This document shows positions 1-64,000 of a DNA stretch of 64,000 nt, in pieces. The notes under the pieces are model-generated. The model saw nothing but the letters and a program-made list of their open reading frames with translations. It made no database searches and had not been told where the DNA came from. The position numbers were made by a program, and so were the translations under genes. This DNA comes from Octopus bimaculoides (Eukaryota), in contig NC_068995.1 in NCBI RefSeq assembly GCF_001194135.2, forward strand, positions 50,092,852 through 50,156,851, written 5' to 3'. How positions within the stretch are numbered: position 1 is the first letter of the stretch; each line of letters starts with the position of its first letter.

Positions 1-119
1 TTTACAAATAAAAAAAAAATTCAGATGTAAAGTATGTTTGGCATTTTTCTCATATCAGTTAACAAAGACATGTAGTACTTTCGTTTTTCTATACGAGGCG
101 GTACCATGGCTAGTGAGGT

Positions 120-268
120 AATTTTGAGGCGTGGCTATTGTTTATTGAAAGCTATATATCTTTTAATAGCACTTTCGATTATCTGCTCTTACATTCCTCA
201 CTCGATTTGTAAACATTTATTCGAAATTTGCGCCAGAACACACACATACGCAAAAATATATATTGCAG
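120..268 (+). ncRNA. Cassette 1 candidate non-coding exon (5' part degenerate)
   Basis: 20-mer at 179-198; donor CAG|GTGAGT with GT at 269-270; the GGAATG arm is absent; 5' boundary approximate. Confidence 0.4.
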
Positions 269-1099
269 GTGAGTAGAGATTCAGTCACTTCTATTTAAGC
301 CTTGATCTCAAATTTGCTCGTAAATTCATAATAAACATAACTTTTGATGCAGTTTTCTGTGTCCATATTCAACTAATTGGATTTTTTGTCTCTTAAAATG
401 TATATACAGTATGTTATCTGCATACTGCAGATAACATGTCTTTAGATATTTAGGTGATTCGAGATTCACTGAGTCAATCAAACTAAACCACTTTGTATAA
501 TCTGTAGGAAAGAAGCGTATTACGAATTATTATCTGTAATATATTTCTTCCAAAAAGCTGGTATTGATCAAATATTTAGGTGTTTCACATTGAGAGATGA
601 CATTTTATAAGTGCAATTTTGATATAAATCTCACTTTCCTTCGCGTTTTAATTGGTTATACTATTTTATGCACTTGAGATACAGAAGACCTGGTATCGAT
701 GTTAAAACAGGTGAGTGATGATGACTAGATCATGGTTTAAAAATATTAAAAAAACATTCAAGTTGAGTTTATGATTACATATAACATGTTCTCTACTTTT
801 ACGTATCTGTTTGCATCTACCTAACAGGGCATTTTCTTTCTACTATTTAATTCTTAGTTCGGTTTATATACTGTTTATGCGGCTGTGTGAGTGTACTCGT
901 TTTGATAAACTACAGAATACAATTTCTCTGCTATTTTTGACTTTTAGAGTCGATTTAACTTCAATTCATAAAATTTGCTGGCAAAGTGAATTCTAGATGC
1001 AAACTGCATGCGAATATATAAAATTATAACTATTTTCAGTCGACTCTAGTGTCCCACAACGTTCACTTTCTATCTCCCGTCCTCTTCCTTCTAAACACA

Positions 1100-1510
1100 A
1101 AGGACTTGTTGCCATATTCAACAGCGCCTGTGCTTATGCAAATGACACGGTCCTTTACTCATCTTTAACCTTCCTTAACTGTGCATCATCCACGCGCCAA
1201 ATTTGCATTGAACGTAAGCGAAGACCCTAAAGGCATCCTGCTGTAGGATCGTGGCCAACATTTTCGTTTTTAACAGTAAAATCTCAAGTGTTACTCATAT
1301 AAAGAAAACACTAGCACACAGCAACACTCAGCTGGAGCCTTCATAGTCGCTCCAAATTTTGGACCTCAATATCATTGAAATTCTCTCCTGGTGAAAGAAT
1401 GTCTTTAGCATAGCTAGGACATACATCCCAAAGATTGTACTTTGGTCTTCAAGGCCAGAAAATATTTCACTTCCCGACAACTATTGACATTCTGTCTACA
1501 ATGCTCCTCT
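1100..1510 (+). mobile_element. Degenerate non-LTR retrotransposon RT fragment (Jockey/CR1-like)
   Basis: Manual translation gives CAYANDTVLYSS (YADD-like motif) near 1130 and FKARKYFTSRQLLTF near 1450, both typical of LINE ORF2. Confidence 0.5.
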
Positions 1511-1854
1511 GAAATGGATGAAGTCACATGTATAAAGCTTGTATATATGTGGCCATGTAATTTTTGAAGTTATTTGTGTTTTACGAATTAAACAAGACAA
1601 AAATGTTCTGCATATAGTTCGCAAACTTTTCTATATAGTGGTTGTTTTCCAGTTGATAAGGCAGCTCCCCATCGGATAACAGTGGGGATTGAATTAACAC
1701 CCACTGTGAAATTTAGACTGGGAGTTTGCGACTGTAAATCTACTATAGGAAGTTAATATCTGAGAGGAGCAGTTCACAAGGGTGGCGTGTCAGGATTAAT
1801 ATCGATTGAATCATACAATTATACGATTAATAAAAGTTATCTCATATCAAAGTC

Positions 1855-2020
1855 AATTATTGAGAGTTATTGACGCATCACAAACTATTGATTTGTGAAG
1901 CGAGAATGGAATGCGGAAATCAAATAGCTTAGCAACAGTCTACAAGTTACCTGCTCTTACATTCCTAACTTGTTTTGTAATCACTTATTCTAAATCGGCA
2001 AGAGGACGAATTCAGCCGTA
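1855..2020 (+). ncRNA. Cassette 2 candidate non-coding exon (no donor at the homologous position)
   Basis: TCAATT Inr-like site ~1853-1858; GGAATG arm; 20-mer variant at 1947-1966; lower stem 1890-1904 pairs with 1969-1982. Confidence 0.4.
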
Positions 2021-3433
2021 TCAACATTCTACAGAGTTTCAGTCTGAAATTTGAGATCAGTTTACAATTTGATATAACTTGCTCTCCTCATTTTGTATAT
2101 CTACTTCCACCTTACAGGTTAATTTAATTTCTTCTTAAATAATTTTCTATGCAATCTATGGATTGTTTATGGCCTGTGAGTGTACACGTGTTGATCCGCT
2201 CTTACATTCCTAACTTGTTTTGTAATCTGAGTGGACTGTAGCAGCGTCAAATAAAGTGTCTTGCTCAACGACAGAGTATTTTCAATGTGACAGAATATTT
2301 TTCACAACTGTTCATAGAAAATATAAATTGATCCTAAACTAAACAAATTCTAAATTAATCTGTAGCTGTGTTAGCATTTCGGTTTGTAATTTTCCGTTAA
2401 CTTGTGAATGCAATTAGTTTATGAATTTTGACTATTGAATTTTTCAAAATTCAAGATTTCTGTCTTTGCTTTATGGTTTATTCAGAACGAATGACTTACG
2501 TTTGATCTTCGCAGATCCTCTGCCTTATTTCAATTTCTATCAGTTACAGACTGCTGAAGTATTCACGAAGAACAAAATGCATTTTTTAAATATTAGTTGG
2601 CAAATGCGTACATTTTCATTTCATGTGTTTTATTGTCTCTTTTTATAATATAATCATGGGAAGATATAAAGCTACACAGTTTATAATTAACGTCTTTCTG
2701 TATCCATATTTTGGTCAGTTAGAGAATAGTCAATTGGGATCCAATAAGTGAATTTTAATTGCTTCACCTTCTAAAATCTATATGAAAAGAGAATTCTATA
2801 ACCTATAAACATTTGTGTTGTCTTTCCAATAATTTGTGGTACCAAAATATTTAGATATTTCGCATTGGTTTACAATATTTTGTCGGTATACTGTCGATAT
2901 CAATCTAGATTAAAGATGAGAAAATTTCTTTCCTATTTCTCCATACAAATTTAAAATGAACATTTTATCGAATGAATCAGTATTTGTATGTTCATTGTGT
3001 TGCCGTCAGAAATATTCCATTGTCTTCTGAGGTATACTACGTGTGTAAACATCGTTTACAACATTTTGCAAAGAAGTGTCGAAAGCTATTTATATGCTTT
3101 AAAAATAACAAGATTAAAGTGAGTTTTGCATCTATCTTACTAATGTTTGTTTGTGGTGATTTTACTGAAGCTATAGCGGCCCCCACCACTGAGCGACTTT
3201 TGTACATTCTGATAAACAGTCGTATTGTACAGAGAAAATTTGCCGCGACAATCAGTACGTCAAAATATTGCGTAACACCCAACCTGAAATCTAAACCGTA
3301 TACTAGTAATCGTGTTTTTCTCTGTCTGTGTTAAATGGACTTGAGAGCAATGAGGTACCGCTAAGCATGTCAGGCCTGATATCGTTTAAATCATAATGTT
3401 GTACTATGAATTAAGTTATTATATATTAAAATC

Positions 3434-3601
3434 AATTATTATGAGGTATTCATCTATGATCGACAACTGATTTGTGGAACGGGAATGGAATGTTTATGTC
3501 ATCATAGTTTATGGAAAGCCCGTAGTTGTTGAGGAGTTATCTGCTCTTACATTCCTAACCCGTTTTGTAATCATTTATTCTAAATCGGCGTCACATAACA
3601 G
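3434..3601 (+). ncRNA. Cassette 3 candidate non-coding exon
   Basis: TATGAAT at 3405, TCAATT Inr-like A at 3434 (29 bp later), hairpin 3469-3572, 20-mer at 3537-3556, donor CAG|GTGAGT at 3602. Confidence 0.55.
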
Positions 3602-3681
3602 GTGAGTGAAACTTGGATCAAAACTCTACGAACATTTTGTCTGAAATTTAAGATAAATTTATAGTTACATATAACTTGTTT

Positions 3682-3734
<53 letters not shown>

Positions 3735-4738
3735 TTCTCTCTCTTTCTCTTTTCACCATGCAGGATAATTTGTTACTTCTTAAATAATTTTCTGTACAAC
3801 CTATGTATTGTTTATATTGCTGTTTGGTAAACGTGAGCAAATACTGATAAATTTTCTTTAACTTCTCGATATTTGAATTCCAATGAGTCAATTTAACTCC
3901 ATCAGTTCATGAATTCTGTGTGCAAAGAGAATTGTATGTTAACTACATATGAGTAAATAGAATTATAACCTACTTTGTGTTTAAGTATTTCATATCAAAG
4001 CATAATATATTGTCAATTCCGTGTCAATAAACATCTGACTATTCTAGAATTAAACGACTGTACTATATTATATATATTTGGGGAATGACGGATTAGGAAA
4101 CATTTCTAACCATTTATCATTTGGTGTCATCGATCTAAACTGAATTTTATACCTGATTCTTACATGTTTCGGAAAGAGAATTTTCAATGTGATAATGTTT
4201 TTTTTTTTTGTTTTGTTTTTTTCTTCTTCTGTTCATAGAAAATATAAACTGAATCTCTCAGTAAACTAATATGTAACTGTGTTAGTCTTTCGGTTGATAA
4301 TTTTCCGTTGTTTTGTAGACACAATCATTTTATAAACTTTGGTGAACGATAAATTAAAGAATTTTTCAAAACCCACTATAGTAATCGCGATTCACCTATT
4401 GGGGTTTATTATTTAAGCTTACGTCGATTCCTCCGTGGTGTTGTTTTGCATTAATAATAGAATAAATGTATACAAATTATAAAAATAATTAAAAAAATAT
4501 ACAGTACTGTTTCTACTTCGCGGATTAGAATGTAACACCCTCGATAGTCGAGAGATTACTGTACTTCTGTTTTTGTTTGTATGGTGGAATTGTAACTCTG
4601 GTATTAGCAGATACATTCCCTTTACCTCCTCTTCGTCCATACCAATCTAATTTGACCGTTTTCTTAAATGAATCTGTATTTGTGCAATCTTTGTGTTACC
4701 TTTAGGAAAATTTCGTAGTTTTCTGAGAACGTCTAGAT

Positions 4739-5013
4739 CAGGGGTTTTCAAACTGTGGTCCGCGGACCACAGGGGGTCCGTGGACAGCAAATACTTTTTA
4801 TGGGCAATTTGATTTTATATATGTTTTTTAATCGAAATCTTTTAATTGACAATAAACCTATTTGCTAAATACTGTTAAGTAAATAAATGTAAAAATATAT
4901 GTTATTTTAAGCAAATATTTATGTTTAAATTTCGTAAGCGTTTATAAGGGGGTCCCTAAGGTAAAGTCTGAAATATAAAGGGGTCTGCAAGTTTAAAAGT
5001 TTGAAAACCCCTG
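4739..5013. mobile_element. Non-autonomous hAT (Charlie/Buster-type) MITE
   Basis: Perfect 16-bp TIRs CAGGGGTTTTCAAACT; 8-bp TSD GTCTAGAT at 4731-4738 and 5014-5021 (NTCTAGAN target typical of Charlie/Buster). Confidence 0.9.
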
Positions 5014-5452
5014 GTCTAGATTGTTTGAACTTTTTGTTCAAAACGTTGTAACGTAATTTCTGAAAGTTATTTGTGTGTTTTACTAATTTAAGAAGGCACA
5101 AAAGTTTTGCATCTCGCTTGCTAACGTATGTGATTATGTTCAAGTTGATAAAGTGGTTACTGAAAGCCTTAACCACTGAGCCGTTCACTACAATATGTGA
5201 CAGCGACCACACTCAGCAGCTCTTGTACATTTGTACTTCTAAGAAACATTTTCACTATGTAAAGAAAACCGCAGTCGGAATCGATGCGTCAAAGTATACG
5301 TTAACGTCTAAATTGAAAAGTAGCTCGGATACTTTGTTGAAGTAACTTAACGGCAAAGAGATGTTGTTTAACTGGATGATGTGTTGGGCCCGTTATAATT
5401 TTAATTAAAGTCGGAAAATTGTGATATTGCTAAAATTCATTACAACGAAATC

Positions 5453-5620
5453 AAAACTTAAGAGGTATTGACCAAACACCAACAACTGGAGTATGAAGCG
5501 ATAATGGAATGCGTGTCTGATGTAGGTTTAGAAAGGCTTGCAGTACTTGATGAGTTATCTGCTCTTACATTCCTGTTTCAGTTTCAAAATATTTATTCAC
5601 AATCTCCGTAAGAACACTTC
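5453..5620 (+). ncRNA. Cassette 4 candidate non-coding exon (donor deleted)
   Basis: aatggaatg arm, 20-mer at 5555-5574, lower stem tgaagc/gtttca; the AG|GTRAGT block is missing before ctgaaat. Confidence 0.4.
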
Positions 5621-6846
5621 AAACCACCTCTTTCTGAAATCGAAGTGTAACTTATAATTAAATATTTTCACCGAAAAGGATATCTCCTTTCTCTTAGATA
5701 AATTTATGTACAATCCATCCCTTGTTTATGTGGATGTGTGAGTTTACGCGTTTTCTTCAACTCCAGTAACTTTTCTCTACTATTTTATATATTTGGATTT
5801 CAATGAATCAATTTAGCATCATAAAATCTGTATTAGAAAATATGCGTACTGTACATAAATATATGAAATTTTAGCGAATTTTCTCTCTTTCAAAAGAACC
5901 AATATTAACTAAATATTTGAATATATTTGTATATATATCAATTAAGTCAAAAGCCAATTTTGACAAATATTTAATATTGATTTACAGTATTTTGTTACTT
6001 TAATATTGATAAAAATAATAATAAATAGATGTTCTAGAATTAATCAACCATGTATATGATACATTTGTGGAATGACAGATCTTGAATTGCCGCTAATTAT
6101 TTATCGATCTCTTCAGTCTCAAGCGGGTTCAATACCCATTGTCTCTCAGACATCTCGGAAAGGGAATTTTAAATGATAGATTTTGTTTTCATCGTTGTTC
6201 ATCGGAAATTCATATCGAACATCTTAGTAAATTATTCGGGTAATTGCGTTAGTCTTTCGATTCTTAAGTAAAGGTAATTTATAAATTTAGGTGGAGACTT
6301 TGATGTAAATAATTTTTCAAAGCTTGGTTTCTGTTAATATATGTAAAAATATAAATAAATAAAATATTTAAACATTTCAAACTGAGTTACAATGTCGTTT
6401 TTTTGGTGAAGTGTGGATATAAATATAAACATTATTAATTTGAGTTTCAGTAGGGAGTCGTAAATGTGTGAGAATTTCTTTCCTCTTTGTTCGTACGCTT
6501 TTAATTTCGCTCTCTTACTAAATTCATTTGTAAAGTTTTACTGTTGTAGTACATCTGCTGGAAAAATTCCCTTGTTTTCTGGGTACCACCTACTGTATAT
6601 ACTTTGTATACAATATGGTGCAAAGTAATTATATGCGTTACTAATTGCAAAAGTTAAATAAATAAACCGTGTAAAGAAACAAAACAGTAGAAAGTAACTG
6701 GTCGACAGATTCTGTTCCCGCCTTACAGAAAAGGAACTTCACATCAAGGCGGTGCCATTAAAGTGGGCGGTACCTTAGGCCTGATACCATTTTAATGAAA
6801 GACAGAAGAATCTGCTATAAATAAAAAGTTACTTCATATTCAAATC

Positions 6847-7009
6847 GATTATTGTGAGGTGTTGATTCATCACCAAGTGTTTGTGAAACGAGTATGGAAT
6901 GTACATGAACAATAGCTTTTAGTAATTGACGAGTTATCTGCTCTTACATTCCTGAGTCGGTCCGTAAACGTTTATTCTAAATCTCCAAGAACATCAAATT
7001 GTATCGTAG
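6847..7009 (+). ncRNA. Cassette 5 candidate non-coding exon
   Basis: TATAAATA at 6816-6823, Inr-like TCGATT ~31 bp later, hairpin 6875-6973, 20-mer at 6934-6953, donor TAG|GTGAGT at 7010. Confidence 0.55.
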
Positions 7010-7489
7010 GTGAGTGGAAACTCGTGATTTTTCTTTTTTTAAATTTTTTATTTAAATTCCTCTGAAATTGAAAAATGATTTATGATTACTTGTAACCTAT
7101 TCTCTAAATTTTATGATAGTTATTTTCACCGAACAGAATAATTTCTTTCTCTTAAATACTTTTCTATACCACTTATGTATATTGTTTATGTGGCTGTGTG
7201 GAAGCACATGTTCTGATCAGCTGCAGGTGATATTTTTTTTTCTGTAGATTTCAATGAGTTAATTTAACTTCGTCCATTCATGTAATCTGTCAGCAAAGTA
7301 GGTATACAACTGCATATAAATTGAATTATAACCATTTATACGCTGTTTCTTATAACTAGTCCTCGCCAAATATGTCGATATTTCGTATCGAATTACAAAA
7401 TTTTATCAATTCAATAATGCTCAAAAAAAAAAAAAAAAAGGAAAAAAGATCTAGCTATTCCAGAGTTAATTGACCTAAATGTGCAGTCA

Positions 7490-7790
7490 TTATTGTGTAG
7501 TAAGAAATTTGTTTGCCAACTAAATGGTTTCGGGTTCAGTTCCCTTGCAAGGTACCTTGGGCAAGTTTCTTATACTATGCCTCCGGGCCGACCAAATCTT
7601 CGTGTGTGAATTTAGTAAACTGCAACTGAAAGAAAACCGTCACATGTGCGTGTATGTTTCGCCTGACAGCGAGTGTTTGTTTGTTTGTTTGTTTACGTCA
7701 CCGTAATTAAGCAGTTCGGGAAAAGAGCCCGATAGAATAAGTACCAAACTTTTAAAAAAGTTCTAGGGTCGATTTATTCTTTTAATAATA
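7490..7790 (+). mobile_element. tRNA-derived SINE, family A (CORE-like CCTTGGGCAAGT block), degenerate
   Basis: Same family as copies at 46748, 53975, 60552 (+) and 42890, 47390 (-): gggttcagt(t/c)cc...ccttgggcaagt...ccgaccaaa...gatagaataagtacc. Confidence 0.75.
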
Positions 7791-7804
7791 ATAACAATAA
7801 TAAT

Positions 7805-8040
7805 CCTTTCTACTCTAGGCACAAGGCCTGAAATTGTAGGGGAAGGGGCGAGTAGATTACATCGACTCTAGTGTTTCACTGATACTTAATTTATCGACCT
7901 CGAAAGGATGAAAGGCAAAGTCGACCTCGGCAGAATTTAAACTCAGAACGTAGCGACGCGCGAAATAACCGCTAAGTATCTCATCCAGTGTGTTAACGAT
8001 TCTGCCAGCTCGCCGCCTTAATAATAATAATAATAATCGC
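7805..8040 (-). mobile_element. tRNA-derived SINE, family B
   Basis: Reverse complement reads aaggcggcgagctggcagaatcgttaac...gaggtcgactttgcctttcatcctttcgaggtcgataaattaagta; matches copies at 33610, 35460, 44290, 44500, 62365. Confidence 0.8.
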
Positions 8041-8227
8041 ACCGTGTAAAAATAAAATGCGGTTGGAAACGACGCCTCAATAAACTATTAACGTCCGACC
8101 GGTTCCTAGTAATTGTAATTCTGTTAAGGACTAAAATTGTCGTTTAAGAAGGCGGCATGTTGGCTGTGATATGGTTGTGTTTATGTCATAAAATTGTTAT
8201 CAATATAAGCTACTTTCTATTCAGATC

Positions 8228-8382
8228 GATTACGAAGTATTGATCTGTCACTACCATCTAAGGTGTGGTATTATAGATTAATAAAAGCCCCGTAGTAGTT
8301 GATGAGTTATCTGCTCTTACATTCCTATCTCTGTAAACTTTTATTCTGACTTTCCGAGAGAGAATTTCATATCGTATTGCAG
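8228..8382 (+). ncRNA. Cassette 6 candidate non-coding exon
   Basis: TATCAATA at 8198, TCGATT 30 bp later, perfect 20-mer at 8307-8326, donor CAG|GTAAGT at 8383; GGAATG arm degenerate. Confidence 0.5.
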
Positions 8383-9000
8383 GTAAGTGAAGATTTTATT
8401 CATATTTTTAAAACGTTCCTCTGAAATTGTAGACCAATATATAATTACATATAACTTATTTTTCATTTTTTTTTTCAATTAGCAAGATTGTTTCATTTTC
8501 ATATGATTCCCTATACAAATGTTTGTGTAGTATTGTTTGAGTGTACATGTTTTGATGCTTAGACATTTGAGTGAATTTTATCATCACTTCAGTAAAAAAA
8601 ATTGTATGAAAAGGAAATTAAATATGAACTACATCTTGTCAATTTAATGTTGATTTAGAAAGAAAAAAGAAAAAGAAACTCACGGTACAATGTTATTCAT
8701 TCGTGACATGTAAGAACTATAATCTTAACTTTGTTGTCGTCATCTAAAGAAGATTTGGTATTTCTTTCTTCTGTCGTGTCTGAATAGGAATTTTAAACGC
8801 GATTTCGGGATTGTTCATAGAAAAATGGAATTGAACATCCAAATACATTAATCTGTGTAGGTTGGACAGTATTGCGGTCAAAATTTTCTTGTTTATTTTC
8901 ATATATATGTATGTATATGTATATATATATATATATATACACTTACATACATATATATGAAAATAAACAAGAAAATTTTAACTGCAATACTGTCCGACCC

Positions 9001-9038
<38 letters not shown>

Positions 9039-9355
9039 ATACAATCAACTTATAAACTTTGTTGTAGAATATGCGGTAAATAATTTATCAAATATGAGGT
9101 AAATAATTTATGAAAGCTCCAAATTCCTGTTATTTGATTACGGTTAAATCAAAAGAAAGGAGTTATGCGTACGATTTTTTTAGACCTACATTATTTCGGT
9201 CAGTCGAACTGAGTTATTAGCAAGTGTAATTTTGTAAAGGGAACGCTAGTGCCAGAAACGTTGTAATCTCGCGAGCGACCTGTTGTTGGGCCTGATATCG
9301 TTTTAATTAAAATCAGAAAATATTTCTACTATAAATATATCTAACCCCTGTATAC

Positions 9356-9531
9356 AAATTTATAGTGAGCTCAACAATTACTGATGTGTGAAATATGGAA
9401 TGAGAGAGAAAGTGAGGTATGTTTTAACAAAGCTTTCAGTAGTTCCTTAGTTATCTGCTCCTGCATTCCTGCTTCGATTTTTTAAAGAGTTATTCTCAAT
9501 CTTCAGCAGAACACATCAAATCATATCACAG
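9356..9531 (+). ncRNA. Cassette 7 candidate non-coding exon
   Basis: TATAAATA at 9330-9337, atggaatg arm, 20-mer with 2 substitutions at 9451-9470, donor CAG|GTGAGT at 9532. Confidence 0.5.
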
Positions 9532-10446
9532 GTGAGTGGGGATTCATTTATCTTTTTAAAACATTCTTCTGAAATTGAAGACTATTTCATAATTACATAT
9601 AAGCTAGTCTCTACATTTGTGTGTATAGTTTCTTCTCTTAAATAAACTTCTTTATAACCTTGTTCATATGGATGCGTGAGTACGAACGTTTTCAACTCCA
9701 GATAACTTTTCTTTGATATTTACATATTTGTATTTTAACGAGTCGATTTAATTTCATCACTTCATAAAATCAGTATGCAAAGAAAACAAATGTACGCGAA
9801 TTGCATGTAGATATATAGAATTATAAGAAATTTTATTCCTTCACAAAACTAGTATTAACTAAATTTTTATATTGATTAATCCGAAAATTAGTATTTACGA
9901 AATTTTTTACAAATGATTGGCAATATTTTGTTCATTCGTTATTGATAAAAATCTGGAATTTCTAAAGTTGATTGGCTAGAATAATGTTACATTTCTTCCA
10001 ACATTCGAAGCACTTCAAATTTTCACCAGATTATTTCCAAGAAATGCATAATTAAAGAAGTTACATCAAAGTAGAAAATTTAAAAAAAAAAAGTGGTGGA
10101 AGTTTGAAATGCTTCAAGTGGTTGGAATAAATTTAATATGATCCATTGATTATGCTATTCGATATATTTGTGGAATGCCGGGTTTGGTATTATTGATTAC
10201 AATTTATGGACTTGATATCTTCATCTCAGGAGTATTCAGAACCTAGTCTCTCAGACGTCTCGGATAATGATTCTAAAAGTGGCGGAATTTCTTTCGTAGA
10301 AAATCTAAATTGAACGTCTTAGTAAATTTTTCTGTGATTGGTTAAGTCTTTAGATTGGAAATGTTTGTTGTTTTGTGGATAATCACTTTATAAACATTTG
10401 TGTATTTTTTCAAAGCTCACATTTGTATATCTTCATGTACTTTTTC

Positions 10447-10850
10447 CAGGGACGTGCCGCCTGGGTAGGCAGTGCCTACCCTGCATAAAATAGATCGATA
10501 GTAACATTTTCCTTGTATGGCAAAATACGCACCTAATTCAATTTAATTACGAAGGTTACTCTACTTTGCATAAAATGCAAAATATCTTTTTTTTTTTTTT
10601 TTTGTAGGGTAGGTAGGTATAATTCGCCCCTGTCTTTCAATTTCAGTATTTAAGCCACACATAGTACTGCTGTAGTACACGTACTGCGTACATTCCTACA
10701 ACGTTTTCTTTACGTGCTATAAAAGCAGAAGTAATTCTGCCTCCAACTCAGTCGCGCATCTGTGTTTCGCTTTTTCTTTCTTTTTGCGTGTTTTACTACA
10801 TAAACGTCACCAACTGCCTACCCTGAGTAATTACTGACGGCACATGCCTG
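10447..10850. mobile_element. MITE with imperfect TIRs (probably hAT)
   Basis: CAGGGACGTGCCGCC at the left versus reverse complement CAGGCATGTGCCGTC at the right; internal repeat actgcctaccctg/agtgcctaccctg; flanks actttttc/attttttt resemble a decayed 8-bp TSD; interrupts the array unit. Confidence 0.6.
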
Positions 10851-11428
10851 ATTTTTTTCAAAGCTCAAATTTGTGTTAACCAACATTGTAGATCTAATGG
10901 GCAAAATATCAATATATTTCAAACTGACTCACGGTATTTTGGTTGTACGCTGTTGACCTATTTCTAGACTATACTTATTTAAGTTTCAGCAGGGAATCGT
11001 AAATGTGAGAAAAGTTATTTCATCTTTGTAAAAAAAATTATTTGACCGTTTTACTAAAATTCATCTGTAGTATGGTCTTAGTATTACTGTTAGAAAAGTT
11101 TCATTGTTTTCTGGGTACAACCAGCGTAATAAACTTTGTAAACAACGTAATGCAAAGTAATTTTTGGAAGCAAATTGTATGCTTTACAAATCACTAAAAT
11201 AAAGAAAACTATTCGCACTGCGTAAAGAGCATTGCAGTAGTAAAAGGCTAATTTTCAGATTGTGTTAGCACCCAGTCCGTAATCTCGATCGAGTACTAGT
11301 AACCTGAATCTGGTTAAGGAACATAAAGCCAAAAATGCTGTTAAGCTGGGATGCATGTTTGACCTGATATCGTTTTAATGGAAATCAGAAAATTTTGCTA
11401 TGAATACAAGTCATCTCAGATTCTAATG

Positions 11429-11607
11429 AATTATAAAGATATTGATTATTCACCAACTTCTGATGTGTGAATCGAGAATGGAATGTGTATATCATGTACG
11501 TTAACAAAAGCCTTTAGTACTCGACGAGTTATCTGCTCTTACATTCCTGAATCTCTGTAAGCATTTACTTTAAATTTTTGTGAGAATAACATCAAGTCAA
11601 GTCGGAG
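11429..11607 (+). ncRNA. Cassette 8 candidate non-coding exon
   Basis: TATGAATA at 11399, Inr-like site 30 bp later, gaatggaatgt arm, perfect 20-mer at 11529-11548, donor GAG|GTAAAT at 11608. Confidence 0.5.
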
Positions 11608-13744
11608 GTAAATAGAGATTCATCCATTTTTTGGGGGTTTTTTTTTTTTCAAAATTTTCACAGAAATTAAAGTATATAATTACATATAATTTGTTCTTCA
11701 TTTTTGTGAATCTGTCTTCACCTAATAGGATAGTTTCTCTTAAATAATTTTCTGTACACCCTGTTTATGTGACTGTACACGTTTCGATCAATTATAGATA
11801 ACTTTACTCTGCTATTTAGATTTCAATGAGTGAATGTAACTCCATCACATCATAAGTCCTGTATGCATCGGCAATTACATATGAACTACATTTTATCAAT
11901 TCTGTGCTGATAAAAATCTAGCTTCTCTAAATTTGAATGATTATACTATGTAATACACTTGTGGAATGACAGATCGGTTATTGTTAGATCTTGATCAATT
12001 GTTAATTACGGAAGTATGACATTGAGAATAGAATGTGAATTTCATGACTCAGAAATATAACCGGAGTTGTCTCCCGTACCTTCAAAAAAATAATTGAAAG
12101 CTTTTTTCTTTTAATTTATCCGTACCTTGTATTTCAAATTGTTCGAGAAAGGCGGAATATATACAGAACAATGTTATTTGACATCGTAGAACGTTCGTTA
12201 CATAATTATAACAGCTTGCAGATAAATAGCGTTTTTTGTCGGCAAGTACGATATGAAAAGTTATTTCCCCTTACATTCTTGAATAAGTCTGTAACCGGTT
12301 ACAACACTTGGAATCATTGTAGCTTGGTTGTGAAGGAGTCGCTAGTTTGTTGCCCGACTTACTTGAAATAGCAGCGAAATTTCCTTTAAATCACAACAGA
12401 ATTTCTTGGGTAAGTGCACAACTAGAAATAAAATGGTTGACAAATGATCTAATTTGTTCTCACTGTGGCACCTAATAGGGACTGTTTCACTTTTTTTTTT
12501 TTTAAAGCCTTATGTATTTTATATGTAGCTGAAGAAACTCTGGTACCCATATTTTACTATTTTCTAGATTGTTTTCCTCAACGTAGTCACTGTGTTTTGA
12601 TGATGTCGACTGAAACGAGGTTGTTGTGTATCAATTGTTGAATAATTTTCAAATCTTTGTTCATAGAAACGGTGCAATTCTGGTGCTGTGTGTCGTTGTG
12701 GGAAGGAATGAGACATCTGTGTAGAAGTGTAGCCACAGGTCAAGCCTGATGCAGCAGACTTAAGATCAAAAGAATGGTTGAGGAATTTTTTTGTGGGAGG
12801 ATGAGGTTTCTGGCAGTGTATATGCTATTAGCAGCAAGTAATCAGCCACAGATATTTTTGTGTAGATGTTGGAGGAGGGGCTAAAGAAGATAGTATTATA
12901 TCTCCACAGCTGAGAACATTCATGTATTAGGGTTTCATTGGTAAATCACTTAGGCAATCCTAGATAATGACAAAGATACACCAGCTCCAACCTGACAACT
13001 GAATCTCAGAATGGCTGTGTGGTTAAGGAGTTTGCTTTACAACCCACATGATCTTAGGGTCAGTGTTGCTGCACAGCATGGTGTGGGCCTAATTTATTCT
13101 ATTGCTTTAGATCAACCAAGCCTTACGAGTGGAATTGGTAGACAGAAGCCCATCATGTGTGTGAGTGTCTAAATTGTCTTTCCTACTTCTTAAATAAGAT
13201 GGTCTCAGTCAAAAAGCAGTGTTGTCATACTTACATTCTTGATAAATATTATGCATTCTCAAAGCAGTGGAATTAAAATTAAAAAAAAAAAACTTCATAA
13301 AAAAATAAAGGTCGGTGTCAGGAAGGGCATCCATCTATAAAAATATCTCACTTATCCATAGATGTACAAAAGGTACTCATCTAACATAGATTGTTCATTT
13401 ATTCATTTAACATCTCATTCTACAATGTACATCAAACTGTCTTTAATATTATGGATTGCCTGGTTGAAAAAGAAACATTTTCAGTACAGTTTATTTTTGT
13501 TTGTCGGTTTGTTTTTGTTTTAATTTTAAATTTAAGTTTAAGGAATTTTGTCATATTGTGCAAACTGCTCTCCAATTAGAGACAAGTGGCTTGAATAATT
13601 TACCAGATTTTTTTTCTTTGATTATTGATACAAATCGAGAGATAGATTCAAAATTCTTAAAAGAAATCTGACAAACAAATAAAGTTTTGAAAATTTAATA
13701 TCTTCATTATGAAGTGAACAGACAATATATATATATATATACAT

Positions 13745-13880
13745 CTCTCGGAGTGGTTGGCATTAGGAAGAAACCTTGCCACATCAGATTGGAGCCTGGT
13801 GCAACCACCTGGCTTGCCAGTTCTCAGTCAAACCATCCAATCCATGCCAGCATGGAAAGCAGACGTTAAACGATGATGAT
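13745..13880 (+). mobile_element. SINE family D fragment, 3' end with (GAT)n tail
   Basis: gtggttggcattagg...cagattggagcctggtgca...ccagcatggaaagcagacgttaaacgatgatgat; same as copies at 40000, 42310, 57110. Confidence 0.75.
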
Positions 13881-14310
13881 GATATATATACAACACACAC
13901 ACACAATATATACATTTATATACACATTCTTCATAGCTATCCACTGATGATGATGATGATGATGATGATTAACATCCTCAAGATGACACTCCAATCTTTG
14001 AGGTTGTAGGTATAACATGTAAATGTTTGGTTGGAGAGGACATTACTTTATATTCTTTGTATCCTTCCAAAAGTAAGGTGTCAAAGTGAATGACTAGTAG
14101 CGATGTCTTCCATCCTTAAAAGTTTTGATGTTTTTCTTTTTCACAAGATTGCACACACACACACACACAATATCCATTTATAATCATTTATTTAAGGTAC
14201 AAAAATAGAGGCACAGCAGCTTCATATGTTGTTTTATTGCTTGTTTTTTAGTAATTGTGCATTAATAACATCAGAGAAAAGAAGCAGATTGAATCATCAC
14301 TGGTTACTGA

Positions 14311-14357
<47 letters not shown>

Positions 14358-16691
14358 GGTTGGTGAGAGAAGGAATTATGAAGCTAATTAGATGTATAGT
14401 ACTCTACAGAGGTTAAATTGTAGGGTAATGGATTGGAGAGGTTCCAATACTGCTGAGACAAATTTTGCCCACCGCCCTTCCAAAGTTGATGAAGTTGCAG
14501 TCAAGTACTGGTGTTGATCTAATTGATTGTCTCTTTCTTCCAGATGTGTGGCATTTTGCTTATATTAGGAATAACTAATCAAAAGAAATCAAGATCCACA
14601 TTAATACAAAAGTATTAAAAAAAAAAAAAATGTGTGATCAATAAGTTTCAAGTGAAGATTAAGATCACCTTGCATGAATACAGATAGCATTAAAAAAATC
14701 TAATTTTGATTAATCTTGACTTTTAATTGAAGGCCATAATCAATTTAATCAACCTCAATACTTGACTGGTGCTAATTTCATTGCTTCTCTCTCACCAGAA
14801 GTAGGAAAGAAATTGTTCTAATCACAATATTTGATTACAAGGAGTAATCATCGAACATCATGTTAATAAAAATAGTTAGAGGAAGTCTCTGCATATGTTA
14901 TTTAAAAATAAATAATTTATTAAATAACTAAAATCCTTCAAATTTTATACAAAGCAAACAGGAAGGCCAAAAAAAAAAAAAAAATGGTGGTAGAAATATG
15001 TTGGCAATTATTCAACTCTAAAGATGAGATGAATTATCTGAAAATTCATTTCAAACATTCAATTTAAGTTCACTTAAATATTTCACTGTGTGGCTAAGCA
15101 CAGAAGATATCTAAATTTAACTTAGCTCTAATTTTAATACAAAAATACTTGCTATCTTATCCCTACCACAGATAGGACAAGGATATTATAATGGGCATCA
15201 CTACCCACTCCATCCATCAAATAGTTCTAACTACAGTTTTTTTTGTTTTTTTTTTCCTGTTTTAAATGGTTTGGTCTAGAGAAACCTTCCAGACATAGTG
15301 CATTGTATGTTCCTGAACAACTAACTGCAAGAAAAATATTGGCAGGGAAGAAATTGTAAAGATTTGAAGCTCTGGGAAAGAAAAACAAAATGTATAGTCC
15401 AGAATCGAAACAAAGTGGAATTGATCTCATGATCTACAAGCAGCTCTGTTCATGCCAGTCCTATTCTTTCTTAAATGATCATTTACAGAATTCCTTTTCA
15501 TTTAATGGTTTATCATAGGCATCACAGTCATTGTTGTAACTTTTACTTTTCCATGCTTGCATAGATCAGATGAGATTACTCTGGGGCAGAGTTTTCCATG
15601 GCCAGATATCCTTCCTGTTGCCAACCCTTACCTGTATCCAGGCAAGGCAATAAATCTCCCAGTGTATCGAACAACGGCCAGCCCGCACATGGTTACACGA
15701 ACAACTGGAAACAAACAGGACAGTCTAAATTTTGTTTGCAAAGATCGTGCATAGGTCAAGAAGCTTGGACACGTTTCACTGCAGTGGACAGTGAGGCATT
15801 TGAGTTACATTTACCTGTTTCACTCAGAAACCACAGGTCAACTTGAGCTAATAGCAGCAGACATTTGTCCAGCATACCATGCAGTCAGACTGATACCGAA
15901 ACCACGGGACTGGGAAGCAAATTGCACCTACATAAGTATGTTCTCCTGATTTACTACAATTTTGATATCAAGTGTGAATCTGTTTAACATATATTTAGAA
16001 TTCCACTAAAAACTTGTAATTTTAATTTCATCGGGATGATAAGTCTTAAGTTAAATTATTTCTAATTAAGATAAAATGGGAAAGAACTGCTTTAAAATGA
16101 AATTGGTGTTGTTTTGGTTGTTCCTTCTAACAATAGCTGCAATAGCCATATTTTACTTGTTTTATCAAGCAAGTGCAATTCACTTTAGCTGCTAGGCAGG
16201 CTGTTACTGTAAGACATGGCTTGCATAATAAAATAGCCTTTTTGTAAGAGTTGTTTTGACTATTTATAATGAACAACATTTGAATCTACACTGTTGAAAT
16301 AATACAAACATACGTGTCTTGCATAGCCAAAGCAACAACTACAAAGCACTTTCATACAGCGCAAGGAAGGATTAACAACTTGGATTTGATAAGATGTGAA
16401 TGTTGTGATGATATTCAATAGAATTTACATTTTAAGTAATTGTTTTCATCAAATTATGTATACTAATAATGATGGATTATTTCCTTTTGTAAGTAATTAT
16501 AATTTGAAAGAAGTTTAGTCCAGTTAAGATAATGATAAAGTGTAATCCAATAAGTAATCTGCTGTAGGATATCTTAAGAATGAATCAGATAAAAACAGCT
16601 TCTTCAATTTGTGTGAAAGGTGCTAATTTGTTATAAGAAAATTAAAGTTGATTTCCTCTTTCATTATTCATTATTCGAGAAGTTTAATTTT

Positions 16692-16796
16692 TCACAAACC
16701 AGAAACTGACAAAGACCAGAGTCCAATTGTACTCAACCAGATAAATTCTTCCAATTTATTCTTGTGTTTCATCTGAATATGTTCCAGGAAGCCATC
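16692..16796 (-). CDS. Bcl-2-family protein, terminal coding exon (end of BH2 + hydrophobic tail anchor): DGFLEHIQMKHKNKLEEFIWLSTIGLWSLSVSGL*
   Basis: Strong acceptor ttttattttccttaatgcag|GAT. DGFLEH continues the BH2 motif (compare Mcl-1 RGW|DGFVEFF) in phase 0 with the donor after TGG at 23173. C-terminus is hydrophobic. Confidence 0.8.
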   Translation of the reverse strand, partial: DGFLEHIQMKHKNKLEEFIWLSTIGLWSLSVSGL

Positions 16797-16940
16797 CTGC
16801 ATTAAGGAAAATAAAAACATATGAGAAAATAGAATACAAAAAATAGAAAAATATGCAATTTTGGAGACTAGAGTACTCTTAAAAAAAGGTACATCCCTCT
16901 TTTCCTCACAACAGAAGCTTAAGGTTGAAATAGGTAGCAT

Positions 16941-17100
16941 AACCCTTTAACATTCAGATTACTCTGCCAAGTATATTTATCTATTCACTGTTTTGAATTA
17001 ATCATACATTACCTCATGGCTTTGAGAATTCAATGTGACTTTTTATAATGACATTGTAGGGTAGGTGTGAGAGGCTAGATCTGGCTGATATAAATATAAA
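16941..17100 (+). mobile_element. Fragment of a dispersed repeat starting taaccctttaacattcagat (possible TTAA-type MITE end)
   Basis: Related segments at 57951-57985, 58265-58370 and 58930-58975 (gaattaatcatgcatt..., ttgtagggtaggtgtgaga). Confidence 0.4.
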
Positions 17101-17367
17101 ATATTTTCAACTTTCTAAAAGTTTAGCTCCCCACCCCCTATCTTGTTCTAACTAACAAAAAAAAAAAAAAAAAAAAAANNNNNNNNNNAAAGTCCTTTTT
17201 TTCAGATCACTCATTTTATTGTGGCACATTATGGTATAGAGTTTCTCCCTGTTGTGTTGGTAGCCCTGACAAAGTTGTAATATCACGTTTATAACCGCTC
17301 CATTTTTACAATGTTATGCTTTTTGTATACTTATTTATCAATGCCTTAGAACAAAATTTCGACTGGG

Positions 17368-17682
17368 ATACACTGGGATGGAAAATTGCTCCCAGCACTC
17401 AGAGGCATTGAAAAGGTTGATAGACTGGCAACAATAGTAAATTTTCAAGGGAAGGAGCCATTGTTGGGAGTCTCTGAAATTCTAACATCTTTAGGAGAAC
17501 AGCAAGCCATGGCCGTTTACCAAGCAGTGAAGAAATGGGGTATAACCGACAAAATTCAGGCACTTTGCTCTGATACGAAAGTAAGCAACACAGGTCGAGT
17601 GAATGATGCCAGTACAAATCTAGAAAAGTTGTTCAATCGCAACCTGTTGTACTTCCCTTGCCATCATGCTGACACTGTATAG
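17368..17682 (+). pseudogene. DDE DNA-transposase remnant (hAT-related, HWDGK type)
   Basis: In-frame IHWDGKLLP...EKVDRL...LLGV...GEQQAMAVY...WGITDKIQALCSDT..SNTGR...LLYFPCHH: two catalytic Asp motifs and CxxH; truncated on both sides. Family assignment is from recall of the motif. Confidence 0.75.
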
Positions 17683-19727
17683 TCCTTATTCATTTTGGAC
17701 ATCACCTGGACAATGTATACTATAATACGTTATCATCACAAGCCTCCAATTCCAACCAAAATTTATGTACAAAAGATCTGGCAACATTTAGAAAGTTGCA
17801 AATTTCTAAATCATTGTGGCTTGTATGTAAAGTAACTATGACTGCATGTCTTTTCATTTCTTGATTTAGCATGATAAATTGGAAGGTTTATCCAAAAAAA
17901 GAAATAGAAAAAAGATACATTAAATAATTTGAAGGTGTAATGAACTAACAATAAAATGTACTCAAATACCCCTCGCACCCTGTAGAAGACATTTGACCAA
18001 TGAGCTGCACAGTGGTACCAAATCCCAAAACCAGATAGTAACAGAAGGAATTTAATAACAAAATTTCTGTATTGACAAGGAATAGAACAAAGTGGGCAAC
18101 AGCAGTATAGATCTATACACACGTGTCATCAGCAAGCAAAACTACAAAATAACTAAACATTTTGAAAATAATCTAATGAGAATTTTTTAAAACGAACTTG
18201 TTGCAAAAAATGTTTTAACAAAGTCCCAAAATAAGGTGTGATGAGGGGAATTTATACTAGGAAAAAAAAAAACAAAGATGAAGAGGTAACATTTGAAACA
18301 CTTTTTAAATAGAATGGTCACAGTTGAAACTTTCAGAAAAATGCATTTTTTGCACTTCTCTGTGCTCTCAAGTGTATGCACATATGAGTGCAAATCCTAG
18401 TCTGTGCAAAGGACACAGACTGGTTATTTTCAAGTCTGAAAATTTTCTGTTTCAGCTTTGTGTGACCAGTGATTTTCTGAATGAAAAAAAAAAAAGAGTT
18501 TAGGCTCCGGTTTCAGTCCCACTGTGTGGCGCTTTTGACAAAGTATGCTCTAGCGCTTGGCCAACCGAAACCCTTTGAGTGGGTCTGGCAGACGGAAACT
18601 GAAAGCTTGTCATGCGCGCGAGAGAGAGAAAGACCACTGGTACCACTTGATAACCGGTGTTAGTTTGTTTACGTTCCTCACAACTGAGTAGTTCGGCAAA
18701 AAAGAACCATAGAATAAGTACCAGGTTTAGAAAAGAAAATTTACTGGGATCGATTCCCTAACATAGCTGCAACCTAATGACTGCAACAAAGGTAAAACAT
18801 CGGGAACGAGACATTTTCAGAGCTGGCTTTAGGATTTATTATACACTACAGTGAAAAACGTTCCACATATGGCCATTTCGTATATTATCTTGAGCGCTAT
18901 GTCTTGTTCTCGATTATGTACAGTGTCTTTTCTTTGTTAGACAGTAAGGTTATTTGGCTGTTGAGTCTAGCAGGTCGGGCAACCACAGAAACGCCCGTGC
19001 TGGTTCGTTTTTGCGTAGTTTGGCCCAAGTAACAAATAAATATAAAAGTATGTCAGCCAACCTGAAGAGAGAAGCGATTTGCCTGCTGCGTAAGAAGATA
19101 AATTGATATGCCAGTGTGTGGGTAGATGAGAATGCAAACGTTTCGGACCAAACCTCTAAGTAATATGATGATACAAAAATTCGTAATTGTTAACAGACTA
19201 TTCATTTTGGCATGAATGAGGAGAGGTCGGAAAGTATGACGTTAACACATTCAAGAGAATACGTGACTGACATCTCACAAGAAGGAAATTCTGCTTTACA
19301 CATGACATATAAACCCATCATAACTTTATTATTATTATTATTTTATTTTTTGAATTTTCAGAAATTTCTCGAGAATTTGTGTTCTACACACGACTATGAA
19401 ATTTGTTTAAGTTTTCGAAATTTTATAAAATTTTAAAAAATTATTTAAAATAGAGTCTGAATTTTGGGGCTTAAATCCCCAGTAATTGACCCATTAAATG
19501 CTCAGAGTAACGATTATATTCTAGGTTCTGTTGGGTAACCCGACTCTTCCCGTTTCAAAAATAAAGTCAATTTGGCAAGATTTCAAAGCGAAATTTGTAG
19601 CAATTTAAAAAATGCTTGAAATATCAAGTGACAGCTGTAATTAGATCTACATCTATTCAAAGGAGGATGTAAAAATGCTCAGAGCAAAGAAAAGGAAACG
19701 AAAATTCACAAATATGAATTTCTACTC

Positions 19728-19821
<94 letters not shown>

Positions 19822-21787
19822 ATGGGCGACACAATACATATTGTCGGATTATGGATTAAATATTTATATATTTATCTAGAGAGTAGTATAGTTTTCGTTA
19901 AATATTGCCTCGTGTGTGTGTGTGTTTTAAAGCTGAAAAACAATGGAAGTTATGAGAAATAAGGTTTAGATGCCTTCTTTTGGAAATTTCCAGAGCAATC
20001 AACACCTCTTCTCCGTAAATTTCCAGAAGGGATCCTTACTCTGAAATACTGAAATGTCAAGTGACAGGACTAACCATCGACCTGTACTTATAAATAGAAC
20101 TTTACTTAATTTACTATCATCGAAAATTGTGCGATAAGTGCTTAAAACCGATACAAAGAAGAAAAAAAAATCAACGAACTATTTACACTTGGTTTTAAAT
20201 AAATAATTCGATAAATTAGGTCGGTCAAAATGTATTAAAAAAAACATAATAGCAGCAATTAAAATAATTTGGATTATAGAATAATTTTACTCTTTGCAAC
20301 CAATTCCCAGAGTAAAATTGGAGACTAAATCCGGTTTGGTAGTCTGCAAGTCTGGTTTTAATTTGATAATGAATCTGCCCATCCCACGAACTAATGAAAT
20401 AATGGGAGAACTTCTACGTGGCAGCAATGACCTGCTAGAAATAGCAGCAAAGCCTCACTCAGTACACCTCTTAGAAAGAGAATAAGCTTGGTAATATGAT
20501 CTTGGATAGATTAAGATAGATATTCACAGTTGGAGCGGCTTTGACCGTAAGTAAGTCTGCACGATCAATGCTCAAACCGGAGCTAAACTGCGACAACAAT
20601 GGCCTTGTTAAAAACTACCACACCATGATGTGCTTGGTTCGCTCCACGTCACATATAATCGATATTCTTTGTGTGACTTCAGCTGAACTGACTTTTATAC
20701 TAAACAAATCGATAATCAAAGTATTGAAAGTCAAAGAAAATGATGAGAGTGTGCGTGTGTGCTTAGCAACAATAAACAAAAAGAGAGAGACAGAGAGAGA
20801 ATTGATGAAATATATATCAAGGAAAATGATTTCGCCAAAACTTTTAAACTTTATACATAAAAGATGAGCGAACAGCTTATATTGTCGTTTGACTTGTTAA
20901 AAACCGAAGTCCCTCAAACCAGTGTAACGTAGTCCGAGATATAGTGGAAAAAATAAATCAAGATAAAAAGGAAGACTGAAACAGCTTTATTGTCGGATTA
21001 TGATTCTAAATTTCTATTAAATATACCGACATTTAAAACTGGTTTGGTCAGAAAAAAAAAAGCAGCTATATCTCCATGGAATCACATCGTATTCTCTTTA
21101 AAAAAAAAAAAAGACTATAATAGACACGTCGGATCATCTATATCTTATACAACAAATTAAAAATAATATCAATTTCAATATATGACGGGGTGGCTTTATC
21201 TGGAAAGTCTAACACCATAGGACTGATCTAATAGGATGACTTGAAACAAAGCCACCACCACCAGATATAAAAAGAGAAAAGGAGAAACTAATTACACAGT
21301 TTAATTTGTATTGTGAATTTTTTTCCCCCAGTTAATTCTTTAAAAGAATTTAGATTGCCGATATGAATATATTGTGAGACACAATCAAGCAAGGTCGACA
21401 GCTGAATACTGTCAGCAACAATAATTAACAGTCACATATATAAAGTAACTGGGTATTAAGAGATTTCACTGCTATTTCAAGCAGGTCGAACGACTACGTT
21501 GAGGCCTCCTTTTGGTGAAAGAACAAATAAAAGGGGGTTTGTGTGGAAAGGAATATATAGTTTATTGTTATTGGTAATTATTTTGTCGGAAATGCGAAAT
21601 CGAACTGAGTAGGGTTTTAACTCCATAACAAAGCGAGGCGCCATAAATGACATTAATCCCCTGACATACTTCAATACTATTTGTATAATAATTAATAAGT
21701 CTTAGGGTAGCAAAAAATTAAGAAATTTAATTTACTACTCGTGGTGTAGCGAGAAAAAAATTAGTCAACAGACTATATATTATTCAT

Positions 21788-22007
21788 GTAAAATACATTG
21801 TACATTTAATACACATTAGAGATGCCCATAAAAGGACATCTGACCCGCTAGAAAGAGCAGCCAAAGCTCTACACCACAAATTTTTTATTCCTTTTCGAAA
21901 TTATCCCTAATTTTTTTGTGGTGTAGAGCTTTGGCTGCTCTTTCTAGCGGGTCAGATGTCCTTTTATGGGTATCTCTAATGTGTATTAAATGTACACTGT
22001 ATTTTAC
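21788..22007. repeat. Near-perfect inverted repeat, 93-bp arms, 34-nt loop
   Basis: Arm 21788-21880 is the reverse complement of 21915-22007 with 2 differences. Confidence 0.95.
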
Positions 22008-22034
22008 TATTTGTATAATAGATAATAAACTATA

Positions 22035-22159
22035 CAGGGTGTCCACAAAGTCTGGGTACATGGGGATTAACAAACTTTAAGAAATTATTATTTCTTATAT
22101 TTAATTGTTTATGTCTTGATTTTATTTACTCCATGTCCCCAGACTTTGTAGACACCCTG
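22035..22159. mobile_element. Tc1/mariner-type MITE (125 bp)
   Basis: 29-bp TIRs CAGGGTGTC(C/T)ACAAAGTCTGGG(T/G)ACATGG; TA on both sides. Confidence 0.9.
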
Positions 22160-23172
22160 TATTTGTATAATAGATAATATACTGTATAATTTTAGATACA
22201 GCATACAGAAACAAAAGTTTGTGTGAGTGAGAGATTTTCATATGAGAATAAAGATCTACAATATTTTCGCACTTGTATGTAACACCGTCAATTAATATAA
22301 ATTAAATAATTAGAACTGTACCGGTCCGTTTCTTTTTTTGTGATTTGTAAGAAAAAGTGTTAAATAATAAATTATATAATGCTATTGTAAAAAGAATTTT
22401 ACAGACAGACTTGCTACTAATGTTAATTTCTTTCAACTATAATATTTATATAAAGATTAACAACACCAATTCCGTTTATACTTTCATGATATATCTGGAA
22501 AGTATTTTTTATTCAATAAATTAAATGTGTTTATTTTCTTTTAAAACATGGGAGCAGAATTCTGTTTAAAGCACACCATATGACCTCTAATAGCATATCT
22601 CACAATCACCCCCATTTATTTATCAGTCTGACGTATTCAGATTTTTTAAATATCTTTCTTCCCCATTAACACATTTAATGGTCTATTTCTGGGATTTAAG
22701 CTAAAATTTAAAGACTGTTCGTATTTCAAACTGTGATTTTTTTTTTAAATTCGAAAAAGTGACAAAAAAACAAAAAACAACTTTAGTCTCTTTAACAGGC
22801 AAAGAGACCGATAGAATAAGTACTAGGCTTCCAAAGAATAAGTCCTGGGGTCGATTTGCTCGACTAAAGGCGGTGCCCCAGCATGGCCGCAGTCAAATGA
22901 CTGAAACAAGTAAAAGAATAAAAAAAAGAGTCGTGTGATTTTCTGTGTGTAGAATACAAATTCGTAAACATATTCTGAGAAGTCTATAAGATAGTTATGA
23001 GAGCTTATATGGCATGCTTTTAGTAAAAAATGTTTTAAAAAAAGCCTATACAATTCTCAGAACGATGTCTTTTGTTTACTAAATCAGATCACTATATTTT
23101 ATTTCACGTACAAAAATATATATATATATGTGTGAATTTAAAAAATATTTATATATAATAAATGAACCTCAC

Positions 23173-23688
23173 CCATCCGCTGTTATCATTTATCCAGGTG
23201 TCGATCTTGTGTTCTTTAAAGAGTTTTATCAAGATCTGGTTATACTGTTCCCATGAAAGGTCATGATGTTTGGATCGTTGATCTTCGGCCAAAACAGCCA
23301 ACATCGTGAAAACCATAGAGATACGACGCCAATGTAAATTTTTACGATCCTCCAGGATGGTCTCCACTACGCAACGGTACGCCTTTTGGATTGTTAAGTC
23401 ATCTGCAACTTCGTCTAACAATTGGGCAACATTTTTATACAACGCATCTCTATAAATGTTGTAAATTTCTAATACTGATTTCCTCATGCCTGCACAAATG
23501 TCGGATTCGGGTTGCGAAATGAAATGACCTTTATCGAAGTTCAACACCATGTCTTTGACCATTCTAGGCACCTCTTTTCTACAAGATTTCAAATTTTCTT
23601 CCTTATCCATGCGAATCACGGATTGAAGGGGGTGCATAACAGGCGAGGAGTTAATACTACAAAAGATATTCGTCAGGACAGAGACCAT
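23173..23688 (-). CDS. Divergent multi-BH Bcl-2-family protein (Mcl-1/A1-like architecture), main coding exon, 172 aa; 206 aa after splicing to 16796
   Basis: BH1-like ILEDRKNLHWRRISMVFTML; BH2-like IDTWINDNSGW; BH3-position helix ICAGMRKSVLEI. First ATG at 23688. Donor TGG|GTGAGG directly after the BH2 Trp codon, the conserved intron position in Bcl-2-family genes. Confidence 0.85.
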
Positions 23689-23794
23689 CTTCAGGGATAT
23701 TAACTGAACGCCTGTTATTTCTTTTGGGGGGAAACGATAATAACTCACTCAATGTAAGCTAAAATGACTTCAAAGTGTAATGAAAGCGCTCTCC

Positions 23795-24110
23795 CTTTAT
23801 ATATAGCAATGTAACCCGCCTTTCTGATTGGCTGTTTTTGCTGTTCTCTTTACACTCACTCATACATAATATATACAGCCATATATATATTTATACATAT
23901 ACACACGCTCTCGCGCGCGCATATGAATGGAAACACGCATGCGCATTTATAAAATCCTTTTTGTAAACAAAGCAATTGATGTTTTTCTGCATTTAATGCA
24001 GAAAACCCCAAAATTATAAGTGAAAAAGAATTTTCTTTCTGTTTTTTTTTTTTTTGACAACCCCCGTCATTCTTTGTAAACGAGAGTAAGTTCCCGTGAC
24101 GGAAGTCTGG
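23795..24110. promoter_or_regulatory. CpG-rich, probably bidirectional promoter
   Basis: Minus-strand TATATAAAG (~23795-23803) and CCAAT box AGCCAATCAG (23824-23833) upstream of the Bcl-2-like ATG; NRF1-like CGCATGCGCA at 23936-23945; ETS CGGAAGT at 24100-24106; plus-strand donor TAA|GTATGT at 24290. Confidence 0.6.
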
Positions 24111-24310
24111 AATATGAGTTGGATTTTCTCCGTTTTGAAAGGGAATTTTCAAATGCCCCATGAGGGTGTTTGGTTGTTCTAATGCCCGCCACCGTTCACG
24201 GTTAACGCTGCAAGTGGTTTGGCTTACTTTAATAAGTTTCCGTTGACCCTTATGGTGCGCGACCAAATTAGGAATACTTATGTGATTAAGTATGTAGTAA
24301 CAATTGTATG

Positions 24311-25258
24311 NNNNNNNNNNNNNNNNNNNNNNNNNNNNNNNNNNNNNNNNNNNNNNNNNNNNNNNNNNNNNNNNNNNNNNNNNNNNNNNNNNNNNNNNNN
24401 NNNNNNNNNNNNNNNNNNNNNNNNNNNNNNNNNNNNNNNNNNNNNNNNNNNNNNNNNNNNNNNNNNNNNNNNNNNNNNNNNNNNNNNNNNNNNNNNNNNN
24501 NNNNNNNNNNNNNNNNNNNNNNNNNNNNNNNNNNNNNNNNNNNNNNNNNNNNNNNNNNNNNNNNNNNNNNNNNNNNNNNNNNNNNNNNNNNNNNNNNNNN
24601 NNNNNNNNNNNNNNNNNNNNNNNNNNNNNNNNNNNNNNNNNNNNNNNNNNNNNNNNNNNNNNNNNNNNNNNNNNNNNNNNNNNNNNNNNNNNNNNNNNNN
24701 NNNNNNNNNNNNNNNNNNNNNNNNNNNNNNNNNNNNNNNNNNNNNNNNNNNNNNNNNNNNNNNNNNNNNNNNNNNNNNNNNNNNNNNNNNNNNNNNNNNN
24801 NNNNNNNNNNNNNNNNNNNNNNNNNNNNNNNNNNNNNNNNNNNNNNNNNNNNNNNNNNNNNNNNNNNNNNNNNNNNNNNNNNNNNNNNNNNNNNNNNNNN
24901 NNNNNNNNNNNNNNNNNNNNNNNNNNNNNNNNNNNNNNNNNNNNNNNNNNNNNNNNNNNNNNNNNNNNNNNNNNNNNNNNNNNNNNNNNNNNNNNNNNNN
25001 NNNNNNNNNNNNNNNNNNNNNNNNNNNNNNNNNNNNNNNNNNNNNNNNNNNNNNNNNNNNNNNNNNNNNNNNNNNNNNNNNNNNNNNNNNNNNNNNNNNN
25101 NNNNNNNNNNNNNNNNNNNNNNNNNNNNNNNNNNNNNNNNNNNNNNNNNNNNNNNNNNNNNNNNNNNNNNNNNNNNNNNNNNNNNNNNNNNNNNNNNNNN
25201 NNNNNNNNNNNNNNNNNNNNNNNNNNNNNNNNNNNNNNNNNNNNNNNNNNNNNNNNNN
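24311..25258. other. Assembly gap (N run). Other gaps: 17179-17188, 32109-32154, 33145-33294, 41496-41850, 42531-42817, 48682-49629, 50537-50670, 52520-52691
   Basis: Runs of n in the sequence. Confidence 1.
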
Positions 25259-25369
25259 ATCATAAATTTTCAAACATTTTTTTTTTTTCATAAAAACCTT
25301 CCCCCCACCTATCATTTCTAAGGGTGTGCTGAAAAAAAAAAAAAATTGGAAAAATTTCCTTCACAACAG

Positions 25370-25490
25370 AGAAAATCGAACTTGTGTGGGCATTCTGATC
25401 CAAGATTCTGCCCTCTGCCTTTCTATCGGTCTCTTATTCCAAACTGCTCATTTAGAAGAACGCAAACAAACCAACACCAGTTGTCAAATG
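25370..25490 (+). other. Candidate internal (probably 5'UTR) exon
   Basis: Acceptor tttccttcacaacag| and donor ATG|GTGAGA; 121 nt; no recognisable protein similarity. Confidence 0.3.
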
Positions 25491-25578
25491 GTGAGAAGTA
25501 AACATGCACACACATACACACACATTTAGGTTTGATGATGTAAACAGAAATAGAACTTGAAACATGAGTGTGTGGGGG

Positions 25579-25609
<31 letters not shown>

Positions 25610-26432
25610 CTATTAATAGCTAGTACAAGTAACAGGGTGGCTCAAAGGTTGAGAGTTTTGTGTACTGATAAGTACTAGTGCAAGAAAAAAACAGCCTGGT
25701 AACTTCTGCTGATTATTAATATTATATATGTACAATGGACTTCCATACACTTCCTTTCTACAAAATTCATTCACAAGGTTGGCCAGCCTGGGTGTTGAAG
25801 AGATGATTGCCCAAAGTCTCAGTACTACTACCTGGTAAGATCGTGCTTTCTACTATGGCTCAGGCCAACAAAAGCCTTATGAATGGATTTGGTAGACAGA
25901 AACTGAAAGAAACCCTTGTAACTCTATGTTTGTTCCACATGACTGTTTGACAATTGGTGTTGGTATGATTATATCTTTGTAACTTAGCAGTTTGGCAAAA
26001 GAGACCAATAGAATAAGCACCAGGATTAAAATACTAATACATAGTGTGATTGATGTATTCAATTAGAATTCTTCAAGCTGTTGTCCCAGCATGGCTGTAG
26101 TCTAAATGACTGGAACAAGTAAAAGATACACACACACTCACACACACACAAACACACACACACATTCATACATACATTCATATGAAACGTTTCTAATTTT
26201 AGAAATCTATATGAAGAAATTGATCAGATAATGCAGAATGTGAAATTGTTTTATTACTGTGAAACTTTGACCAGTGAGTAATGTATCAAGTTGTACAATA
26301 TACAGAATGAATAATCAATATTGTTTTGTTATGAAGGAACCTTGATGCAGATAAGTTTATACGTAATCAAGCTTACATAACATTTGAATGTTATTTCTGA
26401 TTTTTTATTTAAAGGATTATTATGCATCTAAA

Positions 26433-26692
26433 GGAGGTGCAATGGCCCAGTGGTTAGGGCAGCAGACTCGCAGTCATAGGATCGTGGTTTCGATTCCCAG
26501 ACCGGGCGTTGTGAGTGTTTATTGAGCAAAAACACCTAAAGCTCCACGAGGCTTCGGCAGGGGACAGTGACGAACCCTGCTGTACTCTTTCACCACAACT
26601 CAGCCACTTGCACGTTAATTTCACGAGCAGGCTGTTCCGTTGATCGGATCAACTGGAACCCTCGACGTCGTAAGCAACGGAGTGCCAACAAC
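26433..26692 (+). mobile_element. tRNA-derived SINE, family C, with TSD
   Basis: A/B-box-like head (ggcccagtggttagggc...ggtttcgattccc); 11-bp TSD ATGCATCTAAA at 26422-26432 and 26693-26703; other copies at 37248-37590 (+) and 50130-50505 (-). Confidence 0.85.
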
Positions 26693-27697
26693 ATGCATCT
26701 AAAATTTTGAGGGGGTGGTTAAGAATCTTGCTTTGCAAGCCTGTGGTTTGGGATTCAGTCCCAGCACATGGCACCTTGAGTAAGCGTCTTCTACACCAGG
26801 CCAACCAATACTTTGTGAGTGAATTTGGCAGATGGAAACTGCATGGAAGCCCAATATATACGTGTGTGTGTGTGTGTATGTTGTAGTGGGCATGCAGAAG
26901 TAGTATCATGGGTAAACAAAACATTTAGATCCAGTGTCGTGCATGATCAGGTACACGATAAAGAAATCAATTCCTCCCAAAGTCATTTCATGGTTGTCTC
27001 TCTCACACAGTGCTGATGATAGCCAAGAATGTGGAAATGCAACATTCACAGCAAATTAGCAGTGAATACAGCCTTTATGCAGGCCAAATATGTCCCAAAT
27101 TTAAACTGATCTTCCATATGTTAACATGTACCTCCTTGCGGCAATGTAAACTTTCATTTAATCAAGATATCCTCAGCCTGAGGTATATACACCTTGCCTG
27201 GATATTTACCACTTCTGAGGTTCCCCTTGCTATGAAACATAGGTAGCCTGGATCTTATCTACTCCATTCTATAACTCTTGTAATCTTATTCACACATCCT
27301 ACAACCCTGGTCACCTACTGTGAAATATAAAAAGAACTTTTTCAGTTTATTGTACTTTGATACAAAAAAAAAAAAAAAATCACAACCTTCCAACAGAGTA
27401 TTTTCACATGGGAAGATCAATACTAAGAGTCAAATTTATAATAAAATTCATTTTGACTGGAACTATAAGCTTTGCCTAATGGCTTACTTGAATAGCCAGA
27501 AAGGTCGACTGATTTTAAAATCTTCAGACAGCCAGATCATAACAACTCCTTTACATGTGGTTGCATTGAAACCCTGTCGAACTCATGTTTGAAGGTTACA
27601 TATTCAGTGATTGTGGTGATTGGATCCAGTGGAATATGAATTTAGATTTATTTGAAGCTTGGAGTAACTTACTTTGTGATTCTACATTGTAATAATA

Positions 27698-27751
27698 TAG
27701 ATAGATAGATAGATAGATAGATGTGATTCTACATTGTAATAATATAGATAT

Positions 27752-27812
<61 letters not shown>

Positions 27813-27940
27813 CAGACAGGTAGGTTGATAAATAGACAGATAAGTAGAGAGAAAGAGAGAGACAAATACATAGATAAACTAATAAACAAATTGATAGACA
27901 TGTAGATAAATAGATAGACTGATAGATAGGTAGATTAAAA
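27698..27940. repeat. (GATA)n microsatellite with degenerate extensions
   Basis: Direct reading of tandem TAGA units; the segment tgtgattctacattgtaataatatagata is locally duplicated. Confidence 0.95.
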
Positions 27941-28118
27941 GTAAATCTGAGAATATCGCTTTAAAAAAAAAACCTTTCCAATTTTTCTTTGCCAAGCTGA
28001 CCTACTTGAAACTTGATTTTTTTCTCCACACAATTCACATTCAATCAAGAATACTAAATAGTTCACTGTAAAAATAGCCACAAAAGCTATCAGACAAAAA
28101 GACCAAAAAAATATTAAT

Positions 28119-28274
28119 ACGTCACGTCACGTCACACATGAATGAATGTTCGCATTCAACGTCAACCATTAAAATTGTGTGCGTGTGTATGTATTATACT
28201 TAAAGTCGTGTAGGTGTATTAAAATATACATATAATATATAGATACAACTGCTGACACACACACACATGTATGT

Positions 28275-28350
<76 letters not shown>

Positions 28351-28676
28351 CATACCTACGCATTCTTTATCACGTGAGGCTTCACGAGTTATCGTTCTTG
28401 ATATTTTCTTTTCAGTTTCATAAAATTTTTATTTTTTTCGCATCACGCTTCTTGTTAGTCTTCGATGTCTTCCAAGAAAGTAGTCTCGTGTAACATCTTG
28501 TCGTTCGGAAAGGTTTATACAACTTTCTCTTAACGGATACTATTCACACAAAACTGTAACAGCTCCTGTAAGTCGATTAACTTTTTGTTTTTTTATATAT
28601 AATTTCTTTTTTCAATATCCAATATCGGTTTTAATTTATTTCTAATTTTTTTTTTGACAAGACACCACCTGTCCAG
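28119..28676 (+). promoter_or_regulatory. CpG-rich candidate proximal promoter / first exon of the BH3-only gene
   Basis: (CGTCA)x3 at 28120-28134; E-box TCACGTGA at 28370-28377; donors CCT|GTAAGT (28568) and CAG|GTATGT (28677); locally higher CpG density. Confidence 0.45.
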
Positions 28677-31386
28677 GTATGTTTAATTATATATTTTCAA
28701 GTGTTTTAATTTTTATTGTTCCTTCTAAGTATTTCAGTATTTCAGTATCAACTTGTAGCTTTCAAGTATAACTATGTTTACTAAAAAGAAAATATTTGAT
28801 TTAATTTATTTTTGGGCGTGTATGGGTTTTAATCATTCTTTTTCGAAAATCTATTATTTTCGTGCCTACCGCAACTTGAAATTGTTATTTTTCTTACATT
28901 GACATATGTCTTCTTAAAAGGATTATCGAATTATCGACCTAAACGTAACGATTACTACTGGGAATAAAAACTTGTTTTGTCTCATAAGGTTGTCAATTTG
29001 TTTTGTATTGTCTTCGCGCACTTGACATTCCCGAACAATGTTGGGTTTTTCCGCGATAGATTCAGTTTCACATTTTTAATTATGATTTGTTTCACACACA
29101 CACATATATATATATATAGAGAGAGAGAGAGAGTTTTATTTTACTAAAGGCATTCCAGTGACGGCCACCTCGTTTACTTTGGATGTGGTGGTCTTTAAGA
29201 TTACTCTATCTAATGTGTACCAGTCTTTATTCTAATGTGATGGAGTTTGATTTAGGCGAAATTTGGTTGCAATTTTTAGCAGGTCGAGTAATTACATGGA
29301 TGCTGTTTCTCAATCCTGTTAACAAATTCTTGACCATGTTAACTAGTTCCTTTCCTAGTCACAAGCCGCGCGCTATTTTCATATCTCTCTATAGTAGTTA
29401 TTGGAATTGGTGAGACGTAATCCTCTAGATCGTGTTGCCGGCTTCGTAAGTCTACTCGAAGAAGTAACACGCTATATTCTCTTTTGATTTTTTTTTTCTC
29501 GTCTGACGATCCTTGTCTTGTTTTCTACTATAATTCATTCACATCTAGGATACTCTACCTTATAAGAATATTAAATCGATCCCCAGAACATAGTTGATTA
29601 GTATTTCATTTTAACGACACCGGAAAACAAAGCTTGGTTCAATGGTATTTGAACTCTTAAGGTAAAGAGTTTTAATTAAAAAAAAATTGCATTTTGTCCA
29701 ACCTTCTAATGAAAATCCAAAGCTTAGCTGATGCATTCCTTTGCAGATTTTTACCCGTTCAATAAACCCCTTGCTAGCTCACATTTTATGTATATGGTAC
29801 TGTAGTAAGTAGTAAATTCTCAGTTCACTGTTTCCCATTTACCCCACAAAGTTATTTTGGAAATGCATGAATGTCATAACATCATAGATATTATAAAATT
29901 GTTTTTCGTCAATGACACTTGTTTTGAAACTTCCTGAAATATAGTTCTTAAGAAACAGTGGTGAATGTATCAACAACCAGAGACAGCATTGTTCAGATCC
30001 AGAAAAAGACTACCTCCCTGATCAGTTTGTGTTGTACTACAAAGCCCTATGCAACCTGCATATAGGGACTACAGCTCTTATCCTTGGCTCAGGTGCATCA
30101 GTTTCATGCTCAAACATTTTACATTAAAATACACCTGAAAATGAGTCCCTCACTGGCACATGGCCAATGCCAGCAAGGACATACTCAGGAATCCCTACGA
30201 GTCTCCAGTCTGAATTCTAATCTAAATATGTTGGTACTCCAATGCATTGTTTTCTAAATACAGTTGAGACCACTCTGATAACAACTGCTGCCCCACTGAT
30301 GGAATGTATTGTTTGTGTCCCTCATACAAACAACCATAGCTGCTGACCTTCTGTGAACTAGGCAGCTGTATATGTGATGCCCCAGTTTCTCCTTTTCCTC
30401 CCAGTCTCTCATCATATTTGAGATCTTTAACTCACTAACACTTTACTCAGTCCTCTTTTCCTCTGAACTGTATTCCTCTTGAAATCCCACTTTTCCCTAG
30501 GTTCACAACTCTAGATATTCCGGTATGATTTGAGAGAGATTTGACTACAAATTCTAGCAAGCTGAGTGACCCAGAGGCTCCCATGTGCATTTTCTTTAGA
30601 GGTATCAACTTACAAATGTTCATACTGAGCAATAATCTCATTGGCACTGCATTTTAAAAATACTTAATTTGAAGTGTTCAATGCAGCTGAGCAGAACACA
30701 CTAAATGCATTGCAGTATTTAGCATTGTACTTCTATCTACATCAGGGATCAACAACTCATCATTGTAATGCTATACTTGGATGGTGAGGTGGGGGTTATG
30801 TTTGGCCATAGTCCACATATATATTACATCATCTTACATATAAAAATTTCCCCTTGTATCTCCCTTCCATTGTCATCACTGGTAATATGTACGTGCAACA
30901 AAGGACACTCTGAATAACCCTCAACAACCCACAAATGCATTGGATTTTAAACATGTTTAGAAAAGGTCTGTGTCCCATAGAGAAAATCACAAAGGTTACA
31001 TGTGGTGTCAACCTCTGTTCTACATGTGATATCAACCTCTGTTCTACATCATCAATTCAAAGCCTGCTAGAGTTGGCTTCATTTTTTGTCTGCAGGTTTC
31101 ATAGAGCAAGTAACAATGACACACTTGTGATATATTTAGTTGCAGTCTTTACATTTTTATAGTCTAAGTTCAAATCCCAGTGTTGACTTTGCCTTCTGGG
31201 ACAGTGGTACCAGTCTCAAGAACTCCCTTCCTCCAAATCTTGAACCCTAACATAATTAAGAATCAAGAATAGAGTGGGATTTGGTTCAAATAACAGCAGA
31301 TTTTTATCTTCTTCCACAAGTAAAATAACACAGTATTTCAAAATTAATATCCTATAATTTCTTATATGTGTTTATTTTATTTACAG

Positions 31387-31451
31387 AATTTGAAACACTT
31401 TCAAAACAAAGGAAGATTCTGTTCAGAAAATCTGGAAGAAAAGTTTATTTG
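31387..31451 (+). other. Non-coding (5'UTR) exon of the BH3-only gene
   Basis: Acceptor tgtttattttatttacag|, donor TTG|GTAAAT; 65 nt, purine-rich (GAAGA), no ATG. Confidence 0.55.
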
Positions 31452-32219
31452 GTAAATAAAAATGAATATATTAAAAATTTTTTTCTCTCTAGAATCTAAT
31501 TTTTGAGCTAAGGAGCTGTCTTTTTCTTTTGAAGTTTATAAAATTTTATTTTTAAGCTAAAGAGTTTAAATTTATTAACCTTGAAACCACTCTTGGTTTT
31601 ATGATACAAACTTCATGTTTTAAAGTGGCCTACATTAAAATTTTCTGTTAGAATGTCATGTTAACTTGTGTTTCTAATATTAAGCTTATGACTGTGGCCA
31701 TGCTAGGGTGCTACCTTGAAGAACTTTTTCTCTTTTTTTTTTTTTAGTTGAACAAATTGACACCAGATTTTTGTTTTAAGTTTGATACTTATTTTATTGG
31801 TGCCTTTTACCGAACCGCTAAGTCACACCAGTTGTTAAGTGGTGGTGGGGAAAAACACTGACACATACACACCATACATTCATGTATATATATGTACACG
31901 GCCTTCTTTTCAGTTTCTGTCTACCAAATCCACTCATAGGGCTTTGGTCAGCTTGAGGCTATTGTAGAAGACACTTGCCCAAGGTGCCACACTGGGATTG
32001 ACCCTGGAACCCTGTAATTGGGAAGCAGACTTCTCACACATCTTCAAACTCAAATATGATGTCTTCAATATAGCATTTTTGAAAGAAAAGCTCTTCTACC
32101 CCCCCCCCNNNNNNNNNNNNNNNNNNNNNNNNNNNNNNNNNNNNNNNNNNNNNNTCTCTCTCTCTCTCTCTACATATATATATATATATATATATGAACA
32201 CATATGCCTGTATAGATGA

Positions 32220-32530
32220 AAGCAACTTTATTTAGCTTGGCATATCTTCTCAAGTACAGCAAAACGCTACATCTGCTGGTTCCTTGTCATTTCCTCAATG
32301 AAGCCCGGCATTCAAACATCCTTTCTCACCACTTTGTCCCACATCTTCCTGGGTCTGCCCCCTCCACAGATTCCCTCTGCTATTAGAGCTCGGCACTACT
32401 TTATGCAGCTGTCCTCATCCATATGCATCACATGACCAAACCACTGCAGCCTTCTCTCTTACATACAACATCTGATACCTTTTACACCCAATTTTCCTCT
32501 TAAATCATTTACACTCTGTCATGCATGCAC
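32220..32530 (-). mobile_element. RTE-clade LINE 3' fragment
   Basis: Minus-strand translation gives LQWFGHVMHMDEDSCIK*...GGGRPRKMWDKVVRKD, the typical RTE ORF2 C-terminus. Confidence 0.75.
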
Positions 32531-32805
32531 GCTACATTGAGTTTTGGACCAGTATTTTATGTATGCATAGAGTTAGTCATATTGATATAGCTTCAGGAAT
32601 GCTTGTTAGTTAATTTTTAAAGTTATCAAATTTGATGAGGATTTCAAAAAAACTATTTATGTTAGAAATGAGTTTTGACAATGTATCATGCAAGAAATGT
32701 AAGCTTCACATTCTACAGTGTTATCCATTTCTTTATTTTTGTAGGATTGACTTCTGAACAAATACTGTGTTATAACTACATATATATAGTTATATATATA
32801 TCTAT

Positions 32806-33081
32806 ATGTCTGGAGAAAATTGTTACGCGTGTTCTTCCCAAATGGCTAATCCTGCTGAACTGAATATGGCTCTTGAGCCAGTTAATTCTGGAAGTAGTTC
32901 AGAATCTAGTCCAGATGTCAACATATATGACCACTGTGGACAGATTCTTCGTCTCTTGGGCGACAGTTTTTATTGGATGACCTGTGGCAGAAAACTTCAG
33001 TTGATTGCCGACAAATTTTATTGTGTACAGATATTACTTCGCTTAACATTGCAAGATGCCATGCCCTATTCACCCATTTAA
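32806..33081 (+). CDS. Candidate BH3-only protein with two tandem BH3 motifs (BMF/Noxa-like), 91 aa
   Basis: CGQILRLLGDSFY (aa 44-56) and CGRKLQLIADKFY (aa 60-72) both fit L-x-x-x-[G/A]-D-x-F. Ser-rich N-terminus, hydrophobic tail. Acceptor tttctttatttttgtag| at 32744; first ATG of the exon is 32806, with an upstream in-frame TGA. Confidence 0.7.
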   Translation: MSGENCYACSSQMANPAELNMALEPVNSGSSSESSPDVNIYDHCGQILRLLGDSFYWMTCGRKLQLIADKFYCVQILLRLTLQDAMPYSPI

Positions 33082-33609
33082 GTATGGCTGTGAAATTTTT
33101 TTTAAGACTTGGCTGTTAGGGCATTTGGTTTTTTGGGGGGGCGGNNNNNNNNNNNNNNNNNNNNNNNNNNNNNNNNNNNNNNNNNNNNNNNNNNNNNNNN
33201 NNNNNNNNNNNNNNNNNNNNNNNNNNNNNNNNNNNNNNNNNNNNNNNNNNNNNNNNNNNNNNNNNNNNNNNNNNNNNNNNNNNNNNNNNNNNNNGGTGGG
33301 GGGGGGGGTCAATTAAAAAAAAAAATTCTTTTTGATATTTTTTTATCATTACAGTGTGAGAGAAAGAATCTTTCTCTGAGATGGTCTCCTGTTTTTAATA
33401 CCTAAGTATTTATGTATACTTAAAATTAATTTAAGAAAAAATTTCTGATATCCCTTCATTGGGGATCAGTGCTTTTTCTTTTTTTTTTTTTGGTTTTGTT
33501 TTTTTTTTTTTTGGATGAAAATATTTTTAATAGTGATATTCACTATTTAAAGTATGTAAATATGTGTAGCTCATCACCTATTTAATCACACTTTAATATT
33601 TTTACCGCT

Positions 33610-33830
33610 ACCAAGGTGGTAAGCTGGTAGAATCGTTTGCACACCAGGCAGAATCCTTGGCAACATTTTGTCCGGCTTTACATTCTGAATCCAAATTTCA
33701 CCAGGGTCAACTTTGCCTTTCATCCTTTCGGGGTCGATAAAATAAGTACCAGTTGAGTACTGGGGTCGATGTAATCGACTTAGCCCCCTCCTCCAAAATT
33801 GCTGGCCTTGTGCCAAAATTTGAAACCAAT
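33610..33830 (+). mobile_element. SINE family B (in the presumed 3'UTR of the BH3-only gene)
   Basis: ggtaagctggtagaatcgtt...gggtcaactttgcctttcatcctttcggggtcgataaaataagtaccag; further decayed copies at 35460-36280. Confidence 0.8.
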
Positions 33831-36800
33831 ATTGTTACCTCTATCTACTACTACCTTGCTTACTGGTAGATTATTATTAATTGAAACAACTATATTTTGC
33901 GTGTAGACTCAATAAAATACCATATATGATATTGAAATTACAAAAATGTTGTATGAAACATATGTAAACCAAGCTCATTTAATATTATCATACATAAATT
34001 TACATGTAACATCTTTTCTGTGTGAAGGCTTCTGCCTCTAATTGTTATGTACAATGGCTCTGCCACTAAAATTGTTACTAATGAGATTGTTGGTTAAATT
34101 AGTTTAAGATGCTTATACACATTAGCTGAAAATCATTGCCTTGTCAAATTGTTTTTAAGGGCAATTTTGTTGCTGAAATATTGCATCCTGTGAATATTTG
34201 ATCAACAGGAGAAATGATACGCAATGCTAATTTATTAAACCTTTTCTATTTTACTGTCCTGTGATATCTCTAATTTATTATTTGTATTTATTTTTAGTCA
34301 TGCTTTTTTTTTATATTTTATTTAAGTATTTCAATTCTGAGCTGCTGCTAACCTTCACATAAAATGATTTTATCTTGCACCAGTAAACTGTTTACATTTT
34401 TGCAGCAGTTCAACCACTAGGTTCGCCACCCCTTCCTCCAACGAATACCATATACTTGGTATGAAAGCTTTCAGTAATAAGTTGTAGTATCTCTTCCCAA
34501 AACACTTGTAACAAAGCTAAAATAGTCCCTGCTGCCTCTGAACAGAATATTCCCCATCCACCCCACTGACCTTTTACTGCTTTTCTTTCCCCACTCTGTC
34601 TCTTAAAAGCACTTACTAAATCATATTAGTCAGTCTTCCTTTTCTGTAACTTAATTTTTTTTAAAATCTTTAAAATGTTTATTAAAACCACTTCTATTGG
34701 TCGTTTCCCATTTTATCATCATTTAAAAACATATAAGATGTACTTGTTTATTGCCTTGACAGTGTTTACCGTTAGAAAAAAAAAAACAACCCAAAACAAT
34801 TCACCACCTTGGGTTGAAAAGTTGGGCATGCTGGGAAACCTCTCTAATGGCTATTGAGGCACGCCAGCACGCTTGTAGCGTTGCCATGGGTGAAGACAAG
34901 GCTGATGCACTGAAGCATGATTTCCCATGTGTTTGTTACGAACACTGATCTCACCAATTTCACTGTCATTGTTGTTCTTCTAACTAGGAAGAAAAAGGAA
35001 GCACAAGTATTGATTGTCCCCTACTCATATAGATTACTCGAACCAACGAACCAGCCAAGCACCAACACTTTCACTGAAAAGAATTGAGTCACTGGGCTTG
35101 TCATACAGTAATTCTCATGGCCAAGCAATGCTTGGAGTGGACTCCTGCTCTAGCCTTCTGTGAGCTTTGCATTGTGTGTTGCCTTAAAATGGTTATCTAA
35201 GAGAAATTACAAACTAGTCTAACTTCATTATAGAGTGGTAGACATTAAGAATGTTCAACCAGTAAATATTTATTCTACCAGCCCTAGTTTCTTCCAAATA
35301 TATTATGAAAATAACAAATACAAGCCACATATTTCATATTCATTTTTTACATCTTGGTCTGGACGAGGCAGCTGGCTGAAATGTTTTAAAAGTGTTCCAT
35401 GTCTAAAAGCATATCCTAAATACTTTTTATTGTTATTATTTATTGTTCTTATCATTAGGGCAGTGAACGGCGGTGAGTTGGCAGAATTGTTAGCATGCCA
35501 AAATGATTAGTAGTATTTTGTTTATCTTTATGTTCTGAGTTCAAATTCTGCTGAGGTCAACTTTGCCTTCCATCCTCTAGGAGTTGATGAAATAAATACC
35601 AGTTGAACACTGGGTCAATAAAATTGACTTATCTTGTCCCCTGAAAATGCTGGTCCTGTGCCAAAATTTGAAACCATTATTATTAGGGCATTGAGTTTGC
35701 AGAATCAATAGAGCATCAGAAAAATGGTTCTGGTCTTTTAAGTTCTGTCTTCAAGTCTTTCTGCAATTAACTTCACCTTTCAACCGTCCAAGGTTGAAAA
35801 AATATAGCACTAGCCAAACACTGAAGTTGATCTGATCAACTAATCCCTCCCCTCAAAACTAATGGCCTTATGCCTACATCAGAAACTACTATTGCCAGTG
35901 TGGGAGACTGACAGAGCCATAAACATGTCAGATTAAATACGTAGCAGTGTTTGTTCTGACTCTTTACATTCAGGGTTCAAATCCCACAAAGGTCAAGCTT
36001 TATCTTTCATCCCTCTGGGGTTGATGTGACTGTTTCTCTCCCCTAAAAAATTGATAACCTTGTTTCTAAATTAGAAACATTTGATATAACCAATAATAAG
36101 GATTAGCAATGGCCAAATTCGTAGTGTGTCCAAGAAACACTTCTTTGCAGTATTTAGTTAATGTCTCTTCATGTTCCCAGTTCAACTCCAGTCAATGAAA
36201 TAAGCATCAGTCAAGTATTGATTTTTTTTGTTGTTGTCTAAAGCTGCCCCAAAATTTGGGATCCAGTATCTGTGTTAGAAATCATAATTATAATCCTAAT
36301 TATGTTTGTTCCTTGTATTTAACTTGTTCACAATAAACAAAAAAAAAAAAATTTTAACTCTCTCAAACGTGTAGCTTAATTTGGATTAATTCTGAGATTT
36401 TATTTCAATAGCTTTTTCCCCCACAGCCAAATATGACATGTCTATGCCTGTTTTTGTTTTAATGTTTTTTTACATTCTAAGAAGTTTGGAAGATATGTTA
36501 ATTGTTCATCTGTCAAAACTTTTCACTTATTAACATAGGGCACAGGCATGGCCGTGTGGTTAGTAACTTTGCTTTGCAACGGCATCAGCTCTTTTAGACA
36601 ACTGTCTTCTGACACAGCCTTGAGAGTGATCTCTGGTTTGACAGAAGTTGTATCGAATTCTGCTGGAGTGATCATTCATTTTAATCCGTCTTTTGGTGTT
36701 AACTAACTCCACCACCTGACCCATGGTTACCTGTTAGTAGCGTTTACTATGTTGTAAGCATTTGGGTCAGGTTTCCAATTCAAGGAAAACTTTTCTATTT

Positions 36801-37589
36801 ACTCCTCTGATTGTCATTAATAAAAAAAAATTAAAATAAACAAATAAATAAAAAAAATAAAGATAAGAACCCTTCCCCCAAATTCACTTGGAAGTTTTTG
36901 TTACTTTTAAAAGAGCAGCCAAAAAATAAAGAATGAATCAGAACAATATCTTATTGGTTCCAAATCCTTATTGACATAAGGCTGGAGAAAACAGTATGCA
37001 TTTTTTTTTTTTGCTTTATGCATACGGTTTGTGTTGCAGTACCATACCAACAATTCCACCCAATCATTGTGAGAAGGCACTTGTAAGATGGGAATTCTTG
37101 TCACCTCATTTTTCTTTACATGTTCCTATCTGTTATTTGCTGCTGCATCAAACTATTCATTCATGAAAACAAATTTTCTAAATAAACAATTAAAAACCAC
37201 TCTTGTTGCTTTGAATTTTTTTTCTTTTCTATTTTTGTGATATGGTGTAGGCGCAATGGCCCAGTGGTTAGGGCAGTGGCCTCGCAGTCAAAGGATTGCG
37301 GTTTCAATTCCCAGAGCGGGCATTGTGAATGTTTATTGTGCGAAAACACCTAAAGCTCCACGAGGCTCCAGCAGGAGATAGTGGCGAACCCTGCTGTACT
37401 CTTTCACCACAACTTTATCTCACTCTTACTTCCTGTTTCTGTTATGCCTGTAATTCAAAGGGTCAGCTTTGTCACACTGTGTCACGCTGAATATCCCCGA
37501 GAACTACGTTAAGGGTACACGTGTCTGTGGAATGCTCAGCGACTTGCACGTTAATTTCTCGTGCAGGCTGTTCTGTTGATTGGATCAAC

Positions 37590-37771
37590 TGAGCCTGGAC
37601 ATTGGTCAGTTCATGAGGGACTTCTCTACTGCATCTGTTCAAAAGGCCGACCTTATGAAGGTATCGATTGATAGTGCTTTGTGAAGGACCAAGTTCTGCC
37701 AATAGTGTATGAGTGCTTGTGCCATTTCAAGTAAGGTCTCATTTTCCACAACAGAAAGTCTCCCTGACCTT

Positions 37772-37805
<34 letters not shown>

Positions 37806-37900
37806 AGGTTGATGTTACCTTCCTTGAGACATCTGAACCAATTTGTGCCATATGTTTGCCCACAGTCCCTGGGCCTTCTAAGACATTAGTTTCTTTTGCC
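37590..37900 (-). pseudogene. Mariner transposase N-terminal remnant
   Basis: KPRSGRLSVVENETL and ELGPSQSTINRYLHKVGLLNRCSREVPHELT (WVPHEL-like motif); frameshifted, interrupted by poly-T, abuts a SINE C copy. Confidence 0.8.
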
Positions 37901-38429
37901 ACTGCTGTTGCATCCAGCCCTTTTTTTCACAGGTAATGCAAAATGGCTATAATTGCAATTTTTTTCGTTACTCATTATCAATTAGAAAATAAAGAATGAA
38001 CAATGATTGGACAAGTTGAATTAAATTAACGATATAACATGGAGATATAAGCTGTGAAAAAAAAAAAAAAAAAAAATTTGACTCAACTTAGTATTTCTAT
38101 AATGTAGTTTTAGATATACACTATGCCTGAAAATTAGATGGGATGGTCACAACTGGAATAATAGGATTGAATTAATTATGGTTGACGAGGTGTTGATGCC
38201 ATTGCTGCCGATCTAGCTGAAATAACAAAAAAGATTTTAAAATATCTTAAAAGAAAACTAAATATTTTATTGATAAACTCGAATGTGAATGAGTGAATGG
38301 AAAAATGGCTGGAAAATGGAATTTGTTTTTTTGAAATTTAATTTTTTTAATGTGTTTTTTTAATTATCTTCAAATGATGAGTGATGACTTTAGTTCAGTA
38401 ACTCCTCTTCTGTGTCTGTCTTATTTCAT

Positions 38430-38654
38430 TTAATCATCATTGCTGAAGTTAGTGCGCAGAGGTACAATAGCTTGTGAGACATCTTTAGCCATTTCTGACT
38501 GCAGGCTATTGGCTGCATGAGAAAGTTGAAGTGCAGCGTCAGGATGTGCAGTGCCAGGTAACAGTGTGCACTCTCGCTCTAACATCAATGCCATTGCATC
38601 AAGAAGCTCAAGGAATCCAAATGAAAGGGCAGCTCGTCTCAGACGATTCAACTC
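38430..38654 (-). CDS. INTS14: Integrator complex subunit 14, last coding exon (ELNRLRRAALSFGFLELL...LRTNFSNDD*)
   Basis: Closely matches the recalled human INTS14/VWA9 C-terminus ELNRLRKAALAFGFLDLL...MLERECTLLPETAHPDAAFQLTHAA; acceptor tttcattttcag|GAG; AATAAA at ~38270-38265. Confidence 0.95.
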   Translation of the reverse strand, partial: ELNRLRRAALSFGFLELLDAMALMLERECTLLPGTAHPDAALQLSHAANSLQSEMAKDVSQAIVPLRTNFSNDD

Positions 38655-39640
38655 CTGAAAATGAAATTACAATAAGTGAAAATATTCTAATAAAAAGGAA
38701 AAAAAAAAACAAAATGAAATCCGTTAAGCTTATTTCTTGCAAGTGCACAATTAATATATTCTTCTTGTTTTTAATTTAATTTTTCCTTTTACAACTATTT
38801 TACTACATTAAACATGGGTTGAGTGGTTCTGAAAATTTAGACATTTGTCAGGAACACATACCTAGCAATTGAATCTCCTTCATAAAGCTTAACTGTTCAA
38901 CCTGAAAGTAAGAATATTTCCACATGATACTGATGTGTGCTGTGCCTCCCCATGTCTCACAAAAGCCAGTCATGTTTGAAATCAAGTTTTGAAGTCACTT
39001 TTAGATCAGCTATCCGGCACTTTAACTATTCTGAATGTCTGAAGCTTATTCTTACAAGACAAAGGGCTTAAAATGTGTGGTTTCAATATCTACGATGGTA
39101 AGAAGGGATTCTTTTGTTGTCTTGTCAATATATTTCTGTAAAAAATATACTGCCTTTGGTTTAATTAATTTTGAAAATATTCAAGAATTTATAAAAATAA
39201 CTTAACCATTAAAAGGATAAAGACGCTCTTTGGTCAAGAATGTCCATGGGATTGCACCTAGAAAGTAAACCCTCTGAGGCACAAGTCCAGGCAAGATTGT
39301 TAATAGAAGACCAACAATCTCCCATTCATATCAGTCTCCCGTCTCCACACCACCGATCTTATCCAAAGGGAAGGCAAAGGCTGATACAGCTTGGCACCAT
39401 TCAGATGAGGAATATATACACCATAAAACCGACCCTTATGAGCTAGTATGACTCAAGAATGTAACTCTACTTTGCTTTTTTCAAGTCATCTCTATTACCC
39501 TCTCGAATAAGTTCCCACTCAACGTGTTATTGTTCCTAGGTAAAGTGATCTGTTCATTTGATATTTTTCTGTGTTTGTGAGTGTATGTGTACTGTTACAA
39601 GTATGTTTTACTTGGGAAGAAAAAATAGTGGATTTCGTTT

Positions 39641-40152
39641 GTTGCCAGTGCCCCTGGACTGGCTCTTGTGCAGGTGGCACATAAAATACACCATTTTGAG
39701 TGTGGCTGTTGCCAGTACCACCTGACTGGCCTTTGTAGGATTTTCGAGCGAGATCGTTGCCAGTGCCCCCGGACTGGCTCTTGTGCGGGTGGCACATAAA
39801 ATACACCATTCTGAGCATGGCCGTTGCCAGTACCGCCTGACTAGCCTTCGTAGGATTTTCGAGCGAGATCGTTGCCAGTGCCCCCGGACTGGCTCCTGTG
39901 CAGGTGGCACATAAAATACACCATTCTGAGCGTGGCCGTTGTCAGTACCGCCTGACTGGCCTTCGTGCGGGTGACACGTAAAAGCACCCACTACACTCTC
40001 TGAGTGGTTGGCGTTAGGAAGGGCATCCAGCTGTAGAATCTCTGCGAAATCAGATTGGAGCCTGGTGTTGCCATCCGGTTTCACCAGTCCTCAGTCAAAT
40101 CGTCCAACCCATGCTAGCATGGAAAGCGGACGTTAAACGATGATGATGATGA
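39641..40152 (+). mobile_element. SINE family D copy with an internal ~115-bp segment repeated three times
   Basis: Three units starting gttgccagtgcccc at ~39641, ~39756 and ~39871, then the family D 3' end ending in gatgatgat. Confidence 0.8.
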
Positions 40153-41310
40153 TTGTCACTCAAGTTTATATGATATACACAACAGATTTGTTATTTTCGC
40201 TCTCACCCATGGCCAATCTTCCTCAAAATTTACTGACAATGTCTGTATTATTATGATACAGTCATGCTTTACCTGTTTAAATTTTCACACACTCTAAAGA
40301 ATATCAAAACAATTTTTTTTGTCTACAGACCTACATATCAACTGAACTATGTTCAATTCCTCCTATCACACTTACGTACACACAAAGTCCAAGGACAACA
40401 AGAGAATGTTTGTCATGTATTTCTATAGATGTTATCAGTTAAGTACGTTAACAACAGCTGGCTGCACGCATCACAGTAACGAACCAAACAGGAATTCTCT
40501 CTTTTGTAGCTCAACTTTCTAGAAGTAGCAGCTAAACTGCCTTCAAGCTAACCCCCATCATCTTAAAAAAAAAAAAGAAGAAAGCACATACTGGATAGTG
40601 TAGTCCTGAGTAGACTATGTGTGAAGAAATGCTTTAAAAGTGAGAATACAGGATGGTTGTGGCTGGAATACCTTTAATCAATAGGACTGTTTTATCAGAG
40701 TTGATTTAGGATTTAAACAGCAGCAACAATTACACAGGTAAAAATATAGGTCATGTAAGTCTTACTGGTGTCTCTCTCTTACTGATAGACAAACTGCCCC
40801 TCACCTTAGGGTCCAATATTTTTTGGACTACTACAATATACAATCTCCTTTGATAATATAAAAAGGATTAATGTCATCATGACATACCAAGGTCCATTCA
40901 TTATTACATCGACTGCATTGACAAAATGTCAATTTTTAAAAACTTAAACATAAATATCAAATATAAGAGAGTGAGAGAGAGAAGAAGTAAAGAAAAAAGA
41001 AATGTTGACAGTTGGTCTAAACAACCTGTTTTTCTTTCAGTTTATTTAGGTTAAAAACACACACAAAAGAAAAAGAAAACCTAACAACCAATGAGGTAAA
41101 TGTATACTGGCAAGTGGCTTTAGATAATTATAAATGTAAACTTGATATCCTTGTTTGCAATAGAAAAAGAAATATAATCACCACCAACCACGTATTCATC
41201 CTCTGAGTGACACACCATACAAATAACAAATACCAGGAGAGAGAGAGAGAGAGGGAGGGAGAGAGAGAGAGAGCAGCTTTGCTTTAGATAAGAATGAAAG
41301 ACAAGTACCT

Positions 41311-41343
<33 letters not shown>

Positions 41344-41862
41344 GAGTAAAAATAAATACAAAAAAGGTGGGTTTTTTGTATGATTGTGTATAGAGGAATA
41401 TATTATTTTGTTTAAAAGAGTTCCAACACTGTCTGTTTTTTATGTTTTATTTATATTCCTGCAGAACTAATGTGGGGTATAGAATATGGAATATANNNNN
41501 NNNNNNNNNNNNNNNNNNNNNNNNNNNNNNNNNNNNNNNNNNNNNNNNNNNNNNNNNNNNNNNNNNNNNNNNNNNNNNNNNNNNNNNNNNNNNNNNNNNN
41601 NNNNNNNNNNNNNNNNNNNNNNNNNNNNNNNNNNNNNNNNNNNNNNNNNNNNNNNNNNNNNNNNNNNNNNNNNNNNNNNNNNNNNNNNNNNNNNNNNNNN
41701 NNNNNNNNNNNNNNNNNNNNNNNNNNNNNNNNNNNNNNNNNNNNNNNNNNNNNNNNNNNNNNNNNNNNNNNNNNNNNNNNNNNNNNNNNNNNNNNNNNNN
41801 NNNNNNNNNNNNNNNNNNNNNNNNNNNNNNNNNNNNNNNNNNNNNNNNNNTATATATATATC

Positions 41863-42009
41863 ATCATCATCATCATCGTTTAACGTCCGCTTTCCATGCT
41901 AGCATGGGTTGGACGATTTGATTGAGGACTGGTGAAACCGGATGGCAACACCAGGCTCCAATCTAATTTGGCAGAGTTTCTACAGCTGGATGCCCTTCCT
42001 AACGCCAAC

Positions 42010-42049
<40 letters not shown>

Positions 42050-42450
42050 CGTCATTTAACATCCACTTTCAGACTTTCAGTGTTGGCATGGGTTGGATGG
42101 TTTGATAAGGAGCTGTGCACACTCCAATTGTCTGTTGCGGCATGGTTTCTATGGCTGGATGGATAGAATTCATTGATGCCATCACCAGTTCGATGCCAAA
42201 TATGTTTTCACAGAAGATTAGAAACAACGAACACCACTAGTATGACGGTGATGTTTGTTTATAACCCATGCCAGCAGCTGGCACGAAAAGGCACCCACTA
42301 CACTCTCGTAGTGGTTGGCGTTAGGAAGGGCATCCAGCTGTAGAAACTCTGCGAAATCAGATTGGAGCCTGGTGTAGCCATCCGGTTGCACCAGTCCTCA
42401 GTCAAATCGTCCAACCCATGCAAAGCGGACGTTAAACGATGATGATGATG
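41863..42450. mobile_element. Two near-identical SINE family D 3' ends in inverted orientation
   Basis: 41863-42010 (-) is the reverse complement of ~42310-42450 (+). Confidence 0.85.
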
Positions 42451-42496
42451 ATGATACATATTATATATATTATCAATATATATATATATATTATCA

Positions 42497-42530
<34 letters not shown>

Positions 42531-42817
42531 NNNNNNNNNNNNNNNNNNNNNNNNNNNNNNNNNNNNNNNNNNNNNNNNNNNNNNNNNNNNNNNNNNNNNN
42601 NNNNNNNNNNNNNNNNNNNNNNNNNNNNNNNNNNNNNNNNNNNNNNNNNNNNNNNNNNNNNNNNNNNNNNNNNNNNNNNNNNNNNNNNNNNNNNNNNNNN
42701 NNNNNNNNNNNNNNNNNNNNNNNNNNNNNNNNNNNNNNNNNNNNNNNNNNNNNNNNNNNNNNNNNNNNNNNNNNNNNNNNNNNNNNNNNNNNNNNNNNNN
42801 NNNNNNNNNNNNNNNNN

Positions 42818-42858
<41 letters not shown>

Positions 42859-42889
42859 AATATATATATATCAATATATACTCTTTATT

Positions 42890-43320
42890 CTTTTATCAGT
42901 TTCAGTCATTTGACTGCGGCCATGCTGGAGCACTGCCTTAGAGGGTTTTAGTCGAAGAAATCGACCCCCCAGCACTTATTCTTTGTAAGCCTAATACTTG
43001 TTCTACTGGTCTCTTTTATTGAGCCACTAAGTTATGGTGACGTAAACACATCAACATTGGTTGTCAAGTGATGGTGGGAGAGACAAACACAGACACAAAG
43101 CTATAAATATAAACACACACATGAATACACACACACACACATGCATATATACAATGGGCTCCTTTCAGTTTCTGTCTACCAAATCCACTCACAAGGTTTT
43201 GGTTGGTTTGAGGCTATAGTAGAAAACACTTACGCAAGGTGCCATGCAGTGGGACTGAACCCGGCAACATGTGGTTGGGAACTAAGCTTCTTACCACACA
43301 GCCATGCTTGTGCTTATATA
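42890..43320 (-). mobile_element. SINE family A, near full length
   Basis: Same layout as 47390-47780 (-) and 60552-60905 (+). Confidence 0.8.
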
Positions 43321-43915
43321 GATGCCATGCTTGAGTAGAAGACCCATCAAGCCAAGTGAAACCATAGCCGTAGCAGACACTGGTGCCATGCAACTGGCAC
43401 CAATGCTGGTGGCATGTAAAAGCACCCATTACACTCTTGGAGTGGTTGGCATCAGGAAGAGCATCCAGTCGTAGAAGCCATGTCAAATCAGACTGGAGAC
43501 TGGTGCAGCCCCTCAGCTTACCAGTCCAACCCATGCCAGCATGGACAACAGACATTAAAAAGATGGTTATGATAATATATATCAATATCAGTATGTGCAT
43601 GCGTGTGCAAGCATGTGTGTGTGTGTATGCATGTGTGTGCATATGTGAGTGTATTTACAGATGTTTTGCTGAAGTTGCGTGCTACACAATGGTGGTGGTG
43701 TCATTTTCCCAGTTAGCAAATCATCTGCTGACTTTAAGCATGTGTAGACATGTGAAATAAGATATCTTTTACTTGTAAAAATGCCTCATCGAGATATTCA
43801 TCTAACTCATGCTAGTAATGAATGAATATATATATGTATACCCTTCTCCCTTAGTATAAATCTATGAAGATGAGACTTGAATATTCATAAAATAATAGTT
43901 AATATGCATATTCAC

Positions 43916-43981
43916 CTTATAGAATTGCTGTTGTTTATCTGGCAGTTTTCTAGCATGGCGCAAAACTTTTTGTAGGTCAGC
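43916..43981 (-). CDS. INTS14: Integrator complex subunit 14, penultimate coding exon (ADLQKVLRHARKLPDKQQQFYK)
   Basis: 66 nt, phase 0/0, tatttatttatag|GCT...AAG|gtgaat; matches human TDVQKILRNARKLPEKTQTFYK and joins the flanking exons in frame. Not in the ORF track. Confidence 0.95.
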
Positions 43982-44289
43982 CTATAAATAAATAGAAGAA
44001 AGAAGCAAGTTTATTGTTAATACTAGTGGGAGAAAAACAACCAATAACAGCAAGAATGTTAATAGCAATAACAACAGTAGCTACAATAATATGCTCATGG
44101 AGGGAGATATAAATATGGTTGCTCAACCTGCAAGAAACTGTAGCTAAATCTCACTCATATCATAACTTACCATCTTAAAAAAAAATGCACTGATTTTTAG
44201 GTCATGAAAACCTAGAAACTTTTGAGAGAAGATGAAATAAATCATTTTTAACATTTGAACTTAAAGCAGATGAAGCTTGAGATAAAGGC

Positions 44290-44715
44290 TTCAAATTTTG
44301 GCACAAGTTGTTGGGGAGGTGGATGGTTGATAAAATTGACCCCAGTACTCAAATGGCACTTATATTATTGACCCCGAAAGAGATGAAAGGCAAAGTTGAC
44401 CTCAGCAGAATTTGAACTCAGAACGTAAAGTCGGATGAAATGCCATTAAGCATTTTGTTCGATGCGCTAACAATTCTGCCAGCTCGCCACCTTAGATAAC
44501 TTTTTCAAATTTTTGCACAATACCAGCAGCTTCAGGGAGGGGGGTAAGTCAATTACACCAACCCCAGTAGTCAACTGGTACTTATTTTATCGAGCCCGAA
44601 TTGGATGAAAGGCAAAGCCGCCCTCGGTGGAATTTGAACTGAGAACATAAAGACAGATGAAATGCCACTACGTATTTTGCCCAGCATGCTAATGCTTCTG
44701 CCAAGTCACTGCCTC
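44290..44715 (-). mobile_element. Two tandem SINE family B copies
   Basis: ggatgaaaggcaaag...gaatttgaact...ctgcca blocks occur twice. Confidence 0.8.
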
Positions 44716-45102
44716 AATAAAGCTATAAGTAATAGTGTGTAAATATTAGGTCAAAAACCCTTTGGATAAAAAAATAAAGTAAAAAACTGCCTGTGGATAG
44801 AGAAATTGAAAAGACTACTTTGGTCCAATAGTAGAACATCTGTCATGTTTATAGATATGGGTTTGTGTTCCATGGGCAGCCTTCAACTTTTTCTATCCAC
44901 AAGGGATTTTTAACCCAAAATTTACATACTATTATTTGTAGTTATGAGCAGTGAGTGTTATTTCTTTATTGCTTATGCTCGAAATGTATAGGAAATGGCT
45001 ATTATTTTCTTTAAACTTTGCTTTTGCAATCCCAGTAACAACATTTTGATACTACAATATTCTACAACATTCTAGATAGATTCAATGCTGAATAGACAAG
45101 AC

Positions 45103-45480
45103 AGAATTTTCTAGAACTTTCAAGCATAGTCTAGAATTTTCTAGAACTTTCAAGAACAGTGTAGAATCTACTAGAACTTCCAAGAATAGTCTGGAATACT
45201 CTAGAACTTTCAAAAAATAGTTTGGAATTGAACTTGAACTGTTTAAAATTCTCTAGAAGTTTCAAGAACAGTCTAGAATTTACTAGAACTTTCAAGAATA
45301 GTCTAGAATTTACTAGAACTTTCAAAAATAGTCTAGGATTTACTAGAACTTTCAAGAATAGTCTGGAATATTCTAGAACTTTTGAACTAGAACAGTTTAA
45401 AATTCCCTAGAACTTTCAAGAACAGTCTAGAATTTACTAGAACTTTCAAGAATAGTCTGGAATACTCTAGAACTTTTGAA
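45103..45480. repeat. 30-bp minisatellite composed of heat-shock-element pentamers
   Basis: Unit ~ TAGAATTTACTAGAACTTTCAAGAATAGTC; GAA recurs every 10 bp; perfect GAAttTTCtaGAActTTCaaGAA at 45134-45156; partial copy at 46671-46739. Confidence 0.9.
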
Positions 45481-47255
45481 GCAATCACAAGGTAGAAAAT
45501 TACATGGATCTGGTTGAGACTCCGATGAAAAACTGCAGCAGAATAGGCAGCAAGATGTCCCTGATAAATTGAAGGAAAACATGGGAGAATACTAAGGGAA
45601 TACTAAGCGTTTCTACCAGAATATGCTAGACTTAGAAGTCATTGCTAAGAAGTATTTAAAGAAAAATATGATGGCAGACTAATTTTGAGGGTTGATACAT
45701 AAAAGACCTCAAAAATGAAATCTTGCAAATCTACCCATTTCTTAACTCTAATGTTTGCTTTTATACAACTTAACTATAAATATGTTAAATTTGATTTATA
45801 TGTTGTTGTTTTTTTTTCTGAAAAATGTGCAAACACACAAGCAATGTGTAAATAAAAAGGAATAAAAAGTGGGTTACATAGTTTAATCTGATCCTTGATA
45901 CGTTAGTTGAAACATTAGCTGAAAGACAAAAACACATACTGTGGTAACAGTTGGAATGCTTTTCAAATCATAGCTCTTCTTGATCAAAGCTGACCTGGGG
46001 TTATATCAACCAGCAACAACAATAAGCAAAATACAGCCAAAGATAATTGTTGATATGACATGTAAATGTTTAGAAATTCAACAAAAAGTAAATATTTAGA
46101 CAGTTACTAAGATGTACGTAGAAGGGAGGGAAATGACAGGCTGATTAAAGGAAGAAAAATAACACAAATACAAAAAGAAGAAAAATCCTGCAGAACAAAG
46201 GGAAGAGACAGTGGTCTAAGTTAAGTAGTGAGGTGGGATGAAGGAGGCTGTAAGACAAGATAGAAGGAGGGAGGGTGGAAAGAAATGATAGGTTAACACT
46301 GAAGAATCTAATTGTATGTTAGTGAAGGATATAATTTACTAAATATTTTAAATTTCAGTTGTAAGTTGACCAAGTTAAAAATGTCCTGGGGAGATGATCC
46401 ATAAACTTAGCAAATTGGGTGTTGCCAAGCCCTAAAATTCACTCTATAATTGCCCATGGGCATATAGCGTAATGGTTATGCGTGTGGACTACTAACCCCA
46501 AGATTCCGAGTTCAATTCCAGGCAGTGCCTTGAATAAATAAATAAATAATAATAATAATAATAATAACATCAGCAAAAAAATACCTTAGGAATGAGAACC
46601 CAGGGTTGGGTTCAAAATTCTACCAGGAAACCTGATGAAGGCTGGAGAGTAAATAATGTAAATGATGTACAGAACTTTTGAACTAGAACAGTTTAAAATT
46701 CCCGAGAACTTTCAAGAACAGTCTAGAATTTACTAGAACATAATAGGTGCAGGCATGGCTGTATGGTGTAGTAAGAAGCTTGCTTCTCAACTACATAGTT
46801 CCAGGTTCAGTCCCACTGCACGGTACCTTGGGCAAGTGTCTTTTACAATAGCCTCAGGCCGACCAAAGCCTTGGGAGTGGATGGAAACTGAAAGAAGCCC
46901 GTCATATATATATGTGTCATAAAGCCTGCTGCTAGGTTGCTTGTGTTTGATTTACATGTTTTCTGTTTTTTATTCTAAGGTAGGGGGATGTGATTTGGTA
47001 GGGGGTAGATTTGTTTGATATTCCGGGCAGGTGAAACGAATGCATAAAGTCTTCAAAACTGGCTTGGGTTCCATTGTTACTATTTGTATTTCTCACATTA
47101 CATTATATTTACATCTTTTAGTTAAGCAAATTTTCTTTCTCATTTCTTTTTGTTTCATTTGCAATTGAAATAAACCTGAATGACTTGCTGTCAGGTGTTA
47201 ACAAAGATGCCATTGCAAAGCATTCACTTAATATTTTTTTCCCTTGAGCCGTGTG

Positions 47256-47286
<31 letters not shown>

Positions 47287-47389
47287 TCTATTCAGGGCAA
47301 CAAAAACATATGTGACCATCACCTGCCTTGGCTGAGACTACTACTGAGTCACCATAACCACCCCTGCCATCATCATCATCATTTACTCT

Positions 47390-47780
47390 CCTATCTTTTA
47401 CTTGTTTCAGTCATTAGACTGCAGCCATGCTGGAGCACCACCTTGAAGAATTTTTAGTTGAATGTATCAACCCTAGTGTTTACTTTTTCTAAGCCTGGTA
47501 CTTATCCTATCAGTCTCTTTTGCCGAACCGCTAAGTTACGACGATGTAAACACACCAGCATCGGTTGTCAAGTGGTGGTGGAGGGACAAACACAGACACA
47601 AACACACACACGTATATACGGGCTTCTTTCAGTTTCTGTCTACCAAATCCACTCACAAGGCTTTGGTCGGCCCGAGGCTATAGTAGAAGACACTTGCCCA
47701 AGATGCCACGCAGTGGGACTGAACCCGGAACCATGTGGTTGGTAAGCAAACTACTTACCACACAGCCACTCCTGCGCCTA
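47390..47780 (-). mobile_element. SINE family A, near full length and little diverged
   Basis: Reverse complement: ggcgcaggagtggctgtgtggtaagtagtttgcttaccaaccacatggttccgggttcagtcccactgcgtggcatcttgggcaagtgtc... Confidence 0.85.
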
Positions 47781-49659
47781 TAGTTTTGTTTAGTTTAAGA
47801 ATATTGCTTGATTCCTGGGGGAACTTACTGATGTCCACACTTCTGATAACATTTATACCAGGTATTAGATCTGAACACACAACCTAATTTAACCTTAATG
47901 AAACATTTCTTAATGCAGCAATTTATGAGTTGTGATATCGTTTATTCCTGCTTCTTCTCTGTACTAGTATCAAAGCTTTCATTTTTCCATCACTCAGACT
48001 AGTTTTGATAAATCTTCCCTTGGTAACCTGCTAAGAGCAATGTGCAGTAATACAAAGGGTTTCTGTGGTTGTAAAGATTAAAGTCTGATATATTCAGTGG
48101 GGTATACGAGTAGTATGGATTGTTTGTGGTTATTAAAACTAAAAACTGATGTATTCAGGAAGGTACAAGTGTAGCATGGTACAAGTGTAGCATGGTACAA
48201 GTGTAGCAAAAGTACATTTTTTGGAAATGGGATACAAATAATACTTCAAGAATCAGTGTATTTAGGTCAGAAAATAAAGGTGTTGTGATGACTGCATGGA
48301 TAAGATGTTGGGTTTCTTGACCAAAAGGTCCATGCATTTGTAGCTTTTCATTGACGTGAACACTAAAGAGAAGGTACATAGAAGTAGAATGATACAACAT
48401 CTGAAGAATTTGATGAGTGATTTTACTAAATAAATATCGAGAGAGAGGGAGAGAGAGAGATAGGGGGAGGGAGGGAGAGAGAGAGGGGTGAGAAAGGAGA
48501 GAGAGAGAGAGGTGAGAAAGGAGAGAGAGAGAGAGAGGGAGTGATGAGTATGTATGTACAAAATAGAATGCATGTATATTTTTTTGAAGTAGTAGATTTC
48601 CTTGCGGCAGTTTGGCATTTTTCCCAATGCATGATCTTGAAGGCAGCAAAAAGATGAATATATATATATATATATATATATNNNNNNNNNNNNNNNNNNN
48701 NNNNNNNNNNNNNNNNNNNNNNNNNNNNNNNNNNNNNNNNNNNNNNNNNNNNNNNNNNNNNNNNNNNNNNNNNNNNNNNNNNNNNNNNNNNNNNNNNNNN
48801 NNNNNNNNNNNNNNNNNNNNNNNNNNNNNNNNNNNNNNNNNNNNNNNNNNNNNNNNNNNNNNNNNNNNNNNNNNNNNNNNNNNNNNNNNNNNNNNNNNNN
48901 NNNNNNNNNNNNNNNNNNNNNNNNNNNNNNNNNNNNNNNNNNNNNNNNNNNNNNNNNNNNNNNNNNNNNNNNNNNNNNNNNNNNNNNNNNNNNNNNNNNN
49001 NNNNNNNNNNNNNNNNNNNNNNNNNNNNNNNNNNNNNNNNNNNNNNNNNNNNNNNNNNNNNNNNNNNNNNNNNNNNNNNNNNNNNNNNNNNNNNNNNNNN
49101 NNNNNNNNNNNNNNNNNNNNNNNNNNNNNNNNNNNNNNNNNNNNNNNNNNNNNNNNNNNNNNNNNNNNNNNNNNNNNNNNNNNNNNNNNNNNNNNNNNNN
49201 NNNNNNNNNNNNNNNNNNNNNNNNNNNNNNNNNNNNNNNNNNNNNNNNNNNNNNNNNNNNNNNNNNNNNNNNNNNNNNNNNNNNNNNNNNNNNNNNNNNN
49301 NNNNNNNNNNNNNNNNNNNNNNNNNNNNNNNNNNNNNNNNNNNNNNNNNNNNNNNNNNNNNNNNNNNNNNNNNNNNNNNNNNNNNNNNNNNNNNNNNNNN
49401 NNNNNNNNNNNNNNNNNNNNNNNNNNNNNNNNNNNNNNNNNNNNNNNNNNNNNNNNNNNNNNNNNNNNNNNNNNNNNNNNNNNNNNNNNNNNNNNNNNNN
49501 NNNNNNNNNNNNNNNNNNNNNNNNNNNNNNNNNNNNNNNNNNNNNNNNNNNNNNNNNNNNNNNNNNNNNNNNNNNNNNNNNNNNNNNNNNNNNNNNNNNN
49601 NNNNNNNNNNNNNNNNNNNNNNNNNNNNTATATATATATATGTATACATATGCGTGTGC

Positions 49660-49693
<34 letters not shown>

Positions 49694-51934
49694 CGGTGTG
49701 AATGGTTTTATTAAGTGGTGTTGAGTTTTACAATTCAGTAAATAAGAATAATGGTAATTTTTTCTTATAGTGATCACCGTGCAAATGACTAAGGAAAAAA
49801 GTCTAATACGCCATATTATTAGACTATTTTCCTTAGTCATTGCGCAGTGATTGCTATAAGCTTTAAGCTCATAAAAAAAAATACCATTAATCATCATCAT
49901 CGTTTAACGTCCGCTTTCCATGCTAGCATATATATATTGTCATTTAATGATCAAAATGAGGAGTAGATAGACAGCCGACAACTGATGAAGGGTCATTCTT
50001 TATGTTACTTGTCCTGTTTTCCATTTTCTTCTCTTGTTGTTTGTGTATTGAATTCATTTGTTTTTGTATTTCAAGTTATTTAGTGTTTGGTGACGTTCTG
50101 TACCCATATATGCATGTGTATATGTAAGTGGCACTCCATTTGTAACGACGACGAGGGTTCCAGTTGATCCGATTGATGGAACAGGCTGCTCGTGAAATTA
50201 ACGTGCAAGTGGCTGAGCACTCCACAGACACGTGTACCCTTAATGTAGTTCCCGGGGAGATTCAGCGTGACACAGAGTGTGACAAGGCTGACCCTTTGAA
50301 TTACAGGCACAACAGAAACAGGAAGAAAGAGTGAGAGAAAGTTGTGGTAAAAGAGTACAGCAGGGTTTGCCACCATCCCCTCCTGGAGCCTCGTGGGGCT
50401 TTAAGTGTTTTCACTCAATAAACACTCACAATGCCTGGTCTGGGAATCGAAACTGTGATCTCACAACCGCGAGTCTGTTGCCCTAACCACTGGGCCATTG
50501 AGCGTCTGCTGTATATATGCGTGTGTGTGTATATACNNNNNNNNNNNNNNNNNNNNNNNNNNNNNNNNNNNNNNNNNNNNNNNNNNNNNNNNNNNNNNNN
50601 NNNNNNNNNNNNNNNNNNNNNNNNNNNNNNNNNNNNNNNNNNNNNNNNNNNNNNNNNNNNNNNNNNNNNNTATATATATATATACATACATATATACACA
50701 TACATATATATAAACATATATTCATACATACACATACATACATACATATTGAGTGGCCTTGCTCTAATATATATATCTGATGATTATCTAAACACTTCCT
50801 CTACATGTAAGAGTTTGACGTATAGAAATTATCTTTCATTTATTTATCAAATACATATCAAACCAGATTTACTCCCACCCCACTCTCATTAGGACTAGTC
50901 TAATCTAATGAATTTCCTCACATAAGTTGCATTAACATGCAGTTATCTTTTAAAAAATATGAAAATTTCCCCTTTATACCATGGCAACGATGATGATGAT
51001 GATGATGATGATGATGATCAACCCCTTTGTGAACTGTACTGTTGGTGGTTATAGGTTTACAGTGGGCCTATCAATGCTTCACTGTAGTTCTGATGATGAG
51101 GTGAGGGTGACCAAAGCATCTGGGTTAGAGTAACTACTATAGAACTATTGGGTTGTGGGCCAGTACTGGGCCACACAGAAAGAATAACTTCTAAAACCAT
51201 AAATCTAGACAGCTTTCTTCAGAGAATACCAGTCAAGCCACCCAAACCTGGATACAACTCACTCAATAAGAACTCACTACTTGAATGGACCATAAACAAA
51301 ACTTGACTGTAAAAAGGATTTAGATAATCCCAACAGGTGGTGCTATTAAGTTAGACATGGCCTGGACCAATCTTTGGTCGAAACACATCTAAGTTTTATC
51401 TAAGTTTCTATTTCATTGACTATTGCAATCTGCAGGGTGTTGAACTCACGATCACCAGATCATGGGTTTGATTCGGAGACCAGGTGGTGTGTTGTGTTCT
51501 TGAGCAAAACATTACACTTGATGTTGCTCTAGTGTTGTGGGGGCCAGCATGCCATGCCAAGGAATAGACCCCGATGTTTCCTCTGGGTGTTGTAAAAGGT
51601 GACTAAAATAGGTTGAGATGGGATTTGTACTCTGACCTCATAAAACCCTCACCAACAGGTGAAGGGTTGTCGCCTGAGTAGTACAAAGGTGTCATCTGCC
51701 AGGAGTAGGCAATCAGAAACAAATGGGAGATACTGCTGTTGTGACTACTACTACTACTACTGTCCATTATATATGTATTATATATCATCATCATTGTGTA
51801 AGGTCTGTTTTCCATGCTGGCATGGGTTGGATGGATTGACCAGGGCTGGTAAGCTGATGGGCTGCACCAGACTCCAGTCTGATTTGGCATGGTTTCTATG
51901 GCTGGATGCCCTTCCTAGTGTCAACCACTCCAGG

Positions 51935-52800
51935 ACGAAACATCACAAACATAAGATATGCAAATGATACAGTCTTACTAGCAGAATCAGAAAAGGAACT
52001 TCAGAGTCTTCTGGATGTAGAGGTCAGAGAAAATGAGAGGAAGGGTCTGTTCATAAATTGCAAGTGTATGATGGTGACAAAGAAGAGAAACCCAAAGTTC
52101 ATGCTGAAAGTGAACAATCAAATCATGAAGCAGGTACATTCTTTCAACTACCTTGGGACTTTGAGAATATAGAAGATGCAAGATGTGTGAAAGAGATCAA
52201 AAAACGAATATCGCCAACAAAAATCTACATTCTCAAAATTGCACAAGATCTTGGGAAACTGTACTCTGAGCATCAAGACCAAGATCCATATATTGAACTG
52301 CTATGTCTACCTTGTGTTAATGTATGGAAGTGAGGCATGGTCTATAACACCAGAAACGAGACGCAAAGAACTGTGGAATGTGGTTTTTAAGGCGAGTATT
52401 GAGGAGAGAATGGACAAAGTGTCTGATGGAGAAGTGATGATCCAGGCTACATTGAATAGGAAGCTGATTCATGAGATAATGGGCAGGCAACTTAGATTTC
52501 TTGGTCGTGTGATGAGGGANNNNNNNNNNNNNNNNNNNNNNNNNNNNNNNNNNNNNNNNNNNNNNNNNNNNNNNNNNNNNNNNNNNNNNNNNNNNNNNNN
52601 NNNNNNNNNNNNNNNNNNNNNNNNNNNNNNNNNNNNNNNNNNNNNNNNNNNNNNNNNNNNNNNNNNNNNNNNNNNNNNNNNNNNNNNNNNNTTGACGAAA
52701 TGGTTGGAAGAAAGAAGCATTGAACATCAGGAAGTGAAACTGTTGGAGAAAACAAAAAAACAGAGAATTGTGGCAAAACATGGTCACCTATGACCTACAT
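51935..52800 (+). mobile_element. RTE-clade LINE ORF2 remnant (frameshifted, gap inside)
   Basis: TNIRYANDTVLLAESEKELQSLLD (YADD-like), VHSFNYLG, LSIKTKIHILNCYV..VLMYGSEAW, RQLRFLGRVMR. Confidence 0.9.
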
Positions 52801-52829
52801 TCTGGACATGGCATCAAAAGGGAAAAAGT

Positions 52830-53407
52830 GAGAGGAGATGGAAAATGGATTGTTTATGACAATGTGAAGTGTGGCAAATCACGACAAATAAACTTCAAAG
52901 TAGGACCCACGAAAGGTTCTGCCTTCAATCCGGTGGGATTGGAAGAGTCTTGTCTTTTATGAACTTTTTCCTACAAAAAGCACCATCAATACAGCTGTGT
53001 ACTGTGACCAGCTGGACAAATTAAATGCAGAGATCTACCAGAAGTGTCCAGAACTTGTTAATCATAAGGGCACACAATGCTAGACAACACAATTCAGTGT
53101 AGACATAGCAGACATTACTGGAGCTTGGCGGGGAAGTTTTGCTTCACTCTCCAAATTTGTCCAAACTTACCCCTATGGATTTTCACCTGTTTTAGTCCCT
53201 TCAAAAATTCATTGAATGGATAGACCTTCAGTGCTGAAGAGGATGTAAAGATTCAACAGGAAGAGACAAGAAATTCTTTGAACAGAGAATAATGAATCAA
53301 CCTCATAAGATGACTGACAATACTGAAACTAAACAGTTATTATATCATTGATTGAATAAATCACTTTATCTTTAAAACTTGAATCATATAACTTTATGGC
53401 CAACCCA

Positions 53408-53408
<1 letters not shown>
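52830..53408 (+). pseudogene. Mariner transposase C-terminal remnant with right TIR
   Basis: GDGKWIVYDN, WDWKSLVFYELF...TINTAVYCDQLDKL, a degenerate YSPDLAP-like LHSPNLSKLTPMDFHLF; ends actttatggccaacccaa followed by TA. Confidence 0.85.
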
Positions 53409-53439
<31 letters not shown>

Positions 53440-54147
53440 AATAAACAAATGCATAGGAAGCATATCAAATTATTCCTGGGAAGACACTGAGTAAATAATA
53501 AAAACTTATGAGCTTCATGGCCTGAAGTGAGTGGAAGGGTGAGTGGTTAGCAAAACCGGTTTAAGAGCATGAGAATAAAGGGATTATAATGAAGTTTTAT
53601 GCATTATTCAACAATCTTTTTTCAACCTATATCAACCAAAAGAAATATTAAAGTGAAACAGCATGAAAGTGCAACAAGGAAGCACATGATAAATTGCATG
53701 AAGCTCACACAGTTAATGCTTGTTAGCTTGCCGAGAGGAAGCGGGAGAGATCTAATGTTTCAGTCTAACGTCTCAGAAGGATACAAACAGTGTAGTAGAG
53801 AACCATGATTTTCTGCACGTTCTACTTTATAATATATGCCAAGTCTTGCTGACATGACAAATTGCACACGCTCCACACTGTAAAGGGGATTGGTGATACA
53901 AAGAACAACCTCTATCCTGTAAGCCAACCTCCTGAAAAAGAAAAACATTACATACACAACAAAGCTGATCAATGTAGGTGCAGCTATGGCTGTGTGGTAT
54001 AAGAAGTTTGCTTCCCAACTACATGGTTCTGGGTTCAGTTCCACACTGTGGAACCTTGGGCAAATATCTTCAACTATAGCCTCAGGCTGACCAAAGCCTT
54101 GTGAGTAGATCTGGTAGACAAAAACTAAAAGAAGCCCATTGTGTGTG

Positions 54148-54221
<74 letters not shown>

Positions 54222-55875
54222 CTGGAGTAAGCACATAAATGTGAAACAAGGTGGGAAAAAGAGTACTCAAATACCAGAGGTAGAGTAATATGCTTTATTT
54301 AAAAGCAGCAGAAATATAACAAAAAACTGTTACTCGGAGTTTCACGTTCCCGTTCATCAGGACAGTTTTGTTATATAACTGGAAAGTGTTGAATGTTAGA
54401 GACACGGAAGATCCAGAACAACAAATCTGTATGCAGTACCTGATTGTGAGGCTGACTGCCTATATACAACAACAACAGCTAAGAAAAACAGGACGGTTTA
54501 GACATGTCTGTGTTTGCTTGAACACGTAACTTAATCTGTGCCATAAATATTGAATAATATTGTGTGCAGCAGTCGAGTGTATGTCAATGGAGATAGAAAT
54601 TTATTGGCTGAATGACTTATACAAAAGCTAGACACAGCATGTTGTTTGTGTGAGGAAGACAGAAAAAAAAAACTGATGCTAATGAAGATGCTAACCAGAG
54701 CATGAACTTTAATGGAAAAGAAATGAGGTGGGTATGCTCCAGGTGGAGAGGTAATGGTAGTGTGTGTGTGTTAACTGTGTAGCACAAATGAATTGAGAGA
54801 AAAGCTGGTTGTAAGAGAGATAGGATGTAGCATGTAACAGAGAGAAGACAGTGCTGGTATGGGCATATGATATATGCGGATCATCTGTTGGCGTTAGGAA
54901 GGGCATCCAGCTGTAGAAACTCTGCCAAATCAGATTGGAGCCTGGTGTCGCCTCCTGGTTTCACCAGGCCTCAGTCAAAGTTTCTGTGGCCAATAGGTAT
55001 ATATATGTTTTTAGGTTTGAATTATTTATGTGGGAGGTTTTGGAATGTAGCACCCACGATAGTCGAAAGATTACTGTAATTGCATACTTCCTTATTTATC
55101 TATTAACACAATGAATACCATCCTGATTCCTCCCTTTCCACCCTATAATAAAATTCTGGTCTTTATGGTTCCATCAAACATATTCTTGGTAATAAAGTTG
55201 GCATGGATGGGTCTTAACAGAATTGCCCCTCATTACTGATTCTATCCTGTACTGGGATCAAAATGGCTTCTGCAAAGGTAGATCAATGCTATCATAGATC
55301 TTTTCCTTTAAAAGAATCACAAAAGAACTCAGGATTTTCAAGCAAAAGGCATAAATTGCATTTGTGGATTTCTCTACCTAACCTGTTGAACCATGAAGTC
55401 CCAGATGAGATTGTCGAAGCTGTTAACCATCATGTACAAAAACCCCTCAAGATTTGTGCAAAGAATAAAAAAGGTCAACTAAAGAGTTTCCAACAACAGT
55501 AGGTATCCTTCAAGAAGACACTTTGGCTCCTTTTTCTTTGAGTTTGTAGTGGACTACAACCTTAAGAATAAAGTCTTTTGCTTGAAAACAAGTAAAGGTT
55601 AATGCAACCATAGAATGTTGCCGCAAGAACTCTTGTTTAACCCATGCCATCATTATTGGCAGAGAATCAGATCCTGTGATATTTGGTAATATCTCTACAT
55701 TCTGTGTTCAATTCCCACCCAGGTCTACTTTGCTTTTCGTTATTCAGAAGTTGATGAAAAATTACTGGGGTCTATGTAAATGACTATATCCTTGGAGCTG
55801 GTGCCACAACAGCAAAAATTGAAGTCCAATAAGTGAAAGAAGACAAAATAAGGAAGGAATATACAAAAACTATTA

Positions 55876-56226
55876 GAAGAAGAAGGCGAAGAAGAAGAAG
55901 AAGAAGAAGAAGAAGAAGAAGAAGAAGAAGAAGAAGAAGAAGAAGGCGAAGAAGAAGAAGAAGGCGAAGAAGGCGAAGAAGGAGTAGAAGGCGAAGAAGG
56001 AGAAGAAGAAGAAGGGGAAGAAGAAGAAAAAGAACAACAACAAGAACAAGGAGGAAAAGGAGAAGAAGAACAACAAGAACAAGAAGAGGGGGAAGAAGAA
56101 GAAGAAGAAGAAGAAGAAAAAGAAGAAGAAGAAGAAGAAGAAGAAAAAGAAGAAGAAGAAGAAGAAGAACAAGAAGAGGGGGAAGAAGAAGAAGAAGAAG
56201 AAGAAGAAGAAGAAGAAGAAGAAGAA
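55876..56226. repeat. Interrupted (GAA)n tract, ~350 bp
   Basis: Direct reading; interruptions GGC, GGA, CAA, GGG, AAA. Confidence 0.95.
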
Positions 56227-56300
56227 AGAGGTGAGTAGGTTGGAGGAGGAGAATAGAAATGACTATCAAACAGTGTCTGTACGGATGAGCGATGACATAC

Positions 56301-56476
56301 TTGTAAACCAGATGTTTTGATCCAAACAACACAGCTTTGGGCATAACTTCGCTTATCTGTTGGCCGAATAGGAAATGGTGTTTTACTATCGTCGGTACCA
56401 TACGGAGATTCCTCACCAAATTCATAAACTGGTCCAAGCTGCTTAATGTTGCCAAGCCAGCAGATGCTATTTTCAC
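56301..56476 (-). CDS. INTS14: Integrator complex subunit 14, internal coding exon ((G)ENSICWLGNIKQLGPV...KRSYAQSCVVWIKTSGLQ)
   Basis: Matches human PWLGKMAQLGPISDAKENPYGEDDNKSPFPLQPKNKRSYAQNVTVWIKPSGLQ; ttttttag|GT...CAA|gtatgt; 176 nt. No upstream exons recognised before 64000. Confidence 0.95.
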
Positions 56477-59275
56477 CTAAAAAAACAAAAAACAAAAACC
56501 AAAAAAATATGTAAGAACGTAATAAGGTTATATTCTTTTTTACTTCTTTATTATTGTTGTTATTATTTTGTATAATTTTATACTGGTATAACAAGAAATT
56601 GAAATTCATTTATGGAAACAAGAATAATTATACATTCGTAATATATGCATTCATGTCAGAATACATATATGCTTTCCTTGAGATACTATTTAAATTCTTC
56701 TTCAAAGAATTCAAACAGGTTTCTTAAACAGATTAACAGGAGTTCCTTGTTTGAGTCAACACAGCTTCAGGGAAATGTGACTTTGTGAGTGAGAATTAAT
56801 TTTTATGTAGGCGTGGGTATATTTGTATATGTGTGAATGTTATGTCTGTATGTGTGTTTGCATGGATGTAGTTGGACTCATGAAGTGGACATACAAGTGT
56901 TGAAGACAATAGCGATTTTTTTTTTGAATAAATTAACTCTTTAGTATTTCAAGATGTCTTTATGCAATTTTGGTAAATATATCTGTTAAAATGAGATGTC
57001 AGTGTTATTTTCATTTTTGCGTAATTTAGACAACAGTTTATTCACTACAGCCTGTATATGCTGACACAAATACATATATGTATATAAGACGACATGGAAA
57101 AGCAGCCGGGACACTCTGTGGAGTGGTTGGTGTTAGGAAGGGCATCCAGCCGTAGAAACCAAACCAATAGAGTGCCTGGTGCAGCTCTCCAGCATGCCAT
57201 CTCCAGTCAAACCATCTAACCCATGCCAGCATGGAAAATGGACATTAAATGATGCTGATGATCCTACTGTTCTATTAAAGTAGAATTCAACAAAAAAAAA
57301 AGGACTCCATGAAGTGAGAGATAAATATCACAGTGCCCCTATGGCAAGTAACTATTAGTATCACTTATTTTAAATACTGTATACATTAAATGATATATAT
57401 ATAAGTATATTGTATGTCATGTATGGGGTGCATGTTTCAAAATTTCACTTTATAAATGTGTGCACTTAACTTCCGTTTTTTTTTTTTTTTTTTACTAATC
57501 CATAAGAAATTAGTTCAACACGACACTTTAATACTTCATGGTTGAATGGTACACTAATTTGCTTAGCACTTGGATTTTATGTAGGGAATTATATGACAAC
57601 AAGTGTTATTTTATTTTAATCTCAGGTCTAACCACGCCTTGTGAAATTGTGTAGGTGAAAACAATGTGAAAGCTTGTTATGCGCTCAATCTGATCTGGCA
57701 AAGTTTCTACAGCTGGATACCCTTCCTAACGCCAACCACTCCCAAGGTGTAGTGGGTGTTTTTATGTGCCACCAGCACGAGGGCCAGACAGGCAATTCTG
57801 GCAACGACCATGCTTAAAAGGTGTTTTTTACGTGCTACCTGCACGGGAGCCAGTCCGGCGGCACTGGCAACGACCATGCTCGAATGTTCACGTCAATAAT
57901 GCCTGAGGATTATCTTGAGAATACAAGTGTTTGTGGAATATTAAGCCACTTAATCCTTTAACATTCAGATCACTCTGTCAAATGTGATGCTTATATATTT
58001 ATTTATTTATTCATATTACAAGAAAAAAAGGGATAAAGCTCCTTCCCAAGTCACATAGGACCAGTTTCCCAGTTTCTGTGCTGTATATATTCCCCCTGGA
58101 CAGAACACTAGTCCATTGCAGGCTCACGTATCTTTGCCAAACTGGAGTAAAGTGAAATGAAGTGTTTTGCTCAAGGAAACAACATATCGCCTGGCCCAGA
58201 GATTGAAACCACAGTCTTATGATCATGAGTCCAACACCATAACCACTAAGCCATGTGCCTCCACTATTTGTTAATACTGCTTTGAATTAATCATGCATTA
58301 TCTCGTAGCTTCAAGATTTTGGTGTTGTGATTGTAGGGTAGGTGTGAGATGCTGGATCTGGCCACTTTGAACATGAAACGCAGAATATTTGGGTTCTTTT
58401 TTCTTTTATTCTTTTTACTTGTTTCAGTTATTTGACTGCAGCCATGCTGGAGCACTACCTTTTAGTTGAGTAAATCGACCCCAGGACTTATTCTTTGTAA
58501 GCCTAGTACTTATTCTATCGGTCTCTTTTGCCGAACCACCATGGTTTCTCTGGCTGGATGCCCTTCCTAACACCAACTCCTTTACAGAGTGTACTGGGTG
58601 CTTTTATGTGGAACTGGCAAGAGCACTCTTACATGTCACTGGTACAGTCTGTTATGAATAAATATGTTAGCTCTGTTTGATAATTTCATAAAATTAGAAC
58701 AGTAGAGTTCAGTTAGCAACTTGTCCAATGCTTTAATGAGTTTCCCAATTCTTCTGGCTGCATAATTAATTCTAGCTTAGAATTTTTTAATGCTTCATGA
58801 ATTAAACATGCTAAAGCCTACATACATATATTAATTATTCTCATTAATTACAAAAAAGTTTCCTTGTACACAGACATTAACGCTTTAGTATTCTGATTCC
58901 TCTGTGAAATGTAATGCTTACTATACTCATAGTTTTGAATTAATCATGCATTTTCTCATAGCTTTGAGAATATGATGATGTTATTATATATTTTAGTATG
59001 ACACCTCTTGCTAGTTTATAAAAGAAATGACACATAGTTCTAGATAGGATGGCCATAACAGGACTCATTTATCATAGTTCTTCAGGATAAAGGTTGATTA
59101 CCAACACATTTATCGTCAGCTGTGCAGCCACCTGACCAATGAAACGAGACCTATCTGAGGTAGCTCATTTCTACTAGAAATGGTAGCAAAAGCTTTTTCA
59201 AAACCTTACTCTGCCATCTTAAAAAAGGAAGGACATACTGACCAAATAGTCCTAGATGGAATAATTACGTTTGGA

Positions 59276-59323
59276 ATAGGGTTAAGGTTAGGGTTAGGGT
59301 TAGGGTTAGGGTTAGGGTTAGGG
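59276..59323 (+). repeat. Short interstitial (TTAGGG)n
   Basis: Six perfect TTAGGG units at 59288-59323 preceded by two degenerate units. Confidence 0.9.
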
Positions 59324-60551
59324 TTTCAGCTGTAAATACAATTGATCATAAGTTTGCCTGATCAGGCCTGCTCTGGCAGCTAAAACACTATCGACACCAA
59401 CAGCATCAACACTAACAACAATACTAAATTTTCACTATATTATAATGAAGGAGGCTAGATCTTATAGGTCACTTGACCTGTTAGAAATAGCAACCAAGCC
59501 TGTCTCAACAAGAATGAATGTTATGTTGCAGAATGCAGTCATAGCTATAAGAAAAGACATTATGCTCACAGCTGGAGTGGGAATGTCTTTTGTCATATGT
59601 TAGGTCAGAGCTCACTAGAAACTAAACAGCAATAACAACAGTGACACTAACAACACCACCACCAATGTTATAATCCCAACTACTATTACATAAATAAAGA
59701 TCTTGTTTGGTGATTTAAGATCCACTAAAAAATAAGGAGATAAAATTCCATATACAAAACAAACTATCAAGTAATTAAGACCAGCCAGAGCAAAGTTCAA
59801 TTGTTTATATACAACAATGTAGTTATTATATCTTCCTTGCATGCTGTGTATATATCCTAATGTAATGGGTCCATCTGGTTTTCATTTCGTTGTTCAATCA
59901 ATTGAACTCCTTATTCTCTGAATATTCCCCAGAAACATGTGCTTGTAACACGATACTCAAGCTGAATGAGTATGACTGTAACAGAATCCACCTGGCAGGT
60001 TATGTTAAAAGGTAGATCCTGTCTACCTAATTTCATGCACAAGAACAGGGTATCAAATTCAGAATCTCACAATCACAAAGAGAACTTCTACACTAATCAT
60101 TAAGCATTATACATTAAGCTTCCTTGCAGCTACGGAGAAAAATATGCAGAACAAATTTTCTGTGGATTACTCAGAAAAGGAACAATAATGAAGACATCCT
60201 TTCTACAGGGTTTTACAAATTAGTGGGAAAGGTTGGGTAAAACTTGATATCCAAGACTGGAGGCCTATAGAAAATGTCTGCAACAGAGCAAAGTAGGTAG
60301 AGCTAAACTGGACATGTTGAGTCTACCAACCAAGAAACAGTCTCATCCAATGGACTTCTGTAGAACTGCTTTCTACTCAGTTTCATTTGCAAATCTTGGT
60401 TTGACCCAAAGCTATGGGAAAAGGCACCTGTATGAGTTATGGTACACCGATTCCCAAGACTGTGAACTTCATACAACTATGCTTGTTTCTATAACTGATT
60501 TCTAACATAGACACAGCAACTTAAATCTCAGGGAGGAAATAGCCAACTAGG

Positions 60552-60905
60552 TGCAGAAGTGGGTGTGTGGTAAAAAGCTTGCTTCCAAACCACATGGTTC
60601 TGGGTTCAGTCCCACTGTATGATACCTTGGGCTAGTGTCTTCTACTATAGACTTGGGCTGACCAAAGCGTTGTGAGTGGATTTGGTAGATGGAAACAGAA
60701 AGAAGCCTGTTGTATATATGTGTGTGTGTGTTTGTCCCCCACCACTGCTTGACAACCAGTGTTTATGCTTAGTGGTTCAGAAAAAGAGAATGATAAAATA
60801 AATACCAGGCTTAAAAAATAAAAAGTACTGGGGTTGATTCATTTGACTAAAATTCTTCGAGGCAGTGCCCCAGCATGGCCGCAGTCAAATGACTGAAACA
60901 GGTAA
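60552..60905 (+). mobile_element. SINE family A
   Basis: gtgggtgtgtggtaaaaagcttgc...gggttcagtcccactg...ccttgggc...ccccagcatggccgcagtcaaatgactgaaaca. Confidence 0.8.
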
Positions 60906-62320
60906 AATAATATATAACCCCTGGCAAGATAAAAAGTAAAGCTGGTCTACCTCAACCAAACAAATCTATTATCAAAAGTGTTCAAGATGTTTTTAGGGGT
61001 TTGATTTAAGTGATATTTGGCTGCTATTTCTTGCATGTTGAGTGAGTGCTCATTTGGTGGGGGGGGGGGTCATAACTTGAGCTGTTCATGAGTCATGGTT
61101 TCTCTTTGATACGCCTCACAATTACAAAACCACAAAATCCGAGAAAACTTTATAGTTGTTTTGTTGACATGGGGTGAAAACTGAGGGCAAAACTTGTTCA
61201 TACTGTACCAAGGACAGCAACAACGTATGTTTTTGCACAACAAACCTAAACCACCGCCCAATTAAACACCATTACTATTATCTAGACTACGGGTTCCTTT
61301 AACAGTATTCATTTTGTTGTGAGTATTTGGACCTGGAATACAGTCTGTGTTATGATTCCTTCTCCAACAAGGAAAGAAGCCTCTACATGGCCACTTAGAG
61401 GGAGCACCATCCAAAAAAATGAAAGGAAAAAGTAACCTCATTGGGATTTGAACTCAGAATCTAAGGAGCTAGAACAAATTACTGTAAGGTATTTTCTCCT
61501 GAAGCTCTAATGATTCTACCAATCCACCGTCTTACATTGATTTGTAATAATATTCCCAATACAGTAGAACTAATGCAGTGAGCATAGACAACCTTTTTTT
61601 TGAGAAGTGGGCTACATGAGAAATAGCCCCTCATTTGGCAGGGTCCACTACAAAGTTAAAAAAAAAAAACTTCCTGAATCAATGATTCACTTTAGTTAAA
61701 ATTCACGAATAAACCACATTCACCACTTTTTATCTTTCCACTTTTTCTTCATCAAATCCTCAATTCTTTTAAATGTTGAATAGATTTCTTACATGTCTAA
61801 CAACTGAATCCTAAACTGTATAATTAGGTAGATGTAAAGTGGTCGTAGTGGTGATTGTTAGGGGATAGTGGTAGTGATGGAAGAAGTAGAAGTAGAAGAA
61901 TGACAAATATTTTCGTTTTCTTTCTCAGATACATCAGCTGACTTAGTTCAGTCAAACCAAATAAAGTAATTCTTGAATGTGTAATTATGCCATGATAGCA
62001 AATAAAATAGGATCTGACGTTTTTTGAGAACTGTCTTTTTATCAAAGAAAGACAAACAAAACCTTTCCAGTCTCTCTCTCTCTCTCTCAGATAAAGTGAT
62101 AATCCCAAAGTCTTACATTCCTTTTCTCCCTGCAACATACAAACTGATCTAAATTCCTGAGCTTTATTATGTAATTTTTGCTGATGTAAACCACCATGAG
62201 TTTACCAGTCTGTTATCTTTCTGCTGAGTAATCTGTTTGCCTTTTGGAGTGGAGTAAAATAGAAAGACTGTAGCAAGGACACCATGCCTCCTTAACTCGA
62301 CTGAATTAATGGTTTTGTTA

Positions 62321-62351
<31 letters not shown>

Positions 62352-62364
62352 GCTACTTATTTCT

Positions 62365-62580
62365 TTATTGCCCACAAGGGGCTAAACATAGAGGGGACAA
62401 ACAAAGGAATTAAGTCGATTACATCGATCCCAGTGCGTAACTGGTACTTAATTTATCGACCCCGAAAGGATGAAAGGCAAAGTCGACCTCGGCGGAATTT
62501 GAACTCAGAACATAACGGCAGACAAAGTACAGCTAAGCATTTCGCCCGGCGTGCTAACGATTCTGCCAGCTCGCCGCTGC
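62365..62580 (-). mobile_element. SINE family B, little diverged, between (CTA)n tracts
   Basis: gtcgattacatcgatcccagtgcgtaactggtacttaatttatcgaccccgaaaggatgaaaggcaaagtcgacctcggcggaatttgaactcagaac...ctgccagctcgccgc. Confidence 0.85.
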
Positions 62581-64000
62581 TACTACTACAACAATTACTA
62601 CTACTACAACAACTACTACTACTACTACAACAACTACTACTACTAGAGACCTGGCTTCAGAGAAACAGACTAAAATAAAATTATCAATATTAGAAAATCT
62701 GCCAGGGAAGCCTTCCACGTAAAGAACATATGATTAAATATAGGCTGACACAATGGAGTGAACCCAAAAAGAAATTTTGATCAATGGAAAGGTTATGTCA
62801 ATGATGTTAATGGCAAGTCTTTGTCAAAAAAGGCAAAAGAGAGAATCCTGTGATATTCAAATTGAAAATTTAATTTAAAATTGAACAGGATTGTCTAATC
62901 TTTGGTTTGGTAAAGAAGTAGAAAACCTTAGACATGTCTTGTTTATCTTATTAAACCTTCTCAGTGAAATCTCTAACACACGTCCATACCAGAAATTAGA
63001 ATGACTGAGGTGGTGGTGGTGATGGTACATAAAATTATTTCTGTCAAAAAATATCCATAAACAACAGCATTGTCAGCAACAGTTGCAGCTGTTGCCACAA
63101 CGTGATGATGTAACCTATATTTCGTAGTTTGTGGCAATTTGTTATGATTATGTCACTGCAGACAAGTCTGACATAATCCATAATAACGGTGACATGTTAT
63201 TAGAATATAAATGGTGGTGTTTCTTTTCATGTGGTCCGAGTGTGGTGCTTTCTTCTATAATTCATGTGAGCTGTAAATGTCAAAGAAATGTTGAATGCAA
63301 TAATTATTAGCATTTTGGCGTGGTTCGTTCATGTTGTAATTGTTGTTCAGCTCCAGATCAGCCCTGCTTGGACAGTCCTTTGGTCTGAGACATTCTAGTC
63401 ATGCCCATCTTGCACAATATCTATGACAACAATATCTAATGTACTGCTTCCTTACTTAAGACAGTAGGGTATGATCTGAAGGAAATTTGACTGCTATATC
63501 TAGCTGGTTGAGTGACCACTTAGCATCTTTGTTGGCTCACAATTAGACACATATCAATCATGATCAAGTAGACCTCTTATTAAAGACAGTCCAGCCATGA
63601 CCATTCAGTGTGTTTGTACAACAGAGAGTACATTGTATGATGTGTCATTATTAATGACCTGTCAAGCATGCTCCACATCTCACCTCCCTACCCATCCCCA
63701 TTGCTTCAAGGCACATATAACGTCCCCTAATTCTTTATTCTACCAGTTACAGCCATTTCCCCTACTTCCATCCATCATTCTCATTAGCATCCCTTCCCAT
63801 AGGCATCCAACTATCCCCTGCTTCATAATCTCTCTCCTTTGCCATACTTCATCTTAAAACTGCTCATATCTGCTAGCATTCCCAACGCCAGCTGAGTGGA
63901 CTGGAGCAATGTGAAATGAAGTGTTTTGCTCAAGGACGTAATGTGTTGCCCAGTCCAGGAATTGAAACCACAATGTCAAGATCATGAGTCCGACACCCTA

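What the first reader, a model, noticed from the sequence alone, without database searches (positions are those of the whole stretch)
100..11900. Tandem array of ~9 promoter + non-coding first-exon cassettes with no coding sequence
Seen: eight copies of a near-invariant 20-mer spaced 1.1-2.1 kb apart inside collinear but well-diverged units, plus a ninth partial unit at 711. Units 3, 5, 6 and 8 have a TATA-like box 29-31 bp before a TCAATT/TCGATT/TGAATT Inr-like site; units 2 and 7 are similar but weaker. Seven units end in a 5' splice site (269, 711, 3602, 7010, 8383, 9532, 11608), giving 155-180 nt exons with no conserved ORF. Established: arrays of alternative first exons (vertebrate clustered protocadherins, UGT1A) and arrays of promoter-containing small-RNA units (zebrafish miR-430) exist, but no such array is apparent here from a known family. 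Inference: this is either a bank of alternative promoters feeding one downstream transcript, or a family of independently transcribed structured ncRNAs. It converges on the 3' end of the Bcl-2-like gene.
Basis: partly seen in the sequence, partly recalled or inferred. Interest (0 to 1): 0.85.

Follow-up and report, generated by a model that had tools for sequence, protein, structure and literature searches.

The report
Old non-coding repeat array, invariant 22-mer
Next to an octopus Bcl-2 gene lies an old tandem array of about ten non-coding units that look like gene starts; only one 22-base sequence in each unit is clearly preserved by selection, and what it does is unknown.

Summary
Window 1-12.7 kb holds about 10 same-strand tandem units of 1.1-2.1 kb. 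Eight carry a near-invariant block, really 22 nt (AGTTATCTGCTCTTACATTCCT). There is also a 34-nt internal duplicate, a decayed unit (donor at 711) and a divergent last unit. All predicted donors and TATA/Inr-like spacings check out, and there is no conserved ORF.

The right end of the array (u6-u9) is orthologous in Octopus sinensis and O. vulgaris, unit by unit. Paralogues differ by K2P about 0.5 and orthologues by about 0.08-0.10, so the array is old and is not homogenised.

Only the 22-mer is demonstrably selected: 5/176 differences among paralogues, and 65/66 identical between species against 90.9% in spacer. TATA, Inr and donor are no better kept than neighbouring sequence. I found no conserved RNA structure, hairpin or cis partner, so miRNA and structured-ncRNA readings are rejected. 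A U4 snRNA hit in unit 1 is an inserted truncated retropseudogene. The unit is not dispersed in about 114 kb of other sequence.

Best reading (about 0.4): paralogous Pol II-type non-coding transcription-unit starts that display an unpaired 22-nt recognition motif. Whether they act as alternative leaders, as lncRNAs, or at the DNA level needs expression data, which these tools could not supply.

The parts
1..340 (+). Unit 1 (u1). Its 5' part is cut by the window start. 22-mer at 177-198, donor CAG|GTGAGT at 269, short downstream block to about 340. Interrupted by a U4-like insertion at 84-165.
   Evidence: nhmmer 179-302, E 6e-20
560..1030 (+). Unit 1b. The 22-mer has decayed (about 620-645) but the donor CAG|GTGAGT at 711 is perfect and the downstream conserved zone is complete (blocks at 732-800 and 871-915).
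   Evidence: (families D5, D6, D18); no profile hit to the exon core
1790..2290 (+). Unit 2. Upstream box, weak TATA-like box and TCAATT. 22-mer at 1945-1966 with one change (TTACCTG). Donor lost. Includes the 34-nt duplicate of 1949-1982 at 2194-2227.
3368..3950 (+). Unit 3 conserved zone. Box CCTGATATCGTTT at about 3375, TATGAAT at 3405, TCAATT at 3432, 22-mer at 3535-3556, donor at 3602, acceptor-like CAG|G at about 3772.
5382..5860 (+). Unit 4 conserved zone. 22-mer at 5553-5574 (perfect). Donor region deleted.
6773..7330 (+). Unit 5 conserved zone. TATAAATA at 6816, TCGATT at 6845, 22-mer at 6932-6953, donor TAG|GTGAGT at 7010, acceptor-like CAG|A at about 7137.
8155..8640 (+). Unit 6 conserved zone. 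22-mer at 8305-8326, donor CAG|GTAAGT at 8383. The GGAATG arm is deleted here and decayed in O. sinensis. Orthologue at L001 about 27118-26600 (minus).
9284..9830 (+). Unit 7 conserved zone. TATAAAT at 9330, variant 22-mer AGTTATCTGCTCCTGCATTCCT at 9449-9470, donor CAG|GTGAGT at 9532. The same variant is present in O. sinensis and O. vulgaris.
11356..11900 (+). Unit 8 conserved zone. TATGAATA at 11399, TGAATT at 11427, 22-mer at 11527-11548, weak donor GAG|GTAAAT at 11608. O. sinensis has AAG|GTAAGT and a CATTTCT change in the 22-mer.
11971..12700 (+). Unit 9, the last and divergent unit. 22-mer-like AGTTATTTCCCCTTACATTCTT at 12259-12280 (identical in O. sinensis), donor TTGG|GTAAGT at 12410, spacer-type block TGTTCATAGAAA at about 12655.
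   Evidence: E 0.0014 and 0.004
14903..23690 (-). Neighbouring Bcl-2-family gene, annotated 'Bcl-2a' in O. vulgaris. Exons at 23690-23172 and 16797-14903. Its 3' end faces the array about 2.2 kb from unit 9.
32726..33081 (+). Nearest + strand coding exon downstream. Acceptor ttatttttgtag|G at 32744/5, then a 91-codon BH3-like ORF at 32806-33081. It is a candidate, untested, common acceptor for the array's donors.

Best explanation
The array is an ancient, locally duplicated family of at least 10 non-coding units.

Shown from sequence: each unit is built like the start of a Pol II gene. It has a conserved upstream box (CCTGATATCGTTTTAAT), a TATA-like box about 30 nt before an Inr-like TCAATT/TCGATT, a non-coding exon of about 155-180 nt, and a consensus 5' splice site.

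Shown by comparison: the only part that selection demonstrably maintains is an unpaired 22-nt sequence inside that exon, AGTTATCTGCTCTTACATTCCT.

Inferred: each unit is transcribed on the + strand from its own promoter. The transcript displays the 22-mer as a linear, single-stranded recognition site for one trans-acting partner, either a complementary RNA of about 22 nt or a sequence-specific binding protein. The many copies supply several separately promoted doses or variants of that site.

Inferred: the 5' splice site most likely supports productive elongation and splicing, either to the unit's own acceptor-like site or to a downstream exon. The transcripts run toward, and possibly antisense into, the 3' end of the Bcl-2a gene.
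For: - 22-mer: 5 differences in 176 sites among 8 paralogues whose surroundings differ by K2P 0.46-0.78.
- Every 8-column window exact in at least 5 of 7 units lies in the 22-mer, apart from TCTGAAAT(T) and TCTTAAATA.
- Between species, 65/66 sites are identical against 90.9% in spacer, p=0.026.
- The u7 variant is fixed in three species.
- Each unit's nearest relative is its own orthologue, so conversion does not explain the invariance.
- Gene-start anatomy is present in most units at consistent spacing.
- Donors are kept in u6, u7, u8 and u9 in both species.
- A zone of about 570 bp from the upstream box to about 350 nt past the donor scores 0.75-0.89 against 0.65-0.75 in spacers among paralogues.
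- T>A skew on the + strand of the array matches the sense-strand skew of the neighbouring gene.
- No fold, hairpin or cis partner exists, so the motif would be accessible.
- The unit is not coding, matches no Rfam family, and is not dispersed.
Against: - There is no transcription evidence of any kind. No gene model sits on the array in the O. sinensis or O. vulgaris loci, and no ORF product from the exons is in the protein collection.
- TATA, Inr and donor are not better conserved than neighbouring sequence among paralogues.
- Between species, promoter (93.3%, p 0.09), exon (91.8%) and donor (25/27) do not differ significantly from spacer.
- The 22-mer stays intact where the donor is lost (u2, u4), and the donor stays intact where the 22-mer is lost (u1b). 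The two are therefore not obviously one functional module.
- The 22-mer's distance from the predicted start varies from 78 to 101 nt.
- Nothing distinguishes an RNA-level role from a DNA-level role for the 22-mer.
Confidence: 0.4

Rival explanations
1. DNA-level regulatory repeat. The 22-bp block is a binding site for a sequence-specific DNA-binding factor, such as a multi-zinc-finger protein or a composite GATA + TEAD site. It is repeated about 9 times downstream of Bcl-2a as an enhancer, silencer or insulator cluster. The promoter-like and splice-like motifs are unselected relics of the duplicated ancestor.
For: - Only the 22-mer is under detectable constraint.
- Its conservation is independent of the donor, of the GGAATG arm and of the distance to the predicted start.
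- There is no RNA structure.
- No gene model lies on the array.
- From my own knowledge, untested: the block contains exact AGATAA (GATA, minus strand) and CATTCCT (M-CAT/TEAD) strings, and GTAAACA (forkhead core) follows 12-15 nt later.
Against: - The invariance covers all 22 positions with sharp edges, including the 7 bases between the two motifs. That is more than typical factor sites need.
- The whole gene-start-like zone of about 570 bp is somewhat better kept than the spacer among paralogues.
- Donors are retained in 7 of 10 units and in both species.
- Short motif matches in AT-rich DNA are weak evidence.
Confidence: 0.25
2. Bank of alternative promoters and non-coding leader exons, analogous to Pcdh/UGT1A. 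Each unit's donor splices to one common downstream acceptor, most plausibly the exon at 32745 that starts the 91-aa BH3-like ORF, with Bcl-2a nested on the opposite strand in the long intron.
For: - The units form a same-orientation tandem array with promoter-like motifs and strong donors.
- The downstream + strand ORF is a real gene: 6 synonymous and 0 non-synonymous changes in its last 65 codons against O. vulgaris.
- Its first coding exon begins at a conserved acceptor, so it has an unassigned upstream non-coding exon.
- Two N-terminal isoforms (91 aa and 79 aa) are annotated in O. vulgaris.
Against: - Units are not donor-only. An acceptor-like site occurs in 7/8 units and a second donor in 5-6/8.
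- The exons carry 25 ATGs against 22.8 expected, about 3.6 per exon, so upstream ATGs are not depleted as expected of mRNA leaders.
- The donor is lost in u2 and u4 with the 22-mer intact.
- The donor is not selectively conserved.
- A first exon in the 9-kb head-to-head interval between the two genes is a simpler source for that acceptor.
- No transcript could be retrieved.
Confidence: 0.15
3. Cluster of small-RNA (miRNA-like) genes in which the 22-mer, or its reverse complement (which shares the miR-1 seed GGAAUGU), is the mature product.
For: - The sharp conservation of 22 nt amid diverged paralogues is the classic signature of a mature miRNA.
- A GGAATG about 60 nt upstream can pair with CATTCC.
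Against: - Single-unit folds are weak: -12 to -27 kcal/mol per 100 nt, z from -2.75 to +1.9, on either strand and with the 22-mer as either arm.
- There is no consensus structure.
- The would-be star region is the most variable and indel-rich part.
- u1 and u6 lack the partner arm but keep the 22-mer.
- The arm covariation test is not significant.
- Rfam gives no relevant miRNA-family hit.
- The sequence is absent from the full-text library and from the octopus miRNA paper's held supplements.
Confidence: 0.03
4. Sm-class snRNA-like or spliced-leader-RNA-like genes: a tandem array with an snRNA-type promoter and a donor site in a small RNA.
For: - The array has tandem organisation, an upstream box plus a TATA-like box, and a donor followed by a U-run (UUUUUAAAA) and a kept TCTGAAATTGAAGA block.
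- A U4 model hit occurs in unit 1.
Against: - The U4 hit is an inserted, 3'-truncated retropseudogene bracketed by a 12-bp direct repeat. Units 3 and 5 have no snRNA similarity.
- Nothing reaches an Rfam gathering score.
- There are no conserved stem-loops.
- The U-run lacks a conserved Sm consensus. The G is not kept: u8 has GGGG where O. sinensis has AAAA.
- The predicted exon of 155-180 nt is at least 3 times longer than any spliced leader I know of.
- The T-run after the 22-mer in u7 is not kept between species, which argues against a Pol III terminator.
Confidence: 0.03

Closest known systems
Clustered protocadherin / UGT1A variable-first-exon arrays
   Same: Tandem paralogous units in the same orientation. 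Each has its own promoter-like region and ends in a 5' splice site. Each unit shares a conserved element of about 22 bp (compare the Pcdh promoter CSE).
   Different: Here the exons are short and non-coding. The conserved element lies inside the exon, 78-101 nt after the predicted start, and not upstream of it. Units also carry acceptor-like sites. No constant exons have been identified. Promoter and donor show no selective conservation.
Genes with several non-coding alternative first exons (e.g. BDNF, NR3C1)
   Same: Non-coding 5' exons, each with its own promoter, that could splice to one coding exon. A candidate acceptor exists at 32745.
   Different: Those first exons are not paralogues of each other and share no invariant motif. 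Here upstream ATGs are not depleted, and a convergent gene lies between the array and the candidate acceptor.
Paralogous miRNA clusters (e.g. zebrafish miR-430)
   Same: A tandem array with a sharply bounded invariant block of about 22 nt in otherwise diverged units.
   Different: There is no hairpin, no conserved second arm and no consensus structure. Units are 1.1-2.1 kb.
lncRNAs built of repeated units that each carry a short invariant binding motif (NORAD repeat units, Xist A-repeat) or a highly complementary miRNA site (Cyrano, CDR1as)
   Same: Multiple copies of a short, unpaired, strongly conserved motif embedded in poorly conserved non-coding sequence. The length of about 22 nt is compatible with pairing to a small RNA.
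   Different: Each copy here has its own promoter-like region and splice donor, and copies are over 1 kb apart. No partner is known. Pairing to miR-1 stops after position 10 (my own comparison, from memory).
Tandem snRNA / spliced-leader RNA gene arrays
   Same: Tandem short non-coding units with upstream promoter boxes. SL RNAs also contain a donor.
   Different: There is no Rfam match, no Sm site or stem-loops, and the exon is far too long. The one U4 match is an insertion.

Membership tests
miRNA gene cluster | Stable hairpin of about 60-80 nt with the conserved 22-mer in the stem | tested here: not met
   Folds on both strands and with both arm placements give z from -2.75 to +1.9 and -12 to -27 kcal/mol per 100 nt.
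miRNA gene cluster | Second arm conserved or co-varying among paralogues | tested here: not met
   The opposite region is the most variable and gappy part. Consensus structure energy is about 0. The cognate/non-cognate arm test gives p 0.06-0.12. u1 and u6 lack the arm.
miRNA gene cluster | Mature small RNA of 21-23 nt detected | not testable with these tools
   No small-RNA read data were available. The sequence is absent from the text library and from the octopus miRNA paper's held supplements.
Sm-class snRNA (U4 in particular) | Covariance-model match at the family's gathering score | tested here: not met
   No family reaches gathering score in 64 kb. U4 scores 30.3 bits against 46, only in unit 1, and that segment is an insertion with flanking direct repeats. 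u3 and u5 have no match.
Sm-class snRNA / SL RNA | Sm site (RAU4-6GR) flanked by conserved stem-loops | tested here: not met
   A U-run follows the donor, but the G is not conserved and there are no conserved helices.
Spliced-leader RNA | Short leader exon (about 16-50 nt) found on the 5' end of many mRNAs | not testable with these tools
   The predicted exon is 155-180 nt if the TATA/Inr prediction is right. No transcript data were available.
Alternative-first-exon bank (Pcdh/UGT1A type) | Tandem same-strand exons, each with its own promoter and a 5' splice site | tested here: inconclusive
   The motifs are present at consistent spacing, but they are not selectively conserved and no transcription start data exist.
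Alternative-first-exon bank (Pcdh/UGT1A type) | Variable exons are donor-only, with no acceptors inside the array | tested here: not met
   An acceptor-like pyrimidine tract plus AG occurs in 7/8 units, and a second GTGAGT in 5-6/8. These are sequence-level observations only.
Alternative-first-exon bank (Pcdh/UGT1A type) | Common downstream constant exon joined by all donors | not testable with these tools
   A candidate acceptor lies at 32744/5 before a selected ORF. No cDNA was retrievable.
Dispersed transposon / satellite | Copies elsewhere in the genome; terminal repeats or target duplications at unit ends | tested here: not met
   There is no unit-like sequence in the other 51 kb of the window or in about 63 kb of non-array sequence from O. 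sinensis and O. vulgaris, while an inserted SINE recurs many times. The units are orthologous one to one between species. No whole genome was available.
Pol III type-3 small RNA gene | Upstream box + TATA and a conserved T-run terminator at the RNA's 3' end | tested here: not met
   T-runs after the 22-mer vary in position, are absent in several units, and the u7 run is not kept in O. sinensis.

The most novel reading that the evidence does not exclude
The array is a previously undescribed kind of non-coding locus. It would be a bank of separately promoted short transcripts, each presenting the same unpaired 22-nt 'address' sequence. These would be used either as interchangeable leader exons chosen by promoter selection for the adjacent Bcl-2/BH3 gene pair, or as a multi-copy decoy or guide for one small RNA or RNA-binding protein. 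It has been maintained for far longer than the divergence of Octopus species.
Probability: 0.15. Interest if true: 0.8.

Novelty: new variant of a known kind. Interest (0 to 1): 0.5.

Why it matters
A 22-nt sequence has been held essentially invariant in eight or more paralogous copies while everything around it diverged by about 0.5 substitutions per site. It has no hairpin, no coding potential and no match to any known RNA family. That is a clear signal of function, and it cannot be filed under a standard class.

If the units are transcribed, the locus would be an invertebrate example of a paralogous multi-promoter non-coding array sitting beside an apoptosis-regulator gene pair (Bcl-2a and a BH3-like ORF). 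It would offer a tractable system for asking how a repeated RNA or DNA address motif is read.

If the units are not transcribed, the locus is a well-defined repeated cis-element whose binding factor could be identified directly. Either outcome is reachable with existing octopus RNA-seq, CAGE and small-RNA data.

Tried and rejected
1. U4-derived snRNA family. Rejected: the U4 match is confined to 84-165 of unit 1 and is bracketed by GTAGTACTTTCG/ATAGCACTTTCG. Removing it restores collinearity with u4 and u8.
2. miRNA precursor, on either strand and with either arm. Rejected.
3. Covariation in the flanks of GGAATG...CATTCC, which I thought I saw by eye. Not significant.
4. Conserved small ORF in the LSALTFL frame. 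Rejected: no common start, frameshifting indels and mixed donor phases.
5. Retrieving transcripts or other loci through ORF-indexed collections. Two array ORFs are not on record. A concatenated exon-ORF query gave no hit at E<=1. The downstream ORF has no transcript contig.
6. Metagenome scan for the 18-nt core. It returned nine chance matches with unrelated flanks.
7. Literature searches for the sequence, for cephalopod spliced leaders and for octopus snRNA arrays. Nothing relevant was found.
8. Using between-species conservation to find hidden exons between the array and the Bcl-2a gene. There is no power: identity is flat at about 0.88-0.92, and even the Bcl-2a coding exon scores 0.85-0.91.
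9. Minus-strand reading as tandem poly(A) sites. AATAAA is present in only 5 of 9 units.
10. Pol III small-RNA reading. T-runs are not conserved.
11. Resemblances recalled from memory to the U2, U6 and U7 snRNAs and to the RE1 and CTCF sites. I did not pursue these because nothing in Rfam or in the structure tests supports them.

Full report
**Observation**

The 20-mer TTATCTGCTCTTACATTCCT occurs nine times within three mismatches, all on the + strand, between 179 and 11548. None is expected by chance. The copies sit in collinear, diverged units spaced 1.1-2.1 kb apart.

The invariant block is really 22 nt, AGTTATCTGCTCTTACATTCCT. Some details need correcting:
- The copy at 2192 is only a 34-nt internal duplication of unit 2.
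- A divergent last unit lies at 12259-12280, with a donor at 12410.
- The 'partial unit at 711' has a perfect donor and a full downstream half, but its 22-mer has decayed.
- Unit 1 is cut by the window start, so the array may extend further left.

The TATA-like to Inr-like spacing of 29-31 nt is correct for u3, u5 and u8 and looser for u6, and the predicted exons are 155-179 nt. There is no conserved ORF. One frame is briefly open across the 22-mer in most units, but there is no shared start codon, indels break the frame, and the donors lie in different phases.

**What is conserved among paralogues**

I aligned whole units to get a baseline. Majority identity is about 0.65-0.75 in spacers. It is 0.75-0.89 across a zone of about 570 bp that runs from an upstream box (CCTGATATCGTTTTAAT) to about 350 nt past the donor. 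It reaches 0.98 only in the 22-mer. So the 'exon' is not better kept than the sequence that follows its donor.

In an exact-match test over 460 eight-column windows, every window identical in at least 5 of 7 units lies inside the 22-mer. The two exceptions are TCTGAAAT(T), 35-60 nt after the donor, and TCTTAAATA. The donor is exact in 3 of 7 units, the Inr-like site in 1 of 7 and the upstream box in 3 of 7, which are ordinary values for this zone.

**Other species**

The neighbouring ORF is a Bcl-2-family protein (PF00452). A 100%-identical mRNA contig maps it to two minus-strand exons, 23690-23172 and 16797-14903, so its 3' end faces the array.

The gene's orthologues in Octopus sinensis and O. 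vulgaris gave loci whose 3' flanks are syntenic with window 8.0-12.6 kb. Both carry the 20-mer at the three orthologous positions:
- a perfect copy (u6);
- the same two-change variant as u7;
- a copy with one change (u8).

Paralogue distances with the 22-mer masked are K2P 0.46-0.78, median 0.53. Orthologue distances are 0.076-0.10. Each unit's nearest relative is its own orthologue. So the array arose in an old burst, at least five times older than this species split, and has not been homogenised since. The 22-mer's 5 differences in 176 sites, two of them at an insertion boundary, must reflect purifying selection.

Between species the 22-mer is 65/66 identical, against 90.9% in spacer (p=0.026). 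Promoter (93.3%), exon (91.8%), donor (25/27) and downstream zone (92.6%) do not differ significantly from spacer. This species pair has little power. Identity is flat at about 0.88-0.92 across the region, and even the Bcl-2a coding exon scores only 0.85-0.91. The donors of u6, u7, u8 and u9 are retained in both species, and u8's donor is stronger in O. sinensis.

**What it is not**

- *Known RNA family.* Nothing reaches a gathering score in the window.
- *U4-derived family.* A permissive scan aligned the full U4 snRNA model to unit 1 at 30.3 bits against 46. That segment (84-165) is bracketed by a 12-bp direct repeat. Removing it restores collinearity of unit 1 with the stretch just upstream of the 22-mer in u4 and u8. 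Units 3 and 5 show no U4 similarity. It is a 3'-truncated U4 retropseudogene that happened to insert two bases before the 22-mer.
- *miRNA cluster or structured RNA.*
  - Single-unit folds are weak in every configuration and on both strands.
  - Consensus folding energies are about zero across the whole zone.
  - The 22-mer has no conserved cis partner within 700 nt.
  - u1 and u6 lack the GGAATG arm yet keep the 22-mer.
  - My by-eye impression of covariation was not significant.
- *Pol III gene.* T-runs are not conserved.
- *Dispersed repeat.* There is no unit-like sequence in about 114 kb of non-array sequence from three species, whereas an inserted SINE recurs many times there.
- *Anything already published.* The 22-mer is not in the paper library or the octopus miRNA supplements. 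Its 18-nt core finds only chance matches in metagenomes.

**Are the units alternative first exons?**

The anatomy fits a Pol II gene start, but several points weaken the Pcdh/UGT1A analogy:
- Most units carry their own acceptor-like site 115-170 nt after the donor, and a second GTGAGT about 65 nt later.
- Units that lost the donor (u2, u4) keep the 22-mer, and u1b keeps the donor without the 22-mer.
- The exons hold 25 ATGs against 22.8 expected, so upstream ATGs are not depleted as expected of mRNA leaders.

A possible recipient does exist. The only + strand coding exon downstream (ORF 32806-33081, BH3-like) is under purifying selection, with 6 synonymous and 0 non-synonymous changes in its last 65 codons against O. 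vulgaris. It begins at a conserved acceptor (32744/5), so it has an unassigned upstream exon. Two N-terminal isoforms are annotated in O. vulgaris. No cDNA could be retrieved to test this, and neither fetched annotated locus places a gene on the array.

**Best explanation and rivals**

My best reading, at about 0.4, is a family of non-coding Pol II-type transcription-unit starts. Their selected payload is an unpaired 22-nt recognition motif read by a trans-acting RNA or protein. The anatomy and the selection on the 22-mer are shown. Transcription, strand and partner are inferred.

The rivals are:
- a DNA-level repeated binding site (0.25), which explains why only the 22-mer is constrained but not why all 22 positions are;
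- a leader-exon bank for the downstream BH3-like gene (0.15);
- small-RNA and snRNA/SL-like readings (about 0.03 each), which are largely refuted.

**Novelty and verdict**

The array resembles known kinds (alternative-first-exon banks, repeat-unit lncRNAs) without meeting their defining features. I rate it a new variant of a known kind, with interest 0.5. The invariant 22-mer is a clear and unexplained signal of function. Existing octopus expression data would settle the matter quickly.

Noticed in passing
window 84-165 (+), flanking repeats 72-83 and 166-177: A 3'-truncated U4 snRNA retropseudogene (Rfam U4, 30.3 bits; 5' stem-loop/k-turn and stem-I strand well matched). It is inserted in unit 1 two bases upstream of the 22-mer and bracketed by GTAGTACTTTCG/ATAGCACTTTCG.
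   Followed up: yes
window 32806-33081 (+), acceptor at 32744/5: A 91-codon ORF with a BH3-like GQILRLLGDSF motif, head-to-head with the Bcl-2a gene. It is annotated only as 'hypothetical' in O. vulgaris, with 91-aa and 79-aa isoforms. The last 65 codons show 6 synonymous and 0 non-synonymous changes between species, so it is probably a real small BH3-type gene.
   Followed up: partly
window 4739-5013, target duplications 4731-4738 and 5014-5021: A MITE-like insertion in the unit 3 spacer. It has terminal inverted repeats CAGGGGTTTTCAAAC / GTTTGAAAACCCCTG and an 8-bp target-site duplication GTCTAGAT. It is absent from the other units.
   Followed up: partly
window about 7481-8024: SINE-type insertions in the unit 5 spacer. 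Related copies occur many times elsewhere in the window and in the O. sinensis and O. vulgaris loci. Another copy lies at about 13010-13160.
   Followed up: partly
window 8856-9003: A near-perfect 148-nt palindrome (74-nt arms, 92% complementary) around a (TA)n tract in the unit 6 spacer. It gives sub-threshold hits to several low-complexity miRNA families, and between-species identity is lower here (0.74-0.84).
   Followed up: no
window about 10446-10850: A possible terminal-inverted-repeat element in the unit 7 spacer (CAGGGACGTGCCGCC ... GACGGCACATGCCTG). It is flanked by a duplicated TTTTTTCAAAGCTCA(C/A)ATTTGT of about 22 nt.
   Followed up: no
window 2194-2227: A 34-nt duplicate of 1949-1982 (part of the unit 2 22-mer plus its 3' flank), inserted about 245 nt downstream. 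This accounts for the ninth 20-mer match.
   Followed up: yes
window 17386-17682 (+) and 52058-52793 (+): ORF fragments that look transposon-derived (transposase-like and reverse-transcriptase-like). The first lies in the intron of the Bcl-2a gene.
   Followed up: no
window 13601-13800: A 200-nt stretch between the array and the Bcl-2a 3' end that is 97-99% identical to O. sinensis, against about 90% around it. No feature has been assigned to it.
   Followed up: no

What the first reader, a model, noticed from the sequence alone, without database searches (positions are those of the whole stretch)
1890..11570. Plus-strand RNA hairpin with compensatory changes around an invariant ~20-nt block
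Seen: GGAATG pairs with CATTCC of the 20-mer in units 2, 3, 4, 5, 7 and 8. The lower stem differs in sequence but keeps pairing: unit 3 gatttgtggaacggg (3469-3483) with cccgttttgtaatc (3559-3572); unit 2 gatttgtgaagcgag (1890-1904) with cttgttttgtaatc (1969-1982); unit 5 aagtgtttgtg (6875-6885) with cgtaaacgttt (6963-6973), 11 contiguous pairs; unit 4 tgaagc with gtttca. Many pairs are G-U, which works only on the plus strand, the same strand as the splice donors. The conserved block is 20-23 nt with sharp edges, the size of a mature miRNA. Inference, three options: (a) a new miRNA family with 3p mature ~UUAUCUGCUCUUACAUUCCU, weakened because only ~13-15 of 22 positions pair by hand; (b) a protein-binding 5'UTR/ncRNA element displayed in a large internal loop; (c) a DNA composite site, since TTATCT is a GATA motif and CATTCC/GGAATG are TEAD (MCAT) motifs.
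Basis: partly seen in the sequence, partly recalled or inferred. Interest (0 to 1): 0.8.

Follow-up and report, generated by a model that had tools for sequence, protein, structure and literature searches.

The report
Invariant 22-nt box in octopus repeats
An octopus genome segment holds at least nine tandem copies of what look like a promoter plus a short non-coding first exon; every copy keeps the same 22-23-base box under strong selection, but the proposed RNA hairpin or microRNA around that box is not supported.

Summary
The sequence facts hold. TTATCTGCTCTTACATTCCT occurs 9 times, on the + strand only, all within 179-11548 (0 expected by chance), and a diverged tenth copy lies at 12261-12280. 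The copies mark a tandem array of ~1.1-2 kb paralogous units. The box (really GAGTTATCTGCTCTTACATTCCT) is 92% identical between units against 61% for the rest. It is also kept in Octopus sinensis and O. vulgaris: 1 change in 69 positions.

GGAATG does lie upstream in six units and the quoted stems exist. The claim of compensatory change fails:
- Covariation is no better than shuffles.
- RNAalifold gives -2.9 kcal/mol with a covariation penalty.
- Cognate stem halves pair no better than non-cognate ones.
- Only unit 3 folds clearly better than shuffles.
- Three units keep the box without the GGAATG partner.

It is not miRNA-like.

Each unit reads as an upstream element, a TATA box, an initiator-like site, a ~165-180-nt non-coding leader holding the box, and a consensus splice donor (8 of 10 modules). 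My best reading is a conserved sequence element of duplicated promoter/leader-exon modules. It is probably read as DNA (GATA + TEAD motifs, or a poly-zinc-finger site). An RNA-level linear site, which includes a miR-1 seed match, is the main rival. Function and splice target are unknown.

The parts
1..279 (+). Unit 1 (cut by the window edge). The pre-box segment at 1-83 is homologous to other units and its GGAATG has decayed. It is followed by the U4 insert, the box and a donor CAG|GTGAGT at 266-274.
84..170 (+). 3'-truncated U4 snRNA retropseudogene inserted just 5' of the box of unit 1, flanked by a 7-nt target-site duplication ACTTTCG (77-83 and 171-177).
   Evidence: Rfam U4 30.3 bits (gathering 46), E 3.5e-5, high posterior only for U4 nt 1-~80; duplication read
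179..198 (+). Box, unit 1 (20/20 match; the 5' GAG extension is not kept).
686..841 (+). Partial unit holding only the donor ACAG|GTGAGT (~708-716) and the intron start; no box.
   Evidence: nhmmer E 2e-10
1781..2134 (+). Unit 2: GGAATG at 1908-1913 and box at 1944-1966 (T>C inside the GATA motif). The donor is deleted.
2186..2227 (+). Patch copy of the box 3' part plus the downstream flank of unit 2, lying inside unit 2's own tail.
3362..3780 (+). Unit 3: upstream element 3373-3391, TATA-like 3405-3411, GGAATGGAATG 3482-3492, box 3534-3556, donor CAG|GTGAGT 3599-3607. This is the only unit whose hairpin clearly beats shuffles.
5375..5693 (+). Unit 4: GGAATG 5506-5511 and box 5552-5574 (23/23). 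The TATA is degenerate and the donor is deleted.
6766..7151 (+). Unit 5: TATAAAT 6816-6822, initiator-like TCATATTC ~6838-6845, GGAATG 6896-6901, box 6931-6953, donor TAG|GTGAGT 7007-7015.
8151..8500 (+). Unit 6: box 8304-8326 (23/23) and donor CAG|GTAAGT 8380-8388. The GGAATG segment is absent, also in O. sinensis.
9274..9655 (+). Unit 7: upstream element 9289-9307, TATAAAT 9330-9336, GGAATG 9397-9402, variant box 9448-9470 (CTCCTGC, shared by three species), donor CAG|GTGAGT 9529-9537.
11349..11741 (+). Unit 8: upstream element 11361-11379, TATA-like 11399-11405 (TATAAAT in O. sinensis), GGAATG 11480-11485, box 11526-11548, donor GAG|GTAAAT 11605-11613.
11950..12420 (+). Diverged last unit ('unit 10'): box-equivalent TTATTTCCCCTTACATTCTT at 12261-12280 (identical in three species) and donor TGG|GTAAGT at 12407-12415.
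14900..23760 (-). Neighbouring Bcl-2 family gene (two coding exons), convergent with the array. It is context, not part of the element.
   Evidence: Pfam PF00452 E 1e-8; XP_014772509 cluster; mRNA contig L002

Best explanation
The window (Octopus bimaculoides) starts inside a tandem array of at least 9-10 paralogous units, 1.1-2 kb apart, all on the + strand.

Each intact unit reads as an RNA polymerase II promoter plus a non-coding first exon:
- a ~45-bp upstream element (GGCCTGATATCGTTTTAAT..AAATCAGAAAA);
- a TATA box (CTATAAAT);
- an initiator-like TCA(T/G)AT about 25-30 bp further on;
- a ~165-180-nt leader with no conserved reading frame;
- a consensus 5' splice site (CAG|GTGAGTG).

The invariant box GAGTTATCTGCTCTTACATTCCT sits about 85-105 nt into this leader and 45-70 nt before the donor. 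It is the one part of the unit under very strong purifying selection.

I think it most likely works as a conserved sequence element that a sequence-specific factor reads on double-stranded DNA. That factor could be a GATA factor (TTATCT = AGATAA) together with a TEAD factor (CATTCCT). Because the spacer is also invariant, a multi-zinc-finger protein with a ~20-bp footprint is an alternative. The element would mark or activate each promoter module, much as the conserved sequence element does in clustered protocadherin promoters.

The upstream GGAATG is a second, inverted TEAD-type motif. The hairpin it can form with CATTCC in RNA is a by-product of that inverted repeat.

Shown: the array, the selection on the box, its independence from the hairpin partner, and the absence of coding or structural covariation. 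Inferred: the transcription start, use of the donors, and DNA-level rather than RNA-level reading.
For: - Array and unit homology.
- Box conservation: identity 92% against 61% elsewhere, and the longest invariant run is 22 nt against 11 for the next.
- One-to-one orthologous units in O. sinensis and O. vulgaris, with 1 change in 69 box positions against 7.6-11.7% in flanks (P 0.03 and 0.002). The duplications therefore predate the species split and the box has been held since.
- TATA boxes lie 103-132 bp upstream of the box and are better TATAAAT matches in O. sinensis.
- Consensus donors are present at the same alignment column in 8 of 10 modules.
- There is no common reading frame over the box.
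- The box is intact in units 1 and 6, which have lost GGAATG. It is intact in unit 1 despite a U4 retropseudogene insertion right next to it. It is intact in unit 4 (23/23) and one change off in unit 2, both of which have lost the splice donor (unit 4 has also lost its TATA). This argues that the box works independently of the hairpin and of a spliced leader.
- GGAATG/CATTCC occurs at 0.88 per kb in the array against 0.1-0.2 per kb in the rest of the window, with three conserved positions per unit.
- No complementary 'partner' for the box exists on either strand elsewhere in the 64 kb.
Against: - There is no expression, transcription-start or footprint data, so the promoter/exon reading rests on motifs alone.
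- The box lies downstream of the predicted start site, inside the transcript, so an RNA-level role is equally natural.
- Two 6-7-bp factor motifs do not need an invariant 7-nt spacer and flanks. A sharp 22-nt block is more typical of nucleic-acid pairing.
- Single changes hit the GATA motif (unit 2) and the TEAD core (unit 8 of O. sinensis and O. vulgaris), so neither motif is absolutely required in every unit.
- The downstream exon that the donors join is unknown.
- The age of the donor losses in units 2 and 4 is unknown, so their intact boxes could simply be young.
Confidence: 0.4

Rival explanations
1. The box acts in the transcribed leader as a linear (unstructured) RNA site. It would be bound by a trans-acting small RNA or an RNA-binding protein. 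Its 3' half UUACAUUCC is complementary to nucleotides 2-10 of miR-1 (a 7mer-m8 site extended by two pairs), and the whole box is pyrimidine-rich (UCUGCUCUUACAUUCCU), like PTB-type sites. The leaders would then be regulated or sponge-like non-coding RNAs, or regulated 5'UTRs.
For: - The box lies between the predicted start site and the donor.
- A ~22-nt length with sharp edges, every position fixed, fits base-pairing better than factor motifs.
- The octopus Mir-1 8mer target site is ACATTCCA (supplement of PMC9699675), and the box carries ACATTCC in 8 of 9 copies.
- The substitutions seen in otherwise intact boxes are all transitions.
Against: - Beyond nucleotide 10 there is no complementarity to miR-1 (own comparison with the miR-1 sequence from memory).
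- Position 1 is not opposite an A.
- O. sinensis and O. vulgaris unit 8 carries a seed-breaking C>T.
- Units without a donor or TATA still keep the box.
- In most units CATTCC is predicted to be masked by the upstream GGAATG.
- No partner was found in the window.
- No expression data are available.
Confidence: 0.3
2. This is the reader's option (b), or the headline: a functional plus-strand RNA hairpin. It has a lower stem and a GGAAUG:CAUUCC helix, and presents the 5' part of the box in an internal loop for a protein.
For: - The GGAATG:CATTCC helix is in the minimum-free-energy fold of all six units that have both halves.
- 78% of cells are paired in the proposed register against 40-49% in slid registers.
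- Mean z on exact bounds is -1.35, and unit 3 reaches z = -3.4.
- There is one true G-C to A-U exchange between units 2 and 3.
Against: - Covariation is not above shuffles, and RNAalifold gives -2.9 kcal/mol with a covariation penalty.
- Cognate stem halves are no better than non-cognate ones (113 of 720 permutations).
- The lower stems use different, non-homologous registers in units 4 and 5.
- The minus strand folds almost as well (mean z -0.99).
- Units 1 and 6 lack the 5' arm, and unit 10 has it ~230 nt away, yet all keep the box.
- The O. sinensis unit 8 change in the lower stem is uncompensated.
- In full-leader folds the box pairs with the donor region instead in units 5 and 6.
Confidence: 0.1
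3. This is the reader's option (a): each unit is a miRNA precursor whose 3p product is the 20-mer. A variant would be a minus-strand miR-1-seed miRNA, AGGAAUGUAAGAGCAGAUAAC.
For: - The block has the size of a mature miRNA.
- Its reverse complement shares nucleotides 2-10 with miR-1.
- Tandem clusters of paralogous miRNAs do exist.
Against: - There is no ~22-bp duplex. Only 6-8 contiguous box nucleotides pair with one partner, and the rest pair with different segments in each unit.
- The opposite arm is not conserved.
- z-scores are mostly above -2 on both strands.
- There are no Rfam miRNA hits over any box, even at E<5.
- Three units lack the other arm.
- The sequence is absent from the text and held supplements of the octopus miRNA survey. 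Those files hold target sites rather than mature sequences, so this is weak.
Confidence: 0.03
4. The box is a 'selector' sequence that pairs with a single distant 'docking' site in the pre-mRNA, so that only one leader exon of the array is spliced in. This would resemble the Dscam exon-6 docking/selector system.
For: One nearly identical ~22-nt sequence per repeated exon, close to a splice site, is the signature of selector sequences (own knowledge of Dscam1).
Against: - No complementary site lies on the + strand in the 64 kb. The best duplex is -21.3 kcal/mol, inside the range of shuffled boxes (-19.6 to -25.8).
- The exons look like first exons with their own TATA boxes and no conserved acceptor. 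Promoter choice alone would then make them mutually exclusive.
Confidence: 0.05
5. The box has no function. It is kept identical by gene conversion, or the units are a decaying repeat.
For: Tandem repeats do undergo conversion. A 32-nt patch copy of the unit 2 box region exists at 2186-2227.
Against: - Conversion tracts would homogenise flanks, but identity drops from 92% to ~60% within a few bases on both sides.
- Unit-specific variants (unit 7, unit 10) are stably inherited in three species.
- Orthologous boxes change less than their flanks.
Confidence: 0.05

Closest known systems
Conserved sequence element (CSE) of clustered protocadherin variable-exon promoters in vertebrates; more loosely, UGT1A-type arrays of alternative first exons
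   Same: There is a tandem array of same-strand modules. Each module appears to have its own promoter and a first exon ending in a 5' splice site, and each carries one ~22-bp element far better conserved than the rest of the module.
   Different: - The exons here are short and non-coding, not ~2.4-kb coding exons.
- The box lies ~115 bp downstream of the TATA box, inside the predicted leader, rather than upstream of the start site.
- It has no CGCT/CTCF-like motif.
- No constant exons have been identified.
- The sequences are unrelated.
miR-1/206 target site (ACAUUCC) and long conserved miRNA-binding sites in non-coding RNAs (e.g. the miR-7 site of Cyrano)
   Same: The box has a perfect match to miR-1 nucleotides 2-10 inside a ~22-nt ultra-conserved block of an apparently non-coding transcript.
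   Different: There is no 3' supplementary complementarity to miR-1. The site is repeated in paralogous leaders rather than present as a single site. Binding is untested.
M-CAT (TEAD) plus GATA composite regulatory sites of muscle and cardiac promoters
   Same: There is a canonical CATTCCT and a canonical AGATAA (reverse strand) 7 bp apart. Further conserved GGAATG motifs occur in each unit.
   Different: The known composites do not require an invariant spacer. The tissue and the factor are unknown here.
Animal miRNA clusters and SNORD115/116-type tandem non-coding host-gene repeats
   Same: Tandem kilobase-scale units each carry a short invariant RNA-sized sequence next to non-coding exons.
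   Different: There is no miRNA-like hairpin. C/D boxes are not conserved: TGATGA precedes the box in only 2 of 8 units, and CTGA follows it in 2.

Membership tests
Animal miRNA precursor | A ~60-80-nt hairpin in which the ~22-nt mature sequence forms a near-continuous duplex (>=16 bp) with the other arm | tested here: not met
   Only CATTCC(+1-2 nt) pairs consistently. The longest run of box nucleotides paired to the 5' side is 4-9, with different partners per unit.
Animal miRNA precursor | Folding energy clearly below shuffled controls | tested here: not met
   z = -1.55, -3.38, -0.64, -1.91, +0.50, -1.11 on hairpin bounds chosen in the structure's favour; -0.1 to -2.8 on fixed 120-nt windows.
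Animal miRNA precursor | Both arms conserved, loop variable | tested here: not met
   Only the 3' block is invariant. Of the 5' arm only GGAATG is kept, and it is absent in units 1 and 6.
Animal miRNA precursor | Small-RNA reads with a uniform 5' end and star reads with 2-nt overhangs; or a match to a catalogued family | not testable with these tools
   Rfam shows nothing over the boxes. MirGeneDB and small-RNA data are not available. The held supplements of PMC9699675 do not contain the sequence, but they list target sites, not mature miRNAs.
Structured cis-regulatory RNA hairpin | Base pairs maintained by compensatory substitutions above background | tested here: not met
   2 double-change pairs against 1.9+/-1.2 in shuffles; covariation term +1.56; cognate vs non-cognate, 113 of 720.
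Array of alternative promoters / first exons with a conserved sequence element (protocadherin-like) | Tandem same-strand modules, each with a promoter and an exon ending in a 5' splice site | tested here: met
   Sequence level only. TATA(-like) boxes lie 103-132 bp 5' of the box, an initiator-like motif follows, and MAG|GTRAGT donors occur in 8 of 10 modules at one alignment column. There is no expression evidence.
Array of alternative promoters / first exons with a conserved sequence element (protocadherin-like) | One short element per module much more conserved than the rest | tested here: met
Array of alternative promoters / first exons with a conserved sequence element (protocadherin-like) | All donors spliced to common downstream constant exon(s) | not testable with these tools
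   - Candidate acceptors exist inside each unit (~110-190 nt after the donor, AG kept in 6 of 8).
- Another candidate lies at ~32744, in front of the conserved 91-aa ORF.
- None can be assigned without RNA data. Exact-ORF look-ups in public assemblies found nothing.
Array of alternative promoters / first exons with a conserved sequence element (protocadherin-like) | Variable exons encode protein; the element lies upstream of the start site and binds CTCF | tested here: not met
   There is no shared reading frame. The box lies downstream of the TATA box and has no CTCF-like GC-rich motif (sequence). This is an analogy only, not membership.
Spliced-leader RNA genes | The invariant leader lies directly 5' of the donor GU, in a short (~100 nt) RNA with an Sm site | tested here: not met
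   The box ends 45-70 nt before the donor and the sequence between them is variable. Two units have no donor. No conserved Sm site is present.
C/D box snoRNA (antisense element = the box) | Conserved C (RUGAUGA) and D/D' (CUGA) boxes flanking the antisense element, plus a terminal stem | tested here: not met
   TGATGA precedes the box only in units 4 and 6. CTGA follows it only in units 5 and 8. There is no Rfam snoRNA hit over the box.
Dscam-type docking/selector system | A docking site complementary to the repeated selector within the same pre-mRNA | tested here: not met
   The best + strand duplex in the 64 kb is -21.3 kcal/mol, within the shuffled-box range. A site outside the window cannot be excluded.
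miR-1 target site | Watson-Crick match to miRNA seed nucleotides 2-8 | tested here: met
   ACATTCC is present in 8 of 9 copies, and the octopus Mir-1 site is ACATTCCA. The unit 8 orthologue in O. sinensis and O. vulgaris reads ACATTTC. Binding and effect are not testable here.
U4 spliceosomal RNA (unit 1 insert only) | Full-length match above Rfam's gathering score, with an intact U6-pairing 5' end, 3' stem-loop and Sm site | tested here: not met
   30.3 bits against a gathering score of 46. Only nucleotides 1-~80 align with confidence. The insert is flanked by a 7-nt duplication, so it is a truncated retropseudogene. Unit 5 shows no U4 similarity.

The most novel reading that the evidence does not exclude
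The array is a cephalopod counterpart of a promoter-choice cluster. Many near-equivalent promoter/leader-exon modules each carry an invariant 22-nt 'choice' element, read either by a dedicated poly-zinc-finger protein or by a trans-acting RNA. Transcription from the chosen module runs antisense across the adjacent Bcl-2 gene and splices into the conserved BH3-motif-bearing 91-aa gene 20 kb downstream. That would couple a pro-death and a pro-survival gene in one locus.
Probability: 0.07. Interest if true: 0.8.

Novelty: new variant of a known kind. Interest (0 to 1): 0.4.

Why it matters
If the reading is right, this is an invertebrate example of a tandem array of alternative promoter/first-exon modules held together by one ultra-conserved ~22-bp element. 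That architecture is best known from vertebrate protocadherin clusters and is tied to promoter choice.

It also gives a sharply defined, testable sequence: 23 nt, with natural variants in units 2, 7, 8 (other species) and 10. This can be used to find the octopus factor or RNA that reads it.

The location is also of interest. The array lies tail-to-tail with a Bcl-2 gene and upstream of a small conserved protein with BH3-like motifs, which could link it to regulation of cell death.

If it is only a GATA/TEAD enhancer module that was duplicated, it is ordinary.

Tried and rejected
1. Protein coding. Stop-to-stop frames over the box differ between units and there is no common frame.
2. Known RNA families. 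Rfam at gathering thresholds found nothing in 64 kb. In E-value mode it found only the U4 fragment in unit 1 and low-complexity AT-palindrome hits at 8857-9002.
3. All units derived from U4. Rejected: U4 similarity is limited to an 87-nt insert with a target-site duplication in unit 1, and there is none in unit 5.
4. Pol III small-RNA genes (upstream element plus TATA). Rejected: T4 runs precede the box in units 1, 5 and 7, and consensus splice donors are conserved (reading).
5. Spliced-leader genes, C/D snoRNA and a U7-like guide were considered from the sequence. Their defining boxes or sites are not conserved.
6. Branch point plus polypyrimidine tract. Only unit 4 has a suitably placed AG.
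7. Box pairing with its own splice donor (U1-like decoy). Only unit 5 reaches p = 0.04.
8. Docking partner, or a target in the Bcl-2 mRNA. None found.
9. More distant homologues:
   - A literature string search gave 0 hits.
   - A translated-box profile search of 5.8 billion proteins gave 0 hits.
   - A metagenome scan of the 20-mer gave two chance hits in bacterial coding sequence.
   - Four exact-ORF look-ups for array ORFs in public assemblies found nothing.
10. A partial resemblance to the box at 28377 is not a unit (nhmmer found nothing there).
11. A literature search for octopus alternative-first-exon arrays found nothing relevant.

Full report
**What is in the sequence.**
The 20-mer TTATCTGCTCTTACATTCCT occurs nine times within three mismatches. 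All copies are on the + strand and all lie in the first 11.6 kb: 179, 1947, 2192, 3537, 5555, 6934, 8307, 9451 and 11529. Dinucleotide shuffles give none, and there is no copy in the other 52 kb.

Alignment of the neighbourhoods shows that the copies are anchors of a tandem array of paralogous units 1.1-2 kb apart. These units are alignable over their whole length. A profile built from them finds:
- eight full units;
- a donor-only fragment at 686-841;
- a patch copy at 2186-2227;
- a strongly diverged last unit at 11950-12420, whose box reads TTATTTCCCCTTACATTCTT (12261-12280).

The window begins inside unit 1, so the array may extend further upstream.

**How unusual the box is.**
The invariant stretch is really (G)AGTTATCTGCTCTTACATTCCT. 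It is the longest run of near-invariant columns in the ~1.4-kb unit, at 22 columns; the next runs are 11 (TTTCAATGAGT) and 9 (TCTGAAATT). Mean pairwise identity between units is 92% in the box, 61% over all other aligned columns, and 75% in the best other 23-column window. Identity falls to background within a few bases on both sides, which is not what gene conversion produces.

**Species and orthologues.**
The neighbouring minus-strand ORF (23149-23748) is a Bcl-2 family protein (Pfam PF00452). It falls in the cluster of O. bimaculoides XP_014772509, so the window is Octopus bimaculoides.

The orthologous loci of O. sinensis (L001) and O. vulgaris (L007) align with the window at 80-88% throughout. 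They carry one-to-one orthologues of units 6, 7, 8 and 10. Three observations follow:
- The unit 7 variant (CTCCTGCATTCC) is shared by all three species.
- Unit 6 is identical in all three.
- Unit 8 has one C>T (CATTTC) in the O. sinensis / O. vulgaris lineage.

That is 1 change in 69 box positions, against 7.6% (O. sinensis) and 11.7% (O. vulgaris) in the flanks (P = 0.03 and 0.002). The duplications are therefore older than the species split, and the box has been held by selection since.

**The hairpin claim.**
GGAATG lies 51-68 nt upstream of CATTCC in units 2, 3, 4, 5, 7 and 8, and this helix appears in every minimum-free-energy fold. The evidence for a selected structure is weak:
- **Stability, fixed windows.** On 120-nt windows only unit 3 is more stable than shuffles (z = -2.8; the others run from -1.1 to +0.6).
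- **Stability, exact bounds.** On bounds cut exactly at the proposed stems, which favours the structure, z is -1.55, -3.38, -0.64, -1.91, +0.50 and -1.11. The minus strand gives -0.57, -2.63, -0.06, -1.76, +0.12 and -1.04. The 'G-U pairs, plus strand only' argument disappears once composition is controlled.
- **Consensus fold.** RNAalifold gives -2.88 kcal/mol with a positive (penalising) covariation term, and one compensatory pair of 18.
- **Pair counting.** The inverted repeat is therefore real. But double changes, pair types and the covariation score are all at or below the shuffle means.
- **Cognate test.** The 5' lower-stem half of a unit pairs with its own 3' half no better than with those of other units (-8.8 against -7.8 kcal/mol; 113 of 720 permutations as good). 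Only unit 3 beats shuffled or random genomic partners.
- **Register.** The lower stems of units 4 and 5 use registers that are not homologous to that of units 2 and 3.
- **Uncompensated change.** In O. sinensis unit 8 a lower-stem change is not compensated.

The decisive point concerns units that have lost the partner arm. Units 1 and 6 have lost the GGAATG arm, and unit 6 has lost it in O. sinensis too. Unit 10 has it ~230 nt away. All three keep the box.

In unit 1 an 87-nt, 3'-truncated U4 snRNA retropseudogene, with a 7-nt target-site duplication, sits right against the box. The box there is still 20/20.

What remains is an ancestral, decaying inverted repeat.

**The miRNA option.**
In the folds, only CATTCC plus one or two neighbouring bases pairs consistently. 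The rest of the 20-mer pairs with different segments in different units, or with itself. The other arm is not conserved. No Rfam miRNA model touches a box even at E<5. Neither the box nor its complement appears in the searched literature or in the held supplements of the octopus miRNA survey. Those supplements list target sites rather than mature sequences, so this last point is weak.

**What the units look like.**
Read 5' to 3', the conserved features are:
- a ~45-bp element, GGCCTGATATCGTTTTAAT..AAATCAGAAAA;
- CTATAAAT (TATAAAT in units 5 and 7, and in all three O. sinensis orthologues);
- an initiator-like TCA(T/G)AT about 25-30 bp later;
- GATTATTG.GAGGTATTGA;
- TGTGAA.CGAGAATGGAATG;
- a variable stretch;
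- AAAGCYTTTAGTA.TTGAYG followed by the box;
- TTTATTCTAAATC;
- CAG|GTGAGTG, 45-70 nt after the box.

The donor consensus is present at one alignment column in 8 of 10 modules. Units 2 and 4 lost it through separate deletions. An AG with a pyrimidine tract follows 110-190 nt later in 6 of 8 units.

No reading frame is shared over the box. The short uORFs starting at ATGGAATG end at different places.

This is the anatomy of TATA-type polymerase II promoters driving ~165-180-nt non-coding first exons. It is an inference from motifs. No expression data could be reached: four exact-ORF look-ups for ORFs in the array found nothing in public assemblies.

A Pol III reading (upstream element plus TATA) was dropped because T4 runs precede the box in units 1, 5 and 7. 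Spliced-leader, C/D snoRNA and branch-site readings fail on their defining motifs.

**What the box might do.**
On DNA it contains a canonical GATA site (TTATCT = AGATAA) and a canonical M-CAT/TEAD site (CATTCCT) 7 bp apart. These consensus sequences are from my own knowledge. GGAATG/CATTCC is 5-9 times denser in the array than in the rest of the window, with three conserved positions per unit.

On RNA, UUACAUUCC is complementary to miR-1 nucleotides 2-10. The miR-1 sequence is from memory; the octopus Mir-1 site ACATTCCA is confirmed. There is no further complementarity.

The box has no complementary partner elsewhere in the 64 kb on either strand. That speaks against a docking/selector scheme within this window and against an antisense target in the Bcl-2 mRNA. 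The box does not consistently pair with its own donor.

Two facts tip me slightly towards a DNA-level element:
- The box is perfect in unit 4, which has lost both its TATA and its donor, and is one change off in unit 2, which has lost its donor.
- It is indifferent to what happens to the upstream arm.

Two facts pull the other way:
- It lies inside the predicted transcript.
- All 22-23 positions, including the spacer between the two motifs, are fixed. That suits base-pairing or a long zinc-finger footprint better than two short factor sites.

I therefore put about 0.4 on a protein-read DNA 'conserved sequence element' of duplicated promoter modules. I put about 0.3 on a linear RNA site in the leader. 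The hairpin, miRNA, selector and no-function readings get small probabilities.

**Context.**
A Logan mRNA contig (L002) shows that the Bcl-2 gene has two coding exons on the minus strand, at about 23.7-23.17 kb and 16.8-14.9 kb. The plus-strand array (last donor at 12410) is therefore convergent with it, about 2.5 kb from its 3' end.

Further along the plus strand, an exon with a conserved acceptor (ttatttttgtag|GATTG, ~32744) carries a 91-aa ORF (32806-33081). It is annotated as hypothetical in O. vulgaris. Its C-terminal 55 codons differ from O. vulgaris at six codons, all synonymous. It contains two BH3-like motifs, QILRLLGDSF and RKLQLIADKF (my reading; no Pfam hit).

Whether the array's donors reach that exon across the antisense Bcl-2 gene cannot be decided here.

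**Comparison with known systems.**
The nearest analogy is the clustered-protocadherin arrangement: tandem variable first exons, each with its own promoter and a ~22-bp conserved sequence element. It is only an analogy. Here the exons are non-coding, the element lies downstream of the TATA box, it is not CTCF-like, and no constant exons are known. The locus is not a member of any miRNA, snoRNA, snRNA or spliced-leader family tested.

**Verdict.**
The invariant box and the array are real, selected and unexplained. I found them nowhere in the literature or databases I could reach. Interest is moderate, at 0.4, and rests on a future demonstration of what reads the box.

Noticed in passing
window 84-170 (duplicated ACTTTCG at 77-83 and 171-177): A 3'-truncated U4 snRNA retropseudogene (Rfam U4 30.3 bits, below gathering; the k-turn stem-loop and the U6-pairing strand are recognisable) is inserted immediately 5' of the box of unit 1. 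It separates the box from the rest of its leader.
   Followed up: yes
window 32745-33081 (+), ORF 32806-33081: A 91-aa ORF lies behind a conserved 3' splice site. It is 95% identical to an O. vulgaris 'hypothetical protein', and its C-terminal 55 codons show only synonymous differences. It carries two BH3-like motifs (QILRLLGDSF, RKLQLIADKF). This is possibly a BH3-only-type protein encoded next to a Bcl-2 gene. It has no Pfam domain.
   Followed up: partly
window ~14900-23760 (-): A Bcl-2 family gene (O. bimaculoides XP_014772509 cluster) has two coding exons and a ~1.8-kb 3'UTR. It is convergent with the array, and its promoter region at ~23.8 kb has a CCAAT box.
   Followed up: partly
window 1983-2060 and 5575-5640: Units 2 and 4 have lost the splice donor through separate ~45-55-nt deletions ending just before the conserved TCTGAAATT. 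Their boxes remain intact or nearly so.
   Followed up: partly
window 8856-9003: A 148-nt AT-rich perfect-type palindrome (74-nt arms, 92% complementary, no loop) lies in the tail of unit 6. It gives sub-threshold hits to several AT-rich miRNA families (best: mir-5014, 54.6 bits against a gathering score of 101). It is probably a low-complexity artefact or a foldback element.
   Followed up: partly
window 4732-5020: A MITE-like insertion with 23-nt terminal inverted repeats (TCTAGATCAGGGGTTTTCAAACT) lies in the tail of unit 3.
   Followed up: partly
window 21788-22007 and 22032-22162: Two long inverted repeats (93-nt arms at 98% complementarity, and 32-nt arms at 94%) lie inside the Bcl-2 intron. 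They are foldback or MITE-like elements that could form long hairpin RNAs.
   Followed up: no
window 413-437; also 9699-9706 and 11796-11802: The 5' half of the box (GTTATCTG) recurs as its reverse complement CAGATAAC about 230-270 nt downstream in units 1, 7 and 8. In unit 1 the two halves form a local palindrome, GTTATCTGCATACTGCAGATAAC. This second GATA-type motif has decayed in the other units.
   Followed up: partly
window 3681-3760: A long (CT)n tract fills the short putative intron of unit 3, just before the conserved AG.
   Followed up: no
window 4082, 6069, 10172, 11963: A third conserved TEAD-type motif (TGTGGAATGACAG) lies ~430-720 nt downstream of the box in units 3, 4, 7 and 8.
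   Followed up: partly

What the first reader, a model, noticed from the sequence alone, without database searches (positions are those of the whole stretch)
23173..33081. Head-to-head Bcl-2-like and BH3-only genes: a possible co-regulated death/survival module
Seen: the Bcl-2-like gene (minus) and the double-BH3 gene (plus) diverge with no other coding gene recognised between them. The 23.8-24.3 kb CpG-rich region has minus-strand TATA and CCAAT boxes plus NRF1- and ETS-like sites and a plus-strand donor (24290). A chain of candidate non-coding exons (25370-25490, 31387-31451) leads to the BH3 coding exon at 32745. Established: BH3-only proteins act by binding multi-BH Bcl-2 proteins, and NRF1/ETS sites are common in bidirectional promoters. 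Inference: a ligand-receptor pair transcribed from one promoter, with an atypical groove and an atypical two-motif ligand, resembling a linked toxin/antidote pair. A 948-nt gap lies in the first presumed intron, so linkage of the 5' exons is unproven.
Basis: inference. Interest (0 to 1): 0.75.

Follow-up and report, generated by a model that had tools for sequence, protein, structure and literature searches.

The report
Octopus Bcl-2-like gene beside double-BH3 gene
In Octopus bimaculoides a divergent Bcl-2-family gene lies back-to-back, about 9 kb away, with a small cephalopod-conserved gene whose protein carries two adjacent BH3-like death motifs, but the evidence favours a separate promoter for each gene over one shared switch.

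Summary
The window is Octopus bimaculoides. Both genes are real.

**Bcl-2-like gene (minus strand).** It passes Pfam's Bcl-2 threshold. It has two exons, the family's typical intron after the BH2 tryptophan, and an RNA contig that confirms the splice. Its CCAAT+TATA core promoter is conserved in other Octopus species.

**Double-BH3 ORF (91 aa, plus strand).** It is a true coding gene:
- An O. vulgaris orthologue exists.
- Three more distant cephalopod homologues (36-43% identity) keep both motifs.
- The double-motif core is under strong purifying selection (dN/dS 0-0.04).
- Spliced mRNA contigs exist in at least two other species.
- The two motifs are the best two BH3-profile matches in the whole six-frame window.

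**Spacing.** No annotated gene lies between the two in O. sinensis or O. vulgaris. The three assembly gaps in or next to the span are collinear with those genomes and touch no coding sequence.

**Shared promoter: not supported.**
- A second CpG-retaining island (27.8-29.8 kb) with conserved motifs and splice donors lies 3-5 kb upstream of the BH3 coding exon.
- In other cephalopods the gene's 5' exon sits in just such an island.
- The proposed exon at 25370-25490 lies in sequence absent from O. sinensis and O. vulgaris.
- No octopus BH3 transcript could be retrieved, so a far-upstream start is not excluded.

Binding between the two proteins, and any toxin/antidote behaviour, remain untested.

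The parts
23173..23688 (-). Bcl-2-like gene, coding exon 1 (172 codons, MVSVL...NDNSGW). It holds the degenerate BH3 region, BH1 (HWRR in place of NWGR) and BH2 (WINDNSGW). The donor GTGAGG lies directly after the Trp codon.
   Evidence: Pfam PF00452 35.9 bits vs cut-off 31.4. PDB sequence matches to BCL2L10, Bcl-xL and Bcl-2. RNA contig L001 is 100% identical over 23690..23172. Identical to XP_014772509.1.
16797..23172 (-). Bcl-2-like intron (about 6.4 kb), at the position typical of the family, after the BH2 GGW tryptophan.
   Evidence: Split alignment of L001. Acceptor ...aatgcag|GATGGC.
14903..16796 (-). Bcl-2-like exon 2. The CDS is 16796..16692 (DGFLEH...IWLSTIGLWSLSVSGL*, a hydrophobic tail). 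The 3' UTR runs at least to 14903.
   Evidence: L001 518-2412 aligns to 16797..14903 at 99.9%. Translation.
23797..23834 (-). Core promoter of the Bcl-2-like gene: TATA box (23797-23806) and CCAAT box (CAGCCAATCAG, 23824-23834).
   Evidence: Read. Conserved in O. sinensis and in a third Octopus contig, L020.
23930..24310 (.). Conserved upstream block with an NRF1-like site (CGCATGCGC, 23936-23944), an ETS-like site (GACGGAAGT, 24098-24106) and a plus-strand GT at 24290. It is either upstream regulatory DNA of the Bcl-2-like gene or the start of a divergent transcript.
   Evidence: Alignment with O. sinensis. CpG o/e about 1.0-1.2.
24311..25258 (.). Assembly gap (948 N). The flanks are collinear with O. 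sinensis, where the interval is 1109 nt of non-coding-looking sequence.
25318..25842 (.). Segment without a collinear counterpart in O. sinensis or O. vulgaris.
27800..29800 (+). Second CpG-retaining island (o/e 0.8-1.5), the most likely promoter and first-exon region of the double-BH3 gene. It includes ACGTCA repeats (28119-28136), an E-box TCACGTGA (28370-28377) and a conserved block at 28360-28567 that ends at a conserved donor GTAAGT (28568).
   Evidence: CpG profile. Three-species alignment. By analogy, the 5' exon of the homologous gene lies in such an island in other cephalopods.
31387..31451 (+). Candidate internal non-coding exon. Its AG and GT are conserved in O. vulgaris, but the exon is not distinguishable from its flanks. 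Unverified.
32109..32154 (.). Assembly gap in the intron upstream of the BH3 coding exon. The O. vulgaris counterpart of 32103-32213 is about 390 nt and includes a SINE-like element.
32745..33081 (+). Coding exon of the double-BH3 gene. The acceptor is tttttgtag|GATTG at 32744/32745. An in-frame stop lies at 32773. The CDS is 32806-33081 (91 aa, stop included).
   Evidence: Orthologue CAI9733864.1 in O. vulgaris. Homologues P0008, P0011 and P0012. dN/dS.
32935..32973 (+). BH3-like motif 1, residues 44-56, CGQILRLLGDSFY.
   Evidence: PSSM score 15.1 bits, second best of 56,283 six-frame 13-mers in the window. C, G, Q, L, L, D, F and Y are invariant in four cephalopod sequences.
32983..33021 (+). 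BH3-like motif 2, residues 60-72, CGRKLQLIADKFY. It matches the human BMF BH3 (recalled from memory) at 8 of 13 positions.
   Evidence: PSSM score 20.1 bits, the best 13-mer in the window. G, R, L, A, D, F and Y are invariant.
33145..33294 (.). Assembly gap 64 nt after the stop codon, in the presumed 3' UTR. It is about 32 nt of G/T runs in O. vulgaris.

Best explanation
These are two neighbouring, divergently oriented but separately promoted genes of the mitochondrial cell-death machinery.

(1) A divergent Bcl-2-family member.
- So far it is seen only in Octopus.
- It has two exons, BH1, BH2 and a tail anchor. The BH1 glycine is replaced (HWRR).
- It is driven by a conserved CCAAT+TATA promoter at about 23.8 kb.

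(2) A 91-aa protein conserved across cephalopods.
- It has a variable, probably disordered N-terminal half.
- Its strongly constrained C-terminal core holds two back-to-back BH3-consensus motifs, 16 residues apart.
- The protein is encoded on one exon that is preceded by a short non-coding exon or exons.
- It is most likely transcribed from its own promoter in the CpG-retaining island at 27.8-29.8 kb.

Inferred mechanism: the small protein is a BH3-only-type ligand. Its amphipathic helices insert into the hydrophobic groove of multi-BH Bcl-2 proteins to promote cell death. Two motifs would give either dual specificity or bivalent binding, as in mouse Noxa.

Shown: gene structures, coding status, conservation, the motif match and the neighbourhood.
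Inferred: promoter position, BH3 function and the identity of the binding partner. The neighbour is only one candidate partner.
For: GENE 1
- Pfam Bcl-2 above threshold and PDB sequence matches to Bcl-2 proteins.
- The spliced RNA contig L001 defines both exons.
- The intron lies after the BH2 Trp codon.
- CCAAT and TATA are conserved in O. sinensis and a third Octopus.
- dN/dS is 0.17 against O. sinensis.

GENE 2
- The O. vulgaris orthologue is 95% identical. All 5 amino-acid changes fall in the first 26 residues. In codons 36-91 there are 6 synonymous and 0 non-synonymous changes (binomial P = 8e-5).
- An exhaustive HMMER search and a profile search found three further cephalopod homologues that keep both motifs.
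- In these homologues dN/dS is 0.02-0.04 from the first motif onward and 0.27-0.51 before it.
- Fifteen mRNA-like contigs of about 1 kb exist in one species. One spliced contig (L011), set against the unspliced L005, shows a canonical GT..AG intron that ends 22 nt before the ATG.
- A PSSM built from 16 known BH3s gives 20.1 and 15.1 bits. This is within the leave-one-out range of genuine BH3s. The two motifs are the top two of 56,283 six-frame 13-mers in the window.
- AF2 gives no structure for residues 1-37 and two helices over the motifs, at low confidence.

SEPARATE PROMOTER
- CpG o/e is 0.8-1.5 at 27.8-29.8 kb, flanked by values of 0.25 or below.
- That island holds a conserved E-box, ACGTCA repeats and GTAAGT donors.
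- The same layout is seen in L005 and L004: a CpG-retaining island holding the 5' exon, followed by a CpG-depleted gene body.
- This matches the octopus methylation pattern of unmethylated TSS and methylated gene body reported in PMC9476566.
- The candidate linking exon 25370-25490 is not conserved.
Against: - No O. bimaculoides, O. vulgaris or O. sinensis transcript of the BH3 gene could be retrieved, so its TSS is inferred, not observed.
- The stretch 25.3-27.8 kb between the two islands is CpG-depleted in O. bimaculoides and O. sinensis. In octopus, methylation is reported on gene bodies and not on transposons. This could mean that a transcript runs through it, possibly from the conserved NRF1/ETS block at 23.9-24.3 kb.
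- O. vulgaris has two annotated isoforms (91 and 79 aa), which implies alternative 5' structures.
- BH3 motifs are short and degenerate. There is no Pfam or PDB sequence match.
- Many residues that do not define a BH3 (G45, Q46, Y56, W57, M58, T59, R62, Y72) are also invariant. This hints at constraints beyond a simple BH3.
- The structure models are low-confidence (pLDDT 51 and 41).
- No complex could be modelled.
Confidence: 0.55

Rival explanations
1. One bidirectional promoter at about 23.8-24.3 kb drives both genes. BH3 transcripts would start near 24.1-24.29 kb and splice through non-coding exons to 32745, so ligand and receptor are co-regulated.
For: - Conserved NRF1-like and ETS-like sites and a conserved plus-strand GT donor lie 150-520 bp upstream of the Bcl-2-like TATA.
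- The CpG-retaining domain continues about 740 nt into the gap equivalent in O. sinensis.
- The region 25.3-27.8 kb is CpG-depleted as a methylated gene body would be.
- Two 5' isoforms are annotated in O. vulgaris.
Against: - The Bcl-2-like core promoter is a TATA+CCAAT type, which is unusual for bidirectional promoters (established knowledge).
- Candidate exon 25370-25490 is absent from O. sinensis and O. vulgaris.
- An independent CpG-retaining island with conserved motifs and donors lies closer to the coding exon.
- In other cephalopods the 5' exon lies in such an island, and exon 1 is only about 60-70 nt in one species.
- No transcript evidence is available.
Confidence: 0.18
2. The small protein is not a functional BH3-only protein. 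It is a cephalopod-specific small helical protein with another role, for example a structured two-helix module with an N-terminal CxxC. Its resemblance to BH3 and its position next to a Bcl-2 gene would then be coincidental.
For: - The BH3 pattern is degenerate.
- There is no Pfam hit at E up to 10 and no PDB sequence match.
- Invariance extends to many positions that do not define a BH3, and to an N-terminal M-x-x-E-x-C-x-x-C-S-x-Q motif.
- The decapodiform-type homologues score only 9.9-13 bits on the BH3 PSSM.
Against: - Both motifs satisfy every defining position (h1, small, h2, h3, small, Asp, h4), and these positions are conserved in all homologues.
- The scores fall within the leave-one-out range of genuine BH3s and far above anything else in the window.
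- The size, the variable N-terminal half and the single coding exon are typical of BH3-only genes (PMC8998228).
- Lying next to one of the few Bcl-2-family genes in the genome is unlikely by chance (inference).
Confidence: 0.3
3. The two neighbours form a dedicated, co-evolved ligand-receptor or toxin-antidote-like pair. The atypical HWRR groove of the neighbouring Bcl-2-like protein would be the specific partner of the double-BH3 protein, and linkage would be maintained by selection.
For: - The head-to-head arrangement is kept in O. bimaculoides and O. sinensis, and in O. vulgaris as far as the loci reach.
- The atypical BH1 is invariant in Octopus.
- Nothing is annotated between the two genes.
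Against: - The BH3 gene is cephalopod-wide, but the Bcl-2-like protein found only Octopus relatives.
- There is no Bcl-2-like sequence within 10 kb upstream of the homologue in L004, though that flank is short.
- The BH3 core is under strong purifying selection and the Bcl-2-like gene has dN/dS 0.17. Neither shows arms-race evolution.
- No interaction data exist.
Confidence: 0.12

Closest known systems
Mouse Noxa (Pmaip1), the only described BH3-only protein with two BH3 motifs (PMC4905168, PMC2871139)
   Same: It is a small protein (103 aa against 91 aa) with no recognisable domain other than two related BH3 motifs that arose by internal duplication. Cys occupies the h1 position in human Noxa, as recalled from memory.
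   Different: - In mouse Noxa the motifs lie in separate duplicated halves of the protein, roughly 50 residues apart as I recall, and the duplication is rodent-specific.
- Here the motifs are contiguous (16-residue period) on one exon and are conserved across distant cephalopods.
- No sequence homology is detectable: no Pfam hit at E up to 10.
Vertebrate BMF, BIM and BAD BH3-only proteins, and the 'potential' lophotrochozoan BH3-only candidates of Banjara et al. 2022 (PMC8998228)
   Same: - Motif 2 (CGRKLQLIADKFY) matches the human BMF BH3 (IARKLQCIADQFH, from memory) at 8 of 13 positions.
- It is a small protein with its BH3 on a single exon and a variable remainder, as described for BH3-only candidates.
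- That paper lists an O. bimaculoides candidate in its Figure 5. I could not read the figure, so it may or may not be this protein.
   Different: It has two motifs rather than one. It lacks the dynein-light-chain motif and any similarity outside the BH3. There is no experimental evidence.
EGL-1/CED-9 (C. elegans) and the schistosome BH3-only/Bcl-2 system
   Same: These are invertebrate BH3-only ligands that act on a multi-BH Bcl-2 protein. They are lineage-restricted sequences recognisable only by the motif (PMC8998228).
   Different: Those pairs are functionally proven and, to my knowledge, are not neighbouring genes. They carry a single BH3.
Bidirectional-promoter gene pairs (TSSs less than 1 kb apart, CpG-rich, NRF1/ETS/NFY sites)
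   Same: The orientation is divergent. NRF1-like, ETS-like and CCAAT motifs are conserved upstream of the Bcl-2-like gene.
   Different: The core promoter contains a TATA box. The start codons are 9-12 kb apart. A separate candidate promoter island exists for the second gene. A TSS spacing under 1 kb has not been shown.
Eukaryotic toxin-antidote elements (peel-1/zeel-1, sup-35/pha-1, wtf)
   Same: A potential killer and a potential protector are tightly linked.
   Different: Those elements are young, fast-evolving and often polymorphic for presence or absence. The gene here is ancient within cephalopods and under strong purifying selection. Killing and rescue are untested.

Membership tests
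Bcl-2 family, multi-BH (Pfam PF00452) | Significant match to the Bcl-2 domain profile | tested here: met
   35.9 bits against a gathering cut-off of 31.4, E = 1.2e-8. Best PDB sequence matches are BCL2L10, Bcl-xL and Bcl-2.
Bcl-2 family, multi-BH (Pfam PF00452) | BH1 signature NWGR (Gly and Arg lining the groove) | tested here: not met
   The sequence is HWRR. Trp and the last Arg are kept, but Asn becomes His and Gly becomes Arg. This is invariant in three Octopus sequences. The groove is therefore atypical. Family membership rests on the other features.
Bcl-2 family, multi-BH (Pfam PF00452) | BH2 motif W-x-x-x-G-G-W, with the conserved intron directly after the Trp codon | tested here: met
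   WINDNSGW is followed by donor GTGAGG. The splice is confirmed by RNA contig L001.
Bcl-2 family, multi-BH (Pfam PF00452) | C-terminal hydrophobic tail anchor | tested here: met
   Exon 2 encodes ...EEFIWLSTIGLWSLSVSGL*. Judged by sequence inspection only.
Bcl-2 family, multi-BH (Pfam PF00452) | Eight- to nine-helix Bcl-2 fold | tested here: inconclusive
   The AF2 model is all-helical with 9 helices, but mean pLDDT is 40.6 from a 3-sequence alignment.
BH3-only proteins | BH3 consensus h1-small-x-x-h2(Leu)-x-x-h3-small-Asp-x-h4 | tested here: met
   Both motifs fit at every defining position. PSSM scores are 20.1 and 15.1 bits, the top two in the window. The defining positions are conserved in all four homologues. 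The PSSM was built from sequences recalled from memory.
BH3-only proteins | No other BH motifs and no Bcl-2 fold | tested here: met
   No Pfam family at E up to 10. The protein is 91 aa.
BH3-only proteins | Largely disordered, with the BH3 as a helix-forming segment on a single exon | tested here: inconclusive
   The single coding exon is shown. AF2 gives residues 1-37 without structure and helices at 40-59 and 64-85, but pLDDT is only 51. No disorder predictor was available.
BH3-only proteins | Binds the groove of multi-BH Bcl-2 proteins and promotes apoptosis in a BH3-dependent way | not testable with these tools
This needs binding and cell-death assays.
BH3-only proteins | Homology to a named BH3-only family (Bim, Bmf, Bad, Noxa, Puma, Bid, Hrk, Bik) | tested here: not met
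   No Pfam hit at E up to 10. No PDB sequence hit. An exhaustive HMMER search found only cephalopod relatives plus two spurious bacterial repeat proteins.
Bidirectional-promoter gene pair | Divergent orientation with no gene between | tested here: met
Bidirectional-promoter gene pair | Transcription start sites less than about 1 kb apart | not testable with these tools
   No octopus BH3 transcript is on record. Indirect evidence points to a TSS about 4.5-6 kb away.
Bidirectional-promoter gene pair | TATA-less, CpG-island-type shared promoter | tested here: not met
   A conserved TATA box lies about 20 nt downstream of CCAAT on the Bcl-2-like side. The CpG-normal state is a domain of about 6 kb, not a local island.
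Toxin-antidote element | Tight linkage of killer and protector | tested here: met
   About 9.1 kb between start codons here and about 12 kb in O. sinensis/vulgaris.
Toxin-antidote element | Rapid evolution or lineage restriction of the pair | tested here: not met
   The BH3 core has dN/dS 0-0.04 and is cephalopod-wide. The Bcl-2-like gene has dN/dS 0.17.
Toxin-antidote element | The linked antidote specifically rescues killing by the toxin | not testable with these tools
   Requires experiments.

The most novel reading that the evidence does not exclude
Cephalopods possess a previously undescribed class of BH3-only protein with two contiguous, individually conserved BH3 helices, a 'double warhead'. 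In Octopus it has become physically linked to a lineage-specific Bcl-2 paralogue whose altered BH1 groove (HWRR) is its dedicated partner. The two would share regulatory DNA, possibly including a far-upstream alternative promoter next to the Bcl-2-like TSS. That would make a genomically hard-wired death/survival module.
Probability: 0.12. Interest if true: 0.75.

Novelty: new variant of a known kind. Interest (0 to 1): 0.45.

Why it matters
**Why the small gene matters.** BH3-only proteins are the upstream triggers of mitochondrial apoptosis. They are almost impossible to trace by homology outside vertebrates, nematodes, cnidarians and flatworms. For molluscs they are listed only as 'potentially present' (PMC8998228).

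This small gene is a concrete candidate for cephalopods:
- It is demonstrably under purifying selection.
- Its constrained core is two back-to-back BH3 motifs.
- It is conserved across distant cephalopods and is expressed.

**What the tandem architecture offers.** Only mouse Noxa is described with two BH3s (PMC4905168), and there the motifs are not contiguous. The architecture here allows a direct test of whether two motifs give dual specificity or avidity.

**What the neighbour offers.** Its position next to a divergent Bcl-2 paralogue suggests an obvious first binding partner to test.

**What stays conjecture.** The more exciting claim, a single-promoter hard-wired death/survival module, is not supported by the present evidence.

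Tried and rejected
1. Exact look-up of the 91-aa product in public assemblies returned nothing on record. No octopus BH3 transcript or TSS could therefore be obtained.
3. Separate AF2 models have pLDDT 51 and 41, too low for fold searches, so none was run.
4. A PDB sequence search with the BH3 half gave only a chance hit at E = 1.1.
5. Pfam on the 91-aa protein gave nothing at E up to 10.
6. A search for a Bcl-2-like exon near the homologous gene in another cephalopod (L004, 10 kb either side) gave only E = 0.07-0.09 chance-level hits on the wrong strand. The flank is too short to decide on synteny.
7. The 5' non-coding exons of the other cephalopods show no detectable DNA similarity to the window. 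Only the BH3 coding core aligns.
8. Searching papers for the run accessions, to identify the other species, gave nothing.
9. Rfam and tRNA scans of the whole window gave no matches, so no known RNA gene lies between the two genes.
10. Pfam on the longer ORFs elsewhere in the window, including the 136-aa ORF inside the promoter region, gave nothing significant.
11. Two bacterial repeat proteins that matched the 91-aa query (P0009, P0010) were rejected as repeat-inflated artefacts.
12. I considered that the BH3 gene arose from the neighbour's own BH3 region. I rejected this: the homologous alpha-2 segment is ICAGMRKSVLEIY, with no G-D and no resemblance.

Full report
**Source and gaps**

The Bcl-2-like product is identical to XP_014772509.1, 'apoptosis regulator Bcl-2', of Octopus bimaculoides. 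The window is therefore from that genome.

I fetched orthologous loci from O. sinensis (L002, around the Bcl-2-like gene) and O. vulgaris (L003, around the BH3 ORF). Both are collinear with the window.

| Gap | O. sinensis / O. vulgaris counterpart | Location |
|---|---|---|
| 24311-25258 (948 N) | 1109 nt in O. sinensis, flanks in the same order and orientation | between the genes |
| 32109-32154 | about 390 nt in O. vulgaris, with a SINE-like element | intron |
| 33145-33294 | about 32 nt of G/T runs in O. vulgaris | 3' UTR, 64 nt after the stop |

No gap touches coding sequence, so continuity of the reading frame is not at stake.

**The Bcl-2-like gene (minus strand)**

- The ORF passes Pfam's Bcl-2 gathering threshold (35.9 against 31.4 bits). 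Its best PDB sequence matches are BCL2L10, Bcl-xL and Bcl-2.
- A Logan RNA contig (L001) aligns 100% to 23690..23172 and 99.9% to 16797..14903.
- This gives exon 1 (CDS 23688-23173), a 6.4-kb intron, and exon 2 (CDS 16796-16692 plus at least 1.8 kb of 3' UTR).
- The intron directly follows the BH2 tryptophan codon (…NDNSGW|DGF…). From established knowledge, this is the hallmark intron position of the family.
- BH2 and a hydrophobic tail are present.
- BH1 reads HWRR instead of NWGR, which removes the conserved glycine. This is invariant in three Octopus sequences.
- Relatives were found only in Octopus.
- dN/dS against O. sinensis is 0.17.
- The core promoter is a CCAAT box (23824-23834) followed by a TATA box (23797-23806). 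It is conserved in O. sinensis and in a third Octopus species.
- Further upstream, 23.93-24.31 kb is a conserved block.

**The double-BH3 gene (plus strand)**

ORF 32806-33081 encodes 91 aa. It is preceded by an in-frame stop and a strong acceptor at 32744/32745.

*Conservation within Octopus.* O. vulgaris annotates a 91-aa orthologue and a 79-aa isoform.
- All five amino-acid differences lie in the first 26 residues.
- In codons 36-91 there are six synonymous and no non-synonymous changes (P = 8e-5).

*Conservation across cephalopods.* An exhaustive HMMER search of 1.84 billion representatives and a profile search found three more relatives, P0008, P0011 and P0012. They are 36-43% identical, and all keep both motifs and an N-terminal M-x-x-E-x-C-x-x-C-S-x-Q.
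- Among these relatives, dN/dS from the first motif onward is 0.02-0.04, even though synonymous sites are near saturation.
- The N-terminal part has dN/dS of 0.27-0.51.

*Expression.*
- P0008 sits on 15 mRNA-like contigs of about 1 kb. Their 5' ends pile up within a few bases next to sequencing adapters.
- An unspliced contig exposes the acceptor, giving a non-coding first exon of about 60-70 nt.
- For P0012, the spliced contig L011, set against the unspliced L005, shows a canonical GT..AG intron of 2638 nt that ends 22 nt before the ATG.

*Conclusion.* The gene is real, is expressed in other cephalopods, and has at least two exons, with the whole protein on the last one.

**Are the motifs BH3s?**

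- Both 13-mers (CGQILRLLGDSFY, CGRKLQLIADKFY) fit every defining position of the BH3 consensus. Those positions are conserved in all homologues.
- I built a PSSM from 16 known BH3s recalled from memory. It scores the two motifs at 15.1 and 20.1 bits.
- That is within the leave-one-out range of genuine BH3s (2-28 bits, median about 17).
- The two motifs are the best two of 56,283 stop-free six-frame 13-mers in the window. The next best scores 10.1.
- The more distant homologues score 9.9-13 bits.
- No Pfam or PDB sequence match exists, as is usual for BH3-only proteins.
- AF2 predicts an unstructured N-terminal 37 residues and two helices over the motifs, at low confidence.

The literature states that mouse Noxa is the only known BH3-only protein with two BH3 regions (PMC4905168). 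It also states that BH3-only proteins are only 'potentially present' in lophotrochozoans (PMC8998228). That paper's Figure 5 lists an O. bimaculoides candidate that I could not read.

Function as a BH3 ligand is therefore a well-founded inference, not a demonstration.

**One promoter or two?**

CpG observed/expected is sharply bimodal across the window:

| Region | CpG o/e |
|---|---|
| 18.0-24.3 kb (Bcl-2-like 5' intron, exon 1, promoter) | about 0.6-1.1 |
| 25.3-27.8 kb | 0.55 or below, mostly 0.25 or below |
| 27.8-29.8 kb | 0.8-1.5 |
| 29.8 kb to the end of the window (includes the BH3 exon) | mostly 0.1-0.45, with local rises to about 0.8 |

In O. bimaculoides, methylation marks gene bodies. 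It spares promoters and transposons (PMC9476566).

The 27.8-29.8 kb island contains ACGTCA repeats, a perfect TCACGTGA E-box and a block at 28360-28567 that ends at a GTAAGT donor. All are conserved in O. vulgaris and O. sinensis.

In the two other cephalopods with genomic sequence, the homologous gene's 5' exon lies in just such an island. The island is 2.6 kb (L005) or about 7.5 kb (L004, with a retroelement in the intron) upstream of the coding exon. A CpG-depleted body follows it.

The two candidate linking exons fare as follows:
- 25370-25490 lies in 525 nt that have no collinear counterpart in O. sinensis or O. vulgaris.
- 31387-31451 keeps its splice sites but is not better conserved than its flanks.

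Together with the TATA-type Bcl-2-like promoter, this favours two promoters about 4.5-6 kb apart.

The case is not closed:
- No octopus BH3 transcript could be retrieved.
- The CpG-depleted 25.3-27.8 kb stretch between the islands is unexplained.
- The conserved NRF1/ETS block could fire a divergent transcript.
- O. vulgaris has two 5' isoforms.

**Linkage and the toxin/antidote idea**

- The head-to-head arrangement holds in O. bimaculoides and O. sinensis. Joining L002 and L003 (97% identical in their overlap) gives about 12 kb between start codons in the O. sinensis/vulgaris lineage.
- No gene is called between the two in either annotation.
- Beyond Octopus, synteny could not be tested. The 10-kb flank in L004 shows no Bcl-2-like exon.
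- The BH3 core is ancient and under strong purifying selection, and the neighbour shows ordinary constraint. Neither behaves like a selfish toxin-antidote element.
- Whether the neighbour is the partner is unknown.

**Verdict**

The central interpretive claim, one promoter and a hard-wired module, is not supported and is more likely wrong than right.

The most valuable product of the follow-up is the recognition of a cephalopod-wide, expressed, strongly constrained tandem-BH3 small protein.

Noticed in passing
window 1-64000: CpG observed/expected is sharply bimodal in multi-kilobase domains. It is about 0.7-1.3 at 1-12.5 kb, 0.1-0.35 at 12.5-18 kb, 0.6-1.1 at 18-24.3 kb, 0.55 or below at 25.3-27.8 kb, 0.8-1.5 at 27.8-29.8 kb, and mostly 0.1-0.45 from 29.8 kb to the end, with local rises to about 0.8. 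This looks like a footprint of germline gene-body methylation. The 34-kb depleted domain downstream of the BH3 gene has no gene assigned here.
   Followed up: partly
window 25259-27800; L002 8650-5850: The CpG-depleted stretch between the two CpG-retaining islands is also depleted in O. sinensis. Octopus methylation is reported to avoid transposons and intergenic DNA, so this hints at an unannotated transcript on either strand. It remains unexplained.
   Followed up: partly
window 23173-23688 vs 32806-33081: Synonymous divergence differs about two- to three-fold between the neighbours. dS is 0.37 for the Bcl-2-like gene against O. sinensis and 0.135 for the BH3 ORF against O. vulgaris. Non-coding identity differs likewise: 78-86% around the Bcl-2-like gene and 88-94% in the CpG-depleted BH3 region. 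Local mutation rate appears to track CpG content.
   Followed up: partly
window 23392-23430 (Bcl-2-like residues 87-99): The Bcl-2-like protein has a second segment, VAQLLDEVADDLT, that fits the BH3 pattern (h1-small-xx-L-xx-h3-A-D-x-h4). By alignment it falls in the alpha-3 region, not the canonical alpha-2 BH3. The homologous alpha-2 segment (ICAGMRKSVLEIY) has lost the G-D.
   Followed up: no
window 22855-22905; L003 9060-9400: A SINE-like element (…GCCGCGGCCATGCTGGGGCACC…) occurs just downstream of Bcl-2-like exon 1 in the window, within the intron. In O. vulgaris it also occurs at the place of the 32109-32154 gap. The gap may hide, or O. bimaculoides may lack, this insertion.
   Followed up: partly
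window 27600-27935 and 28255-28350: Long (GATA)n, (CA)n and (TA)n microsatellites flank the candidate BH3 promoter. The (CA)n(TA)n tract is 60 nt longer than in O. vulgaris and O. sinensis.
   Followed up: no
window 52239-52793 (+), interrupted by gap 52520-52691: An ORF (…YGSEAWSITPETRRKELW…) looks to me like the C-terminal part of a non-LTR retrotransposon ORF2. Pfam gave no significant hit.
   Followed up: partly
window 55740-56609: A long (AGC/GCT)n-type trinucleotide repeat produces Ser-, Leu- and Arg-rich pseudo-ORFs in several frames. It is not a gene.
   Followed up: no
L013-L017 5' ends; L012 3' end: Public Logan contigs carrying the homologue P0008 retain Illumina adapter sequence at their ends. 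P0008's first 10 residues come from a TTG start called with the bacterial code, so the real start is probably the conserved MSGETC. P0001 reads past the real TGA stop (…SGL-W-KIKLLE).
   Followed up: yes
L004 5975-6820: A reverse-transcriptase (RVT_1) ORF sits in the intron between the 5' exon island and the BH3 coding exon of another cephalopod. This explains its longer intron, about 7.5 kb against 2.6 kb.
   Followed up: no

What the first reader, a model, noticed from the sequence alone, without database searches (positions are those of the whole stretch)
32806..33081. Small protein with two tandem BH3 motifs: candidate cephalopod BH3-only gene
Seen: CGQILRLLGDSFY and CGRKLQLIADKFY are 16 residues apart and derive from a visible 48-nt internal duplication (shared ctgtgg...ctt...cgaca...ttttattg), diverged in DNA but keeping the L, G/A-D and F positions. 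A hydrophobic CVQILLRLTL follows. Established: the second motif closely resembles human BMF (IARKLQCIADQF); mouse Noxa is the classic two-BH3 protein; BH3-only genes are short and easily missed outside vertebrates. Inference: a functional pro-apoptotic sensor whose two motifs may bind different Bcl-2 paralogues.
Basis: partly seen in the sequence, partly recalled or inferred. Interest (0 to 1): 0.8.

Follow-up and report, generated by a model that had tools for sequence, protein, structure and literature searches.

The report
Conserved cephalopod double-BH3 small protein gene
This is a real small gene, kept from octopus to cuttlefish, whose 91-residue product carries two back-to-back copies of the short "death signal" (BH3) motif and sits next to a Bcl-2-family gene; it is a strong but functionally untested candidate for the cell-death trigger said to be missing in molluscs.

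Summary
ORF 32806..33081 (+) encodes 91 aa with CGQILRLLGDSFY and CGRKLQLIADKFY 16 residues apart, plus a truncated third repeat.

It is a real gene. Octopus vulgaris has an intact orthologue in which codons 27-91 show 6 synonymous and 0 non-synonymous changes. Three more distant species, one of them the cuttlefish Acanthosepion esculentum, have 94-100 aa homologues that keep both motifs. dN/dS over the motif region is about 0.03. Spliced ~1 kb contigs in one species place a splice acceptor where the octopus has tttttgtag|GATTGACT.

The invariant residues are the ones that define BH3: h1-h4, the small residues and Asp. A 12-residue BH3 pattern hits only three places in the six-frame window. 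Two are these motifs. The third is the BH3 of a Bcl-2-family gene lying head-to-head about 9 kb away.

No Pfam or PDB sequence search links the protein to BMF, Noxa or any other known BH3-only family. The BMF-like residues are octopus-specific. Binding and killing are untested.

Best reading: a coleoid-specific BH3-only protein with a tandem BH3 (confidence about 0.6). That it is a real conserved coding gene is about 0.97.

The parts
32735..32744 (+). Splice acceptor (pyrimidine tract + tag|) in front of the coding exon; the exon starts at 32745 with GATTGACTTC
   Evidence: Sequence read, coordinates rechecked. The position is homologous to the acceptor shown directly in species A. There, nine contigs carry exon1 ...ccaacagtt|AACATTTGACTG and contig L008 carries the intron end ...ctttacag|AACATTTGACTG. 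The same pyrimidine tract + cag lies upstream of TTTGACTG in genomic L012 and L013. The sequence is identical in O. vulgaris.
32745..32805 (+). 5' UTR part of the coding exon, with the conserved TTGACT element and an in-frame TAA at 32773
   Evidence: The in-frame stop at 32773 means no upstream exon can extend the protein. TTTGACT is conserved in all species.
32806..33081 (+). Complete CDS, 91 aa plus stop; the single coding exon
   Evidence: The exact protein is in UniRef, and O. vulgaris has CAI9733864.1 and CAI9733865.1. There are no indels against O. vulgaris and identity is 95.7% against about 92% in the flanks. dN/dS values are.
32806..32841 (+). Conserved N-terminus M-[SA]-[GA]-E-x-C-x-x-C-S-[SA]-Q (CxxC at 32821-32832)
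   Evidence: Invariant M1, E4, C6, C9, S10 and Q12 in alignment A2. Its function is unknown and it is not a feature of known BH3-only proteins.
32884..32916 (+). Ser- and acid-rich segment (NSGSSSESSPD), predicted disordered
   Evidence: In the N-terminal half, 53-62% of residues are S/T/E/D/P/Q/N and the net charge is -5 to -9 in all species. AlphaFold2 pLDDT is below 50 and no secondary structure is predicted for residues 1-39.
32935..32973 (+). BH3 motif 1: CGQILRLLGDSFY (h1 C44, h2 L48, h3 L51, G52-D53, h4 F55)
   Evidence: Matches the 12-residue BH3 pattern. C44, G45, Q46, L48, L51, D53, F55 and Y56 are invariant across 5 sequences. PSSM rank 2 of 47,383.
32974..32982 (+). Invariant linker W57-M58-T59 between the two motifs
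   Evidence: Invariant in all 5 sequences.
32983..33021 (+). BH3 motif 2: CGRKLQLIADKFY (h1 C60, h2 L64, h3 I67, A68-D69, h4 F71)
   Evidence: Matches the BH3 pattern. G61, R62, L64, A68, D69, F71 and Y72 are invariant. PSSM rank 1. 8/16 identical to the BMF BH3.
33022..33051 (+). Truncated third repeat / hydrophobic tail CVQILLRLTL (decapods: [CY]LQL[LF]VQITT); it lacks the G/A-D pair
   Evidence: Repeat family D2 and alignment A2.
14903..23690 (-). Neighbouring two-exon Bcl-2-family gene, head-to-head with the candidate. Exon 1 is 23690..23173 (CDS from 23637) and exon 2 is 16796..14903 (stop TGA about 16698). The product is 187 aa with BH3 (VAQLLDEVADDL, 23430..23395), BH1 (HWRR), BH2 (WINDNSGW) and a C-terminal anchor.
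   Evidence: Pfam PF00452, E = 1e-8, above the gathering cutoff. Transcript contig L020 matches the window at 100% and 99.9% in two blocks with GT/AG borders. The orthologue is O. sinensis LOC115220385. The arrangement is conserved in O. sinensis/vulgaris.

Best explanation
The locus is a conserved coleoid-cephalopod gene. It has an untranslated first exon, not located in the window, and one coding exon that starts at 32745.

The product is a protein of about 91-100 residues. The N-terminal half is acidic, Ser-rich and disordered, and begins with a conserved CxxC. The C-terminal half is helix-prone and consists of 2.5 copies of a 13-16-residue repeat. The first two copies are canonical BH3 motifs (h1-[G]-x-x-L-x-x-[LI]-[GA]-D-x-F-Y).

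Most likely mechanism (inferred, not shown): it acts as a BH3-only protein. On induction or release from restraint, one or both amphipathic BH3 helices insert into the hydrophobic groove of Bcl-2-fold proteins. The four hydrophobic residues fill the groove pockets, and D53 or D69 pairs with the BH1 arginine. This neutralises pro-survival members, or activates Bak/Bax-like members, and promotes mitochondrial apoptosis.

The motifs are 16 residues apart, so their hydrophobic faces are about 160 degrees apart on a continuous helix. The protein could therefore be bivalent or use the motifs alternately.

The divergent Bcl-2 paralogue lying head-to-head about 9-12 kb away is a candidate partner or evolutionary relative.

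Shown here: gene reality, conservation, selection, motif match and synteny. Inferred: binding, killing and bivalency.
For: 1. Intact orthologue in O. vulgaris. In codons 27-91 there are 6 synonymous and 0 non-synonymous differences (p about 1e-4 given about 22% synonymous sites). There are no indels, while the flanks carry indels.
2. Homologues in three distant species keep the start (M..E.C..CS.Q), both motifs and the stop. One is Acanthosepion esculentum, Decapodiformes, identified through ERR12945500. Synonymous sites between Octopus and these species are saturated. dN/dS in the motif region is 0.027-0.035, against 0.27-0.40 in the N-terminal part.
3. Invariant columns coincide with the BH3-defining positions. 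Substitutions fall on the x positions (i+3, i+5, i+6, i+10), and C/Y swaps occur at h1.
4. The BH3 pattern hits only these two motifs plus the genuine BH3 of the neighbouring Bcl-2 gene in 127,996 six-frame residues. In a PSSM built from 15 known BH3s, the two motifs rank 1 and 2 of 47,383 windows. Their scores (17.8 and 12.6 bits) lie within the leave-one-out range of known BH3s, 10-30 bits.
5. No Bcl-2 fold or other domain is detected. AlphaFold2 gives a disordered 1-39 and a single helix 40-85 at low confidence. The highest helical hydrophobic moments lie on the motifs.
6. The gene is spliced and transcribed in one species. Two annotated isoforms exist in O. vulgaris.
7. It lies head-to-head with a transcribed Bcl-2-family gene. 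The arrangement is conserved in O. vulgaris/sinensis. With roughly ten Bcl-2 genes in a genome of about 2.7 Gb (my estimate), chance proximity within about 12 kb is of the order of 1e-4.
Against: - There is no significant sequence similarity to any known BH3-only family or BH3 peptide. Pfam gives 0 hits at E <= 10. PDB searches with the protein, the profile and both 26-mers give 0 hits at E <= 10.
- BH3 is a short degenerate motif with many non-functional look-alikes.
- PSSM scores fall when BMF and the Noxa sequences are left out. They are only 3-11 bits for the decapod motifs.
- The Z position is S, K or R rather than acidic, and the position after h4 is Y.
- The invariant FYWMT linker, the 50% hydrophobic C-terminal half, the CxxC and the conserved Cys residues are not explained by a simple BH3 ligand.
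- The neighbouring Bcl-2 protein has HWRR instead of NWGR. The Gly is replaced, so it may not be a canonical BH3 receptor.
- No transcript of the window species was found.
- No Bcl-2 gene lies within +/-10 kb in the one decapod genomic contig available.
- There are no functional data.
Confidence: 0.6

Rival explanations
1. It is a real, conserved cephalopod small protein, but the repeated amphipathic helices serve another purpose: self-association or a helical hairpin, membrane binding, or docking to a non-Bcl-2 partner. The CxxC and other cysteines might bind metal or sense redox state. On this view the BH3 likeness is a by-product of an amphipathic L-x-x-L-[GA]-D-x-F repeat.
For: - No database-level homology to BH3-only families.
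- PSSM support is sensitive to the training set and weak for the decapod sequences.
- The linker FYWMT, the Y after h4 and the N-terminal CxxC are invariant. A BH3 ligand does not need these features.
- The C-terminal half is about 50% hydrophobic.
Against: - Both motifs keep every BH3-defining position, including the small residue + Asp pair, across the octopus-cuttlefish split.
- Adjacency to a Bcl-2-family gene is very unlikely by chance.
- The same pattern finds only true Bcl-2-related sequence elsewhere in the window.
Confidence: 0.3
2. The ORF is one exon of a larger protein, for example the BH3-bearing exon of a multi-motif Bcl-2-family gene, and not a stand-alone BH3-only gene.
For: BH3 motifs also occur in multi-motif family members, and a Bcl-2 gene is nearby.
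Against: - The neighbouring gene is on the opposite strand and has its own BH3 and a complete two-exon transcript.
- An in-frame TAA at 32773 inside the exon precedes the ATG.
- Start and stop codons are conserved in all species.
- The ~1 kb contigs of species A carry the whole ORF followed by more than 600 nt of 3' UTR.
Confidence: 0.02
3. It is a chance open reading frame in non-coding DNA or in a repeat element, with accidental motif matches.
For: The ORF is short, lies in AT-rich repeat-rich DNA and is preceded by a TA microsatellite.
Against: - All 6 substitutions in codons 27-91 against O. vulgaris are synonymous.
- dN/dS is about 0.03 between decapod species, and only in-frame indels occur.
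- The protein is recognisable across lineages in which synonymous sites are saturated.
- The ORF has no other copy in the window (tblastn).
Confidence: 0.01

Closest known systems
BMF (vertebrate Bcl-2-modifying factor)
   Same: Octopus motif 2 (CGRKLQLIADKFY) shares R-K-L-Q-x-I-A-D-x-F with the BMF BH3 (IARKLQCIADQFH; PDB 8iqk_B). Both have an 'AD' rather than 'GD' core. Both are small proteins without a Bcl-2 fold.
   Different: - No similarity outside the motif, and no Pfam BMF hit.
- The BMF-like residues are not conserved in decapod homologues (RNL[KR][FL]LADRF).
- No dynein-light-chain-type TQT motif is present.
- There are two motifs instead of one.
[quoted passage not shown]
Mouse Noxa (PMAIP1), the two-BH3 BH3-only protein
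   Same: - It is about 100 residues long with two BH3 motifs that arose by internal duplication (established knowledge).
- Human Noxa has Cys at h1 and Lys at the Z position (GDKL).
- Mouse NoxaA has ...GDKVYC, which resembles ...ADKFYC here.
   Different: - In mouse Noxa the motifs are about 50 residues apart and the duplication is rodent-specific (my recollection).
- Here the motifs are 16 residues apart, probably within one helix, and the duplication is ancient (shared by octopus and cuttlefish).
- No Pfam PMAIP1 hit.
- A third truncated repeat and an N-terminal CxxC are present.
Schistosome BH3-only proteins (validated in Lophotrochozoa) and the potential lophotrochozoan BH3-only sequences of Suraweera et al. 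2022 (PMC8998228, Fig. 5a, includes 'Ob' = O. bimaculoides)
   Same: These are lineage-restricted short proteins in Lophotrochozoa, recognised only by the BH3 motif. The 'Ob' entry may be this very gene.
   Different: - No detectable homology. The only related cluster among 1.84 billion representatives is the decapod-side one.
- The identity of the 'Ob' sequence could not be checked because the figure is not held.
- The tandem motif, the cross-coleoid conservation and the Bcl-2 synteny are not mentioned in that paper's text.
C. elegans EGL-1 and Hydra BH3-only proteins
   Same: They are small, intrinsically disordered, lineage-specific BH3-only ligands of Bcl-2-fold proteins. The cnidarian genes also carry the BH3 on a single coding exon (PMC8998228 figure legend).
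   Different: They have a single BH3 and no sequence relationship to this protein.

Membership tests
BH3-only proteins (functional, polyphyletic class) | At least one BH3 motif: four spaced hydrophobic residues with a small residue after h1 and a small residue + Asp after h3 (h1-S-x-x-L-x-x-h3-S'-D-z-h4) | tested here: met
   Two matches, at 32935 and 32983. All defining positions are invariant or conservatively substituted in 5 sequences. PSSM ranks 1 and 2 in the window.
BH3-only proteins (functional, polyphyletic class) | No BH1, BH2 or BH4 and no Bcl-2 fold | tested here: met
   No Pfam Bcl-2 hit for any of the 5 homologues. The AlphaFold2 model is one helix plus a disordered region.
BH3-only proteins (functional, polyphyletic class) | Short, largely intrinsically disordered protein (human members are 54-198 aa, PMC7022251) | tested here: met
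   91-100 aa. pLDDT is below 50 with no structure for residues 1-39. The N-terminal half is acidic and Ser-rich. No dedicated disorder predictor was available.
BH3-only proteins (functional, polyphyletic class) | Binds the hydrophobic groove of Bcl-2-fold proteins through the BH3 | not testable with these tools
The model of the neighbouring Bcl-2 protein was too poor to use (pLDDT 40.6).
BH3-only proteins (functional, polyphyletic class) | Pro-apoptotic activity that depends on the conserved Leu and Asp | not testable with these tools
   This requires experiments.
BMF family (Pfam BMF) | Sequence homology beyond the BH3, detectable by the family profile | tested here: not met
   No Pfam hit at E <= 10. 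phmmer against PDB BMF peptides gives no hit at E <= 10. Only a pairwise 16-residue BLASTP match was found.
Noxa/PMAIP1 family | Sequence homology detectable by the family profile | tested here: not met
   No Pfam hit at E <= 10. No PDB hit.
Multi-motif Bcl-2 family (PF00452) | BH1 and BH2 motifs and the helical-bundle domain | tested here: not met
   Absent from the candidate. Present in the neighbouring gene at 14903-23690 (-).

The most novel reading that the evidence does not exclude
The gene encodes a coleoid-specific bivalent BH3-only protein. Two adjacent BH3 helices face roughly opposite sides and engage two Bcl-2-fold molecules at once or switch between partners. The conserved N-terminal CxxC and the h1 cysteines act as a redox or metal switch. 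The protein forms a dedicated, co-located and co-evolving ligand-receptor pair with the atypical neighbouring Bcl-2 paralogue (HWRR in BH1). That would be an independently evolved cell-death module in cephalopods.
Probability: 0.12. Interest if true: 0.85.

Novelty: new member of a known kind. Interest (0 to 1): 0.62.

Why it matters
Li et al. 2017 (PMC5550854) stated that no BH3-only homologue had been identified in the entire phylum Mollusca. They took this to mean that molluscan mitochondrial apoptosis might lack the upstream sensor tier.

Later work listed only 'potential' lophotrochozoan sequences found by BLAST, without validation (PMC8998228). A survey of the squid Euprymna found only Bnip3 and noted that Bid is absent (PMC9389742).

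This candidate is conserved between octopus and cuttlefish, is under strong selection exactly on its BH3 residues, and sits beside a Bcl-2 gene. That makes the question directly testable with peptides and standard killing assays.

If confirmed, it would show that molluscs have the full tripartite Bcl-2 system. It would add an ancient tandem-BH3 architecture, otherwise known only from rodent Noxa. It would also give a handle on regulated cell death in cephalopods, for example in development, symbiosis-driven morphogenesis and post-reproductive senescence.

Tried and rejected
- Pfam scans of the ORF and of all five homologues at E <= 10 gave nothing.
- PDB sequence searches with the full protein, the 5-sequence profile and each 26-residue motif peptide at E <= 10 gave nothing. 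The same tool did link BMF to BIM peptides.
- AlphaFold2 on the neighbouring Bcl-2 protein with 3 sequences gave pLDDT 40.6. No fold search was run on it.
- The AlphaFold2 monomer of the candidate is low confidence (pLDDT 53). It is used only for secondary-structure tendency.
- No contig is on record that carries the window species' exact protein or the 79-aa O. vulgaris isoform.
- A search for the 5' untranslated exon in the window and in the decapod genomic loci, using species A exon 1, gave only noise.
- tblastn for a Bcl-2 gene within +/-10 kb of the decapod homologues found none. The synteny is therefore shown only within Octopus.
- A scan for p53 response elements between the two genes found 3 weak sites in the window, none between the genes and none conserved in O. 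vulgaris.
- P0010 appears to have Trp where the window has a stop. I suspected A-to-I editing and rejected it. Transcript and genome are identical there, and the W comes from the gene caller reading TGA as Trp.
- The two large repeat proteins P0005 and P0006 from the representative search are low-complexity false positives.
- Whether the 'Ob' sequence in Fig. 5a of PMC8998228 is this gene could not be determined.

Full report
**What is at the coordinates**

The window is eukaryotic DNA: about 33% GC, with assembly gaps and microsatellites.

- CGQILRLLGDSFY spans residues 44-56 and CGRKLQLIADKFY spans residues 60-72. Their starts are 16 codons apart.
- A third, truncated copy of the repeat follows (CVQILLRL, similar to CGQILRL).
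- The two 48-nt units are 27/48 identical. The null from other window 48-mers is 12.3 +/- 3.0, maximum 23 of 8,611.
- The identity sits on codon positions 1 and 2 rather than 3. The duplication is therefore ancient and maintained at the protein level.

**Is it a gene?**

The exact protein is already in UniRef. Octopus vulgaris has two annotated isoforms, CAI9733864.1 (91 aa) and CAI9733865.1 (79 aa), both labelled 'hypothetical predicted protein'. The O. vulgaris locus (L001) is collinear with the window at about 92% identity, with indels in the flanks. The ORF is 95.7% identical with no indel.

Of the 12 differences, 5 of the 6 in codons 1-26 change the amino acid. All 6 in codons 27-91 are synonymous.

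A full HMMER scan of 1.84 billion cluster representatives found one true distant relative, P0004 (E = 2.7e-11). It also found two low-complexity false positives. A profile search added P0008 and P0009.

After correcting the gene callers' upstream starts, the homologues are 94, 100 and 99 aa:

- All begin M-[SA]-[GA]-E-x-C-x-x-C-S-[SA]-Q.
- All contain CGQLLQVL[GA]DRFYWMT, then [CY]GRNL[KR][FL]LADRFY, then [CY]LQL[LF]VQITTGGNIT.
- All end at a stop codon.

P0009 is encoded in reads of run ERR12945500. A cuttlefish genome paper identifies that run as Acanthosepion esculentum, which is Decapodiformes, Sepiida. The other two species were not identified.

Synonymous sites between Octopus and these sequences are saturated (pS about 0.95), yet the motif region stays recognisable. 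Among the three non-octopus species, dN/dS is 0.027-0.035 in the motif region and 0.27-0.40 in the N-terminal part. The chance-ORF explanation is excluded.

**Gene structure and transcription**

Species A is represented by contigs of about 1 kb in 15 sequencing runs.

- Nine of the ten contigs I read share the sequence ...ccaacagtt|AACATTTGACTG upstream of the ATG.
- One contig (L008) instead reads ...ctttacag|AACATTTGACTG. That is an intron 3' end with its acceptor.
- The nine are therefore spliced mRNAs with an untranslated first exon.

The genomic loci of the other two species have a pyrimidine tract + cag just upstream of the same TTTGACTG element. The octopus has tttttgtag|GATTGACTTC, with the exon starting at 32745.

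An in-frame TAA at 32773 shows that the whole protein is encoded in this one exon. I did not find exon 1 in the window, nor any transcript of the window species.

**Is it a BH3-only protein?**

Evidence in favour:

- The columns invariant across five sequences are C44, G45, Q46, L48, L51, D53, F55, Y56 and G61, R62, L64, A68, D69, F71, Y72. These are the h1-h4, small-residue and Asp positions of the BH3 signature. Variation falls on the solvent-side x positions, and C/Y exchanges occur at h1.
- A 12-residue BH3 pattern occurs only three times in the 127,996-residue six-frame translation. Two hits are the motifs. The third is VAQLLDEVADDL, the BH3 of the neighbouring Bcl-2 gene.
- I built a PSSM from 15 known BH3 segments. 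It ranks the octopus motifs first and second of 47,383 windows, at 17.8 and 12.6 bits. Known BH3s score 10-30 bits when left out of the training set.
- The N-terminal half is acidic and Ser-rich. AlphaFold2 (pLDDT 53) gives no structure for residues 1-39 and one helix for 40-85.

Evidence against:

- Pfam and PDB sequence searches give no hit at all.
- The PSSM result depends on including BMF and the Noxa sequences. The decapod motifs score only 3-11 bits.
- The BMF likeness of motif 2 (8/16 identities) is octopus-specific.
- The invariant FYWMT linker, the conserved CxxC and the very hydrophobic C-terminal half are not accounted for by a minimal BH3 ligand.

ORF 23149..23748 (-) is a Bcl-2-family domain: PF00452, E = 1e-8, above the Pfam cutoff.

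- A transcript contig of the same species (L020) matches the window in two blocks, 23690..23173 and 16796..14903, with GT/AG borders. The intron lies at the family's conserved position after the BH2 Trp.
- The product is 187 aa with BH3, BH1 (HWRR rather than NWGR), BH2 and a hydrophobic C-terminal anchor.
- Its weak best PDB matches are zebrafish BCL2L10 and Bcl-2-like 1.
- In O. sinensis it is annotated as the uncharacterised LOC115220385.
- It lies head-to-head with the candidate. Its transcript contig starts at 23690, about 9.1 kb from the candidate's ATG (32806).
- The O. sinensis Bcl-2 locus (L019) overlaps the O. vulgaris BH3 locus (L001) in the expected inverted orientation. That places the two genes about 12 kb apart there.
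- No Bcl-2 gene lies within +/-10 kb in the available decapod contigs, so linkage beyond Octopus is open.

**Mechanism**

Best supported, but inferred: a BH3-only ligand. Its amphipathic helices dock into the groove of Bcl-2-fold proteins, with D53 or D69 pairing with the BH1 arginine, and this promotes mitochondrial apoptosis.

With a 16-residue offset, the two hydrophobic faces are about 160 degrees apart on a continuous helix. Bivalent or alternating binding is conceivable. This is geometry, not a tested result.

**Rivals**

- A conserved amphipathic-repeat protein with a different partner: about 0.3.
- An exon of a larger gene: about 0.02. It is excluded by the in-frame stop, the conserved start and stop, and the mRNA contigs.
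- A chance ORF: about 0.01.

**Comparison with what is known**

It works like BMF and Noxa but fails the membership tests for those families. It has no profile hit and no similarity beyond the motif.

Mouse Noxa is the known two-BH3 precedent. Its duplication is recent and widely spaced, whereas this one predates the octopus-cuttlefish split.

Li et al. 2017 wrote that no BH3-only homologue had been identified in Mollusca (PMC5550854). Suraweera et al. 2022 list potential lophotrochozoan sequences, including one from O. bimaculoides, without validation (PMC8998228). I could not see whether that sequence is this gene.

I found no paper describing a cephalopod tandem-BH3 protein.

**Verdict**

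This is a new, lineage-specific member of the BH3-only kind, with a good case on sequence, evolution and genomic context. It awaits binding and killing assays.

Noticed in passing
window 14903-23690 (- strand): A complete, transcribed two-exon Bcl-2-family gene. It has BH3, BH1, BH2 and a C-terminal anchor, and its product is 187 aa. It lies head-to-head with the candidate, and this arrangement is conserved in O. sinensis/vulgaris. In O. sinensis it is annotated only as an uncharacterised LOC.
   Followed up: yes
window about 23340-23329 (- strand), BH1 of the neighbouring Bcl-2 protein: BH1 reads H-W-R-R instead of the canonical N-W-G-R. This is invariant in the three octopod sequences. The Gly that is critical for heterodimerisation in mammalian Bcl-2 is replaced, so the protein may be an atypical BH3 receptor or no receptor at all.
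   Followed up: partly
window 32806-32841: The candidate's N-terminus, M-[SA]-[GA]-E-x-C-x-x-C-S-[SA]-Q, is conserved from octopus to cuttlefish. A CxxC is not a known feature of BH3-only proteins, and its role (metal, redox, lipidation?) is unexplained.
   Followed up: no
window 32806-33081 compared with L001, L012 and L013: Synonymous divergence is higher in the motif region than in the N-terminal region. In the octopus pair dS is 0.29 against 0.04. Between species B and C it is 0.70 against 0.28. Numbers are small and the difference is unexplained.
   Followed up: no
L020 / protein P0010 against window about 16700: The database protein P0010 shows Trp and 7 extra residues where both genome and transcript have TGA. 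The gene caller used a code that reads TGA as Trp. It is neither RNA editing nor a polymorphism. Two real transcript/genome differences lie in the 3' UTR, at 15157 (A>G) and 15097 (T>C).
   Followed up: yes
window 7494-8023, 31774-32040, 33613-33837, 35466-35685, 43111-43400, 44287-44727, 46743-46917, 47392-47782, 53967-54194, 60548-60917, 62354-62578: Many copies of at least two short interspersed repeat families (about 150-400 nt, 70-90% identity). They are also present around the O. vulgaris locus. One copy (about 32383-32539) lies about 200 nt upstream of the candidate's coding exon.
   Followed up: no
window 17386-17682 (+), inside the intron of the Bcl-2 gene; window 52239-52793 (+): Two ORFs of 98 and 184 aa with no significant Pfam hit. 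By eye they look like decayed mobile-element fragments.
   Followed up: partly
window 17179-17188, 24311-25258, 32109-32154, 33145-33294, 41496-41850, 42531-42817, 48682-49628, 50537-50670, 52520-52691: These are assembly gaps (runs of N). The gap at 33145-33294 lies 64 nt after the candidate's stop codon, inside its presumed 3' UTR. The gap at 24311-25258 lies between the two genes, where a promoter or the missing 5' exon could be hidden.
   Followed up: no
window 55740-56609 (both strands): A long low-complexity tract gives artificial Ser-, Leu-, Arg- or Phe-rich ORFs of up to 289 aa. It is a simple-sequence region, not a gene.
   Followed up: no
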